From IMG/VR virus record IMGVR_UViG_3300029288_000067, positions 128,001 to 192,000 of that record: 64,000 bases of DNA, one strand, 5' to 3'. Position numbers and translations under genes: made by a program. Positions 1 through 64,000 of this stretch are shown here, in pieces. The notes under the pieces are model-generated. The model made no database searches. It saw only the letters and a program-made list of their open reading frames with translations, and was not told the DNA's origin. The stretch is from a virus (taxonomy: Duplodnaviria; Caudoviricetes). Within the stretch, counting starts at the first letter, position 1, and each line of letters begins with the position of its first letter.

Positions 1-54
1 TTTTCGAGAATCTAAGAATTAATTGGGATATGTCGAAAGTAACAGACAATTCTA

Positions 55-264
55 TTACTTTGTTTCCTTTTTAGCGGGCTCGTAGTTGTTTTTGTACCAT
101 TTATGAAAATCTGAGATTGCATCCCCGAGAGGCCCAAGACCCAACAAACCCAGCCCCATAGAAATGTTGTCCTGAAATTTTTTATTCTTTAATCTCTCTT
201 TCATCTTCTCATCAGAAATGGGATCTTCTTTTTTGGATGGGGCAAGAGCCGAAAGGTAATTCAT
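55..264 (-). CDS. small hypothetical protein resembling a segment of the tape measure protein
   Basis: 69-aa ORF abutting the protease gene; KFQDNISMGLGLLGLGPLGDAISDFHKW aligns with RFRGNTSLGMGMLGMGPIGEAFSGLHKF in ORF 15895..19362. Confidence 0.6.
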   Translation of the reverse strand: MNYLSALAPSKKEDPISDEKMKERLKNKKFQDNISMGLGLLGLGPLGDAISDFHKWYKNNYEPAKKETK

Positions 265-1032
265 TTATTTGCCCTTCAAATATTTTTGGACTGCTGGTTT
301 TTGGAAATATTCTTCAGGGATAGAAAACCCAACAGATACTCCAGATTCAATTCTCAATACACTTCTTTTTACGGCTCCGTGGAATGCGGGGACCTCTGTT
401 AAATAAGAGGCTTCAACATATTCCACAGTTCTTGGTTTTTCGGTTCCCAAGATCTCAGCAATAATTCTTCTATTTCCATGTTCATCTACATAGTGTTTGT
501 TTTTATCATTTGCTAAACAATCACAGAGTTCATGATCCTCACTGAACTGATTTCCACATTTGGAACAAGTGGAGATATATGCGTCACAGCCCATTGATAG
601 GTATTTGACTTGATCTTTTAAGATCATATCAACCATCTTTTTGTTGTCTCGGTGTGTGGCTATTAAAATGTCCACATAATGAATAGGAATATCTGGATGT
701 TCTTTTTCGGGGATTAATCTACGAAGCACCGCATCTGCAATAAAACCAATTGCTTTGTTGGGGACTTGCACATGATTGACATAGTTGTAGGCCCCAATAA
801 AGGATTTATAATTGGCCTTTATAGATTCATTGCTGAAACAATCCCCATTGTTGTTGACAAATTTCTGGGTTATAGGGTGGATATAATGTGTTCCCGGCTC
901 AATATGTACGGAAGAAACAATTGAAGCTTGGGAAAAAATATAATCATCTGAGGAAAGTTCAACTTCTACCTCATTTTTTTTACGAGAGGGTTTTACTGAT
1001 GTTTTGCTTGCGGCAGTAAATTGAAATGCCAT
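265..1032 (-). CDS. putative prohead (capsid maturation) protease with Cys-rich insert
   Basis: NNNGDCF..YKSFIG..VNH..AIGFIADA..LSMGC..CSKCG pattern, which I recognise from prohead-protease-like proteins of large phages; RBS-like AGGAAGGA upstream. Confidence 0.6.
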   Translation of the reverse strand: MAFQFTAASKTSVKPSRKKNEVEVELSSDDYIFSQASIVSSVHIEPGTHYIHPITQKFVNNNGDCFSNESIKANYKSFIGAYNYVNHVQVPNKAIGFIADAVLRRLIPEKEHPDIPIHYVDILIATHRDNKKMVDMILKDQVKYLSMGCDAYISTCSKCGNQFSEDHELCDCLANDKNKHYVDEHGNRRIIAEILGTEKPRTVEYVEASYLTEVPAFHGAVKRSVLRIESGVSVGFSIPEEYFQKPAVQKYLKGK

Positions 1033-1069
1033 GAGATATCCTTCCTATTTTCCATTGCGGCTAAAACAA

Positions 1070-1101
1070 AATAACCTTATCCGAAAAAGGATAAGGTTAT
1101 T
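1070..1101 (-). terminator. intrinsic terminator closing the leader-peptide gene array
   Basis: 13-bp stem AATAACCTTATCC/GGATAAGGTTATT, 6-nt loop, followed by TTGTTTT on the minus strand. Confidence 0.7.
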
Positions 1102-1128
1102 ATCAATCTACGAGGAAAGGATTTATTT

Positions 1129-1515
1129 CTACAGGACGATCTCTTTATCCTCTCCGTCTTGGATGAAATTATCTTTATAGATATCCAATAAATCTGAATC
1201 CGACAAAACATGATTCAATTCTTGGGGATCCTCAAAATAAGTCTTCAGCCATTCTTGATAATCAGCTTCGGTTACATATTTTACCAATCGAGCAGCATTC
1301 TTTTTCAAATTAGAAAGATGAATAGGGAGCATGTAGGCATCTGTTGGATCGATTGCCGCATAATGCCACCCGGAACCATTTGAACCTCTCCAATTCTTAT
1401 CCCCGAGGATTGGGCGGGGGGCTTCGAATATCAACCAGTTCGCGGGAACATCCCCGGGGCGAGTATCAAAGGTTCGGTAGGATTTGAAGGTGTGTTCAAT
1501 TGCAAGTTTTCTCAT
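1129..1515 (-). CDS. hypothetical protein, last gene of the array (short MRKLA leader only)
   Basis: 128-aa ORF 3 nt after the previous stop; no family recognised. Confidence 0.7.
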   Translation of the reverse strand: MRKLAIEHTFKSYRTFDTRPGDVPANWLIFEAPRPILGDKNWRGSNGSGWHYAAIDPTDAYMLPIHLSNLKKNAARLVKYVTEADYQEWLKTYFEDPQELNHVLSDSDLLDIYKDNFIQDGEDKEIVL

Positions 1516-1518
1516 TGT

Positions 1519-2019
1519 TCAATACCTTATATCGGGGTTATTGAGATTGAATCTTTCCGAGAGGGGGATTTCTACACCCCTATTGAAAGTAACTACATCT
1601 GCCAATTTTATTTGAGAGGGAAATTGATTTGTGAATGTGATATAGTTTGTGCAAAGTTGTTCTGATACCCCCGCAGGAGTATCCAGAATATTCTTTAAAA
1701 TAACACCATCTTTCCCTTCTTTTTTTGCCTCAACTAATGCAGGGGGTTGAATAATTGTCCAGTGTTCCCCTTTTGCATCCACTATTAAAGGGTTTTTAAA
1801 ACAAAGAAAGACCTCAATAATTCGTTTACCGTATCCTTTTGCTACCTGAAGATTGTCCGAAAAATAACTTGTGCCGGACTCTGCCTCAAATCGATAATTC
1901 CACATTCCTTTAAAAATGTTAAAAGAAGCCGCATTTGTCCCATGATAAACCGGCCCAATGTTGTAGCCCCTTTGTGCGGCAACTTGGGAAATATTCAACT
2001 GAGAGTATTTCTTGATCAT
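1519..2019 (-). CDS. ADP-ribosyltransferase-like (ART-PolyVal type) protein with MIKKYSQL leader
   Basis: Start re-called to the ATG at 2019 (ATGA overlap with the upstream stop); VYHGT..SYFSD..VFLCFKNPL..DGVILKN..SQIK..IPLSERFN..DIRY motifs. Confidence 0.7.
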   Translation of the reverse strand: MIKKYSQLNISQVAAQRGYNIGPVYHGTNAASFNIFKGMWNYRFEAESGTSYFSDNLQVAKGYGKRIIEVFLCFKNPLIVDAKGEHWTIIQPPALVEAKKEGKDGVILKNILDTPAGVSEQLCTNYITFTNQFPSQIKLADVVTFNRGVEIPLSERFNLNNPDIRY

Positions 2020-2390
2020 TCCGCTGCCCACTTGTCCCAATCCGGGGAGATATTTTGATACACGCTTTCGGTAAATCCTCGGTCTTTCGGTTTGTAATCG
2101 TACATCTTATCACAAACAACATGACCCGAAGGCATCACTTCTCCATTGTGGGTAATAAACCGGGTAACTCTCCACTTTGTTTTATCCGTTGGTTCTTTTG
2201 AAACAATATAGAAAGTTCCAGGATCTGCTGTTGGAACTTTTCCCCCTTTCGGGAGAAGTTTTTTCAACATCAACCGAACTTGTGCTTGTTTCACCTCTTT
2301 GTATTTCTCCCGGAACTCCTCGAAAGACGAAGTATCCCGTTCTTTCGGGAATGTATAAATGCTTGCAAGTTGGGAATATTTCTTGATCAT
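2016..2390 (-). CDS. hypothetical protein with MIKKYSQL leader; paralog of 7839..8210
   Basis: Start re-called to 2390 (ATGA overlap); shared KKLxPKGGKxP..FYIVxKxPxDxTKWR..PxGH. Confidence 0.75.
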   Translation of the reverse strand: MIKKYSQLASIYTFPKERDTSSFEEFREKYKEVKQAQVRLMLKKLLPKGGKVPTADPGTFYIVSKEPTDKTKWRVTRFITHNGEVMPSGHVVCDKMYDYKPKDRGFTESVYQNISPDWDKWAAE

Positions 2391-3721
2391 TTTTCCCACT
2401 CGTGCCCAATTAACTCTGGAAGGTACCCCTCTTTTTTCAATCTATTCGAGTATTCTTCCCAAATTTCCGGGTCTTTTTTCAAAATTTTTTCTGCGGGAAT
2501 CCATTGTCCCCTTTTTGCCGTTTGTACATATTTCCACATTGCCGTAGGATCATTGTGACAATGATACAGCATTATATCATCCCATCTTTTCTGAATACTC
2601 TTGGGATGATCTGGGTCCTCTTCCTCCCCCTCTGTATAGATTTCAGAGTTTTCTTTTATTTTATCCTTTATCACAGTGTTGTAATATGCAATAGCATCTT
2701 TTGCAACCTCATCAGATCTACTTGCATTCTCCAATTGTTCCTCAAAATCTCTGCTCTCCTGTCCCGGGTATACTTTCAAAAAATAGTCCAACCAAGAGGA
2801 AATATTTTGCAAAACAAGCCCTTCTCGAAGAGAGCTTTGCTTAATTTTGTACTTTGTTGCCAGCCAAAAAAGACTATCAGGAATATCATCATATTGATAT
2901 CGTCTCAAGTACATATTGATAATTCTTTCAGCGTCATCTTCGGACACAGCATTAATATTATCTAAATATCCTTCAGATCTCAACTCCATTAACAAAAGAG
3001 CTGCGTTATTATTCATCGAAGAAAACATTTCGTGAATAAGTTCTTGTTCGGAATAAGACAAATCTTCCCAAGGCACATGCACATCTCGAACATCCATAAA
3101 TTGTTCTAAATCATCTGTAAATTGGTATTTAACCTTAATATTGGCATTTTCATCCGAGGATTCTTTTTCCCACAATTGAAATACACTTTTGGTTTCAGAT
3201 GAACGAATATAACTCTCTGCCATACTACGACTACCATAATCTTCCCGAGTACACCAATTTGTCCCCCGCCCTAAAAGTTCCAAACTTGTTTTGTCGGAAA
3301 TAGAGGCAACAACGTATTCATCATTTTGTTCAATTGTGACCCCGGGGAATCGATTCAAATCAGAAACTTTGAATCCAATTTGTGGGGAATAATCTGACAT
3401 CACAAGATAGTGTAATTCCCCCTCAAGGTCAGAAATTTTAGGATATTGGTTAATATCTCGGTGTTTCAATTTTTTCTTATTAGAGAAAACAACAAAATTC
3501 TTCAAAACAGTTTGTACTCGGGGCTCATCTTCCGGCAGACGAATATTTTTAAAAGACATCTGCTTTATTATCCAAGCTTCAAACTTATGCTCCGGAGTGG
3601 GATCTGCTTCATTTGCCAAATAAACAACTTCTTCCGGAGTAATTTCAAGCTTAGTTGCAGCGGTATCAATCTGTTGCTTTGTTGCCCCAGCAATTTTTAA
3701 GTTCGAGTACTTTTTAATCAT
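2387..3721 (-). CDS. PcfJ-like (WCT motif) domain protein with MIKKYSNL leader; paralog of 6370..7842
   Basis: DPT..KFEAW..IRLPED..RDINQYP..GTNWCT motifs; helical C-terminus. Confidence 0.55.
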   Translation of the reverse strand: MIKKYSNLKIAGATKQQIDTAATKLEITPEEVVYLANEADPTPEHKFEAWIIKQMSFKNIRLPEDEPRVQTVLKNFVVFSNKKKLKHRDINQYPKISDLEGELHYLVMSDYSPQIGFKVSDLNRFPGVTIEQNDEYVVASISDKTSLELLGRGTNWCTREDYGSRSMAESYIRSSETKSVFQLWEKESSDENANIKVKYQFTDDLEQFMDVRDVHVPWEDLSYSEQELIHEMFSSMNNNAALLLMELRSEGYLDNINAVSEDDAERIINMYLRRYQYDDIPDSLFWLATKYKIKQSSLREGLVLQNISSWLDYFLKVYPGQESRDFEEQLENASRSDEVAKDAIAYYNTVIKDKIKENSEIYTEGEEEDPDHPKSIQKRWDDIMLYHCHNDPTAMWKYVQTAKRGQWIPAEKILKKDPEIWEEYSNRLKKEGYLPELIGHEWEK

Positions 3722-3724
3722 TTC

Positions 3725-4780
3725 TTAATACCTAAAATCTTTTGTTCCAAGATTAAATCTTTTTGAAATTGGAATGATATTCTTCTCATTGTCATATGTA
3801 ACCAATTCCGAAGATTTTATTATGTTGTTAAAAAGAGTTGCGTATGTAGTTTGGCCTTTTTCGGTCATTTTAATGATTTTAAATCCAGCTTTTTTAAATG
3901 CTTCCAAAAGATTTTCATCCATTTCCAAACTTCCCCAAGTGTCAAAAGAAGATTGAACAGGATATCGAGAAGTTCTGTAAATAGATGGTTCCGTGTATCT
4001 ATCATTCACAAAAAGCATGTATTTCTTCCTAAACCAATTGGAGGAAGAGTTTCCATTTCTTTTCTCTCTTTCTAATTTTTTCAAGTCCTCTATCACAGTT
4101 TGTTTTGTGTATCCCTTTTCTTTGAATTCTTTTTCCACCCGCTCCACATAAAAAGACGGCATACTCCGATTGTTTGGGAAGATAGAAACAATTGTTCCTC
4201 TTCGGGCATACAAAACATAATTGTTTTCAAACCCTATTAATTCATAAGACAATGGTTTACTGCCCACTTCATTATCGGGAAGAGGATCTCCTGGTTTCTT
4301 TCCTTTTAAATCCTCTTCTGAAAATTTAGGGGATTCAATCTCAATTCCTGAAATCTCTTCCAACCATTCTTCTTTTGTTATATCTTGCCCACCCCAAGTT
4401 CCCCCAGAATAAATTTTTTCTGGAAGATAAGGGAATACTTTTCCGATGTCCTCTTTTGAAGAAGGATCAAATATCTTCCCGTACAAATAGAAGGACTTTA
4501 CTCGAATATCGGCATCCATTTGCATTTCGAAAGATTTTTGCTCGGCATAGCTTCTTGCAAATTTCTCAGAAGGGGAAAAGAATTGAAGATTTCCTTTGAA
4601 AGTGTGGTTCTGAAAATTAAACACAGTTCCATGATAAACAATGTCTTTGTTGAACCCTTTACTCATTGCCTGCTGTTTTACCATTGCAAATAAAGATCTG
4701 TTATCTTTTCTCTCAATTGCTGTCAAGAATTGTTCGTCTTGCGTAAAAGCATTATGTAATGTGGAGAATTTTTTAATCAT
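3725..4780 (-). CDS. ADP-ribosyltransferase-like (ART-PolyVal type) protein with MIKKFSTL leader
   Basis: VYHGT..FFSPSEKFARSYA..VKSFYL; C-terminus IIKSSELVTYD..IPISKRFN..DFRY resembles ORF 1519..2019; large central insertion. Confidence 0.6.
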   Translation of the reverse strand: MIKKFSTLHNAFTQDEQFLTAIERKDNRSLFAMVKQQAMSKGFNKDIVYHGTVFNFQNHTFKGNLQFFSPSEKFARSYAEQKSFEMQMDADIRVKSFYLYGKIFDPSSKEDIGKVFPYLPEKIYSGGTWGGQDITKEEWLEEISGIEIESPKFSEEDLKGKKPGDPLPDNEVGSKPLSYELIGFENNYVLYARRGTIVSIFPNNRSMPSFYVERVEKEFKEKGYTKQTVIEDLKKLEREKRNGNSSSNWFRKKYMLFVNDRYTEPSIYRTSRYPVQSSFDTWGSLEMDENLLEAFKKAGFKIIKMTEKGQTTYATLFNNIIKSSELVTYDNEKNIIPISKRFNLGTKDFRY

Positions 4781-5907
4781 TGCCCCTTAACCTTGTTAAA
4801 AAATTCCCCCTCGTGATTGAATCCAAAGTCACTCCAAATATATGTAACCCCTAAACCAACTTTATCCATCACTTTTCTTAGAGCATCGTGTAATGGGTCT
4901 TCTCGATAAAACCTTGCATGTCTATATTCCTCTGCCGTGGCAAAGTTCTTTACCACAAAATCCGCCAATGGTTGAAGTTGTCGGGGAATTTTATTTGAGG
5001 ACATATCTTGTTTCAATTCTTTGTCTTGTTTTGCCGCATTTTGCATTGCATTCAAGAATACATAAAACTTCCCATTGCCTGTCTGTATTTTTCTTCCCTT
5101 AGAAGTAATATCAAAATAAACTTCTTTCCCTTTTGCCAAACCTTCCAACACAAAGATTTGTTTTTTCGAAGGGATTCCCGCTTTTATTGGAACTTGAATA
5201 CTCAATTCATTTGTAACAGAAACCACTCGGATATTCCCCGTTAAATCCAAAAACTCCTGCAAGGTTTCTTCATGAGATTCTTTTGCATCATCCCCAAGAG
5301 CATCCTGTGCAATTTGTCTATGATCAATATTTCGCCCACCATACGAAGAACCCCGCAATCGACCACTACTATCAATACAACTTCCTTGCGGGGTGATAAA
5401 TCCGATACTTGCTGGGTCCGATGTTAGGCCCCACATACGAATAGCGCGGCGATTTGCTTGTTCTCCTGTAAGGACTGCTACTTTTAGTTGAGAGTATTTT
5501 TTGATTGCCACAGTTTTATTTCCAGTCCATTTGAAGAAATCATCTACGCTGCCGTGGAAATACAATTCATCCCCACCTTCTAACTCGGCATAAAGCTCCC
5601 CGAAGAAATCTGGGTAAACTTTTTTCACCAAACCTTTAACGTGGTCCAAGTCAGATGAGAACATGACGTTGATAGTAGGGGGTATTGTATTCGTCCCATG
5701 AACACGGAGCCACCCTTTGTTCAACAAAAAATGCAGAGGGTCCCGCTCTTCTTTGTTGGAAAGTCTCAACTCCTTTACCAGTCTTGCGGCATAGGCATCA
5801 TGTGAATTTGTTGCAGAATTCTTCAAGGAATAGAACTTTCCCTGCGGGGAGATCCAACCGGAATCCATCGCGGAAATGCTATCCAAGGAAGAATATTTTT
5901 TAATCAT
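4777..5907 (-). CDS. two-domain hypothetical protein, each domain preceded by an IKKYSxL leader
   Basis: Start re-called to 5907 (ATGATTAA overlap); internal IKKYSQLKVA at ~5505; both domains have a G[WF]I[ST]PxG..H..G[WN][LI]RV motif. Confidence 0.75.
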   Translation of the reverse strand: MIKKYSSLDSISAMDSGWISPQGKFYSLKNSATNSHDAYAARLVKELRLSNKEERDPLHFLLNKGWLRVHGTNTIPPTINVMFSSDLDHVKGLVKKVYPDFFGELYAELEGGDELYFHGSVDDFFKWTGNKTVAIKKYSQLKVAVLTGEQANRRAIRMWGLTSDPASIGFITPQGSCIDSSGRLRGSSYGGRNIDHRQIAQDALGDDAKESHEETLQEFLDLTGNIRVVSVTNELSIQVPIKAGIPSKKQIFVLEGLAKGKEVYFDITSKGRKIQTGNGKFYVFLNAMQNAAKQDKELKQDMSSNKIPRQLQPLADFVVKNFATAEEYRHARFYREDPLHDALRKVMDKVGLGVTYIWSDFGFNHEGEFFNKVKGQ

Positions 5908-6373
5908 TATCGTCTTCCAAATCTTTCCAGTCACCTACAATATCCTCATCGTAGTATGTGATTTTTTCAGTTACGCCCAACGCTTGAAGAGCTTCGCATT
6001 CTTCTAATTGATCTGCAACCCGGGACCGCATATTGTCCCAAATTGAGTACTTGATATTGTCTGTTACCATCAGTGAATTATCGTTCATGTAGAACGAAAA
6101 AGAGATAACAGTATTTGGAAGTTTTAAGGCATCCCGAACTCCTTGATGAAGGGCAGCATATCTATCCCAAACTAAGATGTCCCCAGAACTTAATAAAAAT
6201 CCAGCAAAGGATTTGTCCGAGAATTTTTCGGCCCCGGGAATTTGAAGCAATTCTCTTTTGTCGGGGTTTTTTAAAATTTCAGTATTTTTAAAAATAGAAG
6301 GTGTTTTTTTCTTGGGGATAATTTCCAAGAAATCCGCTCGATGTTTGTGGAGTTGTGAATACTTCTGGATCAT
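5900..6373 (-). CDS. hypothetical protein with MIQKYSQL leader
   Basis: 157 aa, ATGA overlap; GFLLSSG..H motif weakly resembles neighbouring domains. Confidence 0.75.
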   Translation of the reverse strand: MIQKYSQLHKHRADFLEIIPKKKTPSIFKNTEILKNPDKRELLQIPGAEKFSDKSFAGFLLSSGDILVWDRYAALHQGVRDALKLPNTVISFSFYMNDNSLMVTDNIKYSIWDNMRSRVADQLEECEALQALGVTEKITYYDEDIVGDWKDLEDDND

Positions 6374-7842
6374 ACAACATTCAACTTTCGATGTTTTTTC
6401 TGAAACCCTTCTTTATTCATTTTATCAAGTACATAAGCATTCCACGGAGAAGAGGATAACCTTATTTGAGGAACCATATTGTCATCTTTCCCATACTTAG
6501 AAAGATATGGCTCTATCTCCAACCAAGGATTGTCATCTCCCATTAAAATATAGTAGTGGGCAGCAAGTGAAGACAACATAGACAATATTTTCAATGACTT
6601 CGATGTTTGAAAGCATTCCAACAAGAAATCCTCGAATGAAACCCATTTATTACTTTCTATCATGTAGTTTCTTTCCAAGTATTTCCCCATCCGATTGTAC
6701 CATCTTACCGTTGTAGACGTATTAGGGTATGTTGCTTCTTCAATATCCAAGAAATAATCTTCCCCACCCCGCCATAATCCAAAAGGCTGTACATTCAAAA
6801 CATATTCCCAAGCAAGATTTGCTTCAACAACATTGGAGTCTGTAGAATCTTTTGGCAGTTGTTTATTCACAAGAGCTTGCTCGAATTCAGGCCACCGGGG
6901 ATGATTATAGTTGTCCAAGAAATATAAATTGATATAATGACAGGATGCAAATTTAGATGTTAAAAGAATACTTCGAAAGGAATGATCCCCTGTTTTTTCA
7001 ATTACATCTCCAACATCCCCTGGGTGTGTTTTATCAACAATGTATTGTCTTTCTATTGGGGTAATAGGGGTTTTTTGTTGCAGAGCAAACAGGAGTGCAT
7101 TTTTATAAAAAGCAAACAACCCTTCATGGGGTTCGTACTGAATAGAGTAATCTTCTCCGGCATTTGCCAACTCTTTCCAATAGGAGTCAATAATAAGCCT
7201 TACCAAAGAAGAATCAATGCCTTGAACTCTTTTATCTTTTATATCCATAAATTGGGCAAGATCCGCTGTTGCTTGATACATTTTCTCAAGGGAATTTCCC
7301 ATTTTTTTGAAAATAACCAACAACCAAAACTCTGAAATATAATGCTCTGCAGTGGAAGGGTCCGAAGTACACCATTTGGACCCAGAAGCTAATTGTGAAG
7401 CAGATCCAGGATCATCAACCGCTAAAATCAACCAATCGTTATTCTGAGCAAAGACTCTTACCCCATTCAATGCTAAGTATTCATTCAACTTACTGGAGGT
7501 ATCCGGAGTTACTTCTTGCCCCTTTACTTTATCTATCTCTGCTTCCAGATCATGAATTCTTGGGTATTGATTGATATCTCTTTTGGATATCTGCTTTTTA
7601 TTCGACAATTTGATGAAATCTTCAAGGACTTGTTTCAATCGATTTCCATCTTCCGGTAACCGGATATTTTCAAATCCCATCTGTTTTACTACCCAAGCTT
7701 CAAACTTCTTTTCTTTTGTAGGATCAAACTGATTTGCACGTTTCAATAAATCTTCGGGGGAAATGCCAAACTTTTTCGAGACTGCATCAATCTGTTGTTG
7801 TGTCGCCCCAGCAGTTTTAAGTAAAGAATATTTGAGAATCAC
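6370..7842 (-). CDS. PcfJ-like (WCT motif) domain protein with MILKYSLL leader; paralog of 2387..3721
   Basis: GTG start at 7842 (GTGA overlap with the upstream stop); DPT..KFEAW..IRLPED..RDINQYP..GSKWCT. Confidence 0.55.
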   Translation of the reverse strand: MILKYSLLKTAGATQQQIDAVSKKFGISPEDLLKRANQFDPTKEKKFEAWVVKQMGFENIRLPEDGNRLKQVLEDFIKLSNKKQISKRDINQYPRIHDLEAEIDKVKGQEVTPDTSSKLNEYLALNGVRVFAQNNDWLILAVDDPGSASQLASGSKWCTSDPSTAEHYISEFWLLVIFKKMGNSLEKMYQATADLAQFMDIKDKRVQGIDSSLVRLIIDSYWKELANAGEDYSIQYEPHEGLFAFYKNALLFALQQKTPITPIERQYIVDKTHPGDVGDVIEKTGDHSFRSILLTSKFASCHYINLYFLDNYNHPRWPEFEQALVNKQLPKDSTDSNVVEANLAWEYVLNVQPFGLWRGGEDYFLDIEEATYPNTSTTVRWYNRMGKYLERNYMIESNKWVSFEDFLLECFQTSKSLKILSMLSSLAAHYYILMGDDNPWLEIEPYLSKYGKDDNMVPQIRLSSSPWNAYVLDKMNKEGFQKKHRKLNVV

Positions 7843-8210
7843 AAAGCTTTCTCCCATGCATCAAAGTCTACCAATTTATCAGTTCTTAAATATTTTGCAA
7901 CTGAATCTTCAATTCCTATTAAATTTTTGAATACCCGATGTCCAAGAGGGATTATATCATCTTGGGCATTAACCCCAAACAAGGAAATTCTCCATTTTGT
8001 ATTATCCAGGGGATCTTTATTAACAATGTAAAAACGGCTGAATTTTGCAGGAATTTTTCCACCTTTTGGCATTAACTTCTTTTCCACAAGACTCTGTATT
8101 TCCGTCCAACGCAATTCCAACAATTCCCGATTCTTTGCCCGGTCTTCTTGCAAAGGAGGTATATCGTATTTTCCAGATTGCTTCATCAAAAGGGAATATT
8201 TTCGAATCAT
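7839..8210 (-). CDS. hypothetical protein with MIRKYSLL leader; paralog of 2016..2390
   Basis: ATGA overlap; shared KKLMPKGGKIP..FYIVNKDP..TKWR..PLGH. Confidence 0.75.
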   Translation of the reverse strand: MIRKYSLLMKQSGKYDIPPLQEDRAKNRELLELRWTEIQSLVEKKLMPKGGKIPAKFSRFYIVNKDPLDNTKWRISLFGVNAQDDIIPLGHRVFKNLIGIEDSVAKYLRTDKLVDFDAWEKAL

Positions 8211-8887
8211 TTCTTTAAAGCCCCCGTTATATCTGAGGAATCCAGGCGAAACTCTCCCTTATTCCCATACACCGATTTAATCTGTGTGGAATCAAAAACA
8301 ACATATTCATCGGGAGTGAATCTTTTTTGAGGCTCTTTTTTACCCGGCGCGGTAATAGCATCGTGGGAAAAAATCAACCCATCCGCACCCCATTTTCTCA
8401 ATTTTGCCATTATCTCCGAATTGATAACAAAGGGGAATCCATTGATTTGATTCTCTACATTATACAGGTTCAAGTCTTTCTTTACTTGCTCCCATTGCAC
8501 TCCTGAAAGGATGCGTAAGGGTTCCTCTATTTTGAGATATACCGGGATAACTCGGGACCCTTTTTCATTTGGATTGGTAGAGAATGCCGGAAGTTTGTCC
8601 CTCCATTTGGAAGGACCAAAATAAATTCCTAATCCCTTTGCCGGATTCCCTCCCCCGGGAACAAATTCTTTGAAGTCTTTGCTTGTGATATGATATACCG
8701 GCATAGGCATTCTATGATCGAAAGGGTATTCATCCCTGAAAGTAACAACAGAACTTCCAAACCAACTCTTGAATTCAGGTGTTTCCACAAGCTTGTTGAA
8801 TTTATACTTGTCAGATTCCGGCCAGATATTCAAAGGAACAGGTTTTCCTTCTTCATACTTTTCAAGATCAGAATATTTTCGAATCAT
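8207..8887 (-). CDS. ADP-ribosyltransferase-like (ART-PolyVal type) protein with MIRKYSDL leader
   Basis: EFKSWFGSSVV..PVYH..GIYF..VIPVYLKIEEPL..DGLIF..DEYVVFDSTQIKSVYGNKGEF; H, Y and E positions retained. Confidence 0.75.
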   Translation of the reverse strand: MIRKYSDLEKYEEGKPVPLNIWPESDKYKFNKLVETPEFKSWFGSSVVTFRDEYPFDHRMPMPVYHITSKDFKEFVPGGGNPAKGLGIYFGPSKWRDKLPAFSTNPNEKGSRVIPVYLKIEEPLRILSGVQWEQVKKDLNLYNVENQINGFPFVINSEIMAKLRKWGADGLIFSHDAITAPGKKEPQKRFTPDEYVVFDSTQIKSVYGNKGEFRLDSSDITGALKK

Positions 8888-8891
8888 TATT

Positions 8892-9362
8892 TTACAGTGC
8901 CTCTAAAATTTCGGGGGTTAAGTTCCTCACCTGTTGAATAAAAAAATCAGTGGCAAGTTTCTGTATTTCTTCTGCTCTTATGAAAGAGATATCATCCAAA
9001 GGTTTATTCTCTTCCCCGTCCCGAACAAGTATATCAGAGTCTTCTTCATGCCGTACAAAACCTAAGTAAGTTGTGCAGAACCACATAGATATCGAACCAT
9101 CATCAGAAACAAATTCATTTACAACTTTTTCAACAGATTCCAGATCTTGATTCTTTACGGCATCCTCTAAAACGGGAAACAACCAATCGTATTCATTTTT
9201 GATAAGTTTCGCAAAACTCTTCGCATTGTTTTGGTCTAAATTCTTTTTTTGTTCCGGGGTAATCCGATACTTTGGGGGTCTACCCCGTTTCTTTTTGTAT
9301 AACTCTGATTCGGGCAGAGGTGTTCCAGAGAGTCTTTTAAGTGTAGAGTACTTAGAAATCAT
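8892..9362 (-). CDS. AT-hook-containing protein with MISKYSTL leader
   Basis: KKKRGRPPKYR AT-hook core; ATGA overlap. Confidence 0.65.
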   Translation of the reverse strand: MISKYSTLKRLSGTPLPESELYKKKRGRPPKYRITPEQKKNLDQNNAKSFAKLIKNEYDWLFPVLEDAVKNQDLESVEKVVNEFVSDDGSISMWFCTTYLGFVRHEEDSDILVRDGEENKPLDDISFIRAEEIQKLATDFFIQQVRNLTPEILEAL

Positions 9363-10480
9363 TCCTCATCGTTTCCTTTGCTGAACTCACATTCACTTAC
9401 ATCTGGATCTGCAATCTTCAATTTCCGTAAATCCGGGCGAGGGCAATGTTCTGGATGAGTATGTACAAATTCTCCGTTTTCGCCGTCCGAAATTTTTCGA
9501 GGATAAAAATCTTCCTGTTGTTTTACAACTTCATTATTTTTTCCAGGAGCAACATTCCCAGGATCCGGAGCAAGATCTGAAATATTCTGAAACATGCCCC
9601 CGAAATCTGCTTTTTTAATTTTCCCATTATACATTTTATACTCCCGGAGTTCAGACAAAGGTAAATCGCTGTCCACTTTTTCAAAAGGAATATTCGAGTA
9701 ATAGGTCTTGTTGTTGTTTACTTGAATTCCAATAGACAGATCAAAAGCCGCATCCTCATAAATCTGAAGAAAAGCTTTCCGAATTTTCCCAAGTTTGGTG
9801 GAATCAATGGAAGCAACTTCCACTTGATCCTGTGCAATTCGGATAGCATCCAGTTCTTCTAAAGCATAGGTTCGGAACCGACTGGAAGAATTGTACAAAT
9901 TGTCAAGGGTTTCAGGATCAACATCAGGATCAGACTCCAACAAATTCCGAACAACTTCAACATGTCCCGCTTCCGAAGCATCATACAGTTTATTATTTAT
10001 GAACCAATAATCGTGTTGTTCTGCTTTTTTTTTAATTTTAGAGTAACGCTGAATCATTTGTTCTTTTCCAGTCCATCTTAAAAATTCTTCCATACTTCCG
10101 GAAAAGAATACATTATTCACATCTGCATTTACTTTCCCAAAATATTGAGAAAACACTTTTCCCACATTTTGTTTTACAGTAGACAAATCCCCAGCAGCTT
10201 CGATATTAAGTGCATTTCTATGCCCTTCCTGTGCTTCGGCAATTCTTATCCACCCAAACTTTAACAAATATTTTAATGCAGATCCCCAAATATACTCATC
10301 ATTTTTATGCTTGAAAAAGTCTTGAAATAAATTCTTTTCTTTCAAGATTTGCATTGCCAATTCGGAATGGGTCTCATTCGTTCCAAAGTCCACAAATTGA
10401 CCCTCTGGGGAAATAAAACCTTGACTTAGTTTGTTGGAGATTCTTCTCAATTTGTGCAGGCGGGTTATTTTAGCAATCAT
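9359..10480 (-). CDS. two-domain hypothetical protein with degenerate N-terminal leader and internal MIQRYSKI leader
   Basis: N-domain paralogous to the 4777..5907 N-domain (GFISPEG..H..GWIRI..FLRWTG); in-frame internal ATG at 10057. Confidence 0.75.
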   Translation of the reverse strand: MIAKITRLHKLRRISNKLSQGFISPEGQFVDFGTNETHSELAMQILKEKNLFQDFFKHKNDEYIWGSALKYLLKFGWIRIAEAQEGHRNALNIEAAGDLSTVKQNVGKVFSQYFGKVNADVNNVFFSGSMEEFLRWTGKEQMIQRYSKIKKKAEQHDYWFINNKLYDASEAGHVEVVRNLLESDPDVDPETLDNLYNSSSRFRTYALEELDAIRIAQDQVEVASIDSTKLGKIRKAFLQIYEDAAFDLSIGIQVNNNKTYYSNIPFEKVDSDLPLSELREYKMYNGKIKKADFGGMFQNISDLAPDPGNVAPGKNNEVVKQQEDFYPRKISDGENGEFVHTHPEHCPRPDLRKLKIADPDVSECEFSKGNDEE

Positions 10481-12096
10481 ACATTCCCCGGATAAATTTC
10501 ATAGGTTTGTCCCGTAGTTCCAAAAATATCTGCATCCAGAGTCAGTTGGGTGTTGGAATCAATAGAAACGATCTTAGCAGATCTCAATGCTTCTGGATTA
10601 GAAATTAAGCTACCTACTTGAATTGGGAGCATTGTAAACATTGCAGTGCTATCGATCAATTTCTTAGTCTGCAATTCAGTGTTTGTTGATTTTGACAAAT
10701 AACTCCAATATCCATTGTTGTCCGGGGAAATTGCTACTACATAGTCTTTAACAGCGGTAACAATAACGGACAATGAGATGAGCTTCAAGTATTCATTATA
10801 TGCAAATGTTTTATCGGAAACAGGTCTTTCGGAGTAAACACGGATAACCCCGGATATTTTTGAAACCTCGGAAGTAATTTGCCCTACGTGAAAAGTTGTG
10901 CCCAATTTCATTGTGTTTGTTGCAATGGTTTCTTTTATTGCCGCTTCAATTTCACTTTGTTGCACACCTTCTTCAATGATACAAACCATCTTCATTTCAA
11001 CCCCAATTTTCTTGGGGGGCTGAATGCTCAATTCTTCCCCGACCATTTTATAATCGTCTAAGAAAGCATACATTGCATCTATTTCGGAGATAGATGCGAT
11101 ATGCTCATCATCAAACAAGTATGCAAGCAGAATTGTGCAACATCCAGACTCCATTTTTTTATACCCAGCAGAAATTAAAGACCCGGAATAATTCAAAAAG
11201 ATATAAACATGATCCAAGCCTGTGACCATTCTTCTCTTAGAAGTAAGATATCCTGGGGCTGTTGCCGCCATTTTAGGAATAGTATCTCCAACATATCCGG
11301 GATTCAACACTTGGATGGAGTTAATAGTGCAATCTAGGTTTTTTGTCAGGTTATCAGGAACAAGAGAGGCTACGTCCAAAGGCCCCAAAGTATTAATGTA
11401 ATTGAATTTAACAGCATCATTTACTCGCAACTGAAGTCCAATATACCCATCACCAAAAACAAGAAGAATTCCACCTTGATACGTTTTAATCAATACATTA
11501 TTTGGCAAGAACTCATCTGCATATTTCACTAAAGGATAAGAAGAGGAGTTAATCAACAACTCAAGAGTATCCATAAAGAGATTGTTATCAATACCTGTAT
11601 CCAAAACAAGAATATTTGCAAATTTATCATTTGTTTCTGAAATAAAATCAATAGATTTCCAATCTCCCATCACAAATTCCATTTCATGGGTTCCAGCAGT
11701 AAGTGTTTGTGAACTCAACAATGAAATACTTCTATCTCCATAATAAAAAACGGGAAGAGTTCTATCCCAAAATGCAGAGCTTGTAAGGGTAAAATTAATT
11801 TTCAATCGAGGAGCAGAAACTCTGTTTACAGGATATCCAACAATATTGCAAATATTAATAGCAGAAGTGTACAATTTGCAGGTATCAAGATAAGATTCTC
11901 TTCTTGCTCCAAGAGAGTGGAAGCCCAAAAAAGTACCCAAACCTGAAAGCAACTCAATAGTTGTGGTTCCGGTTCCAGATTCATAAAAATCTTTCCACTT
12001 AGAATAGTCTGGAAGATTTTCAACGTACTGAATTAAGTCCTCTTTTATTCTTTCGTAAGACAAAGAGGCCGGATCGATGATTGTGTACTGTGACAT
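10477..12096 (-). CDS. baseplate wedge subunit (T4 gp6 / P2 gpJ-like)
   Basis: LSYERIKEDL..WKDF..LL..RRESYLDT..GY; FGDG; RMVTGLD motifs; lies after the gp25-like gene. Confidence 0.85.
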   Translation of the reverse strand: MSQYTIIDPASLSYERIKEDLIQYVENLPDYSKWKDFYESGTGTTTIELLSGLGTFLGFHSLGARRESYLDTCKLYTSAINICNIVGYPVNRVSAPRLKINFTLTSSAFWDRTLPVFYYGDRSISLLSSQTLTAGTHEMEFVMGDWKSIDFISETNDKFANILVLDTGIDNNLFMDTLELLINSSSYPLVKYADEFLPNNVLIKTYQGGILLVFGDGYIGLQLRVNDAVKFNYINTLGPLDVASLVPDNLTKNLDCTINSIQVLNPGYVGDTIPKMAATAPGYLTSKRRMVTGLDHVYIFLNYSGSLISAGYKKMESGCCTILLAYLFDDEHIASISEIDAMYAFLDDYKMVGEELSIQPPKKIGVEMKMVCIIEEGVQQSEIEAAIKETIATNTMKLGTTFHVGQITSEVSKISGVIRVYSERPVSDKTFAYNEYLKLISLSVIVTAVKDYVVAISPDNNGYWSYLSKSTNTELQTKKLIDSTAMFTMLPIQVGSLISNPEALRSAKIVSIDSNTQLTLDADIFGTTGQTYEIYPGNV

Positions 12097-12112
12097 TTAT
12101 AAATCCTTCACA

Positions 12113-12493
12113 TCATGTGTTTCTTCTCAAAATCCCACCAAATACATAGAAATTATTGGAATCTAAGCCTTTAACAGAGAATGTTAAAGACACATTGTAC
12201 AAATATTTCTCATAGTCCGGAGTAACATATGATCGACTGTAATCAATTGTAACCCGGGGCTCCCATCGCTGAATTGCGACCACAACGGCATCGTAGATAG
12301 CTTTTGCGGTTAACTCATCTAAAGGCTCAAATAACAAATCTTCAATCTCGGATCCAAATTCCGGGAGGAACAACCTTGTATTTTTTCTCGTGGAAAGGAT
12401 ATTGGAAATTGATTGATAAATACTGTCAAGATCTCTTACAAGAGGATCTTGTGTTGGTGCGGTCTGATTAAAATCTGAATATAAGGGTGCCAT
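12113..12493 (-). CDS. baseplate wedge / sheath initiator, gp25-like
   Basis: YSDF..SIYQSISNILST..RLFLPEFGS..LLFEP..AIQRWEPRV; start re-called to MAPLYSDF. Confidence 0.9.
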   Translation of the reverse strand: MAPLYSDFNQTAPTQDPLVRDLDSIYQSISNILSTRKNTRLFLPEFGSEIEDLLFEPLDELTAKAIYDAVVVAIQRWEPRVTIDYSRSYVTPDYEKYLYNVSLTFSVKGLDSNNFYVFGGILRRNT

Positions 12494-12537
12494 ATTTATA
12501 CCGAAAAAAACACGAAAATATTTTTCGGTATTATTGA

Positions 12538-12798
12538 TTAATTGGCAAAAGTATCCGGGGATGCTGCGATAATTTTCCCCCCACAAGCAGAGGCATCTCC
12601 AATTCTACACACTCTCATTCCTTCGCGGTATACATCCGGGGAAGCCTCTACCATAGGATTCGGTCCATGATACGGACACATATGTATTGCCCCGACCGTA
12701 TTTACAAGTTTACCATTGACATATGTGTGAGTGGTTATTGCAATTACAACACCACCATGGTCAGTAGGATCTCCACTTCTGGAAATTGGAATAGACAT
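12538..12798 (-). CDS. PAAR-repeat spike tip protein (gp5.4-like)
   Basis: ISRSGDPTDHGG..VNGK..CPYHG..VCRIGD..CG. Confidence 0.85.
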   Translation of the reverse strand: MSIPISRSGDPTDHGGVVIAITTHTYVNGKLVNTVGAIHMCPYHGPNPMVEASPDVYREGMRVCRIGDASACGGKIIAASPDTFAN

Positions 12799-12799
12799 A

Positions 12800-13675
12800 T
12801 TATTTTCCTATCTTATCTGCAACTTCAGTCAACCGTGCTTGAATATTTTGTGCTTGTCGATTTAGGTCTGTAATTGTCGTATTAATTGAATCGATTGCCC
12901 CTTGTAATGCGGAATATTCAGAGGGTGTTGGGAGGGCTCCCGGGGATAATCCACTGTTTTCATGAATTTGTGGGGCATCCATTGTGATATCTGCATTCGA
13001 CCGAATACTCACTCTACCAGGGGCAGAAATATTCACACCCCCACCACCCCCAGTAATCCCATATCCATTATTGGCATTCAAATACATTGTATTACCACAA
13101 TTCTGAATATGGTTAATTCCAGAAGAGATAATCGTAGAGGCTCCAACTTGAATTTGTAACTCAGAACCAACTTGGAGGGTTACATTCTTGGGAATAGAGA
13201 TTGTCAGGTTTCCCGCACCGTCAAACTTTACGTGATGCCCAACAAAAGATGAGAAGAACTCAAAAAATTTACTTTCCTTATTTATTTTGAACCAATGCCC
13301 AGCAGAATCTATTGTCCCGTAACTATTGGGATAATCTTCGTCAAAAGGCTCTTGCGGGGCAGTCAGAGAGTTTTGTCTTCTACCACCATAGTAGGGATGA
13401 TACGGATCATTTGTAGGCCAGGAAACAAGAACTTCTGACCCAATTTCAGGAACAGCAAAGAATGAGGAGTCTGGTTTCCCCCCAAGAGAAGAATCGGCAT
13501 TTTGAAATGCCCAAGGAAGTTTACTTACATCTGCATCTTCATAAACACCCTTCACATACACTTTTACCCGAAGAAGTTTTCTCGGGTCATTATTATCAAC
13601 AACTCTTCCAACTTGTTGAGTTTTAAGAAGGTTTACGGATTTTGAATCTTTTGTTGTTGTGAATTTAGTAAGCAT
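12800..13675 (-). CDS. baseplate central spike (gp5/VgrG-like OB fold plus beta-helix, no lysozyme domain)
   Basis: GRVVDNNDP..RVKV..LPWA..VPEIGSEVLV..PYY; C-terminal beta-helix-like repeats. Confidence 0.85.
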   Translation of the reverse strand: MLTKFTTTKDSKSVNLLKTQQVGRVVDNNDPRKLLRVKVYVKGVYEDADVSKLPWAFQNADSSLGGKPDSSFFAVPEIGSEVLVSWPTNDPYHPYYGGRRQNSLTAPQEPFDEDYPNSYGTIDSAGHWFKINKESKFFEFFSSFVGHHVKFDGAGNLTISIPKNVTLQVGSELQIQVGASTIISSGINHIQNCGNTMYLNANNGYGITGGGGGVNISAPGRVSIRSNADITMDAPQIHENSGLSPGALPTPSEYSALQGAIDSINTTITDLNRQAQNIQARLTEVADKIGK

Positions 13676-14805
13676 TAATCAATCCTAGAACTATTCGGGG
13701 CTTCTCTCACAAACTCAACTTGTGTCTTGAATTGTCTTCGTTCAATCATACGAGATACTTTTGTTACTACATAAAGCCCAGTATATGTTTCCACCGCAAA
13801 TTTTCTGTTGGATTTTGTATCCTCTTCCTTGAAGAAGATAAGATCCAGGGGGTGTATTTTCTTGAACTTCTCAATAAAAGTGACAATTAATTTTACGGTT
13901 GAAAAACCAAACAAATGTACTGAGTTTTGAATTCGAGCTTTCCAAAAATTCTTATGCACATTGTCAAGAGATTGGTAAGAATGATCGTCGTATCTCGGGG
14001 AAATATCCTTAGAAGTAATTGTTTTTTCCGACAAGGAGAACGTTGGACTTGCCGGGTTTTGTTCCAAGAGGGTAAAGGTGCCATCTTCCAGGTTTGCTAT
14101 CACTTTCTTTTTTCCATACGCGGAAACTTGATTCAAAAAAGTAGAGGCAGTTTTTACTTCATAGGGGGCTTCATAAAGAATATCTTTTGAATCTTTTTCT
14201 TCATTTGTGAATCTCCAAGAAAAAGAATCTTTTGCAAGGGCTTTTATATCCCGCAATCGAAATTCCCCGGTCATTGTGATAGCTGCAGCCATGAAAGAAT
14301 CTGGGATATAGGAATGCATCCAAACTTGTGTTACAAAGTTTCTATCCGTGATATTCGTTTGTATCCAATGCATGGAATCATTTGGGGAAGCATTTGTGGA
14401 AAAAGTAAAATAAGGAGAAACAATATTTTTTATTGTTGTGGTTGAAATATTCTTATCAGAAATAGAAACCTTTCTATCCGTCAAGTATTTCAAAGCATGA
14501 TACAACCCAACAATACGAACTGCAAATTTGTTTTCCCCTACTTTTGTAGGTTGCACTTTCATTGGAATTAATACAGAATCTTCCAACTCATTCAAAGTCT
14601 TTCCCATGGTAACTGTTAAAACATTGCCCTCATTCAGGTATTTAATAATTTTTTCTTCATCAATCTCAAAAATAAGCTCAAAAGTTGGCAAGATATTTCC
14701 AGTCTCTTCAACTATTTTGAAAATATGCAATTGTTCTTCCGTTAAAAAATCTTTAAACCCAGCAACGGAAAAAGAAGCTCTATATTGTCCTTCAACACCA
14801 ATCAT
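13675..14805 (-). CDS. baseplate hub protein (gp27-like)
   Basis: Position between gp53-like and gp5-like genes; C-terminal YTGLYVVTKVSR motif. Confidence 0.55.
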   Translation of the reverse strand: MIGVEGQYRASFSVAGFKDFLTEEQLHIFKIVEETGNILPTFELIFEIDEEKIIKYLNEGNVLTVTMGKTLNELEDSVLIPMKVQPTKVGENKFAVRIVGLYHALKYLTDRKVSISDKNISTTTIKNIVSPYFTFSTNASPNDSMHWIQTNITDRNFVTQVWMHSYIPDSFMAAAITMTGEFRLRDIKALAKDSFSWRFTNEEKDSKDILYEAPYEVKTASTFLNQVSAYGKKKVIANLEDGTFTLLEQNPASPTFSLSEKTITSKDISPRYDDHSYQSLDNVHKNFWKARIQNSVHLFGFSTVKLIVTFIEKFKKIHPLDLIFFKEEDTKSNRKFAVETYTGLYVVTKVSRMIERRQFKTQVEFVREAPNSSRID

Positions 14806-15176
14806 TACAGAACTCCAGTTATTGTCGTATTTCTTTGCAAAGCATTCAATTGGAAATAAACCTCTTCCAAATCTTCAATTCTTGGATAATTTATTGTGTC
14901 CCCCTCTTTCATATCCAAAGGGGTAATATAATCATTATACAGCATTAAAATATACCAGAAATTGACATCACGATACAAGCGATAAGATAACAAATCCGGG
15001 CGATGCTCTTCCCCCGAAATAGTGGTTGTCCCAAAAACTTCCAATCTTTTAACTTTTGTTGCAAAAAAGGAATCCAAAAGATCATAGACATTTGAAGTCA
15101 TTTGCACAAACTTCTGCAAATCGTAGCGGTCTTTGAAATCCTCTTTATTGAGTAGTGGTAAATTAATAAAAAACAT
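14805..15176 (-). CDS. baseplate wedge gp53-like (LysM-like) protein
   Basis: RPDLLSYRLYRDVNFWYILMLYN..GDTINYP. Confidence 0.8.
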   Translation of the reverse strand: MFFINLPLLNKEDFKDRYDLQKFVQMTSNVYDLLDSFFATKVKRLEVFGTTTISGEEHRPDLLSYRLYRDVNFWYILMLYNDYITPLDMKEGDTINYPRIEDLEEVYFQLNALQRNTTITGVL

Positions 15177-15180
15177 GCAA

Positions 15181-15885
15181 TTACTCTACTGTAGTTGTGA
15201 TGTTAGGTTTCTTAAAAAAGGTCACAATTTCATCGGCAAATAATGCTTTATAAGCTAAGAATGTTACGGAACCTTCTGCATACAAAGGGAGTCCACCACT
15301 GATAATTTCTTTAGAAATGCTGAAATCCACATTTTCAATCAAAAAAAGAGGGGGAGTTTCAAACCATCTCCCAATGCTCAAAGAAATCAATGTTTCCGGC
15401 TTTGTGTCATAATAATTTGGAGCAATCATTGTAAGTCCGGTGCTATCTTTTATTGGATGACAGCACCGCATCAATATCTTTACAGGACCCGTGACATCCA
15501 CATCTCTTTTTGTGGCATAAAAAGCTAATCGGAGAGTAAAAGAGAGTTTCTTGTGATTTTCCCATGTAGAAATTGTAGAATGCACTGTTCGTATTTGTCT
15601 TTGTGCAAAATTGGGGTTTGACCCATAATTTCTTGCTCCCAAGCCAACAGCAATATTCCATGCTTTACTTCCCGCTTCTGCCGCTCCCGCAGCAGGACCA
15701 AAAACAGCAGATCCCGGATCAGTATATCCAGCATGTGCCGAAAAATTAGTATTTTCAACAATTTCAGCCTCAAGAACTCCTCGGGCAGAGCCCAAGGATC
15801 CAGTCATTGCAAATCCGGGTAATCCAATTAAAATTTTGGAGTTGGGATTATTTTTAAGTTCATTCAAAAAAAGATTTACTGGCAT
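15181..15885 (-). CDS. baseplate/tail-tube junction protein (gp48-like)
   Basis: Position after the tape measure gene; tube-like fold features (SFTLRLAF..IENVDFS..GLPLYAEGSVTF). Confidence 0.45.
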   Translation of the reverse strand: MPVNLFLNELKNNPNSKILIGLPGFAMTGSLGSARGVLEAEIVENTNFSAHAGYTDPGSAVFGPAAGAAEAGSKAWNIAVGLGARNYGSNPNFAQRQIRTVHSTISTWENHKKLSFTLRLAFYATKRDVDVTGPVKILMRCCHPIKDSTGLTMIAPNYYDTKPETLISLSIGRWFETPPLFLIENVDFSISKEIISGGLPLYAEGSVTFLAYKALFADEIVTFFKKPNITTTVE

Positions 15886-15894
15886 AATTTTTCC

Positions 15895-18800
15895 TTATCC
15901 CACTTGCGAATCATTGTTACAGGCATTTGCAAGAAACAAATCATAATCTTCAATTTTAAAAGATTCCTTGCTCGACGGTGTAGATCCTTCCGATTGTGCA
16001 ACATTATTATTTGCCGGAGGAATATTCACAGGAGGATTCAAAGCAGGCAAAGGAGCCGCAGTAGGAGCCATTTGTTTTACCGGGGCAGAAGACCCTTTTG
16101 TTTTTTTATTTCCCCACATAGGACTGTAAGAATACTTAGCGGTTTCTCCACCACCTTCCCAAATATCTATATTTCCCCCTGTGAAGCCTTTCAGGGTGTT
16201 TAAAGTTCCACCCATTAATGTTTCAAAATTTTCACCTTTAGAAATTCTATCCGCCATTTGTGGAATACCCAAAGCTTCGGAAGCTTGAGACATCCCTTCA
16301 GACGCAGTATTCATTGCACTCCCCAGCATTCCAGAAAGACCACTTGCCGCACCACCAATACTAGCCATACTTGGCATAGAGTTCATTACTGAACCCATTG
16401 CCCCCCCACCCACCCCCATAGAGGGTGAGGGAATATTCCCCAAATTATGACTTGCAGATCTTTTACCCTTTACTTCCCCAATAGAAAAATGCATCGGATC
16501 TTTTGTCCGTGTAAAATTCATTCCCCAGTCAATTCCATATTTTGCAGCAATTTGCCCAACATTGGCGGGTAAATCTGTTTTTGTAGAACCATTGGGATTA
16601 GAGCTTTCATTTATATCAATAGCGGCACCAAAAGAATGATAGCTTAATTTACTAGGATCATTCACATTTGCTCTATAGTTATATCCCCCCAATTGCTTTA
16701 TTACATATCCCGTTGATTCCAATTCATTGATAAATCCCTGAAAATTTGCAGCATACTTAGAAGAAACACTTACAGTCTTACCACTTTTTGTTCTTATTGT
16801 TGCCAATCCTTCAGGAACACCTCTTGCAGGTTTTCCACCGCTGGTTTTTTTCGTAGGGATAGATGGTGATGGAGCAGAAGAACTTACTGCCGCCGATGTT
16901 CCAGTGCCCGCAGATGCTCCTGCAATTACCCCACCCCCGCCGAATTGATTTGTTAACTTTTGAACATTTTCCGGCCAATATTGATTTAAATTTTTAGGGT
17001 CATTTGCTGCCCCAACAGGAGCATACTTTTTCGCAACACTTTCGATTGTTGTTCTACCCTTTTCAATATAATTATTTTTCAAATTTTTTGCAGTGTATTC
17101 AATACCTTCTTCAATTGTCTTAAACATTTTGAATTCGGTATTGTTTTTTCCCTTACCAGACATTGTTCCAGAGGGATTGTTGTATTTTTTTAATGCTTCG
17201 GATTCTCCCCAACCGGATTCATGAACCAAAATACTTGCCAAAAATGCCGGGTTGATTCCATATTTTTGAGCAACTTTTTCAACAATCCCCCCTTTTCCTA
17301 ACAAAGCGGATTGGGAGTGTTTCTTTTTGTGGAAAAGATTATCGAAATCTTTCTCAAAATCATCACTCAAGACAGATTGTGTGAGTTGATGATCATTGGG
17401 AATTACTTGTCCGGGTTGTCCAAATTTTACAAGCTCCGGACCCTTTTCCCCCACCAACATTGTTTGATTAGCTTCAAATTCTCCTCCGGCTGCAAATCCA
17501 GGTATATTCATGGTTCCTGAAGAATTACTTGGTTCTGGAATAGAAAATGTATCCGAAGACGGGGTTGAAGTTGGCATAGGAATTGGGGCAACAGGACTTC
17601 TTTTTGTTGTTTCTGGATTTACGAAGGGTAATGGATGTTCTTCATTTATTTTTGCTGCAGGTTGAAGGGCATTAATATCATTTTGTTTAAAGCCCCCTTT
17701 ATCCAACAACTTAATTTGTTCGTTGGTATACCCTTTTTCTCTTAGTTCTTTTCTCTTCTCATGCTTTTTCTGTTCAACAAAATACCCAGTACGTTCAACT
17801 TCAGTTTCATTTCCTTCCTGGGTTAAAGCATCTTTTTCCAATCCGGAGGACATGCCCAACAAATCTTTGTATTTGTTGTAAACCACGTATACTTCTGCAG
17901 CCAATAAGGCAAAAGGTGCCGCAGCTTTTGCAATTCCGGCTGCTGCCGTTCCCATAGACGTGATAATGGGTAATGCTGCCCGGGTAAATCTGCCTGCCAT
18001 TGCGGTTAACCCCAAAGCAATAGATAATGCTCCGGAAGAAGCTGCCGCAGTTATTCCTCCGGCACCCATCACCATTGCCCCGGTAATTGCAGCAAAGCCC
18101 ACGGACATCCCTGTTGCTTTCAGGGGATTATCAATGACCCAGTTGAAGCTTTCTTTGAAGTTATCCATCAATTGCTCAATCGATGTTGGAACAATTGCTT
18201 TTATTGTGTTTACAAAATTGATGGTGAGGTCATCTTGAGCTTCCCGCACCATTGCTTCTCGCATGGCCTGAGTTTTTGATGCCTGTGCAATTGCATCCGC
18301 AGAGGACATTTGCCCCGCTTGTACTTTTGCTATTAGATCTCGATTTTTCTTGGAGTACGCTTCATCTGCCTCTGCGTCTCTTTTAGCTCTTTCGATATCA
18401 TTTTTATGGATATCTGCTAATTCATCGTAGATCTCTTTCAATTTTGCTGCAGTAAGACCAACGGTTACCGCCAAACCTCCTATTGTTAAAAGAGTTGGCA
18501 AAGCATTTGTGAGTGCCGTAGTAAAACCAGCAATACCCCCACCCAATCCCAGCATATTTCCGAGACCACCAAGGCTCCCCATCAAAGTAGATAAGAATCC
18601 TTTTTCTTCTTTCTTTTCTTCCGGGGCCTCTTTTTTATCTCGTAGGGAATCTGCAAGATCATCCATATTGAGATCTTGTCTATCCATTTTTTCTTGCAAT
18701 TTTTGACTGTTTCGGTTATCATCTTCTCTTTTCAATTTGGTAAGGTCTATTAATTCCTTTACCCGATTTTCAAGAGATGTAATGGCAGTTGTTGTATCTG

Positions 18801-19362
18801 CCATTTTTTCATTTTCATCTCGGCGATTTGTGAAGAATTTGTGCAACCCCGAGAATGCTTCACCAATAGGACCCATCCCCAACATACCCATTCCAAGAGA
18901 TGTATTCCCACGAAATCTTTCATCCTTCATTCCCCGAAGTTCTCTTTGTTTATCCGCAAGCTCTTTTTCACGATTCTGCAACTGTCTTTCTTTGTAAGAC
19001 AAAGAGGATGTATCTTGCGAAAATTGACGAACAACTGTGGGAGGTCTTACAACCTTTGTTTGTTGTATTGTTGTAAAATCCTTGAACAAAGAAATGAGAG
19101 TCTGCGTATTTCGGGCAATTATTTCCGAATTTTTATTGATCTCTTTGAGGGTTGCATAATTCCGCAACTCAATTCTTTGTCCTTCGGTTGCACCCTTTTT
19201 TTCTTTTTCCGGCTTTTTTTGAAAGGATATAACATCTGTGAGTCTTTTCATCTCTTGTCGAAGATCCGAAAAAATTCGTGAAGAATTATCTTCTCTCTCT
19301 TTTTGGGGAGAAGGTAGGGCAGGAGCCCCTTTTCCAGCAAGAAGAATATCTCTTATACCCAT
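15895..19362 (-). CDS. tape measure protein with lysozyme/glucosaminidase-like and peptidase M15 domains
   Basis: 1155 aa, coiled-coil and Ala/Gly hydrophobic segments; KYGINPAFLASILVHESGWG..NNPSG..KKYAP (lysozyme-like); GGYNYR..SYHSFGAAIDIN..WG..DPMHF (M15). Confidence 0.8.
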   Translation of the reverse strand: MGIRDILLAGKGAPALPSPQKEREDNSSRIFSDLRQEMKRLTDVISFQKKPEKEKKGATEGQRIELRNYATLKEINKNSEIIARNTQTLISLFKDFTTIQQTKVVRPPTVVRQFSQDTSSLSYKERQLQNREKELADKQRELRGMKDERFRGNTSLGMGMLGMGPIGEAFSGLHKFFTNRRDENEKMADTTTAITSLENRVKELIDLTKLKREDDNRNSQKLQEKMDRQDLNMDDLADSLRDKKEAPEEKKEEKGFLSTLMGSLGGLGNMLGLGGGIAGFTTALTNALPTLLTIGGLAVTVGLTAAKLKEIYDELADIHKNDIERAKRDAEADEAYSKKNRDLIAKVQAGQMSSADAIAQASKTQAMREAMVREAQDDLTINFVNTIKAIVPTSIEQLMDNFKESFNWVIDNPLKATGMSVGFAAITGAMVMGAGGITAAASSGALSIALGLTAMAGRFTRAALPIITSMGTAAAGIAKAAAPFALLAAEVYVVYNKYKDLLGMSSGLEKDALTQEGNETEVERTGYFVEQKKHEKRKELREKGYTNEQIKLLDKGGFKQNDINALQPAAKINEEHPLPFVNPETTKRSPVAPIPMPTSTPSSDTFSIPEPSNSSGTMNIPGFAAGGEFEANQTMLVGEKGPELVKFGQPGQVIPNDHQLTQSVLSDDFEKDFDNLFHKKKHSQSALLGKGGIVEKVAQKYGINPAFLASILVHESGWGESEALKKYNNPSGTMSGKGKNNTEFKMFKTIEEGIEYTAKNLKNNYIEKGRTTIESVAKKYAPVGAANDPKNLNQYWPENVQKLTNQFGGGGVIAGASAGTGTSAAVSSSAPSPSIPTKKTSGGKPARGVPEGLATIRTKSGKTVSVSSKYAANFQGFINELESTGYVIKQLGGYNYRANVNDPSKLSYHSFGAAIDINESSNPNGSTKTDLPANVGQIAAKYGIDWGMNFTRTKDPMHFSIGEVKGKRSASHNLGNIPSPSMGVGGGAMGSVMNSMPSMASIGGAASGLSGMLGSAMNTASEGMSQASEALGIPQMADRISKGENFETLMGGTLNTLKGFTGGNIDIWEGGGETAKYSYSPMWGNKKTKGSSAPVKQMAPTAAPLPALNPPVNIPPANNNVAQSEGSTPSSKESFKIEDYDLFLANACNNDSQVG

Positions 19363-19388
19363 ACTTCTGTCTTTTTCAATACAAGAAT

Positions 19389-19416
19389 AAAACCGGGGGA
19401 CTATTCCCCCGGTTTT
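19389..19416. terminator. GC-rich hairpin between the chaperone genes and the tape measure gene
   Basis: AAAACCGGGGGA-CTAT-TCCCCCGGTTTT. Confidence 0.55.
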
Positions 19417-19562
19417 TATCCATTCTGGCTATTTACATACTTGCCGTATTCCGAATTCAAAAAAATGATATCGGCATAATCCATTTTTTCAAGTTCAAGC
19501 GGGCTTATTTTCATTCCTATTACCAAACTGGATCCGATTTTTAACAGGCTCTCTATCTCCAC
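19416..19562 (-). CDS. small tail-assembly ORF (gp51/gpT-like), possibly made by +1 frameshift
   Basis: 48 aa from GTG: MEIESLLKIGSSLVIGMKISPLELEKMDYADIIFLNSEYGKYVNSQNG; in the +1 frame overlapping the 3' end of 19495..20400; below the ORF track cutoff. Confidence 0.55.
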   Translation of the reverse strand: MEIESLLKIGSSLVIGMKISPLELEKMDYADIIFLNSEYGKYVNSQNG

Positions 19563-20400
19563 GAAAAGGCTGCACAATTAAAGATGCATCCCCCAACTCA
19601 ACCAAATTTGTAAAATCACAATGTACATTTTTTTCAATTTCCACACCATCTACAACTTCAACTTCTTTTGCCTCTTTATTCTCACAAAGGAATTTCAAAG
19701 GTTTCAAGCCGTGGAAGAACATATTATCCAATTCATTCAATAGTTCGGAATCTTCTGGATTTGCAGAATACAAAATTTCATGTGCCGCTTTTAAATTATG
19801 AGATCGGCATTGTGCCGCCATAATATACACAGAATCTTTGTCTTTCCCCTCTTTGTACAAGTTGAAATAATCTTCAATTGTAAGTGGAGTAAATGACATT
19901 TCCTGATCTTTTACTACAATATTTGCAGGAAGTTCGGGAATATTCATATAATTGAAATCTAAAGTATCCAGTTTAACATGCGAATTGTTTTCAAATCCAC
20001 ATTTAAGACAAGCATACTTAATGGAGATATCACTAACCCCAACCGAGGAGAGTTTTCTCAAAAGGGCAATAAACAAAAAGTCTTGGTAGGTTAGTTTTTC
20101 TTTTGGCATCCCGGAAACTTTGATACCTTCAAGAATAAACTCATACCGCTGTTTCACAGACAATTTGGATTGAGCAAATTTTTTCAATTCCCCATAGGTA
20201 TAAGGACAATAAGCAATTTCAACACCCTTGGGATAAGGAAGAAAATTGGAAGGAAGATCTTCAACATTAACCAAAGGCAAATATTGTGAATTTTGTCCAG
20301 CATTATGCACTTTTTCTTCGTGATTTACTGGGGTCACATTTCCTGAAGCAACTTGAGAATTCTGTGTAAAAATAGGCTTTCTCGCAACCATGTACAACAC
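19495..20400 (-). CDS. baseplate hub assembly / tail chaperone (gp26-like)
   Basis: LPSNFLPYP..LTYQDFLFIALLRK..CLKCG; upstream of tape measure; alternative start at 20391. Confidence 0.65.
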   Translation of the reverse strand: MLYMVARKPIFTQNSQVASGNVTPVNHEEKVHNAGQNSQYLPLVNVEDLPSNFLPYPKGVEIAYCPYTYGELKKFAQSKLSVKQRYEFILEGIKVSGMPKEKLTYQDFLFIALLRKLSSVGVSDISIKYACLKCGFENNSHVKLDTLDFNYMNIPELPANIVVKDQEMSFTPLTIEDYFNLYKEGKDKDSVYIMAAQCRSHNLKAAHEILYSANPEDSELLNELDNMFFHGLKPLKFLCENKEAKEVEVVDGVEIEKNVHCDFTNLVELGDASLIVQPFRGDREPVKNRIQFGNRNENKPA

Positions 20401-20448
20401 CTCTATTTAAGATTTTTAAACGTATACTACTGAGAAAATATTACTAAA

Positions 20449-20964
20449 TTATCTTCTTTTTGTTGAAATAGGTTCTTTTAAAACTCGCATTCCAACAACA
20501 TTCAAAGATAGCTCCAAACCACGCAAACTATTTTCGGAATTGCTTAATATTCTAAAATTACTATCTGGAACAACCCAATAACGTATTTCTGACAATAGGG
20601 CTCTATCCCGGGTTAATCTTTTAACATCCAATGTTTTGCAACATTCTTCCAAAGGAGTTAATTCAAGACCCTCATTGAATATCAATTTATCCCAATCTCT
20701 TACCCATTTTTCCAAAACATTGTCACAATTATCATAAAATGAAACTGTCATTGTTAGTCTTTGCTTACCTTGTGGGATAGCATACCGAGAAATATAATAT
20801 TCAATGTCTTTACTATAAATAGAAAAAACTGGCTCTTCAACCAATCGGGCCGGAAACCATTGATCAAAAGGATAAGGAGCCCCATGAAAATAAATATCCC
20901 ACAAATAAGTGACAGCAAACCCATCAACAGATCTTAGTTGATTCTGATTTGATAGACCAGCCAT
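20449..20964 (-). CDS. tail tube-like protein (gp54-like initiator)
   Basis: Paralogous to 21032..21553 (NQLRSVDGFAVTYLW vs NQMRAVQDFATTYNW; VKRLTR vs LVRLNR). Confidence 0.65.
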   Translation of the reverse strand: MAGLSNQNQLRSVDGFAVTYLWDIYFHGAPYPFDQWFPARLVEEPVFSIYSKDIEYYISRYAIPQGKQRLTMTVSFYDNCDNVLEKWVRDWDKLIFNEGLELTPLEECCKTLDVKRLTRDRALLSEIRYWVVPDSNFRILSNSENSLRGLELSLNVVGMRVLKEPISTKRR

Positions 20965-20988
20965 TGTGACACCTTTTGTGGAAAATAA

Positions 20989-21014
20989 AAATCCCCTACG
21001 TTTGTAGGGGATTT
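20989..21014 (-). terminator. terminator after tail tube gene
   Basis: AAATCCCCTAC-GTTT-GTAGGGGATTT, T-rich tail on the minus strand. Confidence 0.65.
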
Positions 21015-21031
21015 CATGACTTTCTTATTGC

Positions 21032-21553
21032 TTAAGAAGCGGTATCATCAAAGTACTGATACTGCAACTGCATCGTTGGTTGAAACAATGTATTCTCAGA
21101 ATTTACTTCAGGTTGATCGTAACCTGCCAAAAAACAACCATAAATAGTATAGGTCCAAATTGGTTGATCTTGTCGATTTAAGCGAACCAACTTAATAACA
21201 GCTTCTGTTTCGGATTGTTTCTTTGCAACACCTGTAATAGTTTGCCAGCAGGCTTCTCGCCATGCTTTCATCCATGCATTCATTTTACTATCAACACCCT
21301 CAACCAGCTTCAGGGTAAGTGGATTTGGCTCATAAGAATGGATCCCGGATTGAAAAACCTTATGCCCACGAACACTGGTTTCAATAGGAGCATTTTTCAA
21401 TGTAGGAATTGCCATAGAAATAGCCCGAATATCAATTTCTTGTGTCGGAGGAGAAGAAACTCCCGTGGGAATCTTTGTGAGTTGGAAGATCCAGTTGTAT
21501 GTGGTGGCAAAATCTTGAACAGCCCGCATTTGATTAATATTCGGTCGTGGCAT
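21032..21553 (-). CDS. tail tube protein (T4 gp19-like)
   Basis: 173 aa; VRGHKVFQSG..LTLKL..MKAWRE..IWTYTIYGCF..LQYQYF; strong AGGAG RBS. Confidence 0.75.
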   Translation of the reverse strand: MPRPNINQMRAVQDFATTYNWIFQLTKIPTGVSSPPTQEIDIRAISMAIPTLKNAPIETSVRGHKVFQSGIHSYEPNPLTLKLVEGVDSKMNAWMKAWREACWQTITGVAKKQSETEAVIKLVRLNRQDQPIWTYTIYGCFLAGYDQPEVNSENTLFQPTMQLQYQYFDDTAS

Positions 21554-21640
21554 TATAAAACTCCTGTTGAAGTAAATTACAAAATAAGATGATCAACAGA
21601 AGATTAACTTATGCTGAATTTATAAGAATATTGTACATAG

Positions 21641-21670
21641 AAAAATCCCACCCAAAAATACGGGTGGGAT
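21641..21670 (-). terminator. terminator after the DUF932-like gene
   Basis: ATCCCACCC/GGGTGGGAT stem followed by a T run on the minus strand. Confidence 0.55.
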
Positions 21671-21691
21671 ATAACTTAAATAAGAGGGTAA

Positions 21692-23236
21692 TTAATCCCT
21701 CTGAAGGATCCTATTGTAATATTCCAACTTGTCAATTTTATCAGTCTGCTTCTTTACCAACAAAGATGTGATGCCCAAACCAAATTTGACAACATTCTGT
21801 TCGATGATATTTTGCGTCATGCTGTTACCTGATTGAGCAAGATAGCTTACAAATTGCACAATACCGGCAGCATTCAGGAAGGATACTTCCCCATCGTCCC
21901 GCTGAGACAGAAATTCCAAAATAACAGCCTTAATAATTTTCCCGGGAATTTTATTTTTCCGCCCAACTTTTTCCACAACATCCACGAAATCTTCTTCCAG
22001 GATATTCCCAAAAGGCATCCCGAGATCTAGGAAGGATTCAGACAATTTTCCGGATTCAATTGCTTTCATGAAGGCAGACAAAAGTTCGAGGAAATTGGAT
22101 TTATCCAAGCCATTTAGGAACTCGGAGAAACAAACCTTAATGGCTCCACCCTTGAACAATTTCTTGAACTGAATCTTATACTTTTCAACCTTTTTTGCAA
22201 AAGATTTCTTACTTTGATCATCCCCATTGATATCCACGAGGGATTTCACATATGACTCCTGCAGGTTTACCAAGAACTCTTCAGGGATGGGTGCCATCAA
22301 GCCATTCTGACAGACCATACGCATCAAGCTCACCGATACTTCGTAGTACCCGAAAAATTTGGAACTTCCTTCGAAGTTTGTGGAAAGCCGCAGAACGGGA
22401 ATATACTCATCTTCAATACCATCGGCACTCGGGATCTTCAGGGAATATTCCGGGCTCTTCAACAAAATCTTGATGCTGTGGTCCCCTTTGGAATTATCCT
22501 TGTTCTCGAATCCAAATTCAATCGAATGCAGCAAAAGTTTTGCTGTAGGAATTTTACTTTGCACAGAAGTCAATAAAACAGGGAGTGCTTTGTGCAGAAG
22601 GGGGACTTGGCTTTCCAAGTCTTTTTTGATTGCCGCCCGGGAACCATCGGCTTGTTTTGCTGACTTCGTTTTTAGGATGGTCATTACAAGGTGGGCAACA
22701 ACCTTTTCATTGTTGTGCTCCAACTCCACCGTTGCATCTTTTTGTACAACAAGACAAACTGCAAGAGGCTTCTTCAAGGTTTCCTGAATCTTGTTCTTCC
22801 AGAATTCAAAATTCACCTGATTGATATCGTAGGGGTTTTTCTTGGAGAATGTATAAGGAATATTCAAAAGCTTTGAAAGTCTCTTGAAGGAAAATGTGGT
22901 AAATTCCCCGACATCGAAGGAGACAAACATAGGTTTATCCCCAACCGTGAAAAGAAAGCCCTTTTCCTGAATCGCAACCAAATTCATTTCTGCAATAGAT
23001 GTGAGGTAGTGAACCTCAAAATTTTCAACTTTTTGCAGCATTGAGAGAATTTCTTGTGTATTCTCTTCTTTCAATTCCGACATAATCTTTACCAGCCCCG
23101 AAGGGACAAACTGCATCTTTGTGCCTCGAACAACAAGGGGACGATCAAAGATGTGGGAATCCTCGTAATAAAACTCGGAGGGCTCCATATCTTTCTCAAT
23201 CTTCACCTTCGAAACCGCTGTCTTAAACATATCCAT
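21692..23236 (-). CDS. DUF932-like protein
   Basis: LRLSTNFEGS..SLMRMVCQNGLM matches the R-x-V-C-x-N-G signature. Confidence 0.5.
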   Translation of the reverse strand: MDMFKTAVSKVKIEKDMEPSEFYYEDSHIFDRPLVVRGTKMQFVPSGLVKIMSELKEENTQEILSMLQKVENFEVHYLTSIAEMNLVAIQEKGFLFTVGDKPMFVSFDVGEFTTFSFKRLSKLLNIPYTFSKKNPYDINQVNFEFWKNKIQETLKKPLAVCLVVQKDATVELEHNNEKVVAHLVMTILKTKSAKQADGSRAAIKKDLESQVPLLHKALPVLLTSVQSKIPTAKLLLHSIEFGFENKDNSKGDHSIKILLKSPEYSLKIPSADGIEDEYIPVLRLSTNFEGSSKFFGYYEVSVSLMRMVCQNGLMAPIPEEFLVNLQESYVKSLVDINGDDQSKKSFAKKVEKYKIQFKKLFKGGAIKVCFSEFLNGLDKSNFLELLSAFMKAIESGKLSESFLDLGMPFGNILEEDFVDVVEKVGRKNKIPGKIIKAVILEFLSQRDDGEVSFLNAAGIVQFVSYLAQSGNSMTQNIIEQNVVKFGLGITSLLVKKQTDKIDKLEYYNRILQRD

Positions 23237-23295
23237 ATCTTCTCCTGTATTTTGAGATCTCTATCAAAATAGCACATAAATATGCAAAAAACAAC

Positions 23296-23595
23296 TTATT
23301 TTTGCATGTCCACCTTTGTGACAGTATATACAACATTCATGGCTCTTATTTTTTCTCCACAGTCGGAACACAAACAACATGATCCAATTTCTGGCAATTC
23401 TTTTTGAAAAAATTCTCTCACAGATCCCAAGTGGCATTTTTTATTTGGATCAAAGATGTTTTTAACATTTTCCGAGGAAAATAAATTATTTTCCAATAAA
23501 TAAGAGATTGCCAGCACACATTTGAACTGACAATCGTACAGTTTACGGATTTCAAATAATTGCTTTAATTCGGCTTCGAGCTTTTTTGTGTCCAT
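23296..23595 (-). CDS. hypothetical Cys-rich protein
   Basis: 99 aa, in operon. Confidence 0.6.
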   Translation of the reverse strand: MDTKKLEAELKQLFEIRKLYDCQFKCVLAISYLLENNLFSSENVKNIFDPNKKCHLGSVREFFQKELPEIGSCCLCSDCGEKIRAMNVVYTVTKVDMQK

Positions 23596-23598
23596 CCT

Positions 23599-24375
23599 CT
23601 ATCCTTTGACTTTATCTAATAGTCTATAAAATGGCATGACATGTGGCGTAAATTTCCGGACCAATTTATTCTCCAATACTAATTTACCATCATCCCCTAC
23701 AACGTTGTGTTCCCCATAGTTGTCATCATTATCAATTATACAATCAAAAGCACTATCTGGGGTATTATCTAAGTCTGTTTCCGAATTGTTGTTCTTTGCA
23801 AAAGTCATGTAAGAAATAATACCCTCTTTTGACATTCTTTGCAAACGAGAAGGCAAAGAAGCCTTAATTCTTACACTGAAAGAAAGCAATTGCCCTTGAA
23901 ATTTTTTGTTCAAATCCCCACAGTATTCTAACTCATTTCGATACCGCAAACAAGGGGTAATGATGAATTGATTATCCCTTGTTGCCAACACAGTTTCCAG
24001 GTCTTTCAAATGTTCATCTATCCAAATACGAGGATTTTCAAGACGATACCCATCCCCAATTTGTACCATCAGTTCTCTATATTGAGCCTTGTATTTATAA
24101 TCGGACTTCAAAAGGTGTATATCAATATTCGGATTTATTCTGCAGGTCTCTCGATAGACCCCTTCATTAAAAGACACAATATTGATAGGACTACCGACAT
24201 CAAATTCAGAGGGCATCCCCGAAAATAAACTCTTCAATTCAGTCGTGAATAGTTCTTTTTTTGCATAATTGGCATCTCGATCATCCTTCAAGAATTTACT
24301 CACAAACTTCATTGTTTGGATAAAGGTATCTTTCCCAGACCCCGCTTTTCCATGCAAAAAAAGAACAATATTCAT
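23599..24375 (-). CDS. deoxynucleoside monophosphate kinase-like P-loop kinase
   Basis: HGKAGSGKDT Walker A, YRELMVQIG..R, LRYRNE, SETDLD; start re-called to 24375 (ATGA overlap). Confidence 0.7.
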   Translation of the reverse strand: MNIVLFLHGKAGSGKDTFIQTMKFVSKFLKDDRDANYAKKELFTTELKSLFSGMPSEFDVGSPINIVSFNEGVYRETCRINPNIDIHLLKSDYKYKAQYRELMVQIGDGYRLENPRIWIDEHLKDLETVLATRDNQFIITPCLRYRNELEYCGDLNKKFQGQLLSFSVRIKASLPSRLQRMSKEGIISYMTFAKNNNSETDLDNTPDSAFDCIIDNDDNYGEHNVVGDDGKLVLENKLVRKFTPHVMPFYRLLDKVKG

Positions 24376-24800
24376 TTTAAGGGATCCAATCTTGAAATAT
24401 TTACACTCATACCTTGTCTCAACATTAGAGGACTTGTACTTAACTTTGACAGACAATACTTTCCTTTGAAATAGTATAAGGCTATAATTGCAATTGGTCT
24501 TGTTTTAGATTTCAGGATACTCTCAACTTCTTCTTGAGGAATAGATATTTGCTTGAAAAGCAAATCCCCTTTATCTGAAACATTACAAGGGATATCTCTT
24601 ATTACTTTTCTCTCTTTTATTTTCGAAATATAGATTTCACTTTGCAGGATCTTTGAGCATAACTCTAAATCTGCCGGGAAAGAAATAACACGCAAACGAA
24701 TTGCCTTCTCTTTATTCCATTCCCGATAAAGATTTTGAACCGCCTTTTCTTTCGCTCTCTTCATTTTTTCTATTAAACAAGAAACAATAAATGGCTCCAT
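24372..24800 (-). CDS. hypothetical protein
   Basis: 142 aa, in operon. Confidence 0.6.
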   Translation of the reverse strand: MEPFIVSCLIEKMKRAKEKAVQNLYREWNKEKAIRLRVISFPADLELCSKILQSEIYISKIKERKVIRDIPCNVSDKGDLLFKQISIPQEEVESILKSKTRPIAIIALYYFKGKYCLSKLSTSPLMLRQGMSVNISRLDPLK

Positions 24801-24803
24801 GTA

Positions 24804-25265
24804 TTATACCCCTGTGGATCCGAATCCGCCCCGGGACTCAATAGAAGGGTCAAATTTTTCTACGGAAAATGAATATTTTGGTTGAATGAAAAACTGACAA
24901 ATCCGGGTGCCAGGAAGTAGATGAATTTCTCTCATTGTTGGGGAGGGCACAAACAACACCGGGATTTTCCAAATATCAAGAGCCCCACAATAATCTTCAT
25001 CGATAAGCCCAAGACTATTTACCTGCAACAGATTGAACTTTTTGAAAGTAGAGGATCGGGGTAGAAGGATTGAGTGGAATCCTTCGGGTGGTTTAATAAC
25101 AACCCCGAGGCTCACAAGTTGAAAAGGAATAGACTCACAAAGATATACAGGCTCTACCACCAATAGATCAAATCCAGAGGATTTTTCAGTCTTTATCCCG
25201 GCGTTCTCCGTATACAATTTTTCAACATATGTGTTCTGATAACTTATTTTCAAAATGTTGTTCAT
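24804..25265 (-). CDS. dut: trimeric dUTPase
   Basis: SGFDL, PRSS, GLIDEDYCG, RICQ, RGGFGSTG motifs. Confidence 0.93.
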   Translation of the reverse strand: MNNILKISYQNTYVEKLYTENAGIKTEKSSGFDLLVVEPVYLCESIPFQLVSLGVVIKPPEGFHSILLPRSSTFKKFNLLQVNSLGLIDEDYCGALDIWKIPVLFVPSPTMREIHLLPGTRICQFFIQPKYSFSVEKFDPSIESRGGFGSTGV

Positions 25266-25759
25266 ACAGCATCATCTCCTAAAATGTCCTCAGAAATAAC
25301 TCGCTGAATCTCATCTAATTTTGGATATTTATACGTGTGGGCAGAATGAACGATGTATTTCAATTTTTTCAGATTATTCAGGATTTCATCAAGATCTTTT
25401 TCAAAAAAAGAATAATCGGCTATTGGACCAAAACTAACATTTCGTTCCCGCTCGGTAATCAACCCATTAATAAAGAGATCAATGAGTGCTATCTTCCCCT
25501 CTACGGGGAGATCTCGAAGCCCGTAAATGGCTTCCCAAAAATTAGTTTCCTGAAACAAGTCTAGTAGGGATATTCCCGTGATGCTCTTTCCTTTTTTTGA
25601 GACAAAATATGCTTTATTCAAAAAATTTTCAACATCGGTCAATTCTTTATTTTTTGGACCCTTCCGAAAAATTTTCCCTACTTTAACTTTACGTTTTAAT
25701 TTTGTGGGAGGGGTCATTTTCATACTCACATCTGAATTTGCTCTTTTTTTAGAACTCAT
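25262..25759 (-). CDS. hypothetical protein
   Basis: 165 aa, ATGA-coupled. Confidence 0.6.
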   Translation of the reverse strand: MSSKKRANSDVSMKMTPPTKLKRKVKVGKIFRKGPKNKELTDVENFLNKAYFVSKKGKSITGISLLDLFQETNFWEAIYGLRDLPVEGKIALIDLFINGLITERERNVSFGPIADYSFFEKDLDEILNNLKKLKYIVHSAHTYKYPKLDEIQRVISEDILGDDAV

Positions 25760-26427
25760 ACTATTTGTCCTTTCAATACTGTATGCAAGTATTCTTTTCC
25801 GTAATCATTTGCCGCTTGGTTGGGATCTTTCCCACTGTAATTCAAAAAATTAAAAGATCTTTTGAAATTTGGGTCAATCGAAACTTCCTGCATTATTTTC
25901 AACACTGCTTTTTTCCCCGCCTCATCGTTGTCGTAACAAATATATATTTTGTTGCTTATTGCCTTCAGAAAAGCACAAAATTTCAAAGAATGCATTGCTG
26001 TGAGAGGGGAGATAACAGGGTATCCCAACTCTCGCAATGTCTCAGCATCCACAAAACCCTCGGTGACAAGCATAGGTTTATTAGGGTCTATTTTATCAAG
26101 TTCCTGAGTAAAGTACAACAAAAATGTTTGTGGATTTATTTTAAATTTATGATACCGGAGCCTTGTTGGATCCTTCCCAATATATCGAACATCGAATCCA
26201 ATAAGGTATGTTGGATTTTCGAAATCCACAATGGGGAAAAATGCACATTCGGTAAAAGTATTCGGGTGATAAAGCCTTCGAAAGCAATTAAATGGCTCCG
26301 AATTTGTATCCGTCAAAACAACCGGAAATTTCAGATTATCTGGATTAATTTTCCGCCCGGATAGATACTTTCTGCCCGCTTCAATATTCCCAGGAGTATA
26401 CAGGATGTTTGCCAATTCGTAGATCAT
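25756..26427 (-). CDS. DNA primase catalytic (TOPRIM) domain lacking the Zn-binding domain
   Basis: YLSGRKI..FPI..GFDVR..LVTEGFVDA..CYDNDEAGKKA..KDPN. Confidence 0.8.
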   Translation of the reverse strand: MIYELANILYTPGNIEAGRKYLSGRKINPDNLKFPVVLTDTNSEPFNCFRRLYHPNTFTECAFFPIVDFENPTYLIGFDVRYIGKDPTRLRYHKFKINPQTFLLYFTQELDKIDPNKPMLVTEGFVDAETLRELGYPVISPLTAMHSLKFCAFLKAISNKIYICYDNDEAGKKAVLKIMQEVSIDPNFKRSFNFLNYSGKDPNQAANDYGKEYLHTVLKGQIV

Positions 26428-27743
26428 TTTACAGGGTGTCCCACACTTATTATTGATGTTGTTGTATACTCATTATCTTCACATTTTACCATCAATGCAT
26501 TTGATTTTCCATTCAGTTCAAAAACTTTCACTTCCGAAGTTTTCACGAATTTCAGAAGGTCAATCATTTTTTCCAAACTGATGTGATATTCCCGGATGCT
26601 TGTATCCGGGCGAGATCGAGAAATATTGATAACATCCTTGGAGCTTGCCCGAACTCCTTCCTTTAACTCCAACAGAAGCGTTGTGGAAGAGCCAGTAGGG
26701 GTTACTGTGAGCTTCACGAGGTTGTTTCTGTCCAAAGAGGCTACTGAGATCTTTATTAGGCTTTTCAGCAAGGTTTCCCGAAGCACAGTGTATGAATCCA
26801 CCGGATCTTCTGAAAGCAGGTTTTTAAGAGAGGGAAACTTTAAAGACGGGATAGAAATTCCAAAGAATACATTTTGGTCCCGGAAGAGATAATAATTTTC
26901 TGTCAGAAACAATCGAGTTTTCGAGGAAAAATATGGAAGAATTTTATTTATTGTGGAAATAGATTCATGCCGAATCTTCAAAGGATTATTCACGAATAGA
27001 TCTGACTTGAACAGCCCAAGATAAGACCCGTTTCCCCCAACAAGAGCCCCATCCCGGCATTCAACAATACCAAAAGGATTATCATTTTGTGATGTTTCTG
27101 TGGAAGAGCACAAGGACATATAAGACAATGCTGTTTTAAGGATCTGTGGGTTCACCTGTTTCTCCAAATCTTTTATCTCTTTTATAGATTTGGAATATTC
27201 CGTGAAGGATACTTCAGGTTCTGTTGGGAGGTCCACCTGTGTTTGCCCGGAAACCACTTGCAATAGATATTTTTCGGGAACATAACAAAAGTTGATGACC
27301 CTCTTTTCAAAGGATGCAACCAGCTTTTGAAAATGAGATAACTCAATAACAAAGAAGTAATTCTTATCAAAACATGTGTTTGTTGATAGAGGGATAAGTA
27401 CTTCTGCAAACCCCTCAGAATTAAACCCAGAAATTTTTAATTGATTCTTGAAAATAACAACCTTTACATTCTTGTTGAGAGTTGTTCCGGAAGAAACAAT
27501 ATTTTTGAGAACTCCACAAGCATATTGCAGATAAGACAAGTCCAAAGCAAATGGGTATTTCCCCGAGGAGGGATATTTGCCAATATCCCGAAATTCGGAA
27601 AAATCCAAGAGATCTTTATTCTCGTAGTATTTATCTTTTAATTCTTGTACAATTGCCCGGGAAGTACTGTCTACTCCTGAAAGACTTTCATCTGCATTCT
27701 GTGGGGTCATCATCTCCGTTATTTTTTGGGAGAGGTTTTCCAT
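26424..27743 (-). CDS. DNA polymerase III beta-clamp-like sliding clamp
   Basis: Three-domain DnaN-like pattern (LKISGFNSE..; LKTALSYM..; FPSLKNLL..RETLLKSLIKIS) after a ~65-aa N-terminal extension. Confidence 0.6.
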   Translation of the reverse strand: MENLSQKITEMMTPQNADESLSGVDSTSRAIVQELKDKYYENKDLLDFSEFRDIGKYPSSGKYPFALDLSYLQYACGVLKNIVSSGTTLNKNVKVVIFKNQLKISGFNSEGFAEVLIPLSTNTCFDKNYFFVIELSHFQKLVASFEKRVINFCYVPEKYLLQVVSGQTQVDLPTEPEVSFTEYSKSIKEIKDLEKQVNPQILKTALSYMSLCSSTETSQNDNPFGIVECRDGALVGGNGSYLGLFKSDLFVNNPLKIRHESISTINKILPYFSSKTRLFLTENYYLFRDQNVFFGISIPSLKFPSLKNLLSEDPVDSYTVLRETLLKSLIKISVASLDRNNLVKLTVTPTGSSTTLLLELKEGVRASSKDVINISRSRPDTSIREYHISLEKMIDLLKFVKTSEVKVFELNGKSNALMVKCEDNEYTTTSIISVGHPVK

Positions 27744-27765
27744 ATGTGTGTATTATTCCTGTGTT

Positions 27766-28110
27766 TTAAATAATCGCCCGAAGTTCCAAAAACATTTTGT
27801 TGAGATTTTCTGTTGCTTCTTTTTCCAAGGCCAACAATTCTTCCATACTCGTGATGTTGTATTCCTTGAAAATTGCCGATAACTTTGCCTGCAGGGTTTT
27901 TTCTTTTTCTGCAATCTGTGCCTCCAACTGGATCAAACTCTTATCAATTGCAGAACAATGTGAAGTAAGGGTATTGTACAGATTGGTTGCCGCTTCTGCG
28001 GATAATGTTGATACATCCACGGAAAAAATATTCTCATACTCCCCCAACTTTTGTTTAAAAAGAACCAATTCTTCAGGGGTCAATTTCTTCTCAATCTCAG
28101 CAAAGTTCAT
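27766..28110 (-). CDS. hypothetical coiled-coil protein
   Basis: 114 aa, heptad pattern, GAGG RBS. Confidence 0.65.
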   Translation of the reverse strand: MNFAEIEKKLTPEELVLFKQKLGEYENIFSVDVSTLSAEAATNLYNTLTSHCSAIDKSLIQLEAQIAEKEKTLQAKLSAIFKEYNITSMEELLALEKEATENLNKMFLELRAII

Positions 28111-28131
28111 TTTATACCTCTTTTATATTAT

Positions 28132-29319
28132 TTACAGTGTGATATCTTTAACCGACCGAAAGGGGTCAACACCTTTGGAGAGGATATCACGCATTGTTTC
28201 TTTTTTCAAGAGTGTTTGCTCTGAGGCTTTAAAAACAGTAATCCCTTTTTCTTTTGCCGAAGGACAAAACTCTACCCCGGGGCAATATGTGCAAGAGCTT
28301 TTATCCGCAGAAAGTTTCAAAAAGTTTGCTCCAAAAACATCAAGATCTGTCCCCATATTACTCTTCAAGAAGTGGGAAATCTCAATGCCCCGCTGCTGAA
28401 TTTTATTCAAATCTTCTTGGAAAGATTGTACATAATCTTGTGAAAAAGAAACATCCTTGGTCTTTCCCTTAGACCATTCCAAGAAAAACATTCTCCCGGG
28501 GATTTTCTTATACCCCTTATAAATCAAAGCACTGTAAAATTTCAATTGCTCATCTTTCACATATGCCGATAGATTGTACTTTCCATCGAATACTTCGTAT
28601 CCATCCTGTATATTTTTAATATCAAGAAATTCAATGGGATTCTCTTTATTGTGAATAAAATCCACATTACCTGTTAAAGTGAAAGGACCATGCTCTACCC
28701 GCAAATACACTTCCGAAAGAGTAGACATAAGATTGATCTTTTGTTCAAGAAACAATTCCAAAATCTTCGGAAGCATATCTTTCAATCTTTTCAGGAGATT
28801 TTCTTTCGAACCATATACAGAATTGAAGATATCCCAATCGATGAAACTGAGTTCAACACTTTTGAATACAGGATCAAGTTTGTATTTATCCCGAATCTCT
28901 TTCATTTTTTGGAATCCATGTGCTTTTTGGAAATAATCCTTTGTCCACTTGAATTCAGGCTCAAATTGCTGATCTACCCGAAAAGCAGATAAATGAAATA
29001 ATGCTTCCAAATTCATTTCAGCCCAACGCAAAATATCTCCCATATAGAGAAAGTTGGGGCGATTGAAAATACGATCATTAACAAAGGACTCGAACAACCT
29101 TTGCAGAATTGTACCAGGAATTGATCTGGATCCCTCTCTTTGTATTGGTGCCGTTGGGTATTTCTCTGAGGGTTTTGCAAAAGTGCGAACAAACCACAAG
29201 CCTTCACACGTTTTTGCCGCATCGTAGGAAGACCAAGAAAGTGTCAGGTGTTTTTTCTCAAATGCTGCCAAAGTTTTATTGACATCAAAAACAATTTTTT
29301 CGGGCTTTAGAAATTCCAT
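28132..29319 (-). CDS. PD-(D/E)XK exonuclease, Cas4/RecB-like with Fe-S cysteines
   Basis: LSWSS..C; SEVYL..GNVDFI..VFDGK..QLKFY; CTYCPGVEFC. Confidence 0.8.
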   Translation of the reverse strand: MEFLKPEKIVFDVNKTLAAFEKKHLTLSWSSYDAAKTCEGLWFVRTFAKPSEKYPTAPIQREGSRSIPGTILQRLFESFVNDRIFNRPNFLYMGDILRWAEMNLEALFHLSAFRVDQQFEPEFKWTKDYFQKAHGFQKMKEIRDKYKLDPVFKSVELSFIDWDIFNSVYGSKENLLKRLKDMLPKILELFLEQKINLMSTLSEVYLRVEHGPFTLTGNVDFIHNKENPIEFLDIKNIQDGYEVFDGKYNLSAYVKDEQLKFYSALIYKGYKKIPGRMFFLEWSKGKTKDVSFSQDYVQSFQEDLNKIQQRGIEISHFLKSNMGTDLDVFGANFLKLSADKSSCTYCPGVEFCPSAKEKGITVFKASEQTLLKKETMRDILSKGVDPFRSVKDITL

Positions 29320-29867
29320 TTGTCTTTTGCTTCTTTCTCAGATTCACATACAGGTCCTCGGGCATGACAGACATGACAAAGCATCTGATATTGCTCCACC
29401 CGCTTCTTTTTATCCCTGTGTTGGCTTTGAAATTTAGTGATTCTTGCAATGCCTTTCATACAGAAAGGGCACTGATTTTCTTTTCTTTGTGACTTTTCAT
29501 TGGCTACAACAGAGGCAAATCCAATGGTTTCTTGAACTAACTTCATAAGAGCGGGCTTATCTGCTTCCGTAAGATGGATCTTCAAGAATTGGGCATTCTT
29601 CAATAACTCTTGCTGTGCTTTTGTTGTACCTAAAACATCCGGAGTAAAGACTGTTTTTTTCTTCGGGGCCTCTACAACAATTTTTTCCTTTGAAGGCATT
29701 TTTACCCGACAATCTACACATCGAATTGATTCCAAAGAATCCGGATCCCGTTCTGCTTTATGGTTTACGAACCATGTCTCACAAAGCGAGATGGCAGAAG
29801 TTCCCTTAAAAGCATGTCCTTTATGAAATCTAAATTCTTCAATATTCCCATTTACCTTGAAATGCAT
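29307..29867 (-). CDS. zinc-finger protein (Lar-like C-terminal CPFC..CxxC..GP)
   Basis: CVDC and CPFC..CHVCHARGP..EAKDKWN. Confidence 0.5.
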   Translation of the reverse strand: MHFKVNGNIEEFRFHKGHAFKGTSAISLCETWFVNHKAERDPDSLESIRCVDCRVKMPSKEKIVVEAPKKKTVFTPDVLGTTKAQQELLKNAQFLKIHLTEADKPALMKLVQETIGFASVVANEKSQRKENQCPFCMKGIARITKFQSQHRDKKKRVEQYQMLCHVCHARGPVCESEKEAKDKWNF

Positions 29868-30940
29868 TATTCCTTATCCTTTGTTTTATTTAAAAATTCG
29901 ACTATGATATCGAAGACTTCTTTCTGTAGGTTAATACCCTGCAAATATACCATAGGATCTGAAATAAAGAAAGAGGAGGATTTAGAGATTTCAGATACAT
30001 CTTGCTTCAAATCCATTAATTTTTTCTGTATTTCTTGAGATTTCTCCAATTGCAACTGCAGGGAAACAAGATCAAATATTTCAGAAGATGGCTTAAAATT
30101 GGGGAATGGTTTATAGTTCATCCCAAATTTAAAACCAGTCTCGTCTTCGTCCAAGGTTATGACAGAATATGAGGGAATATGCAAATGCTCCAATATATCT
30201 GTCTGGTTGAAGTAGTCCTTAATAACCCGCCCAACACTCCATGGCTTCGAAGTGATGACATTCTTTGCCACATTCTGAAATGGAGGAAATGATAGATGGA
30301 TATGCCCCATAAGCAAAATGGAATTGTCCGGGAATAGATCCGTGAGTTCTTGGTATGTGAAAGATTCCCACAATTTTATTGCCATGGGTTGAGGGGTTGC
30401 ATCCACATGTACAAGAAACACATATAGGTTATCGCCGGTAGCATTCCCGTATCCCGCTGGGTTGAAATTCTTGAAGAATTCCTTCATTGCAGGGACATTG
30501 AGATAGGGGAGCCCAATAACACACATATTTGTGAACTTCTTGAAAGGCAATGGGATATTTACATAGAATGGGTATGATAGATTTCGAAAAACTCCAGGGA
30601 GAAGATCTGTCAGTGTTTTGTAGGGGGAATCCGGCAAATTAACCACAGCAGATTTCGGGAGATCATGGTTTCCTGGGATGCAAAACATGGGGGGAAAATC
30701 TGCAAAAAGCCTCTGATAATAATTAAGATCTCTAGGGGAATATGCCGCCTGATTCTTCAAATGAAACAAATCCCCAGAGAAGCATGTTGCATCTGCAGCC
30801 TCATCCTTGAAGGTTTGTTTCATTATCTCAATCTCTTGCCTTACATCCTCGTGATAATCCTTTGTTCGAGACTGGGGTATATGATTCAACGGGGATAGAT
30901 GTAGGTCTGTAAAATGGATTATTTTAAACATCAATGACAC
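29867..30940 (-). CDS. SbcD/Mre11-like metallophosphoesterase nuclease
   Basis: TDLH, GDLFH, GNHD, GHIH motifs; adjacent to the SbcC-like gene. Confidence 0.88.
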   Translation of the reverse strand: MSLMFKIIHFTDLHLSPLNHIPQSRTKDYHEDVRQEIEIMKQTFKDEAADATCFSGDLFHLKNQAAYSPRDLNYYQRLFADFPPMFCIPGNHDLPKSAVVNLPDSPYKTLTDLLPGVFRNLSYPFYVNIPLPFKKFTNMCVIGLPYLNVPAMKEFFKNFNPAGYGNATGDNLYVFLVHVDATPQPMAIKLWESFTYQELTDLFPDNSILLMGHIHLSFPPFQNVAKNVITSKPWSVGRVIKDYFNQTDILEHLHIPSYSVITLDEDETGFKFGMNYKPFPNFKPSSEIFDLVSLQLQLEKSQEIQKKLMDLKQDVSEISKSSSFFISDPMVYLQGINLQKEVFDIIVEFLNKTKDKE

Positions 30941-32190
30941 CCCTCAAGGGAATTGTTACAAAGCGGGCAGGTTTTGAATTCTTTTTTCTTTTCCAACAAC
31001 AGTGTTTTCAGATGAGTCGCCACCCGTATTTGGCTGTTTTGTTGTGTATTCTCCTCATATCCCACCAAAGACCTTAAAGACTCTTTTACTTTTACCTTGT
31101 GTAAGAAGACTACTGAGATTCCTGACAAAATGCTTCGGAGAATAGGCAAATACTTCCTCTGCCCCCGATCTGCATTTTCTTGCTGCCTTTGCAGGACACT
31201 AATTTCTTTTGTTTTCTGCATCGTTTGCAATTCCTGTCGGACTGTAAAAAGAAGAGTATGAAACTGTGCTAATGGCTTAACCCTCAATTGTTCTGCTTTT
31301 TGTTGCTCTATTTCTTGTTTTACTGAGATTCTTGTGTGTTTTAAATTACCCAATTTTTGAAGATCTTTTGCAAGAATTTGAAATAAATTTTTAAGCTCTC
31401 TGCATGGGGTTATTTGTTTTTTACTCTCAACAACAACCTCTAGCTCCTTTGCGATATTTTGCAATTCCTGCAAAGATGCCTTTATTCTTTTATCCACAGC
31501 AAGAGATGCTTCCACGGAGGTTATTGTTTTTTCCAAAGTATCCGACTTAATTTCCAAATCTTGCACGGAATCTTCCAGAACTTTTTTATTTTCCCCAAGA
31601 ACAATCAAATTACTCTCATGCTCTTTCAATGCTTTATTCTTCTTTATGGAGTCTGTTTTCAATTCCCGCAATGCTCTCTCAAATCGAGAAATGTCAAAGA
31701 CCTTGTTCAAAAAAGAGGTTGCTTCTACATCTGTTGCAGTGATAAGAAAAAGTTTGTCCAACTGCCCCCGGAAGTTGAGGTTGAAAAAATCCCCCCGCTC
31801 GGTTTCCACCTCTTTTAAAGCTAAATCTGCAAAAACTTCGGGAACCCCTTCTTTACCCACCTTTGGATAAACCTTAGAGGTACCATCATCGAAATACAAG
31901 GTGTATGAATTTTCAGGCTTTTTCAATACAATCTTTGATATATTGAAATTAGGGAACAATTCTATCAATCTTGGAGATTTATTCATAACCTCCAAGGAAA
32001 GAATGCATTCTTTTGTGCCATGCCGCAAATAAGATTCATTCCACTCATTGTAGAATACCGCACGAAGGGCTCGAATAATTGCAGTTTTACCCCGATTTGT
32101 TTCTCCAACAAAAGTATAAAACTTGGAATCTTCAAAATCTATTGTGAGGTCGGCAATGCTCTGAAAATTGACAATGCGAAGTCTGTACAT
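30931..32190 (-). CDS. SbcC/Rad50-like ATPase, N-terminal half only
   Basis: IVNFQS, Walker A GETNRGKT, coiled coil ending in a CPLC zinc hook; no signature or Walker B motif. Confidence 0.8.
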   Translation of the reverse strand: MYRLRIVNFQSIADLTIDFEDSKFYTFVGETNRGKTAIIRALRAVFYNEWNESYLRHGTKECILSLEVMNKSPRLIELFPNFNISKIVLKKPENSYTLYFDDGTSKVYPKVGKEGVPEVFADLALKEVETERGDFFNLNFRGQLDKLFLITATDVEATSFLNKVFDISRFERALRELKTDSIKKNKALKEHESNLIVLGENKKVLEDSVQDLEIKSDTLEKTITSVEASLAVDKRIKASLQELQNIAKELEVVVESKKQITPCRELKNLFQILAKDLQKLGNLKHTRISVKQEIEQQKAEQLRVKPLAQFHTLLFTVRQELQTMQKTKEISVLQRQQENADRGQRKYLPILRSILSGISVVFLHKVKVKESLRSLVGYEENTQQNSQIRVATHLKTLLLEKKKEFKTCPLCNNSLEGCH

Positions 32191-32200
32191 TCTTTATTCC

Positions 32201-32344
32201 CTATTTTATTGGTATTTCCACGGTATAACTTGCAACCACCGGGTTATTTCCCCCTTGATAAGAACACCCAACAATTGACCCAAAAGACATGAAAAAGTAA
32301 AAAACAATGAAAGACACAATTGCTAAATTAATGAATTTGTTCAT
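32201..32344 (-). CDS. small putative lipoprotein (47 aa)
   Basis: MNKFINLAIVSFIVFYFFMSFGSIVGC|SYQGGNNPVVASYTVEIPIK; hydrophobic core plus IVGC lipobox; fills an intergenic gap. Confidence 0.5.
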   Translation of the reverse strand: MNKFINLAIVSFIVFYFFMSFGSIVGCSYQGGNNPVVASYTVEIPIK

Positions 32345-32355
32345 ATCAAATACTT

Positions 32356-32808
32356 TTAGGACCGTTTCACACATACAACCTTTTCACACATCTTAATAAG
32401 TCTTCGGTTAATTCTTAATTCACCCCAGAGGGCAATATCATCCTCTTCGCTTTTAAACTTTTTCAAACATTTTTTTATCACGTTATGACAGGTTTTGATT
32501 TCCCCTCGATATTCTCGTAAACAATCCCTCGTAGCAGCAAGCATAGACCAATCCGGGTGAAATTTCGATTCTTGATGTTTTTTAAGTTCTGCTTGCAGGC
32601 TTTCAATTTCATCAAGGGCTTCCTCTAAACCTTTATCAGCTTTTCCTGCCCCGAAAGTATGATCTATACATTTCCTAAGCTCTTGTATTCGTTCTGGCTT
32701 CATTATTTGTCCCTCTAAAACCCACATATATAAAAACGCCTCAACACACTGTAACGCATGTTGAGGCATAAAATCAAGTTCTTTATGAGATAACCCGGTT
32801 ACCGCCAC
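32356..32808 (-). CDS. hypothetical protein
   Basis: ~150 aa, start uncertain. Confidence 0.55.
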   Translation of the reverse strand: MAVTGLSHKELDFMPQHALQCVEAFLYMWVLEGQIMKPERIQELRKCIDHTFGAGKADKGLEEALDEIESLQAELKKHQESKFHPDWSMLAATRDCLREYRGEIKTCHNVIKKCLKKFKSEEDDIALWGELRINRRLIKMCEKVVCVKRS

Positions 32809-33169
32809 CGATAATCATCGGACCCTTTGGAGGGGTTACAATCCCGGAAAGCTGGCTCTTAATAGTGTCTACGGTTTGAAAATAAGCACTCTTCAAATCA
32901 GCATCTTCAATCTCACAAAGGAATGCATCATACCCCATCCTCTTGAATTTCATGGTTCGAGAGACGGGAAGAAGAGGCCGAAGATACGAGGTCTTTTTTG
33001 GCTCTTGTGTCGTGGGGTCTTTTTGTACCATCACATCTAAAACCATTGGCAGGTTCCAATAGGTTGTTCCGTCAGTACATGTATATTCCTCGAAACAAAT
33101 AACTTCCAGGTTCTTTGTAAGAAAAGATCTGTAAACCATCCCGCCTTCTACACCAGTAATAGCCGTCAT
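32783..33169 (-). CDS. hypothetical protein (possibly Sm-like fold)
   Basis: Start re-called to MTAITG after AAGGAG; C-terminal SGIVTP motif. Confidence 0.5.
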   Translation of the reverse strand: MTAITGVEGGMVYRSFLTKNLEVICFEEYTCTDGTTYWNLPMVLDVMVQKDPTTQEPKKTSYLRPLLPVSRTMKFKRMGYDAFLCEIEDADLKSAYFQTVDTIKSQLSGIVTPPKGPMIIGGGNRVIS

Positions 33170-33206
33170 TAAAAAATCTCCTTGTATTATACTTTCAAAA
33201 CAATTG

Positions 33207-33443
33207 TTATTGTTTCTTTCTCCGAATGGGTTCAATGTGGGATTTCGTTTGATTCCTTGTGAGGGGTTTAAAATCTCTCGGAGGTTCTCCCCACATTTTA
33301 AATGTGGGGGCCGATACCAATCTAAATGCTGTGCTCCCACATTTGGGACAAACCTTCATATCTTCTACATCTTTAATTGAAGATACAATCTCAAAAACAT
33401 GCAGGCATTCCTCATTACTGCATCTAAAATCATACCATGGCAT
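33207..33443 (-). CDS. FmdB-family zinc-ribbon protein
   Basis: MPWYDFRC..C..FE..CPKCG..RLVSAP. Confidence 0.8.
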   Translation of the reverse strand: MPWYDFRCSNEECLHVFEIVSSIKDVEDMKVCPKCGSTAFRLVSAPTFKMWGEPPRDFKPLTRNQTKSHIEPIRRKKQ

Positions 33444-33478
33444 CTATTTATTCTCCTGATATTGGTTTTGATATTTAA

Positions 33479-33763
33479 TCACAGATTGACTTTTTTTGCA
33501 AGAACTTCTGGATCAAAATATACTTCTTTTGTTCTCCCGAATTTATCCGTGATAATTTTTGAATATGCTTTTGCAATCGGGCAGCAAAAGGACTCACAAA
33601 ATTGTGGTTTTCCTACTTTAATCATGCAACAATCAACAATTCTTCCTTTTTTGTGTGCAAGGATTCTACAATGCTTGAATTCATCGAATCCTTTTCTTTT
33701 TGCTTCCAAAACAGGGGGTTCCGGGGCGCATTGACCACAAGTGGGGCATTTATACATATTCAA
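33479..33763 (-). CDS. hypothetical Cys-rich protein
   Basis: CPTCG and further Cys pairs. Confidence 0.55.
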   Translation of the reverse strand: MNMYKCPTCGQCAPEPPVLEAKRKGFDEFKHCRILAHKKGRIVDCCMIKVGKPQFCESFCCPIAKAYSKIITDKFGRTKEVYFDPEVLAKKVNL

Positions 33764-34337
33764 CGTAGTCCTGCCAAAAAATAGGTATTTGAGGGTACTT
33801 CTTCAAAAATTCTTTTATTGGTTCGATCTCAATGCCTGGATATTTTGTTACACGGAATTCAAAGGGAATGTTGTGCTCAATGCAAGAATCAAAAGACTTG
33901 GAAATTTTATACAGATATTCATCATCAGAGATATCAGATTCTATTACTTTTTTCACATCTTTTGCTGCTTTTATATCAAAAGAGTACATATCCACCATTT
34001 TGAATTCGTTGCAGTACGCAATAATATCACAGTTGAAAGCATTGGAGAAAATTTTAACTTTTAGTTTAAAGGATTTGATTATCTCAATCAACCCTATTAG
34101 ATCTTTTCCCCATACCGTAGGCTCTCCTCCGGAAAGAACAACAGCAGTGTGCAGGGGATTTAGATTATCAATTAAAAGATTATTCACAGATTCTTTTAGC
34201 CACTTATCCGGATCATAAATAAATCCCTTAGAGTGGCAAAAAGAGCAGCGGAAATTACAAAGAGCACAACAAATTCCAAGAGATATTTCATTTTTATACT
34301 CTTGAAAAACTTCCGGGATAATCTTGGCAACTCTCAT
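33750..34337 (-). CDS. nrdG: anaerobic ribonucleotide reductase activating radical SAM protein
   Basis: CNFRCSFCH, VVLSGGEPT, FDIKA; downstream of nrdD. Confidence 0.88.
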   Translation of the reverse strand: MRVAKIIPEVFQEYKNEISLGICCALCNFRCSFCHSKGFIYDPDKWLKESVNNLLIDNLNPLHTAVVLSGGEPTVWGKDLIGLIEIIKSFKLKVKIFSNAFNCDIIAYCNEFKMVDMYSFDIKAAKDVKKVIESDISDDEYLYKISKSFDSCIEHNIPFEFRVTKYPGIEIEPIKEFLKKYPQIPIFWQDYVEYV

Positions 34338-34501
34338 TTTTTAGCTGCTTCCATGCATTTCTTGCATTTTTGCAAAGATTTCATTTTCAAGAAAATATTC
34401 TTATCCGTTAAGAACTTATCGCCTTTCACCTTCAACACTTCGACTTTTTCTCCACAAACAGTGGATTTTTCATCCTTCCGTAAATGAACTAACATTTTCA
34501 T
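34334..34501 (-). CDS. small Zn-binding hypothetical protein (55 aa)
   Basis: MKMLVHLRKDEKSTVCG..CKKC; ATGA overlap with nrdG; GGGG RBS. Confidence 0.5.
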   Translation of the reverse strand: MKMLVHLRKDEKSTVCGEKVEVLKVKGDKFLTDKNIFLKMKSLQKCKKCMEAAKK

Positions 34502-34515
34502 TCCCCTTTATGGAT

Positions 34516-34545
34516 AGCTCCCCGGAAAATATTTTCCGGGGAGCT
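34516..34545. repeat. perfect 30-bp palindrome / terminator-like hairpin after nrdD
   Basis: AGCTCCCCGGAAAAT|ATTTTCCGGGGAGCT. Confidence 0.75.
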
Positions 34546-34551
34546 TATTTT

Positions 34552-36558
34552 TTACGCATTCGTTTCAATTTCTGCCAAGATGTTTGTGTTGTCATAAGAG
34601 TGTCTTCCGGGGTAATCCACCATTCTTCGCACCTTATTCCACGCAGACACCTTACTAAGATATCCCACAACACGAGTGTATTCATTCACAATTTTTTCTT
34701 TACAGGCGGGGCATTCCTTTTGTTTACCGATGCTGTAATGTCCCGAAGCACATTCAACAAAAGCCCGATTAATTGCAAAATAGGTTGTTCCTGATTTTCG
34801 AGCTTGATTCAAAAGCATGAAGAACTGATCCGGAGTTAAAGCTTCTGCATCGTGCAAAGTAATATGCAGAATTGCGCCCCCGGAAGTCAAAGAATCATAT
34901 GTTCCTTGCAGTTTAAATCGATCATATATGGAGGCTTCTTCCCACAAAGGGAGATACTGATTTGAATATAGGTCAAATTTATTGGGGTTGTATCCAAGGA
35001 TTGTATCCAATTGACATAGTTTAACCGCTTGGGATTCTGCAGGAATTTGCTCACAATTCCAAATTGTTCCCTCAATTTCTTGCCAATGAATTAATTTGGA
35101 TTCTATTTTCTTGAGAAGTTTAACCCCTTCTACAATGGCAGATTCATCAGTTGCCTTCAAACCTTTATTCTTAAAGTATTCATGCATTCCCACAAAACCT
35201 ACCGTAGAGTATTGTCTCTTCAAAGAAATCCATCCAGAGGTATAAAGAGGGAGTGTGCCGGATTCAATATTGTGTTCAATCAGTTTTCGATGTGATGCAA
35301 GGATATTGTGTAAACATTGTGTTGTTTCTTCAAAAATATTGGGGTTGTCTTTTTCCAACAGAGCCATTCTTGGAAGATTGATGCCCGCACAACGATGGGA
35401 TCCAATAGATAATCCACCAACCCCGAAAGAGTTTGTATATCCAAGGCTTGAGCTTTTTGCAAGGTCCAGTTTCAAACGACAACAAGAGCTATATGATGTG
35501 GGTTCTCCAACGTACATGTTACCAAGACATTTTTCAGAGTTGATACTGCACACCCATTTTACGAAATCCGGGTCGATGAAATTTCCTTCAGGATCTTTTG
35601 AAATTGCCAGAGTCATAACAGGGAAAGTAAACAACCCTTCTTTTGAATTTATCTCGGTATAATATTCAAAAAAGGATTTGGACAACTCCGAAGAAGATTG
35701 CACATTTGCTTTTGTGTTGTCGGGAAGAATATAATCCTGTCCATTGATCCCTTCTTTTGTGAAAAGAGCTTTCATAAACCCCGAATCCATAACAGATAGG
35801 TTCGTAAAAGCAGATTGTCCCGCCCCCCGAAATGGGAAGTTTACGGAATAAATCCAGTTCTGAAATAAATTCTTGAGATGGGAGGAGATGATGGGGTCTG
35901 TTTTGATTCTTTGCGAATAATCCTCTCCAAATTCTTTCCGAAGGTACCAGTCAAGGCATACGAAAAAATCGGGGAAGGAGGCCGCCCCGGCAATTTGATT
36001 ACTAATATATGCAACAGTCTGGATCATAAGAGTAATAAATGTGTCAGATCGTTTGGGTGGATGAATCTTAAAGTTGCCTTTGAAGAAATTCATTCCTCCG
36101 AAAAGAAGGTTGCGAAGATCAAAAGAAAAACAGTAGGGGTAGTTATATTTTGTGGCATCATTTAAGAAAATTTCACCATTCATCAACTTCTCTAATGCAA
36201 TATCTGCATCTTTTTTACTGTAACACTTTTCAACCCACTCATACATCGTTGCAATAGAATTCAATTTCTGTAAAGCTTTTGTACTTTCAGCATCATAATG
36301 ACTAATATTTTTTTCCGAGACGTTTGCATTATCATCTACGGAAACATCTGCAATATTTGCAACAGATTTACTGAAAAAATCTTCAGAAAACAATGCAATA
36401 TCCAGATTTCTATTGGCAATACCAGAAACTTCAAAAACAGGATCCCCGTATTTTCTGTGCAATCGATTGAGGGTATTGATAAAATTTCGATTGAACGTAT
36501 GGCTTACGGAATATTCTTTCAAATTATCTGGAATTTGCTCAATAGGAATAGCGGTCAT
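34552..36558 (-). CDS. nrdD: anaerobic (class III) ribonucleoside-triphosphate reductase
   Basis: YC, QSAFTN, FTFPV, SSCCR, INLPR, EQIPAES, zinc motif and YTRVVGYL glycyl-radical loop. Confidence 0.95.
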   Translation of the reverse strand: MTAIPIEQIPDNLKEYSVSHTFNRNFINTLNRLHRKYGDPVFEVSGIANRNLDIALFSEDFFSKSVANIADVSVDDNANVSEKNISHYDAESTKALQKLNSIATMYEWVEKCYSKKDADIALEKLMNGEIFLNDATKYNYPYCFSFDLRNLLFGGMNFFKGNFKIHPPKRSDTFITLMIQTVAYISNQIAGAASFPDFFVCLDWYLRKEFGEDYSQRIKTDPIISSHLKNLFQNWIYSVNFPFRGAGQSAFTNLSVMDSGFMKALFTKEGINGQDYILPDNTKANVQSSSELSKSFFEYYTEINSKEGLFTFPVMTLAISKDPEGNFIDPDFVKWVCSINSEKCLGNMYVGEPTSYSSCCRLKLDLAKSSSLGYTNSFGVGGLSIGSHRCAGINLPRMALLEKDNPNIFEETTQCLHNILASHRKLIEHNIESGTLPLYTSGWISLKRQYSTVGFVGMHEYFKNKGLKATDESAIVEGVKLLKKIESKLIHWQEIEGTIWNCEQIPAESQAVKLCQLDTILGYNPNKFDLYSNQYLPLWEEASIYDRFKLQGTYDSLTSGGAILHITLHDAEALTPDQFFMLLNQARKSGTTYFAINRAFVECASGHYSIGKQKECPACKEKIVNEYTRVVGYLSKVSAWNKVRRMVDYPGRHSYDNTNILAEIETNA

Positions 36559-36677
36559 ACAGAAAAGCTCCTGATGGTTTAAAATTCAGTCCGGTATTAA
36601 TGAGGGTCTCACGATGATATTACTATATAATTTGTATCATTTTTCATAACAATAATCTGAGATATTCTACCACAATT

Positions 36678-36872
36678 TCAGGCTTTGTCAATCTCTTCTC
36701 TTATTCTTTTATTCTCTTTTTCTTCTTCGGCTAATAAAATGAAATAGCAAGCTTCCTTACGACAAGAACATTTAAAAACTTTGTATCTGCCGCAAGATCC
36801 ACCCCGACAATGATCTTTTATATTTGAATTCTCTTGTTCTAGGGCTTTCTTATTCCTCTTATTTTTTGCCAA
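36678..36872 (-). CDS. small hypothetical protein
   Basis: 64 aa, TTG start, Cys cluster. Confidence 0.4.
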   Translation of the reverse strand: MAKNKRNKKALEQENSNIKDHCRGGSCGRYKVFKCSCRKEACYFILLAEEEKENKRIREEIDKA

Positions 36873-36884
36873 AGGACAATCCTA

Positions 36885-37307
36885 TCAATCTGGAATTCTT
36901 ACATCATCATCTCTTGGAGTTAATTCTTTATCGTACAAATAACGATCCCAACGACCTTCATATTCTTTGGAAATAACATTCATAATCTTTGCACAACGAT
37001 TTTGAATGTCTACATTGTCTTTTGCAACTTTTTGCAAATCCTGAACCAATTTATTAAATTCATTAATTAATTCAGGGATTTCTTGACATTTTGGTTTATC
37101 CCCATGCACAGGACAAATTTTTTCTGCCTTCTTTGTTATTGATGGCTTTTCCTTAGCTCTTTCGCTGCTTCCTACGAAGTATTTGTTCCACAATGGGATC
37201 GCTATTATCCCGAATACTAAGACTATACTCATGAAAATCAGGTCTTCGGGAGTTGTCAACTTCGATACAATCTTTTCTATGACTTTCACAAACAGTTCTA
37301 TTACCAT
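36885..37307 (-). CDS. membrane protein (one TM segment plus coiled coil)
   Basis: LIFMSIVLVFGIIAIPLW; start uncertain. Confidence 0.6.
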   Translation of the reverse strand: MVIELFVKVIEKIVSKLTTPEDLIFMSIVLVFGIIAIPLWNKYFVGSSERAKEKPSITKKAEKICPVHGDKPKCQEIPELINEFNKLVQDLQKVAKDNVDIQNRCAKIMNVISKEYEGRWDRYLYDKELTPRDDDVRIPD

Positions 37308-37392
37308 GTCTGCTCTCCCAAAAAATTGCGACTCCACTTACAACACCGATAATTATTCCATAAAGAATAAAAGATACTAAAGCGTCAATCAT
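37153..37392 (-). CDS. small membrane protein overlapping the downstream gene
   Basis: AAGGAG RBS; N-terminal TM segment; ~155-nt out-of-frame overlap. Confidence 0.4.
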   Translation of the reverse strand: MIDALVSFILYGIIIGVVSGVAIFWESRHGNRTVCESHRKDCIEVDNSRRPDFHEYSLSIRDNSDPIVEQILRRKQRKS

Positions 37393-37558
37393 TCTAATAC
37401 TCCTTAAACCATCAGGAATTTATCGACAATAAAAAAGCAACCATGCACATAATCTGTGTGGTTGCTCATATTTAAATTGTCGAGTAGATTCTGCATTTGT
37501 AACATCCCAACATTAAAAATCTTCAAGGATGTTTAATGCAACATGTTTTTAATAGATC

Positions 37559-37786
37559 CTATTTTCCCGGGAATAAAGGGGCCGAAATAAGATCTCCCCA
37601 TTCCCGTAAAACAAGCCCCTTACCCCATTTTTTTTGCAACACTTTGAAAACTGTCCACCCTAACCCCGTTATTGCCCCACGGGTTTCTATGTCTCTCCGA
37701 CAAACAAGGCATTTACACATTCTTTGTAAAGCTTCCGAAAGACCTTGTTTTTCAGTTGTCTCACAAAGGTTGCAGTATTTTATCAC
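37559..37786 (-). CDS. hypothetical double-CxxC protein
   Basis: CNLC..CLVC; GTG start at 37786 inferred. Confidence 0.4.
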   Translation of the reverse strand: MIKYCNLCETTEKQGLSEALQRMCKCLVCRRDIETRGAITGLGWTVFKVLQKKWGKGLVLREWGDLISAPLFPGK

Positions 37787-37799
37787 TATTTTTACCCTT

Positions 37800-38177
37800 T
37801 TAATGAATTCGGTACATGCGGAGGGGAAGATCAATCTTTTTCTTATCCACGGTTGCACCCCAAATCAATGCAGCAAAAAATGCCTCTACAATTTCATAGG
37901 GAGTGTCCAACCTAAATTCCCGCATAACAGGTGTTTTACCGTAGAAAGCCAAACGAAAACTATCTCCTTGCGGGGACATAAAAATATCCACATAGGGAAG
38001 ATTCTTTATTGGAATTTTATGCGGGAAGTTTTGTTGAAATCTTATAACATCCATTTTAAGAGATTTGTTTTCTTCATCAGAAAATTCAACATCTTTTAAC
38101 AAAAAGGATTTCAACTCTCCCCCGTATTTTTGTTCAATAAAGAGTCTTAATTTATGGATATAATCAACCGGGGTCAT
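37800..38177 (-). CDS. hypothetical protein
   Basis: 125 aa, in operon. Confidence 0.55.
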   Translation of the reverse strand: MTPVDYIHKLRLFIEQKYGGELKSFLLKDVEFSDEENKSLKMDVIRFQQNFPHKIPIKNLPYVDIFMSPQGDSFRLAFYGKTPVMREFRLDTPYEIVEAFFAALIWGATVDKKKIDLPLRMYRIH

Positions 38178-38373
38178 TTTCTGGTAATGGCTCCGTTACG
38201 GGCTCCCCTTCTTTTACTTTTTCCGCCAGCTTAGAAATAGAATGCTTTGGGGCCTTTTTCAGATCTGCTAAAAAGGCCCGTCTTTGTTTTCGATTCATTT
38301 GATTCATATGCTCCCGAAGAGGAATCTTAACCCCATTAGCCACATAGGACAATTCATCAATATTGATTGTCAT
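38164..38373 (-). CDS. hypothetical protein
   Basis: 69 aa, MNRKQRR motif, ATGA overlap. Confidence 0.55.
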   Translation of the reverse strand: MTINIDELSYVANGVKIPLREHMNQMNRKQRRAFLADLKKAPKHSISKLAEKVKEGEPVTEPLPENDPG

Positions 38374-38906
38374 GCTTTTGGTGCTTCCTTAACAGTAAAA
38401 GTTACTTTATACCCTAGAGCATAGTAGCTCATAAAGCGAAAGAATATGCTTCTCCAATAAATACGCATTTGATAACCATATTGAGCTTTCAATACTTCTG
38501 AAGAGGGGGGTTGTTCCCCTTTCCAACCTTTATTAAAAATGGTCACAAAATTATCAAATTGCTTGAATGATGGGGCCGATTTATCACACTCCATAAAGTA
38601 ATCATCTTTGAAAGTCCCCGAATTTCCTTTATCCAATTCCCGAATAAGAGCAATGCAGATTGCAGATTTATTCGGGAAATCAGTAATAAACTTATGATCG
38701 CCCTCAAAAACTTCCGGGGCATACAACCAACTCCCTGGAACATAATAAGACGCAGAAATAACTTCTTGCGCGGGGGGAAGGGTATCATTTGGTGGTTCCA
38801 CTTTTACAGCATATTGAACTCCCACCGGAATTTTATTCTTAACTTCCGGAACAATATTTGTTTCTTTTTGAACTTCTTTTGCAACTTCTTTTTTCTTACG
38901 AGCCAT
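38370..38906 (-). CDS. hypothetical protein
   Basis: 178 aa, GAGG RBS. Confidence 0.6.
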   Translation of the reverse strand: MARKKKEVAKEVQKETNIVPEVKNKIPVGVQYAVKVEPPNDTLPPAQEVISASYYVPGSWLYAPEVFEGDHKFITDFPNKSAICIALIRELDKGNSGTFKDDYFMECDKSAPSFKQFDNFVTIFNKGWKGEQPPSSEVLKAQYGYQMRIYWRSIFFRFMSYYALGYKVTFTVKEAPKA

Positions 38907-38917
38907 TTATATTTTCC

Positions 38918-39430
38918 TCAACTTGAAATAGATTGATTCAAAAACTCTTCGAATTTTGTAATTAAAATTCGAACATGCTCCCGGAGCAATTCCATAGACG
39001 TTGGTTCCCAAGGAACTTGCAGTAAAGTCATACCAACATCACTTAGCAATTTATCTGCTTTTCGCATGTTGCATCGTTGGCAGGATGCAACACAATTTTT
39101 GAAATGACTGGTTCCCCCTTTGGACCGGGGAATAACATGATCTATTGTGATAGAGGATTTTGTTAAATCCTTCCCACAATATTGACATCGATATCGGTCC
39201 CGCAAATAAACTGCGCGATTGGTGTATTTGAGTGGTTTCTTCACAATTTTTTGTCGATAATGCAACAACTGTAGAATATCGGGAAGTAAAAAATTTGCTT
39301 TTTTAAGATAATTCAACTTCATCGCTCTTTTCCAAGAAATAGAGCGAAGAGGTGTGAAAACTTTATCAATCAGTAAAACACTGTTTGATAGGCTATCCTG
39401 CATATTTTTCTTGGAACAATACATCCACAT
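38918..39430 (-). CDS. HNH endonuclease
   Basis: RDRYRCQYCG..TIDHVIPRSKGG..NCVASCQRCNMRK; true start may be 39403. Confidence 0.9.
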   Translation of the reverse strand: MWMYCSKKNMQDSLSNSVLLIDKVFTPLRSISWKRAMKLNYLKKANFLLPDILQLLHYRQKIVKKPLKYTNRAVYLRDRYRCQYCGKDLTKSSITIDHVIPRSKGGTSHFKNCVASCQRCNMRKADKLLSDVGMTLLQVPWEPTSMELLREHVRILITKFEEFLNQSISS

Positions 39431-39683
39431 ATTCTTTTAAGTTTGTTTTCTTCACTTGTTCGGCAATTTCAACAACTTCTTCGGGAGCTAAGTTTTCTCG
39501 AACAATTTTACACACATAATCGGGCTCAGTATAGGCATCCAGACAAAATTCATCTCTCAAATATGAAAAAGTGGGGTTGGTTGTATACAATTTCTTAATA
39601 AATGTCCCAACTTTAACAATAGCTTTGGAATCCATACTACTTTTTAATACTCCTGTTTTCTGAATAGAATTTGAATAGAACAA
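39393..39683 (-). CDS. hypothetical protein
   Basis: Start probably MDSK at ~39635. Confidence 0.5.
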   Translation of the reverse strand: MFYSNSIQKTGVLKSSMDSKAIVKVGTFIKKLYTTNPTFSYLRDEFCLDAYTEPDYVCKIVRENLAPEEVVEIAEQVKKTNLKEYVDVLFQEKYAG

Positions 39684-40125
39684 AGAACTTGAAGTAAATC
39701 AAATCTACCGCATTATCCCGGTACGTGTCAATATCTTTTGGTGTTTTGTTGGAAAAAAGAAAAGAGATGTATTTCTTCGATTGCGTGTGAGCTTCAGATG
39801 TTTTGATGAATACAAAGAAATTCTCGATTTTGGGGAGTATAGCCTCTCGATATCTTTTCCAATCTTTGAACAAATTTCCAATTTGATTTTCCTCACTACT
39901 GTTCAAAAAGGATTTGGATATTGTACATCTATATCCTTTCGGAAATTTTTCCGTGGGAAGGGTCAAGAGATACTGATAAGCCTGTAAGGGGTCCGTGAAT
40001 GTTTTACCGGCCCCAAGATAAATAACATCATTCTTTGGGGTAACCGGAACATCAATTTTTTCTTCCTCCGGAGGATCATTCACACCCAAATATGAAAAGG
40101 ACTCCATAAAGAGATTTTTATTCAT
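39637..40125 (-). CDS. hypothetical protein
   Basis: 162 aa, ATGA overlap. Confidence 0.55.
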   Translation of the reverse strand: MNKNLFMESFSYLGVNDPPEEEKIDVPVTPKNDVIYLGAGKTFTDPLQAYQYLLTLPTEKFPKGYRCTISKSFLNSSEENQIGNLFKDWKRYREAILPKIENFFVFIKTSEAHTQSKKYISFLFSNKTPKDIDTYRDNAVDLIYFKFFVLFKFYSENRSIKK

Positions 40126-40691
40126 TCAAAAACTCTTGGAATACCATTTTTACAATACACTTGATACTGTGTCGTTGGCAAAGCCTGAAACCATTTACTA
40201 ATGTTCAGCACATGTTCTTGAAAACGAGCTTCACGAGAGCTTCCAATAGCAACCATACCATATTTCGATAAAGCCACGTAACAAGAGTAAATCTTTCTAA
40301 TTTCCTTCAAATTGATATGAGACCTCAAAGAATATTCACAAACCCCCGGGCCAAATAGAGAGAAGTCCCACTCTCCTAGAGAAATATTCATATTTGGGAG
40401 GATTGCCCGTTTATTGATATTTTTGGGCATATGTCCAAAAGTTCTGCAGGTCAAAGGACGAATATCGTAAACCCCACAACCCTTCTCGGTTCGATAAGGA
40501 CACCCAGAAGTGTATTCGAATGGAGTAAAGTTCCGATACATACGGATAAGTTCCGGGAGGGTCATCCAAATGACATCGTTGGTGCAGCATTTGTTGCAAT
40601 CACTAACACAAGAAACCTGTGAGGCTTGGTCTGCCCAAGTATACAGGGTATCCAAATCTTTGTAAGTCTCCGAGAAATCGATCAATTTCAT
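40122..40691 (-). CDS. YkgJ-family cysteine-cluster protein
   Basis: CVSDCNKCC..CPY..CGVYDIRPLTCRTFG. Confidence 0.8.
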   Translation of the reverse strand: MKLIDFSETYKDLDTLYTWADQASQVSCVSDCNKCCTNDVIWMTLPELIRMYRNFTPFEYTSGCPYRTEKGCGVYDIRPLTCRTFGHMPKNINKRAILPNMNISLGEWDFSLFGPGVCEYSLRSHINLKEIRKIYSCYVALSKYGMVAIGSSREARFQEHVLNISKWFQALPTTQYQVYCKNGIPRVFE

Positions 40692-40704
40692 TTATATCTC
40701 CGTA

Positions 40705-41172
40705 TTATTTGATCCAGTTGAATGCTCTTGCACCAATAACAGGGGCAACAAATCCAAGAACAAAATTCAAATTTCTCTGAAACCGGGATCTTCGAACAGT
40801 TGTGTTCGCCTGTTTTTGCATTGCAGAGTAATTTTCATGCCATTCGGAAATAATGCTCTTATAGGAGGTAATAGATTCCCGGTAAATAGCAATAGACTCT
40901 TGTTTCATTTTGTCCAAGTCTTTATATTTATCGATCAAAGCATCCTGTAATGCCTTCATTTGTCTATAGTTCTCCAACAATTCCTTGTATTCTTTTACCA
41001 ACTCCTGATTCTTCTCGGCAGATTCCATTTTCTCTTTCATCTTATTCAATTCGGGGAGAGAGAAAAACAAACCCTCTTCCTTAGCAATAAAAGGCTTGCC
41101 CGGTTTTACCACCTCGGTTGCATAGATGGAAGAAGAAATAAAAATGAACAGCAAACACAATTTTTTAAACAT
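40705..41172 (-). CDS. exported coiled-coil protein with C-terminal TM segment (spanin-like?)
   Basis: Signal peptide MFKKLCLLFIFISSSIYA, long coiled coil, hydrophobic C-terminus. Confidence 0.5.
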   Translation of the reverse strand: MFKKLCLLFIFISSSIYATEVVKPGKPFIAKEEGLFFSLPELNKMKEKMESAEKNQELVKEYKELLENYRQMKALQDALIDKYKDLDKMKQESIAIYRESITSYKSIISEWHENYSAMQKQANTTVRRSRFQRNLNFVLGFVAPVIGARAFNWIK

Positions 41173-41178
41173 ATTTTC

Positions 41179-41544
41179 TCACTTTCCTACAATGGTATCC
41201 CAGTATTTTTTGGAGTCTTCTGCGGAGGTATCTGGAACAACCACAACAGGTTTATTCTCCACAGTAGACACTTGACCCTCTTTATCTTTGATGGTCTGAT
41301 TTAAATCAGAAACTTTGCGAGAATCCTTCTCAATCTCTTTTTCAATTTCAGCCGGTTTACTCGTCTCCGTGGGGGCAGTCGAAACCCGACCGTCCGTAAA
41401 TCCGGTTTGTACCAATAAGTCATCCGGTTTTTTCGGTACTTTGGTATTTTGAGATCTCCACCAAAAGTAGAATAACAAAACCAGAATAAAAGAGACTAAG
41501 AAGACTCCCACACCCACGTACAAATAAATAGTATTGATTGCCAT
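41179..41544 (-). CDS. N-anchored membrane protein (i-spanin-like?)
   Basis: Single N-terminal TM segment, then a charged coiled segment. Confidence 0.5.
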   Translation of the reverse strand: MAINTIYLYVGVGVFLVSFILVLLFYFWWRSQNTKVPKKPDDLLVQTGFTDGRVSTAPTETSKPAEIEKEIEKDSRKVSDLNQTIKDKEGQVSTVENKPVVVVPDTSAEDSKKYWDTIVGK

Positions 41545-42028
41545 AGTTTAGGTATTATACTCCATGTCCTAAAAGTTTTAAAGGTTTTTATTTCCTTGTA
41601 TTTTCTCCCCTTTTTTCTTATTGGAATATGAGAGAGAATTGTACGGTTAGTTTTCTTTGATTTTTTCTAAACCCCCCCAAAAAAGGGTATTCCTTGCCCC
41701 CCCCTTTAATGTAAGAGGTTGATTCAAACTCTGTGGTATCTCATGAAATATCTCTTTCCTAGCAAAATATATAAAAACCCAAAACAAATACAAAAACCTA
41801 GGAAAGAAGACAAACTCACCTCCGTACTCTATCATGAGTTTGAATCAAAGTCAACCCTAAAGATTTGCCTTTTTTAGTGCTAAACTGCACAGGTTTTGTG
41901 AGAAAAACGGAGAAGAATGTACAAAAACCTCGGCAAGAGCCCGACCCCAACCGGTTTTGTGGGGACATCTTCCAAGACAGAAATTTTCTCATTTTGCTAC
42001 GGTTTCACTCTGAATGTTAAAAACTCTT

Positions 42029-42473
42029 GGAGATCTTCATTGGGTGCATGTCTCAGCATGTTTTGATACTTAAAAAATTCAAAAGTATCTATAATGTATT
42101 ATTTTTCTGATAATATCCGGAGACTCTCATTGGATGCACATCACAGCATGTTTTGATACTTAAAAAATTCAAAAGTATCTATAATGTATTATTTTTCTGA
42201 TAATAGGCTCGGAGATCTGCATCCGGTAAGGGTCTCCATACATTTTGAGACAAATATATTCAAAGGTCTCAATAATGTATTATTTTTCTGATAATAGAGG
42301 AGATACACATTGGGTGCTGATCTCCAAAGGTTTGAGGTTTAATCAGTTAAAAAGTATCAATAATGTATTATTTTTCTGATAATAGCTGGAACCCTGCATC
42401 AGATGCACATCCCATCAAATTTTGAGACAAATATATTCAAAGGTCTCAATAATGTATTATTTTTCTGATAATA
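42029..42473. repeat. five-copy ~90-bp tandem array with invariant 25-bp core; candidate replication origin or protein-binding array
   Basis: ATAATGTATTATTTTTCTGATAATA at 42091, 42181, 42272, 42360, 42449; located at the divergent strand switch. Confidence 0.85.
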
Positions 42474-42561
42474 GGTTTTCCAGGAAAATTGAATCTCTTA
42501 TCTACATATTAATCTTCTCAGGGGTAATACCCATCAGAATTTTGTGTAAGGTAGGATTAAA

Positions 42562-44730
42562 ATGAAAAAAGATACAAAGGTTAAACAAGTGTCAAAAGCC
42601 GTTAAAATCAAGGACTCTTCCCCCACAAGAGGCTCCTATGACTCCGTAAAGGGATTACTTCCAAAAAAAATGGAAAAAACTGCATCTATTGATAATATGG
42701 TGAAAGAGGAGTTCTTTCCTTCACATTGGAAAGACAAAAAATCGGATTCAAAGTTTGCCGCAGTTGCTTTTAAAGACCCCCGGAGTAGTGCAGCATCTTC
42801 TGCCCATTTCGGCAGTATGGAAGATTTGTCTACTTTTATGGCGGGAAACGGCATTAATGTCCATCGGGACGATTTTGACACCCTAGACCTTTTTGCCCAA
42901 CACATCATCTCCCTCATCAACACGGATGTGTATTCTATTGCAAACCTGACAAAACATGAAAGATTTATTCTTTTGCGGTATTTTTATCGCAGTAATCCTA
43001 TTTTGGGTCGGGTAATCGATCTTCATACTGAAATTCCCCTCTCCAAACTTCGTCTGCAACCCCCACAAGATTGCCCAAAGATTGTGAAAGATTACATGAC
43101 GATGTTTTTCGAGAAAATATTTAATAGAATTAATTTCACGGAAGTCTTGAAAGATGTTGTATTGTTCTATCAATTGCTGGGGGAAGGTTACGCAATGGTG
43201 GATGATTACTTTGCGGAACATCCCAGAAAATTACAATCTATTGAGGATTTATCCGGAAAGAGTTTTGATTACAAGGAAGAAGATCTTAAGTTCATCGAAA
43301 AAATTGAAAAAGAGTATGAAGCGGATCCAAAGAAAGTAACCGTTGCAGACCGACAAAAATACTTTGAAAAGAAATTTTTGGGCTTTTTTACAAAGAGCTA
43401 TAATGGTCCTGATCGTCTTCGTGCTTTGAAATTTTACGATATCACAGAATACTTCACAAATGAGGAAATTGGTTTTGAGGCAATTCGGCATCGTATTTCG
43501 GATGGAGTCCAAACCATTCTTCAAGATCATAATGTAGCAAGAGATTCCCGAAATGATGATGATTATTCTGCTTTGAAGGACATGGGATATTCCAAGGGAT
43601 TCATTGAGCTTTTGAAACAAAACCGAGATTCCCGGGATATTGTTGTGGATAATGATATTTATTCCGGATTGCCCTTTTTGATTCTTTTTAAGAGATTTGA
43701 AACAACCTCTTTGGCATACCGGGTTTTAGATGCTTGTCTTGCTTGGGATGCTTCTCATAAGGCAATGAAGGCTAAAATCAAAACAATTGGACGAGTTGGA
43801 CGCATTGTTAAGGCCCCTGAGTTGGGTATTGATCAATTGAATGCTTTGGTTGCCGAAGTAAAACAAATGATCGAAGACCCAACTTATGCTGTGGTTGTGA
43901 ACTATGATCTGACGTGGGAAGAAACAAATGCTTTCTTGAAAGACGAGCTAAATCAGCTTATTGAAGCTCAAGATCGTTTGAAGCAATTGATTTCTACTGG
44001 TATGGGTATTCCTGAGTCTTTGTTGTCCGGTGAATCTCAATATACTGGGGACAATATCAAAGTAGAAATTTTGAATACCCAGTACTTTGCTTTCAAAGTT
44101 AAATTTCAAAATTTGCTGGAAGATTGTTTTATGAAACCTATGGCTTTGCGAAAAGGTTTCATTGGATTGGATGATTGGGGTAATCTCCGACTTTTCTATC
44201 CTAAACTTACTTTCAGTCTTTTGAATCTTCGCTCCTCGGAATATTTCGAGATGTTGATGAATCTTTACAACAAAGGCTCCCTCAATATCGATGTTATTTA
44301 TGATTTATTGAATTTGGACGGAGACGGCATTATTCACGCTTTGAAAGAGGATTTGTGGTCCTTGAAATCAGATAAGATGAATGTGTTGGTTGAAGATATG
44401 CTCCATGCTGCCGCTGAAAAAATGGTGCAAGACACCGATTATGCCGATAAAATCATCGAAGCTCTTGGATTGAGCAAGAAATCTTCCGTGCAACAAGCAG
44501 AAGATGAATTGAAATCCGGAGGTGGGGCAGCGGGTGGTGGATCTTCCGGGGGAGGTATGAGTATGCCTTCCGGTGGAGGAAGTATGGATATGGGAGATTT
44601 AGGGGATATGGGGGATGAAGGTGAGGCTCCTGCAGAAGGGGAGACCCCGGACTCTCCAGAACCTGAAGTGGGGGGAGGAATTCCTTCCGAACTTCCGAAA
44701 GAAAAAATTCCCGTTCCTCCGGGACAATAG
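42562..44730 (+). CDS. portal protein
   Basis: RYFYRSNPILGRVIDLHTEIPLSK..GMGIPESLLSGE..P.L.F; long Gly/acidic C-terminal tail. Confidence 0.75.
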   Translation: MKKDTKVKQVSKAVKIKDSSPTRGSYDSVKGLLPKKMEKTASIDNMVKEEFFPSHWKDKKSDSKFAAVAFKDPRSSAASSAHFGSMEDLSTFMAGNGINVHRDDFDTLDLFAQHIISLINTDVYSIANLTKHERFILLRYFYRSNPILGRVIDLHTEIPLSKLRLQPPQDCPKIVKDYMTMFFEKIFNRINFTEVLKDVVLFYQLLGEGYAMVDDYFAEHPRKLQSIEDLSGKSFDYKEEDLKFIEKIEKEYEADPKKVTVADRQKYFEKKFLGFFTKSYNGPDRLRALKFYDITEYFTNEEIGFEAIRHRISDGVQTILQDHNVARDSRNDDDYSALKDMGYSKGFIELLKQNRDSRDIVVDNDIYSGLPFLILFKRFETTSLAYRVLDACLAWDASHKAMKAKIKTIGRVGRIVKAPELGIDQLNALVAEVKQMIEDPTYAVVVNYDLTWEETNAFLKDELNQLIEAQDRLKQLISTGMGIPESLLSGESQYTGDNIKVEILNTQYFAFKVKFQNLLEDCFMKPMALRKGFIGLDDWGNLRLFYPKLTFSLLNLRSSEYFEMLMNLYNKGSLNIDVIYDLLNLDGDGIIHALKEDLWSLKSDKMNVLVEDMLHAAAEKMVQDTDYADKIIEALGLSKKSSVQQAEDELKSGGGAAGGGSSGGGMSMPSGGGSMDMGDLGDMGDEGEAPAEGETPDSPEPEVGGGIPSELPKEKIPVPPGQ

Positions 44731-44733
44731 ACA

Positions 44734-45156
44734 ATGATTACAAAGTACTCCTGCATGAAACGTAGGGCAGATGTTCCGGCAAAAATGGAGCCGGTAGAGT
44801 CTGAAGGCTACAAATTTGTGCAGGAGTATTGGGATCATAAAGCAAAATACCCTATGGTGTTGGTAGACATTGCCAAAGTAGATAAAGCGTGGTCCTTGGA
44901 TAAGGATATGTATATCGGCCCCGGAGGAACAGGTAACAATATTAAAACAAGGTATCCAGATTTCCAGAATTGGTTGAGGGAGAATCCAGAAACCCCAATT
45001 ATTATGCCCAATCTTGGATGGTCGGAATACGGGGAAAAAATTACTTTTGGAAATGGACGACATCGATTTTCAGTTCTCCGAGATATGGGTGTAAAAAAGA
45101 TTTGGGTAACAATCCCAAGGGAACAAATCAAGTTATTCAAAGAGAATTTTGCATGA
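44734..45156 (+). CDS. ParB/Srx-like domain protein with MITKYSCM leader
   Basis: IIMP..ITFGNGRHRFSVLRDMGVKKIWV. Confidence 0.65.
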   Translation: MITKYSCMKRRADVPAKMEPVESEGYKFVQEYWDHKAKYPMVLVDIAKVDKAWSLDKDMYIGPGGTGNNIKTRYPDFQNWLRENPETPIIMPNLGWSEYGEKITFGNGRHRFSVLRDMGVKKIWVTIPREQIKLFKENFA

Positions 45157-45581
45157 TTAAAAAGTATTCTTTCTTGAAAAATTCCGGCTGGGTTAAAATA
45201 TTTGAGGATTGGGAATATGAACCTAGTTCTGAACTAGATGTTGCTTTTTCAGAATATGAGACAATTAGGGATTCTTACTTGGAATCTTTCATAGAAGAAA
45301 ATAAGGAAGAAATTTTATTTAAGTTACAAAATAAATATGGTTTTCTTCCTTTTAAGAATTTTAAGGCTCTCGCAGTAAAAGAGAATTCATTACAGGGAAA
45401 TGTAGCAAAATACTTAGTTGGTACATACTCTGAGCCCCGAATTGTAATAGATATGGCAAAACATGGTGTTAATGAATTTGAAATTAAAGCATCCCTATTA
45501 CATGAGCTTTCTCATGCTATTCAAGAATCAAAAGAAGAAGACTTGAATGAAAATGACGCGGAGGATATAAATTATGATTAA
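45153..45581 (+). CDS. HEXXH zincin-like protein with MIKKYSFL leader
   Basis: Start re-called to 45153 (ATGA overlap); SLLHELSHAIQE..ENDAE. Confidence 0.6.
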   Translation: MIKKYSFLKNSGWVKIFEDWEYEPSSELDVAFSEYETIRDSYLESFIEENKEEILFKLQNKYGFLPFKNFKALAVKENSLQGNVAKYLVGTYSEPRIVIDMAKHGVNEFEIKASLLHELSHAIQESKEEDLNENDAEDINYD

Positions 45582-46194
45582 AAAGTATTCAATTCTGAAA
45601 AGAAGAGCATTGCAAGAAATCCCGCAGATTGTTCGGGATGCTTTTGTTGCACTGGGAGAAGCACAAAGGGATAAACCCGAACAAGCAATGTTGAATATTC
45701 AAAATGCTGCCGGGGGAGGAGTACTTTCTGTTGTTGTAGAACACGCGGGGGATCTTATCCATCGAATGACACATATGCTGAAATGGACCATGCGGGATAA
45801 TGCGTATCGAACGGGATATGAGTACGTTGCGGATAAGGTGGGGAAAGTTCTTCGATATCTCACAAATGAATATGGATTTGAAAGAGAAATGCAGGAAAAC
45901 ATTCGAAACAATGCAGTATATGCAAAAAAGGACCCCACAGCTTTTGCAGAGAGTGTTTATGCTCTTTTGGCAGAATATGCAAAAGAACACAAATTCTTGA
46001 AAGTTTACAACCGGGCACAATGGTTGGCAAGGGAAGCCTGTGTTGCGATTGGCAACAAAGACTTTAAAACGGCAAGATTTATTTTACGACAAATTGAAGA
46101 AAAATTAAAGACCCCGGAAGAATGGGATAATTTTGCATCGGAGTATCAGTTGAATCCCGATGGTTCCCCTATGGAATATCCTTGGAAAAAGTAA
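45574..46194 (+). CDS. hypothetical protein with MIKKYSIL leader
   Basis: 206 aa, ATGATTAA overlap. Confidence 0.75.
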   Translation: MIKKYSILKRRALQEIPQIVRDAFVALGEAQRDKPEQAMLNIQNAAGGGVLSVVVEHAGDLIHRMTHMLKWTMRDNAYRTGYEYVADKVGKVLRYLTNEYGFEREMQENIRNNAVYAKKDPTAFAESVYALLAEYAKEHKFLKVYNRAQWLAREACVAIGNKDFKTARFILRQIEEKLKTPEEWDNFASEYQLNPDGSPMEYPWKK

Positions 46195-46230
46195 TCTCGT
46201 GTTTCATTTTGTCTTTGATGGGGCTTTAAA

Positions 46231-48189
46231 ATGTCAGAAATAAAATCCTTAAATTTCCTTCCGGAAAACCTGCAAGGTGAAGAGTTTTACACTCAACTTT
46301 GTCAGGTTGTGGATTATATTCTTGACAAGTATCACACCCAAAATATAGACATTCTTCGGGCACTTTATGACATCAAGAACTCCAATTTTGATCACGAGAG
46401 AATATTGCATCTTCTCGGGTCAGAAAATTTTGTACAATTTGATTTGTCCGAAGATCAATTTAAAATCCTTTGTATTCTTCTTTCCAACCTTTACGAAATA
46501 AAGGGAACAAAAAAAGGATTAAGATATCTTCTCCATTTGTTGAATCTCGATGCAAATGTTTATGAGTGGTATGATATCAATAAAGCACATTCGGCGGGGG
46601 ATCCTCTTTGGCCGGAGGAAGTTCCTCGATGTTCTATTGTTTTGGAATTGGTGACCGGGACACCATTTGGTATTTGTGACCAATTTTCAAAATGGGCTAT
46701 TCCAAAAACAGGAGCCCCGGAAGAAGAATTACTTCCTCCCGGAAAAGCTTTCGAAGATGTAGAAGGTAAATTTGCAGAATTTGCAAGCAAACTACTCTGG
46801 GTTTGTGTTAAATTGCATGAAATCCGATGGATGATTCGATTTGAAGAGTATGTTACCACAACATCACAACTTACATACTCGGATGAATATGTTTTCTACT
46901 CTAAGTACTCCCCATATGTCACAAATTGTGGATATGATTCATTGCAGATTGGATTTCCGGTTTTCAACAATTTCCCAACAATTGGAACGGCAGGAGTAAA
47001 AATTGGGGATTATCAATATTTAAGTCAACCCCTCACAATAAGAACTAATCAGGAATACACTCAGCCCATAAATTATGATGGATGGGAAAACACAGGCTTT
47101 ATTGGACAAAGCACAGAAGAAATTTCTGTTCCGATAATTGGAAATGCATCGCTTGAGATTGGAAAAAACTTCTACTGGAATCCTCTCAATAGCTACCCTG
47201 TTTGGTATAAAATTGGGGAATCAAGAACCACGGGAAGCATCTCGGAAGGAACAAAACTAATCTCGGGTTGTGCCCCTTCAAAAATTGAAAGTGTATTGAG
47301 TGATATTGACTTTTCAACACAATATGCAATCAAACATGGAATTGTCATTGATCCTGAGAGATCTATCGGGGCAGGATATATCATTGGTGAAGATCCTGGG
47401 GATATCTTAATTCATGTTGATACACTCTCTTTGGAAGATGTTCAATACACCTCTGAAACAAATTTGCAATATGTGGAATCCGAATTGTATTCCAATATTT
47501 CAGATTTATACACTCACTGGAAAATTGGGGATGCTCAATTGCTTGTTGGTGATGTGAACATTCGCATTGGAATTGATTATTTTGTTGAAGATTTGCAGAT
47601 TTATGAATCTGATACATTACAAGAGACTTTTTATACCTCTTGCCGACAAATTGGGAATTGGGGTTATGCAGGATCTGGTTCTATTGGAATTCCTTCAGTA
47701 ATTGGTACTTCTGTTGTTATTGGTGGTCCATATACTCTTGGTGTTGGGCAAGTTATTGGGGCAGGCTACAATTATATTGGGGATTGTGCTCCATACGACG
47801 CTCAAAACATTGCACAAAATCAAAACTTAATTGTGGATCATCTTGTTGAAATCCTCCCCGTGCATGAAATTGAAGAAAATGTTGCAATAGTAGAAAATAC
47901 TGAAGCAATTTCCCAGTATGATGCTTCCGAGTCTTTCTTGATGAATACTTTCCAATATCTTATTGGAGCGGGGTGGTATATTGGTACTTCTGGGGCAACA
48001 ATTGGAAATACAGATCCACCTCAATTATTGTTGATTGAAACCGGGGAAGTCTTTTTATCAAATCCTGAAGACGGTGTAAATCCCGCATATTTTACGTTGA
48101 ATGAGACTGGAACATATGAATATGATCCACTCATGAACCCTTACAATATTATTTCCTCTACATTTAATTTCACAATAGAAGAGGATTAA
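46231..48189 (+). CDS. baseplate wedge protein (P2 gpI / T4 gp7-like) with IG-repeat extension
   Basis: FLPENL..LYEIKGTKKGLRYLL..VYEWY N-domain; numerous IG dipeptide repeats. Confidence 0.65.
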   Translation: MSEIKSLNFLPENLQGEEFYTQLCQVVDYILDKYHTQNIDILRALYDIKNSNFDHERILHLLGSENFVQFDLSEDQFKILCILLSNLYEIKGTKKGLRYLLHLLNLDANVYEWYDINKAHSAGDPLWPEEVPRCSIVLELVTGTPFGICDQFSKWAIPKTGAPEEELLPPGKAFEDVEGKFAEFASKLLWVCVKLHEIRWMIRFEEYVTTTSQLTYSDEYVFYSKYSPYVTNCGYDSLQIGFPVFNNFPTIGTAGVKIGDYQYLSQPLTIRTNQEYTQPINYDGWENTGFIGQSTEEISVPIIGNASLEIGKNFYWNPLNSYPVWYKIGESRTTGSISEGTKLISGCAPSKIESVLSDIDFSTQYAIKHGIVIDPERSIGAGYIIGEDPGDILIHVDTLSLEDVQYTSETNLQYVESELYSNISDLYTHWKIGDAQLLVGDVNIRIGIDYFVEDLQIYESDTLQETFYTSCRQIGNWGYAGSGSIGIPSVIGTSVVIGGPYTLGVGQVIGAGYNYIGDCAPYDAQNIAQNQNLIVDHLVEILPVHEIEENVAIVENTEAISQYDASESFLMNTFQYLIGAGWYIGTSGATIGNTDPPQLLLIETGEVFLSNPEDGVNPAYFTLNETGTYEYDPLMNPYNIISSTFNFTIEED

Positions 48190-48289
48190 AAATCTTTCGG
48201 ATACTTTTTTAAAATCCCTTCGAAAGAACTTTTAATTTATTGATATCTTACAATCTATGTAGATTGCTATTTTTTTGAAGGGGTAACAT

Positions 48290-48847
48290 ATGAGTTCCAA
48301 TAACCTCAGAGACAAAGTAAGTTCTCGAAATGACCTTACCTTGTCGGAAGTTCACTCTATTGACGATAAAATCTTGGTTCGAGGCTCTGTAAAATGTTTT
48401 GTGGAAGAAAATGGGGTTGTTACACTTCACCACGAAAAACACAATTTAATTGTTAATGGGGCAAGAAAAGCTCTTGCACATCTTATCGGGGAAGCTCTTA
48501 CTGCTTACCGAGTGGATATGTTTAAATTGGGTACTGGTGGACATTTACCCGGGGATATTTTAACCCCGGTATCTCCAACCATTACGGATACGGACTTAGA
48601 AGAACCATTTTTCTCCAAAGCATTAGATCATGGTTCCGATGTATACAATCCTGCTTCTCCAAATGAAACCTCTATTACTTTTACTGTTGCTATTGAAAAG
48701 TATGAAGGAAATGGAACAGGTATTGTTCCTTATACCGAAGCGGGATTGGTAACACAAAATGGAACACTTTTCGCCCGAGAAACTTTTCCGGCAATTGTTA
48801 AAAACTCTTCCAGAAAAGTTACTTTTCAATGGTCCATTTTGTTCTAA
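48290..48847 (+). CDS. tail fibre attachment protein (gpH N-terminal-like)
   Basis: HNLIVNGARKALA..LGTG..TEAGL..LFARETFPAIVK..FQWSILF. Confidence 0.7.
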   Translation: MSSNNLRDKVSSRNDLTLSEVHSIDDKILVRGSVKCFVEENGVVTLHHEKHNLIVNGARKALAHLIGEALTAYRVDMFKLGTGGHLPGDILTPVSPTITDTDLEEPFFSKALDHGSDVYNPASPNETSITFTVAIEKYEGNGTGIVPYTEAGLVTQNGTLFARETFPAIVKNSSRKVTFQWSILF

Positions 48848-48905
48848 GCACTCTTAAGTAAGTGATAAATCTCAATTTTTGAGGAAACAATAAAAGGAGT
48901 CTCGA

Positions 48906-51900
48906 ATGCCTACAAATCTTCCTTTCGAAAATATTACTTGGTTGCAAAACGGAGAGCCCATTTCTGGTGGGGTTTCTGGAAATAGCGACGGAGTTCTTAA
49001 CAGACCTCTTGTACAGTTGCACGACAATGTGGATGAAGTAAGAGATAATCTCGATGCAACCACAGCAGAAGTTGTTGCCGCAAGAGACGGTGAAGCTACT
49101 TTGTTGAACAAAATCAACTCTTTGGAAGATTTGATTAATGCTCTCGGGGTTTCTGCAACAGCAATGAATTCGGAATCTGTTGCAAAAATTAACAGAGATA
49201 AATTTCCTTCTGGTTTCAATATTGATGTTCTCAAAGAATCTCTTGAACTTCAGGAAGTAAATGCAGCTTCCATTATGGGTTCTGGAACCAATATTCCTCG
49301 TAACCTTATCACTTCTGGTCTAGGGTTTCCCCGCATTGCTGGTATCTCCACTGCGGATTCCAACAAAGCTTATTACATGGGTTCTCCGAAGCCTCTTTAT
49401 GCTCACGGTCACCCCATTAAATTAGAAGCTCGACCGGAATACGGTGCTTCTCTTGTTATTGCTCACCCCACCGCTCCTTCTACGGGAACTCGCCAAGAAA
49501 TGGCTTTTGTAGAAATCTGGAAAGAAGAAATCAAACTTGGTGTTGCGGATTCTGTTGCTTTCCCTTACGGCAATGTGAATTTCGAAAACACAAAAACGGG
49601 AACTTATGACACCTGCACACTCCTCAACACAAATGCAAGTGGTGGAAATTATCCTGCTTATCTTGCTGCTTCTGGAACTCATGGCTTTTATGTAAAAACG
49701 GACGATGCAAATTTCCTTGAATTTGCTAAAAACCCTGAAAACAACATCATCATCGATGGAGATAAGATTTATCAGTTGCTTTTCCGTGTTCGTGTTGTCA
49801 CCGCAGCTCCTACTTCACGTCATCCCTGGATGGATACTACCATCAAAGCTCAAGGTAAATTGGCTTCTGCTTCCGCTATTGCCTTCAATCCAAATGCTGA
49901 TGATGTAGGGGAATCTTTTGCTTCTGATGCTTCTCTTGCATCCGATGGAAAAGTATACGCTTATCCTCTTTACATTGCTCATCGCCGCAACTCAACTGTT
50001 TGGTCTTATGCGAACCCCAACGGTGCCGGTTCTATTTCCTCTGGGGTGTCTGGAAGACCTGATGGAAAATTCTACGATCAGATTAGCATCGATGATGTTC
50101 TTGATCTTCGCTGCCACATCTCTTTGAACAATCAACACGATGTCAAAGATATCTACGAAAGAACTCTCAACAAGATTCTCTCTTGCAACCTGAAGACCTC
50201 TTGGGAGGGTTTGAATTCTGATTCTGATGGCAATGAAACATACAAAGCTCTCGATATTCACGCCACCAAATTACTCCGTGCAGAAGGTGTTTGTGGAACA
50301 GATACTTTCGATGCTTCCGATGAAGTTATCTGGGCAAAGAAAGCCTCCAATGGAATCTCTGCGGAATTCGATGGTTTCCGCAGTTATTTCTCTGATATCG
50401 GTGGAGATCAAACTGTTACTGGTTTGATTTCAAATGCAGGAGTTGACGGAGTTAATCCTACCAATATCTTCACTTATGTTGCTTCCTCTCGCACTTTGAC
50501 AATTGATGCAACAGATTTGAAGTCCAATGCAGGATTGGCTCAGACTGCTCGTACCAAAGTCTCTATTCGCAGACCTCATCTTGTTTGGTCAGCGAAAAGA
50601 TCCGGTGCTGCATCCACTGAAAATGCTCCTATGGTCGCGGGAACTTGGTCCGGTTTGGGTGGAGATTCAGCCAGTTTTGTTGCAGATAACACTTCTACTG
50701 TTTCTATTGGCGATACTTGGGATCTTTCGACTTTAGTGGTGGGTGCTGTTTATACATCCCCCAACGGGGTTTCTTGCACTGCCTTAGAAAGACAAGCCCA
50801 AAACACAGCTTATTTTGCAGATTTTTCATTTTCAGGATCTACGGTCCCGACTGTTCTAGGTACGTGGACCAAAGTTTCTGGAACTGGTCCTTCCACATTT
50901 GTTGGAACGGGTACTGCGTCTTTAACACTGGGCTACTATCGCAATTTAAATAACACTCTTATTTACATCGGCGAAGGTGCAAACCTCCACTCCGGTCACG
51001 GCATCCATGTAAATGCCTACTTCACATTCCAGTCCGGTTCTGGTTTTATTGCCCGTGTTCCTTACCAGAATGAACAGTCTATCAAAGCTACTCATTACAA
51101 GGTGCAGGTTGGTGGGGTTCCTACGAATATTCTCCCCAACAATGGTGTTGGTTTCATTCCATTTGGTAACACGGTTGATCCGGTGAATGATGGTAATGTG
51201 GCTCAGGACACGCACACAAAATCAACCTCGATGATGGGTTTTGTTTACAAAGATCCAGTTATGGGCAAGAGCAATCCCAAAGTTCCCGATTTTGTGGGAG
51301 CGAGAGAAGGTGCTTTTCTCAAATTCGGGACTAATGATTATCGTGGATGGTACGGTGCATATGATGGGGATAAATACATTTTGGTTTATGCAACCTCCAC
51401 AGATGGTATTTCCTGGACAAAGGATTACAACAAAACTCTTTCCGGAGGTAAGATGGCTGATGGATTGGATGCTCTTGAAATCTCCTCCCCCTGTGTGTTA
51501 CTCGATGGTTCAACATACAAGATGTGGGCTACCATCGTGGACTCTTCTTCTATCTATCACATCGCCTATCTTGAATCCACGGATTTTATTAACTGGTCAA
51601 TTCCTATTCTTTCTCTCACCGGGGGAAATCTGGCACCTTATGATTCTTACATGTGTGACAGACCTTCAGTAATCAAAGATGGAGATTTGTTCAAAGTCCT
51701 TTATGCAGTTCTTGATTCAGGTAATGGTAGTTATCGAACTATGTATGCAGAATCAACCAATGGTGTCTCTTGGACAAATTTTAGAATCGCCTTTGATATC
51801 ACTGCCGGGGGAGCATATTCAACAAAGCATCTTTATAACCCCTGTTGGATGAAAGATGGTTTAACTTACAAAGCGTGGTTGTCTGCATATGATAGCACCA

Positions 51901-53669
51901 ATGTCCGTATTTTGTACTCCACATCATCAGACACGATTACTTGGACTACCCCTGTTCTTGTTATTGATAAAGGCTTAATTAGTGCCGCTGTTGATGGAAC
52001 ATATGCATATAAGCCTTGTGTAATTCTTGATGGATCTACCTACAAAATTTGGTATTCTGTATCTGGGACTCAAGCTGTTGCAAGAACAGCTTACTCTACC
52101 TCCTCGAATGGTACCACATGGTTAACTCCCATTATTTCGATTAATATAGGTGGAGAGGTCAATGGGTATCAGGGTGGATCCTCTTATACTCCATCAGTTA
52201 TTAACGACGCGGGAACATACAAGATGTGGTTTACCGGGTATGGTACTGATAACAAAGGGAGAATCTTGTATTCAACATCTTCTGACTGTATCACATGGTC
52301 TACTCCTGTTCTTGCTTTGAATGCGGGAAATGAACCTAATGGTTACGACAGTCAACGTGCTGAAGCCCCCTCTGTTATCAAAGATGGACTCACATATAAA
52401 ATGTGGTATTCCGGTTATAACAACAGCAATACAAGAACTTTGTATACCACGTCTTCAGATGGTATCACATGGGCAACTCCAGTTCTTGTTATGAACATTG
52501 GAACCGAACCTAACGGGTACAATACACACAACAACTTCTCGCAGACTGTTATCAAAGATGGCTCCACATATAAATTGTGGTTTGCTGGTGCTAATGCATC
52601 GGTATATCGAATTCTGTATTCTACCTCTTCAGATGGTTTAACATGGTCAACTCCTGTTCTGGCCTTGAATGCAGGAATTGATCCCCATGGCTATACAGCA
52701 ACGTATTCATATCTTCCCCATGTAATTAAGGATGGCTCAGTATATCGAATGTGGGTTGTTGGTGTGGCTAATTCTCGCACCCGAATTCTTCAATCAATCT
52801 CCTTGGACGGGATTAACTGGTCTTCAACAAGTTTGGTTGTAGACTTTAGTTCTCTTCTTGGATTTTCTCCTGCCCAAACGTATACCCCATTTGTTATTAA
52901 AGACGGAGTTTCCTATAGAATGTGGTTCTCTATGAGCATTGGCGGGTATTCTAAAACATTCTATGCAACCCTTGCCCTCACGGATGCCTCCAATGTAGGT
53001 TCTTCTACGACAGGGGTTTACACAACACCCGGCCCGATCAACTGCTGTCCTCCCGCAGATTCTCAGGTTGTTATGTTTTACGAGGCGAATGCAGAACAAT
53101 ATCCACATTCTGAAGTGTCTGGAAAATCCTTTAAGGTTTATCCCGCTCTTGATATTGATAAACTTTATGTTACCAATTACAGCACAAGTGCGTCGGTGGA
53201 TTCTACAGTTACTCAAAGAGACGTGTATGCCACATTGTTTCCTGCATATTCTGCAATTCTTCCGTATTCTGTTAAATCTTACCTGTCTCTCAACTTAGGA
53301 AATTGGGCATATGGTGATGCAATTGTTACAGGGTCTGCACCAGAAGATTACAATACCAGATTTACACATGTCCCGCTTGTTTCTGGAAATACTTCTTCTT
53401 TGATAGATCCAAAGACAATCTCAGTTTCCTCAACAGTCTATTCATATAGTGCTGGAACGGCATCTGTGCCTGTTTTGGAATATTATCTCACAAATAACCG
53501 GTTTGTAACTCTTGCTAAGTATGAACAAGAACATCTTCTTTTGGGTTTCTGGTTACAAAGATGGAATAATTCATACGTGGTAGCATTTCAGACCGGAATG
53601 ACAGGTAATCGAGGGGCCACAACTCATATTAAACCTCTCCTTCCTCTCGGTCGTCCTATCGTGAAGTAA
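48906..53669 (+). CDS. large tail fibre/spike with glycoside-hydrolase-like beta-propeller repeats
   Basis: N-terminal GVLNRPL baseplate-anchor motif; about ten PxVIKDGxxYKMW..RILYSTSxDGxxW repeats. Confidence 0.75.
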   Translation: MPTNLPFENITWLQNGEPISGGVSGNSDGVLNRPLVQLHDNVDEVRDNLDATTAEVVAARDGEATLLNKINSLEDLINALGVSATAMNSESVAKINRDKFPSGFNIDVLKESLELQEVNAASIMGSGTNIPRNLITSGLGFPRIAGISTADSNKAYYMGSPKPLYAHGHPIKLEARPEYGASLVIAHPTAPSTGTRQEMAFVEIWKEEIKLGVADSVAFPYGNVNFENTKTGTYDTCTLLNTNASGGNYPAYLAASGTHGFYVKTDDANFLEFAKNPENNIIIDGDKIYQLLFRVRVVTAAPTSRHPWMDTTIKAQGKLASASAIAFNPNADDVGESFASDASLASDGKVYAYPLYIAHRRNSTVWSYANPNGAGSISSGVSGRPDGKFYDQISIDDVLDLRCHISLNNQHDVKDIYERTLNKILSCNLKTSWEGLNSDSDGNETYKALDIHATKLLRAEGVCGTDTFDASDEVIWAKKASNGISAEFDGFRSYFSDIGGDQTVTGLISNAGVDGVNPTNIFTYVASSRTLTIDATDLKSNAGLAQTARTKVSIRRPHLVWSAKRSGAASTENAPMVAGTWSGLGGDSASFVADNTSTVSIGDTWDLSTLVVGAVYTSPNGVSCTALERQAQNTAYFADFSFSGSTVPTVLGTWTKVSGTGPSTFVGTGTASLTLGYYRNLNNTLIYIGEGANLHSGHGIHVNAYFTFQSGSGFIARVPYQNEQSIKATHYKVQVGGVPTNILPNNGVGFIPFGNTVDPVNDGNVAQDTHTKSTSMMGFVYKDPVMGKSNPKVPDFVGAREGAFLKFGTNDYRGWYGAYDGDKYILVYATSTDGISWTKDYNKTLSGGKMADGLDALEISSPCVLLDGSTYKMWATIVDSSSIYHIAYLESTDFINWSIPILSLTGGNLAPYDSYMCDRPSVIKDGDLFKVLYAVLDSGNGSYRTMYAESTNGVSWTNFRIAFDITAGGAYSTKHLYNPCWMKDGLTYKAWLSAYDSTNVRILYSTSSDTITWTTPVLVIDKGLISAAVDGTYAYKPCVILDGSTYKIWYSVSGTQAVARTAYSTSSNGTTWLTPIISINIGGEVNGYQGGSSYTPSVINDAGTYKMWFTGYGTDNKGRILYSTSSDCITWSTPVLALNAGNEPNGYDSQRAEAPSVIKDGLTYKMWYSGYNNSNTRTLYTTSSDGITWATPVLVMNIGTEPNGYNTHNNFSQTVIKDGSTYKLWFAGANASVYRILYSTSSDGLTWSTPVLALNAGIDPHGYTATYSYLPHVIKDGSVYRMWVVGVANSRTRILQSISLDGINWSSTSLVVDFSSLLGFSPAQTYTPFVIKDGVSYRMWFSMSIGGYSKTFYATLALTDASNVGSSTTGVYTTPGPINCCPPADSQVVMFYEANAEQYPHSEVSGKSFKVYPALDIDKLYVTNYSTSASVDSTVTQRDVYATLFPAYSAILPYSVKSYLSLNLGNWAYGDAIVTGSAPEDYNTRFTHVPLVSGNTSSLIDPKTISVSSTVYSYSAGTASVPVLEYYLTNNRFVTLAKYEQEHLLLGFWLQRWNNSYVVAFQTGMTGNRGATTHIKPLLPLGRPIVK

Positions 53670-53682
53670 AAGTAACAGACTT

Positions 53683-53712
53683 CCCTCGGGTAGCTTAAAA
53701 ACTACCCGAGGG
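53683..53712 (+). terminator. hairpin after tail fibre gene
   Basis: CCCTCGGGTAG/CTACCCGAGGG stem; weak U-tail. Confidence 0.5.
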
Positions 53713-53763
53713 TTGACCTTTCTGGTTGTGCCAGAAGGACAAGTTAAAGTTTAGGAGTTTTGT

Positions 53764-54744
53764 ATGGGTACAGTTCAAGGTTACAGTGATGTTATCTCCC
53801 GGGGTAATTTGGCAACAAATGGTACTTTTCAGATCAACCAAAGAGGAACTTTCTCTAGTTGGACTGCTGCAAAATCACAAGATTATATCTCAGATGCTTG
53901 GTATTTCAGTTCGATTGGGGTTGATTTTCTCGAAGCTTACAATGTAGTTGGAAGCACCACAGGGGGATTTATCCAACTTCGTGGTAGAGGCAAAAAAGGA
54001 CAAGTCATTGGTATTTCTAGTAAGGATACTTCTGGTTTTGGTGGGATGGATTTAACTGCTAATGGGTGGGTAAATAATAGAGCCCCAATCACAGCTTCAG
54101 CATGGATTCTTGCAGATGTTTCTTCCGTCCCTGTTCAAATGTCTGTTCAACCTCGCTATTTGTCAACTAATTTTGCAGGTATTCATGCATACTATGCAAA
54201 AGTTAACAAAAATAAGCAAGTTGACCGGGCAGTATCTGCATTTGCCACACAACTTCGTGGTGGCTTCAACTACGCTGCCGTTATATATGTTACTCTTCTT
54301 GCAGACGGAGATTTTAATGTAATTGTTTCTGGTTTTCAGGAACTTATTGGTTCTTATAAGAACCCTCCTCAAGAAGCACCCGTTCACTACTCCGAAGATC
54401 TTGCCCGGTGCAAGAGATATTACCAAACTGCCAGTTGTTATGAGCATATTAGAGCAATGCAATATGTTGCAGATCGTGCTTATTTTACAATAACTAAACC
54501 CCTTCCTGTAGAAATGGCTGGAACGCCTTCAACATCTCTTATTGTTTCCAATGTTGCAGCATATGATGGTCTTGGCAGTTCAACATCCCTTATTTCTTCC
54601 GTAAATACGGGGACTATGTATGTTGTTGCTTCTGCGACAAGTACAACGGCCACTTTCAATGTTGATTGGAACCAAGCTACTTACGGAGCGCAGATGTATA
54701 ACTATGGACTTTATCTCAATCTCGCTTCCAAAATGACAGTATAA
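53764..54744 (+). CDS. tail fibre-associated / receptor-binding protein
   Basis: NLATNGTFQINQRG..DAW..EDLARCKRYY..VEMAGTP, typical of phage tail carbohydrate-binding modules. Confidence 0.6.
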   Translation: MGTVQGYSDVISRGNLATNGTFQINQRGTFSSWTAAKSQDYISDAWYFSSIGVDFLEAYNVVGSTTGGFIQLRGRGKKGQVIGISSKDTSGFGGMDLTANGWVNNRAPITASAWILADVSSVPVQMSVQPRYLSTNFAGIHAYYAKVNKNKQVDRAVSAFATQLRGGFNYAAVIYVTLLADGDFNVIVSGFQELIGSYKNPPQEAPVHYSEDLARCKRYYQTASCYEHIRAMQYVADRAYFTITKPLPVEMAGTPSTSLIVSNVAAYDGLGSSTSLISSVNTGTMYVVASATSTTATFNVDWNQATYGAQMYNYGLYLNLASKMTV

Positions 54745-54758
54745 GGAGCAAATAACAA

Positions 54759-55394
54759 ATGCCAAATCTTTCACAAATTATTTTCAATGGTATCACCGTT
54801 CTACCTATGCGCCCGGAATATTCTGCTCTTTCTTTCAGTTCCGCAGACGTTCCACACGGCACTGACTCTGTGTATTATAAAGCTGCAAAGATTCTGATTC
54901 AGGAACATCAACAGAATATTCCTCTTCCTGTTTTTACAGCAGAAGAAATTGCAGATAAGAAAACCGCTAAGGTTGCTGCTCTTTCCCTGTTTGTTGTTCT
55001 TGATGGAGAAGGTAATCCTACTGGAAAAACAGAATTGAAGTTGGGTTCTGAAGTTGTTGCTTCTTACACTCAAGCTCAATTCACTTCCGAAATCAAAGAA
55101 CTTCGCAGAATCTATTTGGTTGATGGAATGCCCGGGATGCAGCAGGAAGTAAAAGCCCCTGTTGACGCACAGGGCAACATCGTTCCTGAATTTGATAATT
55201 TTGGACAAGAAATTGTTCGAAATTGGAAATTCGCGGATGATGCCGCTGCTTATGCTTCTATTCTTGAAGGGCAGAAAGTAACAACAGCTTCTTTCCTTGT
55301 AGACAAAGCGATTGAACAGTGTCTTGAAGTTCCTACACTCTCTGCAGAATTCAAGGCTCTTTTCACTCTCGCGGAAGTTCCTGAAATGCAATAA
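54759..55394 (+). CDS. hypothetical (tail-associated) protein
   Basis: 211 aa, AAGGAG RBS. Confidence 0.6.
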   Translation: MPNLSQIIFNGITVLPMRPEYSALSFSSADVPHGTDSVYYKAAKILIQEHQQNIPLPVFTAEEIADKKTAKVAALSLFVVLDGEGNPTGKTELKLGSEVVASYTQAQFTSEIKELRRIYLVDGMPGMQQEVKAPVDAQGNIVPEFDNFGQEIVRNWKFADDAAAYASILEGQKVTTASFLVDKAIEQCLEVPTLSAEFKALFTLAEVPEMQ

Positions 55395-55400
55395 GATTGT

Positions 55401-55431
55401 GCCCCCTCCTGCTGTAAAAGGTAGGAGGGGC
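55401..55431 (+). terminator. intrinsic terminator
   Basis: CCCCTCCTGC/GTAGGAGGGG stem followed by TTGTATTTT. Confidence 0.6.
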
Positions 55432-55456
55432 TTGTATTTTAAAATAGGAGAAGTAT

Positions 55457-55936
55457 ATGGATGAAGTAGCAACAATGACCCAGATATTGCCAGAAATGGC
55501 AAATATGTCTTTTTGGATTTTGACAAAGATGTGGATATTCTCAAATTTTGGGACATTTTTAAGTATGATTGTTTTTTCAATTCTTGTCCCAATTTTTTCC
55601 CCAATTGTTGTGTATTTAACTATGTGGGTAAAGTCATCTTTTGATCAGAAAGTATTCAATACGGCACTTTCGAATACAAAAGAATTGGTGAAATTAACTG
55701 TTGCGGAATCCAATCAGAAGTTCATCACAAAATATCCTGGGGCAAATAATGTTCCTCAAGACGTAAAAGAAAAAGCATTTAAAACCGCTTTTGATAAGAT
55801 TATGGTTTTTATGCCTTCTTTGGACAAGCAAGTTATTTTGGCGAGACACAGTGATTTGAATTCGTTCATCACTTCCTTGATTGAAGCAGAGGTTTTATTG
55901 CAAGCCCAATTTACGGATTTCGATAAAGTTTCTTAA
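55457..55936 (+). CDS. putative holin (LL-H-like)
   Basis: N-terminal TM region; VAESNQKF..KEKAF..ITSLIEAEV pattern. Confidence 0.55.
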   Translation: MDEVATMTQILPEMANMSFWILTKMWIFSNFGTFLSMIVFSILVPIFSPIVVYLTMWVKSSFDQKVFNTALSNTKELVKLTVAESNQKFITKYPGANNVPQDVKEKAFKTAFDKIMVFMPSLDKQVILARHSDLNSFITSLIEAEVLLQAQFTDFDKVS

Positions 55937-55943
55937 TAACGGC

Positions 55944-55983
55944 ATAAAACCACCGAGATAAACAATATTCTCGGTGGTTTTAT
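55944..55983. terminator. bidirectional-type terminator
   Basis: ATAAAACCACCGAGA/TCTCGGTGGTTTTAT inverted repeat. Confidence 0.6.
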
Positions 55984-56028
55984 CTTCCTATTAATTCTCT
56001 CTTTTTGTAGAAAGGGAGAATTTTCAAA

Positions 56029-56514
56029 ATGTCTATTTTCAAGAATTTAACGCAGTTGGCAGAAGCACTAGAGATAAATCCACAGGATTTGTTTATGATT
56101 GTGCAATCTGCAACAAACCTTTCGAAGAAAATAACATTTGAAACAATTTCACAGGCATTGACGATTGATGTTACTTCCACGGATGTAGATAATTTATCCA
56201 CAGTTTCTGGGGCAACTGTAACAGAGGCTTTGAATAATATTCAAGCAGGAATCACAATGCCTGCAGAAATGGTGGATATTCAACATCGATTTTCTGAATT
56301 TTCCGCATACACAATCAATAGAGACCCAGATGGTTTTGTTGGTTCTATTGTTGCTCCATTATTCGGGGGAGTTGATAAAACATGGTCTTTTACGAGAGAC
56401 ATTAATGGAATGGTTCAGACAATTAATATTCACAAATCGGATAACTCTTACGACAAGACATATACATTTAATAGGACCACTGATGGTTTTGTTACAAGTG
56501 TTGTTATTTCCTAA
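56029..56514 (+). CDS. virion structural protein with YD-like beta repeats
   Basis: NRDPDGFV / TRDINGMV / NRTTDGFV repeats. Confidence 0.5.
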   Translation: MSIFKNLTQLAEALEINPQDLFMIVQSATNLSKKITFETISQALTIDVTSTDVDNLSTVSGATVTEALNNIQAGITMPAEMVDIQHRFSEFSAYTINRDPDGFVGSIVAPLFGGVDKTWSFTRDINGMVQTINIHKSDNSYDKTYTFNRTTDGFVTSVVIS

Positions 56515-56538
56515 TTATTTTACGAGGAAAAAGAAAAA

Positions 56539-56913
56539 ATGTGGAATATTAACTTAGAGCCAACAATCGGGAAGAAGATGGTTGGATCTTCCCGGGGAAG
56601 TGTTACGAATGTGGATACTTCTGGGGCGGTTGTTTTACTTCCAATCACAAAATTGGCAGAAATATCTCAAATGGCAATAAAACATTTGGGGGGTGGTTCT
56701 TTTTCTATTGAGATTTATGATAATTCCATTTTATCCAACAATGTTTTTAAAGCGGAGTCCGATGCTTTGGGGGATAGATGGGATCTTTCTAAAATGCAAT
56801 TTAGATATGAGAATATGGATACTCCTAAACAAAATTTTATTTATATAAAAGTGATTCCAACATCGGGAAGTGGTCATGAGTTCTTAGTTTCTTTTTTTTA
56901 CGATAAACTTTAA
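56539..56913 (+). CDS. structural protein, paralog of the C-terminal domain of 56927..59146
   Basis: FSIEIYD..YENMDTP..IYIKV vs FKVEIFE..FRNKDNTP..VYIKI. Confidence 0.55.
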   Translation: MWNINLEPTIGKKMVGSSRGSVTNVDTSGAVVLLPITKLAEISQMAIKHLGGGSFSIEIYDNSILSNNVFKAESDALGDRWDLSKMQFRYENMDTPKQNFIYIKVIPTSGSGHEFLVSFFYDKL

Positions 56914-56926
56914 TTAGGAGTATAGT

Positions 56927-59146
56927 ATGGCAGCTAAACTTATTTTTCCTTTGTCTGCGGAGATTATGGATTCTCGCAGAATTCTCGGGGATGCTGAGAA
57001 TTTACACGGTAAGGTAGATTCTGTAAAATTAAAAACAGATAACCTCCCAGCAGATACCGCGTCAACCCTCTCAACTCTTTCTTCTGACCTAGCAACAGTA
57101 GATACGGTCGTAGATGCGATTAAGGTTAAAACAGATAACCTCCCAGCAAATACGGCAACAACTCTTTCTGGAATTGAAACAAAGATTGACACAGTAGATA
57201 CAGTTGTTGATGCAATTAAGGTTAAAACTGATAACCTTCCAGTTGACACTGCAACTGTTCTTTCCACAATTGATACTGTTGTAGATGCGATTAAGGTTAA
57301 GACCGATAACCTACCGGCAGATACGGCAACAACTCTTTCCGGTATTGAAACAAAGATCGACACAGTAGATACCGTTGTAGATGCAATCAAGGTTAAAACA
57401 GACAACCTGCCTGCAAATACGGCAACAACTCTTTCCGGTATTGAGACAAAGATTGACACGGTAGACACTGTTGTTGATGGCATTGCAACCGATGTAAATG
57501 CAATTGAAACAGATGTAAACACTATTGATTCTAATGTGGGTGTTCCTGCTGCTCTCGGTGGTGGAACTGCAACAGTTTCTGGAATGTTGGCCTCTATTGC
57601 AGGATCTGGTTTTACTGCCTCTGACAGCTTGAAAGATGTAAAAGCTGCTGTTATGTCGATCCATAACAACACAAGCTTTACTGCTTCTGTTGTTCCTATT
57701 ATGGAAAAACCGGAAACCGGAAGCAATGATTACCAAGCTCTTGTTAACGTATATGATGGCGACGGACATTTGATTGATGCAGATTTGCAAACAGGTCTTG
57801 TAAAAGTTCTCAATTCTGCTGGAACTTCTCGAAACGATAAATTGTTCAATGATGCGGCACAAACCGGTGCTGCAACTAAGTTGTCTATCCACACAATCAC
57901 GGCTCCTTCTACGGCTCCTACTGCGGGGGCAACCTATGAAGACTCCAATAACACCGTTCTTACTGTTATTGGAATGATTGGTACGACAAAACTTATCGCT
58001 TCTTGGACCGGGGTAACAGAGCCTGTTACTGGAACTCTTACGAAGTTGACTGGAACGGGTGATGCAACTCTCACCTCTTCCGCTGTTGATAATTCTTATG
58101 TAAGAATGCATCGTGAAGGAACAGGTCAATACCACACGTTCTACAACGTTCTTTCTACGGATACAAAAGAATCTCTTGCTTTCCGTTTTGCATATTTTGA
58201 AACAGGTTTATTCCATGCCTACGACAGAGCATCTGCAATTCAGGATTATGAAGCAACAGCCACAATTTCCGGAGAAGTGTGGGATGTTCTTACTACCGCC
58301 CACACAACAGCAGGATCTTATGGTTTGTTGGTTTCTGGAATGGCGGGAACAGGTTTTGTTGCTTCAACAGATTCTCTCCATGCTTTAAAGGGTCGCTTGG
58401 ATACAATCGATACAACTCTTTCTACGATTTCTGGAAAAGTTGATACGGTTGATACCATTGTAGACGCAATCAAGGTTAAAACAGATAACCTCCCTGCGGA
58501 TACTGCGGCTGCATTGACGAGTATTGAAGGTAAGGTTGATGTTGTTGATACAAACGTTGATGCAATTAAAGCCAAAACCGATAATCTTCCTGCAAATACT
58601 TCTACAACCCTTTCTGGTATTGAAACAAAAGTTGATACTGTGGATACGGTTGTGGATGCAATTAAGGTTAAGACAGACAACTTACCTGCAAACACTTCAA
58701 CTGTTCTTGGAACCCCTGCAAACGGTTCTTTGGCAGCAGATATTGCTGATGTTAAATCAACAATTCAATCTCAGCCTTCTTATCCGACAACTTTTGAAGG
58801 AACAAAAGCCACTGCATCTCTTGCTCAATCTGCAAGTGAAACATTGGAATTTTCAACTGCTGAAGGCATGATCACAAACAATGCTCAAATGTCTCAGTTG
58901 AAGATTTCTGTTACGGGAGCATCGTCCAACTTTAAGGTTGAAATCTTTGAAAAAACCGGTGGAGCCAATAAGATTTACGAAGTACAACAAGGGGACTTCA
59001 ACGGTTTAAACTTGGATCTCAATGGGCAGATTTTCCGCAACAAAGATAATACACCGATCAATAAAGTGTATATCAAGATCACAAATGTTGCAGATGCTGG
59101 TAACTCTACATTCTCTACGGAATTCCGTGGTATTGTAAACGCTTAA
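56927..59146 (+). CDS. fibrous virion protein with eight KTDNLP coiled-coil repeats
   Basis: VDAIKVKTDNLPA[DN]T repeats in two blocks (5+3); AGGAG RBS. Confidence 0.7.
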   Translation: MAAKLIFPLSAEIMDSRRILGDAENLHGKVDSVKLKTDNLPADTASTLSTLSSDLATVDTVVDAIKVKTDNLPANTATTLSGIETKIDTVDTVVDAIKVKTDNLPVDTATVLSTIDTVVDAIKVKTDNLPADTATTLSGIETKIDTVDTVVDAIKVKTDNLPANTATTLSGIETKIDTVDTVVDGIATDVNAIETDVNTIDSNVGVPAALGGGTATVSGMLASIAGSGFTASDSLKDVKAAVMSIHNNTSFTASVVPIMEKPETGSNDYQALVNVYDGDGHLIDADLQTGLVKVLNSAGTSRNDKLFNDAAQTGAATKLSIHTITAPSTAPTAGATYEDSNNTVLTVIGMIGTTKLIASWTGVTEPVTGTLTKLTGTGDATLTSSAVDNSYVRMHREGTGQYHTFYNVLSTDTKESLAFRFAYFETGLFHAYDRASAIQDYEATATISGEVWDVLTTAHTTAGSYGLLVSGMAGTGFVASTDSLHALKGRLDTIDTTLSTISGKVDTVDTIVDAIKVKTDNLPADTAAALTSIEGKVDVVDTNVDAIKAKTDNLPANTSTTLSGIETKVDTVDTVVDAIKVKTDNLPANTSTVLGTPANGSLAADIADVKSTIQSQPSYPTTFEGTKATASLAQSASETLEFSTAEGMITNNAQMSQLKISVTGASSNFKVEIFEKTGGANKIYEVQQGDFNGLNLDLNGQIFRNKDNTPINKVYIKITNVADAGNSTFSTEFRGIVNA

Positions 59147-59154
59147 TCGTTCTC

Positions 59155-59186
59155 AGCCCGGGGATATTATTTGATATCCCCGGGCT
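59155..59186 (+). terminator. intrinsic terminator
   Basis: AGCCCGGGGATAT/ATATCCCCGGGCT stem then ATTTT. Confidence 0.65.
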
Positions 59187-59215
59187 ATTTTCAATATTCA
59201 TAGGGGATTGTTGAT

Positions 59216-59935
59216 ATGCCGAAAGTTTTTGGACCCTCACAACCATTAAATACTTATTCTGGGGTTATTGGTGATGTTTCAGCATATATTTCAGTTCCCC
59301 CAATTTTGCACCAAGATACAACTGGAAATGCGGCAAATGTTACGGGAATTGTTGGAGTTGAACATGGTGGAACAGGTGTAACAACAAAAACAGGCACAGG
59401 GAATGTTGTTTTAAGTGATTCTCCTGTTTTAGTTGCTCCAGCAATAGGAACCCCTGTTTCAGGAGATTTACAAAATTGTTCCTTTCCCACATTAAATCAA
59501 AACACTACAGGAACAGCAGCAAATGTTACGGGAACAGTTCAACTCGACCACGGGGGAACCGGGGCAACAACAGCCGCTGCCGCAAGAACAAATTTATCTC
59601 TCAATTTTTATTCTTTTGGGGGGTGTTTTATTGGAACTCCCGCAGTAAGTTCCACAATTTTTCTTTTTGTTTCGGATAATAGTTTTACTCTCCCAACAAA
59701 TCTTTCGGGGTCTTATTTCAAATGCGGAGGAAATCCTTCCTCGACAACAGTATTGAATATTTATTTAAATAATTCTCTGATTGGAACTGGAACAATTAGT
59801 TTTTCTACCGGGGGAGTTGCCACAATTACAACAACACAACAATCAATTGTTCCTGGGGATGTTATTAAGATCACGACTCCCGCCAACGTGTATGGAATTT
59901 CTAACTTAGTATGGACTATTAAAGGAACGTATTAA
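59216..59935 (+). CDS. tail fibre-like structural protein
   Basis: Duplicated TTGxAANVTGxVxxxHGGTG motif; AAARTNL. Confidence 0.6.
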   Translation: MPKVFGPSQPLNTYSGVIGDVSAYISVPPILHQDTTGNAANVTGIVGVEHGGTGVTTKTGTGNVVLSDSPVLVAPAIGTPVSGDLQNCSFPTLNQNTTGTAANVTGTVQLDHGGTGATTAAAARTNLSLNFYSFGGCFIGTPAVSSTIFLFVSDNSFTLPTNLSGSYFKCGGNPSSTTVLNIYLNNSLIGTGTISFSTGGVATITTTQQSIVPGDVIKITTPANVYGISNLVWTIKGTY

Positions 59936-59937
59936 GA

Positions 59938-62718
59938 ATGCCTGTTATTTCTTCTTCCAATAACAAATCGATCCTCACAATTACACCTGATAGGGGTTCG
60001 ATAGCGGGGGGAACTGAAGTTATTATTAAAAATAACCTTGGTGCAGATGCTTTTTGTTCCGGAGGAGATATTGTACAAACAAATACCCATATTATTCACA
60101 CTTTTAAAACAAGTGGGACTTTTGTTGTTCCTTCTGATAGAACTGTTGAAGTTTTGGTAGTTGCAGGAGGAGGTGGGGGAGGGGGAACTATTGGAGGAGG
60201 TGGCGGGGGAGGGGGAGTAAGATACAGTTCCTCTTTCGTGGTTGCCGCAGGTTCTTATACCATTACTGTTGGAAATGGTGGAACAGGGTATGTTGGTTCT
60301 GCTTATCAAACCGGTGGGGGAACACAAGGACAAAATTCCATTTTCTCAACTCTCACAGCAATTGGTGGAGGAGGGGGCGGAAATTATAATGACACTTCCA
60401 ATGGAGCTACCACAGGAGGTTGTGGTGGTGGAATAGGTGCAGGTAGTTCTGCTTCTGCAATGGCGGGAACAGCAGGGCAAGGAAGTGCTGGGGGAATTTC
60501 TTCGGCAAACACCAACAATGGTGGTGGGGGTGGTGGAGGTGCAACCGTTGGGAATAATGGAGTAAGCACAGTTTCTGGGGTTGGAGGAGTTGGAGCCCTT
60601 ATTTCGATCTCTGGAAAAACAGAATATTTTAGTGGTGGTGGTGGGGGTGGTGCTAGAAACGGTGTTGGAGTTTGGGGGGCAAATGGGGGAGTTGGTGGAG
60701 GAGGTAATGGGGGATATTCCGGGGGAAATGGAAGCCCCGGGGTAACAAATACCGGTGGTGGTGGGGGTGGGGGTGGTTATTTAAACTCCCCTGTTACATA
60801 TGGTTCTGGGGGAAATGGGGGTTCCGGGATTGTTATTATCAAATACCCCATGTCTAATAAATGCTTTCAAGCACATAGCACCGGATATGGACAAACAATT
60901 GGAAATGGGGGAACAATCACTTTCACTTCCACGCATACCATTCACACTTTTACATCAGGTGGGTTTTTTTCGGTCCCAACAGAAAGAAATGTTGAAATAT
61001 TTGCTTGGGGTGCTGGGGGAGCCGGAGGGCAAACTGCTGCTTGGTCTAGTGGTTCTTTGGGGGGAGCAGGGGGTGCTGCAAAAGGAACTTTGAAAGCACA
61101 ACCGGGGGCTTTGTATAAAATAACTGTTGGAGGAGCGGGGCAAAAAGCTTCCACAGTTTGGACCATTGGGGGAGGTGCTCCTTCTTCCAACAATGGTTCT
61201 GACAATAATTATTGTGGTGGTGGTGGTGGGTATTCCGCTGTATTTTTAAATTCCGAAATACAAGCAAACACAATTATTCTTGCTGCGGGTGGAGGTGGAG
61301 GCGGAAACTACGCTGCCACAGGTACAGGAAATGGTGGAGGAGCCGGGGGTGGTGCAACTGGGCAAAATGGATACAGCATTTATGTTTCCTCCGCATATGG
61401 TGGAAAGGGTGGAACTCAAACCGCTGCTGGTGCAAATGCTTCTTACACTTATGCAGCAGGAACGGGTGGTTTGCAAGATGCTTTGAAGGGTGGAGTAACT
61501 TTTTCTGGTTCTTATGGAGGAGGTGGAGGTGGGGGATATTGGGGAGGTTCAGCCGGAGGATATTATTACACATCTCCATATGAAATGGGTGGGGGAGCCG
61601 GTGGTTCCAGTTACGTAAATTCTTCCTATATTTATTCAGGAACATTAACAGGCGGCACTGCAAACACTCCTGGGGATTCAACAAACACTCTTCGAGGAAC
61701 TGCAGGAAACGGTGGGGCAATTAATGGAAATGGAAATCCCGGAATTGTTATCATTCGTTATCCCACTTTGATTGGGTACGGTGGGGATGTCACTTTCACA
61801 AACACTCACGTTGTTCACACTTTTAAATCTTCTGGATCTTTCACTGTTCCTTCTGCAAGAAATGTAGAAGTTTTGGTGGTTGCGGGAGGGGGCGGAGGTG
61901 GTGGATCTCCTATCGCCGGGGGAGGAGGAGCGGGAGGTCTTGTATACAATCCTTCCTTTGCTGTTTCTGGAACCGTAACTGTAACGGTCGGGGCAGGGGG
62001 TCTGGGGGGAACCGGAATGATGGTTTCTCCGTGGACAAATGAAATTGGTGGGCGAGGGGGAGATTCGGTATTTTCCACAATCACCGCAAATGGTGGAGGT
62101 GGGGGTGGAACGTACAATGCAAAAGCCGCTGCAAACGGGGGGTCTGGTGGTGGTGCTGGATATGCCGGAGCAATTGGATACGAAACGTCTCAACCTACCG
62201 GATATGGAAATAACGGAGGAACAAGTAGCCTTTCTGCTAATTATGGATGTGGTGGTGGGGGTGGTGCGGGTTCTGTTGGTGGAAATGGGGGTACAACCTT
62301 CGGAGGAAAAGGTGGAGATGGAAAATTATTCTGGGATGTTTATTATGCCGGTGGTGGGGGCGGTTCTATTACTTTCACAGGAACTCCCGGAGCAGGAGGA
62401 ATTGGGGGAGGGGGAGCGGGATCTTTAGGGGACGGTGTTTCTGCAACACCAAATACCGGAGGTGGTGGTGGCGGGGCCGAACGAAATGGACCTACAGGTT
62501 CCGGTGGAGCGGGGGGTTCCGGGATTGTGATTGTTCGATATCCAATTGAGAACACCCCGGTTACCTTCGGAGGAACTTCTGCAACAAAATCCTCCGCTCT
62601 CGATTTGAATGCGGTTATTGCAACAACTCCTGCAAAAACCGCAGGAACTGTTGATGTGGTAGTAACAAATGCAGATGGTACAACAATAACTGCAACGAAT
62701 GGATTTACTTATGAGTAA
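59938..62718 (+). CDS. glycine-rich adhesin-like protein: three Gly-rich domains inside an IPT/TIG domain
   Basis: Three HTF..VAGGGGGG..G[SP]GIVI[IV][KR]YP units; IPT-like strands at both termini. Confidence 0.7.
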   Translation: MPVISSSNNKSILTITPDRGSIAGGTEVIIKNNLGADAFCSGGDIVQTNTHIIHTFKTSGTFVVPSDRTVEVLVVAGGGGGGGTIGGGGGGGGVRYSSSFVVAAGSYTITVGNGGTGYVGSAYQTGGGTQGQNSIFSTLTAIGGGGGGNYNDTSNGATTGGCGGGIGAGSSASAMAGTAGQGSAGGISSANTNNGGGGGGGATVGNNGVSTVSGVGGVGALISISGKTEYFSGGGGGGARNGVGVWGANGGVGGGGNGGYSGGNGSPGVTNTGGGGGGGGYLNSPVTYGSGGNGGSGIVIIKYPMSNKCFQAHSTGYGQTIGNGGTITFTSTHTIHTFTSGGFFSVPTERNVEIFAWGAGGAGGQTAAWSSGSLGGAGGAAKGTLKAQPGALYKITVGGAGQKASTVWTIGGGAPSSNNGSDNNYCGGGGGYSAVFLNSEIQANTIILAAGGGGGGNYAATGTGNGGGAGGGATGQNGYSIYVSSAYGGKGGTQTAAGANASYTYAAGTGGLQDALKGGVTFSGSYGGGGGGGYWGGSAGGYYYTSPYEMGGGAGGSSYVNSSYIYSGTLTGGTANTPGDSTNTLRGTAGNGGAINGNGNPGIVIIRYPTLIGYGGDVTFTNTHVVHTFKSSGSFTVPSARNVEVLVVAGGGGGGGSPIAGGGGAGGLVYNPSFAVSGTVTVTVGAGGLGGTGMMVSPWTNEIGGRGGDSVFSTITANGGGGGGTYNAKAAANGGSGGGAGYAGAIGYETSQPTGYGNNGGTSSLSANYGCGGGGGAGSVGGNGGTTFGGKGGDGKLFWDVYYAGGGGGSITFTGTPGAGGIGGGGAGSLGDGVSATPNTGGGGGGAERNGPTGSGGAGGSGIVIVRYPIENTPVTFGGTSATKSSALDLNAVIATTPAKTAGTVDVVVTNADGTTITATNGFTYE

Positions 62719-63076
62719 TAATGTTCCAACTTTGAATGAAGAAGCAAGAATTGGTGAAGATTATCGATTATCCTTTAAATTTTTGAATCCTAATGGAACC
62801 CCAGCGGTTTTGTCCGGATCATCAATACAATCAATTTTTCGATACCAGGATTCTTCCGGGGATACAGAAGCATTTCCTTTAACAACAGTAATTAATTTTA
62901 CAACGGGGGAAATTCAACTATCTCTTCCACATACAACCACAGTAAATATGCGGGAAGCTGTGGGAGAATATGATGTTGTTTTAATTGATTCTCTTGGAAT
63001 AAAAGAAGTCATTTTGCATGTGACTTTGAGTATGCAATGGTCGGTTACCTTATCTCCAGTGCCAACACCTGTATAA
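62711..63076 (+). CDS. tail/baseplate accessory protein (BppU N-terminal-like)
   Basis: GEDY..GEIQLSLPHTTT..YDVVL..G; start re-called to MSNN. Confidence 0.45.
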   Translation: MSNNVPTLNEEARIGEDYRLSFKFLNPNGTPAVLSGSSIQSIFRYQDSSGDTEAFPLTTVINFTTGEIQLSLPHTTTVNMREAVGEYDVVLIDSLGIKEVILHVTLSMQWSVTLSPVPTPV

Positions 63077-63079
63077 ATA

Positions 63080-63571
63080 ATGGATAAAAATTTTATTTTA
63101 AAAATAGACAATAATTCCACAAGGGTTATTGTCCTCGATTGTGGAAAAAAATTGGAGGTAAAGCAAAACAAATATGTTTTGGCTTTTCTTCAAGCTCAAG
63201 GATTGCCTGGACCTTCTTCAGATTTAATAACAGGTATTGCGGGGGAAAACATTGAGACCGGAAAAGTGGTTTATTATCGGGATGGTTTTTTCTATAATGC
63301 CTCTTTTGATGACCCTTATTTGAAAACTGCCTCGGCATTGTTTTTTGCTTTTTCAAACAATTCTGCACTATTGGGGGCACAAATACAGCTTAAGTTGTAT
63401 GGTTTTGTAAATGTGGCTTCAGTAGTAACTCCCAATACATTTTATTACTTAGGTAGTAATGGGGACATTGTTGGTATTGCTCCTACTTCTGGGATTATTT
63501 TACTTGTTGGGCAAGCAACAACATCAAGTTTTTTAATTTCTTTTGGGAATCCGATTATTTTGCGAGAATAA
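63080..63571 (+). CDS. virion structural protein
   Basis: AGENIETGKVVY..YYLGSNG..PTSG..VGQA, typical of capsid/tail accessory proteins. Confidence 0.5.
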   Translation: MDKNFILKIDNNSTRVIVLDCGKKLEVKQNKYVLAFLQAQGLPGPSSDLITGIAGENIETGKVVYYRDGFFYNASFDDPYLKTASALFFAFSNNSALLGAQIQLKLYGFVNVASVVTPNTFYYLGSNGDIVGIAPTSGIILLVGQATTSSFLISFGNPIILRE

Positions 63572-63580
63572 AGTTGAAAA

Positions 63581-63856
63581 ATGGCTATTCGAATTCCTCT
63601 TGTTCAAATAAATGGAAGATTGTCGGAATTGCCTTCAACCGACAAAATTCCAAATGAAACGGTTGCAACTTTTGAGCACGAACAATTAACCCCACAAGAT
63701 GTATGGACAATTGAGCATAAAATGAAAAAGTACCCTTCAGTCACAATTGTATTACCAGATGGGACTGAGGTATCTGGGATGAAAGTATATGCAGATGAAA
63801 ACACAGTAGTTTTGTCATTTTCCAAGCCTATTGTTGGAAGAGCATTTTTAAATTAA
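63581..63856 (+). CDS. tail fibre accessory protein
   Basis: WTIEHKMKKYPSVTIV..ENTVVLSFS..GRAFLN. Confidence 0.6.
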   Translation: MAIRIPLVQINGRLSELPSTDKIPNETVATFEHEQLTPQDVWTIEHKMKKYPSVTIVLPDGTEVSGMKVYADENTVVLSFSKPIVGRAFLN

Positions 63857-63874
63857 TGTAGGGAGTTCTTGAAT

Positions 63875-64000
63875 ATGTTATATTTGCATGACCTAAATTT
63901 GGATCAGAATGAGTTACAAAGTGCGGTTATTGAAAATCGTGCTTCGGCTCCAACCTCTCCGGCCCCTATTGCGGGGCAAATATACTTCAACACAACCACA
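63875..64000 (+). CDS. tail fibre-like protein (partial, runs off window)
   Basis: MLYLHDLNLDQNELQSAVIENRASAPTSPAPIAGQIYFNTT; GGGAG RBS. Confidence 0.55.
   Translation, partial: MLYLHDLNLDQNELQSAVIENRASAPTSPAPIAGQIYFNTTT

Follow-up and report, generated by a model that had tools for sequence, protein, structure and literature searches.

A short N-terminal peptide on unrelated genes in the head module of a large phage: a putative capsid-targeting tag

Background

In phage T4, an N-terminal peptide of about 10 residues, the capsid-targeting sequence (CTS; MKTYQEFIAE, MKTFKEF), is common to unrelated, fast-evolving proteins and has its targeting residues at Y4 and F7, together with an [LI]-x-E cleavage site. 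T4 has three internal proteins, which are small and basic, and there are anti-defence functions among the cargo. In the T4 record, the prohead core genes 67 and 68 occupy the interval between the portal and prohead protease genes. Short conserved peptides also dock diverse enzymes to the inner face of the HK97-fold shell of encapsulins, which have neither DNA nor a portal; these cargo-loading peptides are usually C-terminal. The payloads of eCIS and PVC particles have N-terminal packing signals of about 50 residues, which are disordered and load the tail tube. In phage P1, fewer than 30 N-terminal residues of DarB suffice to send a reporter into the capsid; this injected counter-defence enzyme is a single signal-bearing protein, and its loading needs other Dar proteins in a fixed order (PMC9024508). 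Polyvalent proteins carry many domains on one polypeptide and are predicted to enter the cell together with the DNA as infection begins (Iyer et al. 2017, PMC5512222).

Here we describe an array of genes in a 64,000-nucleotide stretch (the window) of a 224-kb phage genome from IMG/VR. The genes begin with a shared peptide, M-I-x-[KR]-[YF]-S-x-L, often followed by K-x-A, which we call the tag. This tag is real and modular, stands outside the fold on unrelated protein bodies, is selected as a peptide and is encoded within the head module. A literature search found the motif MIKKYS in no paper, and no paper joining capsid targeting with jumbo or huge phages.

Results

About 23 genes of the genome start with the tag, 14 in the window and nine elsewhere. 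A strict search for MI.[KR][YF]S.L in the six frames of the genome gave 17 matches against 0-1 in each of 20 shuffles. A PSSM scan of the genome gave 27 positions, 25 of which were judged real, against 4 with the reversed matrix. The N-terminal PSSM scores were bimodal, with 19 genes at 12 or above and a background median of -14.5. The tagged class is discrete and non-random. In this genome-wide N-terminal scoring the tag was absent from replication, tail, capsid, portal, protease and scaffold genes, in agreement with a preliminary description of the window as regards replication and tail genes. That description had also proposed a motif search of the whole genome; it shows no tag on any replication or tail gene, but nine of the 23 are located beyond the head module, in three clusters distant from head genes. 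These nine, which are outside the window, and two internal copies of the tag had been overlooked.

The array is encoded on the minus strand of the window, and its start overlaps the end of a baseplate wedge gene (10477..12096, -) by 4 nt, which points to a shared transcription unit; neighbouring array genes likewise overlap each other by 4 nt. The first array gene (9359..10480, 373 aa) has a degenerate tag, MIAKITRL, and consists of an N-domain of ~140 aa, an internal tag (MIQRYSKI, 10057) and a variable C-domain. It is followed by a 156-aa gene (8892..9362, MISKYSTL) with an AT-hook-like KKKRGRPPK and no Pfam family above cut-off, and by a 226-aa gene (8207..8887, MIRKYSDL) with an ART-PolyVal domain (PF18760; 62 bits vs a cut-off of 31.2). 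The 123-aa gene at 7839..8210 (MIRKYSLL) is a paralogue of the 124-aa gene at 2016..2390 (MIKKYSQL). The 490-aa gene at 6370..7842, which has a GTG start (VILKYSLL), belongs to the largest tagged family, with 9 members in three genomes; the 444-aa gene at 2387..3721 (MIKKYSNL) is its paralogue and has no Pfam family. Between these two lie a 157-aa gene (5900..6373, MIQKYSQL), a 376-aa gene (4777..5907, MIKKYSSL) composed of the N-domain, an internal tag (AIKKYSQL, 5508) and a second body, and a 351-aa gene (3725..4780, MIKKFSTL), probably an ART interrupted by a large insert, as its two ends resemble the ART at 1519..2019. The latter gene (166 aa, MIKKYSQL) closes the tagged series and has ART-PolyVal (PF18760) from residue 24, at 43.4 bits vs the cut-off of 31.2. 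All of these genes are on the minus strand, and the eleven N-termini between 2019 and 10480 given in the preliminary description, including the GTG start at 7842 and the degenerate copy at 10480, were found in place. Its ART label is borne out at 1519..2019 and 8207..8887, where ART-PolyVal exceeds the Pfam gathering score. A 128-aa gene (1129..1515, -), which falls within the range of that description, bears no tag; it lies between the array and the head maturation protease gene (265..1032, -), a position that is kept in contig L157, where its counterpart begins MINKIAIEH.

Beyond the protease, at 125445-127991 of the genome, come a 69-aa gene, a 365-aa acidic scaffold candidate, a 171-aa gene and a 287-aa major head protein. 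The N-terminus of the scaffold candidate, MRKVLSKVQKV, looks tag-like by eye, yet it scores as PSSM background (rank 94). The portal gene (42562..44730, +) is located far from the array and is followed by the three previously described plus-strand copies, all of which are present. MITKYSCM (44734..45156, +, 140 aa) is directly 3' of the portal and has an orthologue at the equivalent position of L157; MIKKYSFL (45153..45581, +, 142 aa) and MIKKYSILKR (45574..46194, +, 206 aa) come after it.

Relatives were retrieved with a degenerate DNA pattern of the tag. A 197-kb IMG/VR phage has about 20 tagged genes and a 52-kb Logan contig has 9; the tag was also found in two metagenome contigs. A search of IMG/VR for related loci with the portal and the 444-aa protein as queries gave no match, and megablast and tblastn against GenBank phages gave no close relative. 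The portal matches only distant huge phages, and the gene order of Tunturi_5 differs. The T4-like nature of one IMG/VR contig, G2, was not demonstrable with PHROGs.

Where the arrangement is not split, the portal stands on one side of the array and the prohead protease-scaffold-capsid genes on the other. In L157 the portal is followed by 9 tagged genes and one N-domain gene with no tag at its called start, and then by protease, scaffold candidate and capsid. The IMG/VR relative has its array after the portal, with three more tagged genes before the protease, and in the metagenome contigs L165 and L168 tagged genes are directly upstream of the protease. The window has a split version, with 3 tagged genes after the portal and 11 before the protease. 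In each of these four and in the window, tagged genes fall inside the head morphogenesis module (portal, core proteins, protease, scaffold, capsid). The head proteins had no BLAST similarity to those of T4, and Pfam and solved-structure searches gave nothing significant for the protease, the scaffold candidate and the three post-portal genes. A complex prediction with the capsid protein, scaffold candidate, protease (35-255) and the 123-aa tagged protein scored 0.00, which is uninformative in both directions. For the protease, an alignment of 3 rows yielded an AF2 model that was unusable (pLDDT 37).

When 50 tagged ORFs of three genomes (2 of them internal copies) were stripped of the tag and clustered by BLAST, they formed at least 27 body families, among them ART-PolyVal, a SprT-like zincin, a methyltransferase, a weak Nudix match and a weak ParB-like nuclease. 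ART-PolyVal was also found by Pfam in L150:6312-7337 (60 bits). A further family, found in a relative and outside the window, is the Acb1 anti-CBASS phosphodiesterase (PF23474), at L139:15326-15802 (-), with 49.9 bits vs a cut-off of 27 and a BLAST E of 4e-6 to T4 gp57B. The types of putative cargo (ART-PolyVal, SprT-like zincin, methyltransferase, Acb1) match known or predicted injected proteins (PMC5512222). The PcfJ-like label of the preliminary description found no backing in Pfam: neither 2387..3721 nor 6370..7842 matched PcfJ (PF14284) at E <= 0.01. What is left of it is a weak Atlas lead (rank 10, score 0.82), a cluster with PcfJ in 21% of members. Tagged bodies range from 100 to 650 aa and, in contrast to the T4 internal proteins, are not basic: their median pI is 6.1 vs 6.8 for other proteins.

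One and the same body can occur in two formats, as a stand-alone tagged gene or as a fusion behind another domain with the tag at the junction. In L157 the body of 7839..8210 is joined behind the N-domain by way of an internal tag, and the body of 5900..6373 is likewise fused behind the N-domain. Such combinations of N-domain, tag and small body are the sole two-part tagged proteins.

The tag is predicted to be a flexible stretch that precedes the folded body. AF2 models the 45574..46194 product with a conserved all-alpha body at a pLDDT of 94, whose first helix starts at residue 18, while residues 1-10 lack secondary structure and have a pLDDT of 54. The domains recognised by Pfam start at residue 13 in Acb1 and residue 24 in the ART. 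Foldseek found no match to this model in the PDB at E <= 0.001. The best wide match by VIA-align was to zinc-transporter helical bundles (Z 8.5), which is within the range of unrelated helical proteins and was rejected.

Nine homologues of the 45574..46194 protein with at least 48% identity keep the same tag. Remoter homologues start MRxW[IM]xLCE, M.FK.WL, MNWYK or xRRLxVFA, and in contigs L158 and L160 variant N-termini are common to 3-4 adjacent genes. The tag is lineage-specific on a homologous body. Pfam gave only HEAT repeats for the variant-tag genes of L158, L160 and L159.

Discussion

Compared with the T4 CTS, the tag is similarly an N-terminal peptide of about 10 residues on unrelated, fast-evolving proteins, and Y5 and L8, its most invariant side chains, have the i/i+3 spacing of the T4 targeting residues. 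The location of the genes between portal and protease and the predicted anti-defence functions among the cargo are further likenesses. Judged from its sequence, however, the tag does not belong to the T4 CTS. Scored with the tag PSSM, the N-termini of T4 IPII/IPIII and IPI reach -12 to -27, a background level, and the two peptides have only a loose K-x-[YF]-x-x-[FL] in common. The T4 cleavage site is missing from the tag, with no conserved Glu at positions 9-12 (K/A/H, K/I/N, A/S/I and A/K/S), and in the compared tagged N-termini it is followed by no other conserved cleavage motif; a protease of different specificity may still cut there. There are about 23 tagged genes per genome here instead of three internal proteins, the cargo is predicted to consist of mid-sized enzymes, tag copies occur at internal domain junctions, and the head proteins are unrelated at the BLAST level. 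The central ideas of the preliminary description, a peptide-level address on unrelated effector-like bodies, a connection with the head and an analogy to the T4 CTS, receive real support from the position of the array between portal and protease-scaffold-capsid genes in three related genomes, from the flexible tag outside the body, from the ART-PolyVal, SprT-like zincin and (in a relative) Acb1 bodies, and from the different, locally shared N-termini of homologous bodies in other lineages. The support is partial: a T4-type cleavage motif is missing, and nine tagged genes are outside the head module.

Like the tag, the P1 signal is N-terminal, but one short motif is here common to dozens of genes. 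The polyvalent proteins share ART-PolyVal, a zincin-like peptidase, a methyltransferase and, weakly, a ParB-like nuclease with the tagged genes (PMC5512222). They differ in that 2-15 disparate conflict domains are expected per polypeptide, whereas each tagged gene has one recognisable domain and its own tag. The earlier suggestion of a polyvalent protein split into units finds nothing beyond this resemblance in domain repertoire. Encapsulin cargo peptides have a different motif but are similarly short, conserved and found on diverse enzymes; docking of the tag to a capsid would be our proposal.

With moderate confidence, we propose that the tag is a capsid-targeting peptide acting like the T4 CTS, in a greatly expanded form. 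A head-loading address appears the most likely role because the tagged genes sit among head-assembly genes and the tag is on unrelated proteins. As a portable N-terminal element, it would dock its carrier protein on a shared receptor within the prohead during head assembly, for which the scaffolding core and the inner face of the shell are candidates. By this docking, about two dozen different proteins would be enclosed in the capsid and would leave it along with the DNA when the next cell is infected; many of them may be enzymes for modifying host proteins or destroying defence signals. That the tag binds a prohead component, and that its carriers are packaged and injected, are steps that we infer, and so would be any removal of the tag.

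An alternative that we consider unlikely is that the peptide serves for docking to, or recognition by, some partner other than the capsid interior: the prohead protease (for which it would be an activating propeptide), a chaperone, an eCIS/PVC-like loading site in the tail lumen, or another phage-made compartment. A modular, lineage-specific tag outside the fold would fit any common partner, and internal copies placed where domains join would be in keeping with a site of cleavage or recognition. The nine tagged genes outside the head module are also in its favour. As in eCIS and PVC loci, diverse effector arrays with a common N-terminal region lie beside structural genes of a contractile machine, and since the window array adjoins a baseplate wedge gene, tail loading stays compatible with the window context alone. 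The constant neighbours of the arrays in L157, the IMG/VR relative, L165 and L168 are nevertheless portal and protease, not tail genes; no conserved candidate partner gene besides head genes travels with the arrays; and in a myophage the tape measure protein normally fills the tail-tube lumen.

The occurrence of one short N-terminal peptide with an invariant Ser and Tyr on many unrelated proteins could also suggest a leader for a modifying enzyme, as in a RiPP-like or protein-tagging system. We think this quite improbable: no enzyme gene accompanies the arrays, neither of the genome's two radical-SAM genes (one beside NrdD at 161.8 kb, the other at 58.4 kb) adjoins a tagged cluster, and the bodies are full-size rather than small precursors.

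Only marginally less probable is the reading in which the shared start has no sorting role and is a by-product of cassette shuffling (a recombination joint) or of descent by tandem duplication. The Ser codon of the tag is always TCN, which suggests a single origin of the tag segments; fusion and fission fall exactly at tags; and in the IMG/VR relative, tag-like peptides stand at the C-terminal ends of ORFs before the next tagged gene (49729, 183750). The tag DNA is, however, only ~24 nt and synonymously scrambled, and therefore a poor substrate for homologous recombination. Synonymous usage at the I2, K4, Y5 and L8 codons matches that of the whole genome, as expected from the earlier observation that the peptide is conserved while its DNA varies, and the DNA upstream of tagged genes is unrelated between genes. 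Thus selection acts on the peptide, and such purifying selection in so many unrelated families and several divergent genomes speaks against a mere by-product. The weakest reading, and a highly improbable one, is an RNA-level signal (one that enhances translation initiation, or that a translational regulator recognises in a host without Shine-Dalgarno usage), since despite A/T-rich first codons and many starts with no obvious Shine-Dalgarno, codon choice at the fixed residues is genome background, the upstream DNA is unconserved, the copy at 5508 retains the peptide at a non-start GCA codon, and orthologous bodies of other lineages bear quite different peptides.

The capsid-targeting reading could be extended, more tentatively, to large phages of many lineages. 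These may have one general protein-injection system, in which a short N-terminal code, read by the interior of the prohead, would have split into lineage-specific dialects (MIxKYSxL, MRxWIxLCE, M.FK.WL, MNWYK, xRRLxVFA and the T4 CTS), each loading tens of enzymes. The head-loaded enzymes would be interchangeable, including signal destroyers of the Acb1 type and ADP-ribosyltransferases, and counter-defence would therefore arrive as protein before phage gene expression.

Should the tag act as a head-loading signal, about 7% of the coding capacity of the phage would be given to enzymes delivered ready-made with the DNA, including members of families that disarm bacterial immunity, and the internal-protein principle, which in T4 covers three small proteins, would be widened to an arsenal that is large and exchangeable. 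The clustering of such genes in the head modules of huge phages would be explained, and a simple sequence rule would be available for predicting injected proteomes from metagenomes. The tag would also offer a handle of 8-12 residues for loading foreign proteins into capsids beyond the T4 and P1 models, and the lineage variants on one homologous body would constitute a natural data set in which the receptor could be found by co-variation.

Distribution and modularity of the tag

The genome is a single contig of 224,066 bp (39% G+C), with the window at 128001-192000, and its PHROG and Pfam matches are those of a contractile-tailed huge phage. Matched genes include those for the baseplate wedge and hub, a fibritin-like protein, portal, head maturation protease, major head protein, a 1155-aa tail protein with lysozyme, NrdD and replication proteins. 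No close relative was found among the GenBank phages searched. The strict tag pattern MI.[KR][YF]S.L had 17 matches when the genome was translated in six frames, as against 0-1 in 20 shuffled genomes. A position matrix made from the tag instances selected 27 positions in the genome, of which 25 were judged real; the reversed matrix selected 4. Scores of all gene starts with this matrix were bimodal, with 19 at 12-28, a handful at 2-10 and a median of -14.5. Counting starts missed by the crude gene caller, there are 23 tagged genes in the genome: 11 in the main array (10480 to 1519, minus strand), three directly 3' of the portal gene (44734, 45153 and 45574, plus strand) and nine outside the window in three clusters (genome positions 71950, 85.2-89.3 kb and 107.3-109.8 kb). 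Of the 69,628 encoded residues, 4,807 belong to the 20 genes that fit a stricter pattern. All N-termini listed in the preliminary description were found at the coordinates it gave, and the absence of the tag from replication and tail genes was borne out by gene-start scoring, which likewise found none on the capsid, scaffold, protease or portal genes.

The proteins that carry the tag are diverse. With the first 12 residues cut, 50 tagged ORFs from three genomes, two internal tag copies included, fell into at least 27 BLAST families. Some tagged genes have an N-terminal domain of about 140 aa (the N-domain); in this family a second tag always lies inside the protein, near residue 142, and precedes a variable body. 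In L157, a 52-kb Logan contig, two bodies of N-domain fusions correspond to stand-alone tagged genes of the window (5900-6373 and 2016-2390). Since the same bodies are fused in one and stand alone in the other, tag and body travel together, with fusion or fission at the tag. In the AlphaFold model of 45574-46191 (pLDDT 94, 42-row alignment) the fold begins at residue 18, and residues 1-10 are unstructured (pLDDT 54). Pfam domains also begin just after the tag: the ART domain of 1519-2019 at residue 24 and the Acb1 domain of a relative at residue 13.

Association with the head module

A search of IMG/VR with a degenerate DNA pattern of the tag identified a 197-kb relative, G001, with 19 exact matches (control, 0). 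It has 117 of 342 genes in common with this phage, with identities of 90% for capsid, 76% for protease and 70% for portal. Its main array is directly 3' of the portal gene, and three further tagged genes are directly 5' of the protease gene. L157 has the unsplit arrangement, in which the portal gene is followed by nine tagged genes and one N-domain gene with no tag at its called start; then come a 130-aa gene, the protease gene, a 95-aa gene, an acidic scaffold candidate of 383 aa, a 171-aa gene and the capsid gene. A protease search brought up two more metagenome contigs (74% and 70% protease identity), each with tagged genes immediately 5' of the protease gene. In the window the portal-protease block has been split: three tagged genes are still behind the portal gene, and 11 are elsewhere, with the baseplate wedge gene on one side and the protease-scaffold-capsid genes on the other. 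The nine tagged genes of the three clusters beyond the window are not part of the head module. The order in the T4 record is 20 (portal), 67 and 68 (prohead core proteins), 21 (protease), 22 (scaffold) and 23 (capsid), so that the core proteins 67 and 68 hold the same slot as the tagged genes here. Neighbouring array genes have 4-nt overlaps and the first overlaps the end of the wedge gene; these overlaps argue for co-transcription with structural genes.

The scaffold candidate of this phage (genome 126894-127991; L152:6897-7991, minus strand) has an invariant N-terminus, MRKVLSKVQKV, a conserved C-terminal ...SMF and a long acidic stretch with repeats NP[DN][ML]PKENP; in the relatives, three small neighbouring head-module genes likewise start MRKL. 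Between the protease gene and the scaffold candidate, a 69-aa ORF (55-264, minus strand) matches the 1155-aa tail protein (15895-19362, minus strand), with 39% identity over 49 residues that correspond to residues 131-179 of this tail lysozyme or tape-measure-like protein. In G001, tag-like peptides at 49729 (plus strand) and 183750 (minus strand), KIKSYSALKRQNP and RIVKYSSLRKRG, form the extreme C-terminal ends of ORFs and immediately precede the next tagged gene, which is in another frame; they could be remnants of cassette insertion at tags. NrdD has 1019 aa in L157 (1-232), with a faint LAGLIDADG match, versus 668 aa in the window (34552-36558), which suggests an intein or homing-endonuclease insertion.

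Binding of the tag to a non-capsid partner (the protease, a chaperone or a component of tail loading, for instance) would be compatible with the modularity data but fits the conserved neighbourhood of portal and protease less well than capsid targeting does. It is unlikely that the tag is a leader for a modifying enzyme, as arrays occur without an accompanying enzyme gene and the genome's two radical-SAM genes are located elsewhere.

Conservation of the peptide

Synonymous codons at I2, K4, Y5 and L8 are used in the same proportions as in the whole genome, and comparison of the 50 nt 5' of tagged starts revealed no relatedness. Selection thus acts on the peptide, which rather than the DNA is conserved, as had been proposed, and the codon data contradict both a pure recombination joint and an RNA-level signal. 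Ser6 is always encoded by TCN, never by AGY, which fits a single origin of the tag segments. An internal copy at 5508 (AIKKYSQL) begins with a GCA codon, so the peptide is retained even where translation cannot start. Positions 2, 4, 5, 6 and 8 are nearly invariant and positions 3 and 7 vary freely, a pattern that would place the variable residues on one side of a short helix.

Lineage-specific variants

A large protein collection yielded 42 homologues of the 45574-46191 body. The nine with at least 48% identity start MI[KTRQV][KR]YS; more distant homologues with the same conserved body start MRxW[IM]xLCE, M.FK.W[LI], MNWYK (two homologues) or MRAHEFLIES. Wherever contigs existed to inspect, the variant N-termini were common to neighbouring genes: x-RRL-x-VFA at the start of four consecutive genes in a soil contig (L158), M[NH]FK[LIQ]WL in three adjacent genes of L160 and MKI[KN]E in two genes of L159. 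In Salicola phage SCTP-2 (MF360958) gp47 has the homologous body as its C-terminal half, and the genes around it (10512-24042) include at least eight that start MKVKHIT, MKVKQIT or MKIRHL. A zincin-like HEMVH region is fused to the body in gp47. A single body thus bears a different address in each genome, each address being common locally, which matches the prediction for a tag that co-evolves with a genome-specific receptor. The T4 gp21 cleavage motif, [LI]-x-E, is present in several of the variants and absent from the MIxKYSxL tag.

In an unrelated phage fragment, IMGVR_UViG_3300015608_002982 (L141-L145; 89 kb, 29% G+C), about 20 genes begin with M-x-[IL]-K-[KRT]-[YF]-x-x-F-[IL]-x-E, among them MIKKYSDFINES, MKLKRYGDFINES, MIKKYADFIKES and MKNIKTYNQFIKS. 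This start, which includes an I-x-E site, is intermediate between the MIxKYSxL tag and the T4 capsid targeting sequence (CTS); PHROGs did not show the fragment to be T4-like.

Comparison with known capsid signals

In T4, IPII and IPIII start MKTYQEFIAE and IPI starts MKTFKEF, both in the T4 record and as published (PMC8442874). The first 10 residues of the CTS are enough for packaging, with targeting by residues 4 and 7 and processing by residues 8 and 10 (PMC9026906). The most invariant side chains of the tag, Y5 and L8, have the same spacing, with a Lys ahead. The T4 CTS scored at background level with the tag matrix, no Glu for cleavage follows the MIxKYSxL tag and the head proteins have no detectable similarity to those of T4, which together argue against membership in the T4 CTS family. 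We therefore regard the tag as probably working like the CTS while standing outside that family. A further N-terminal capsid signal is known from DarB of P1 (PMC9024508). A literature search found no publication describing a shared MIxKYSxL-type tag. T4 gp57B (Acb1) starts MMEFKDFST, resembling the IPI start MKTFKEFTST, and its gene directly adjoins ipI (L173:13953-14411 and 13592-13879, respectively, both minus strand).

Predicted cargo and mode of action

Three tagged bodies of this genome match ART-PolyVal above the Pfam cut-off, and a fourth ART with a large insert is probable. Others include a SprT-like zincin, a weak Nudix match and an AT-hook-like motif in one gene; no family was matched by the remainder. 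The ART assignment of the preliminary description was upheld; its PcfJ-like assignment has no Pfam support and is a weak lead from the Atlas. In a relative, one body matches Acb1, the anti-CBASS phosphodiesterase family (49.9 bits, cut-off 27), and also T4 gp57B (BLAST E 4e-6). The relatives' tagged bodies further include two ART-PolyVal domains, a class I methyltransferase, LRR repeats and a SprT-like protein, with weak matches to PARP, a ParB-like nuclease and YunG-like proteins. The tagged bodies are not basic. There is overlap between their repertoire and the domains of polyvalent proteins, for which Iyer et al. predicted packaging and injection (PMC5512222); here, however, there is one gene per domain. 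The body of 45574-46194 (plus strand) is a widespread all-alpha domain with a confident model and invariant E56, H57, G59, D60, R64, K88, E105 and N146; solved structures gave no informative match, and the domain could represent a huge-phage enzyme not yet characterised.

We propose that the tagged proteins, to judge from the operon structure, are produced together with the head proteins. Each would dock, through its flexible N-terminal peptide, to an abundant candidate receptor inside the prohead (the scaffold candidate, or capsid protein at the inner face), and closure of the shell would enclose the cargo. The docking peptide is probably a short amphipathic helix with I2, Y5, S6 and L8 on display. 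The protease may or may not remove the tag, which has no visible cleavage motif. From the family annotations, the cargo would exit with the DNA and act ahead of phage gene expression, the ARTs and zincins being predicted to target host proteins and the Acb1-like enzymes defence signals.
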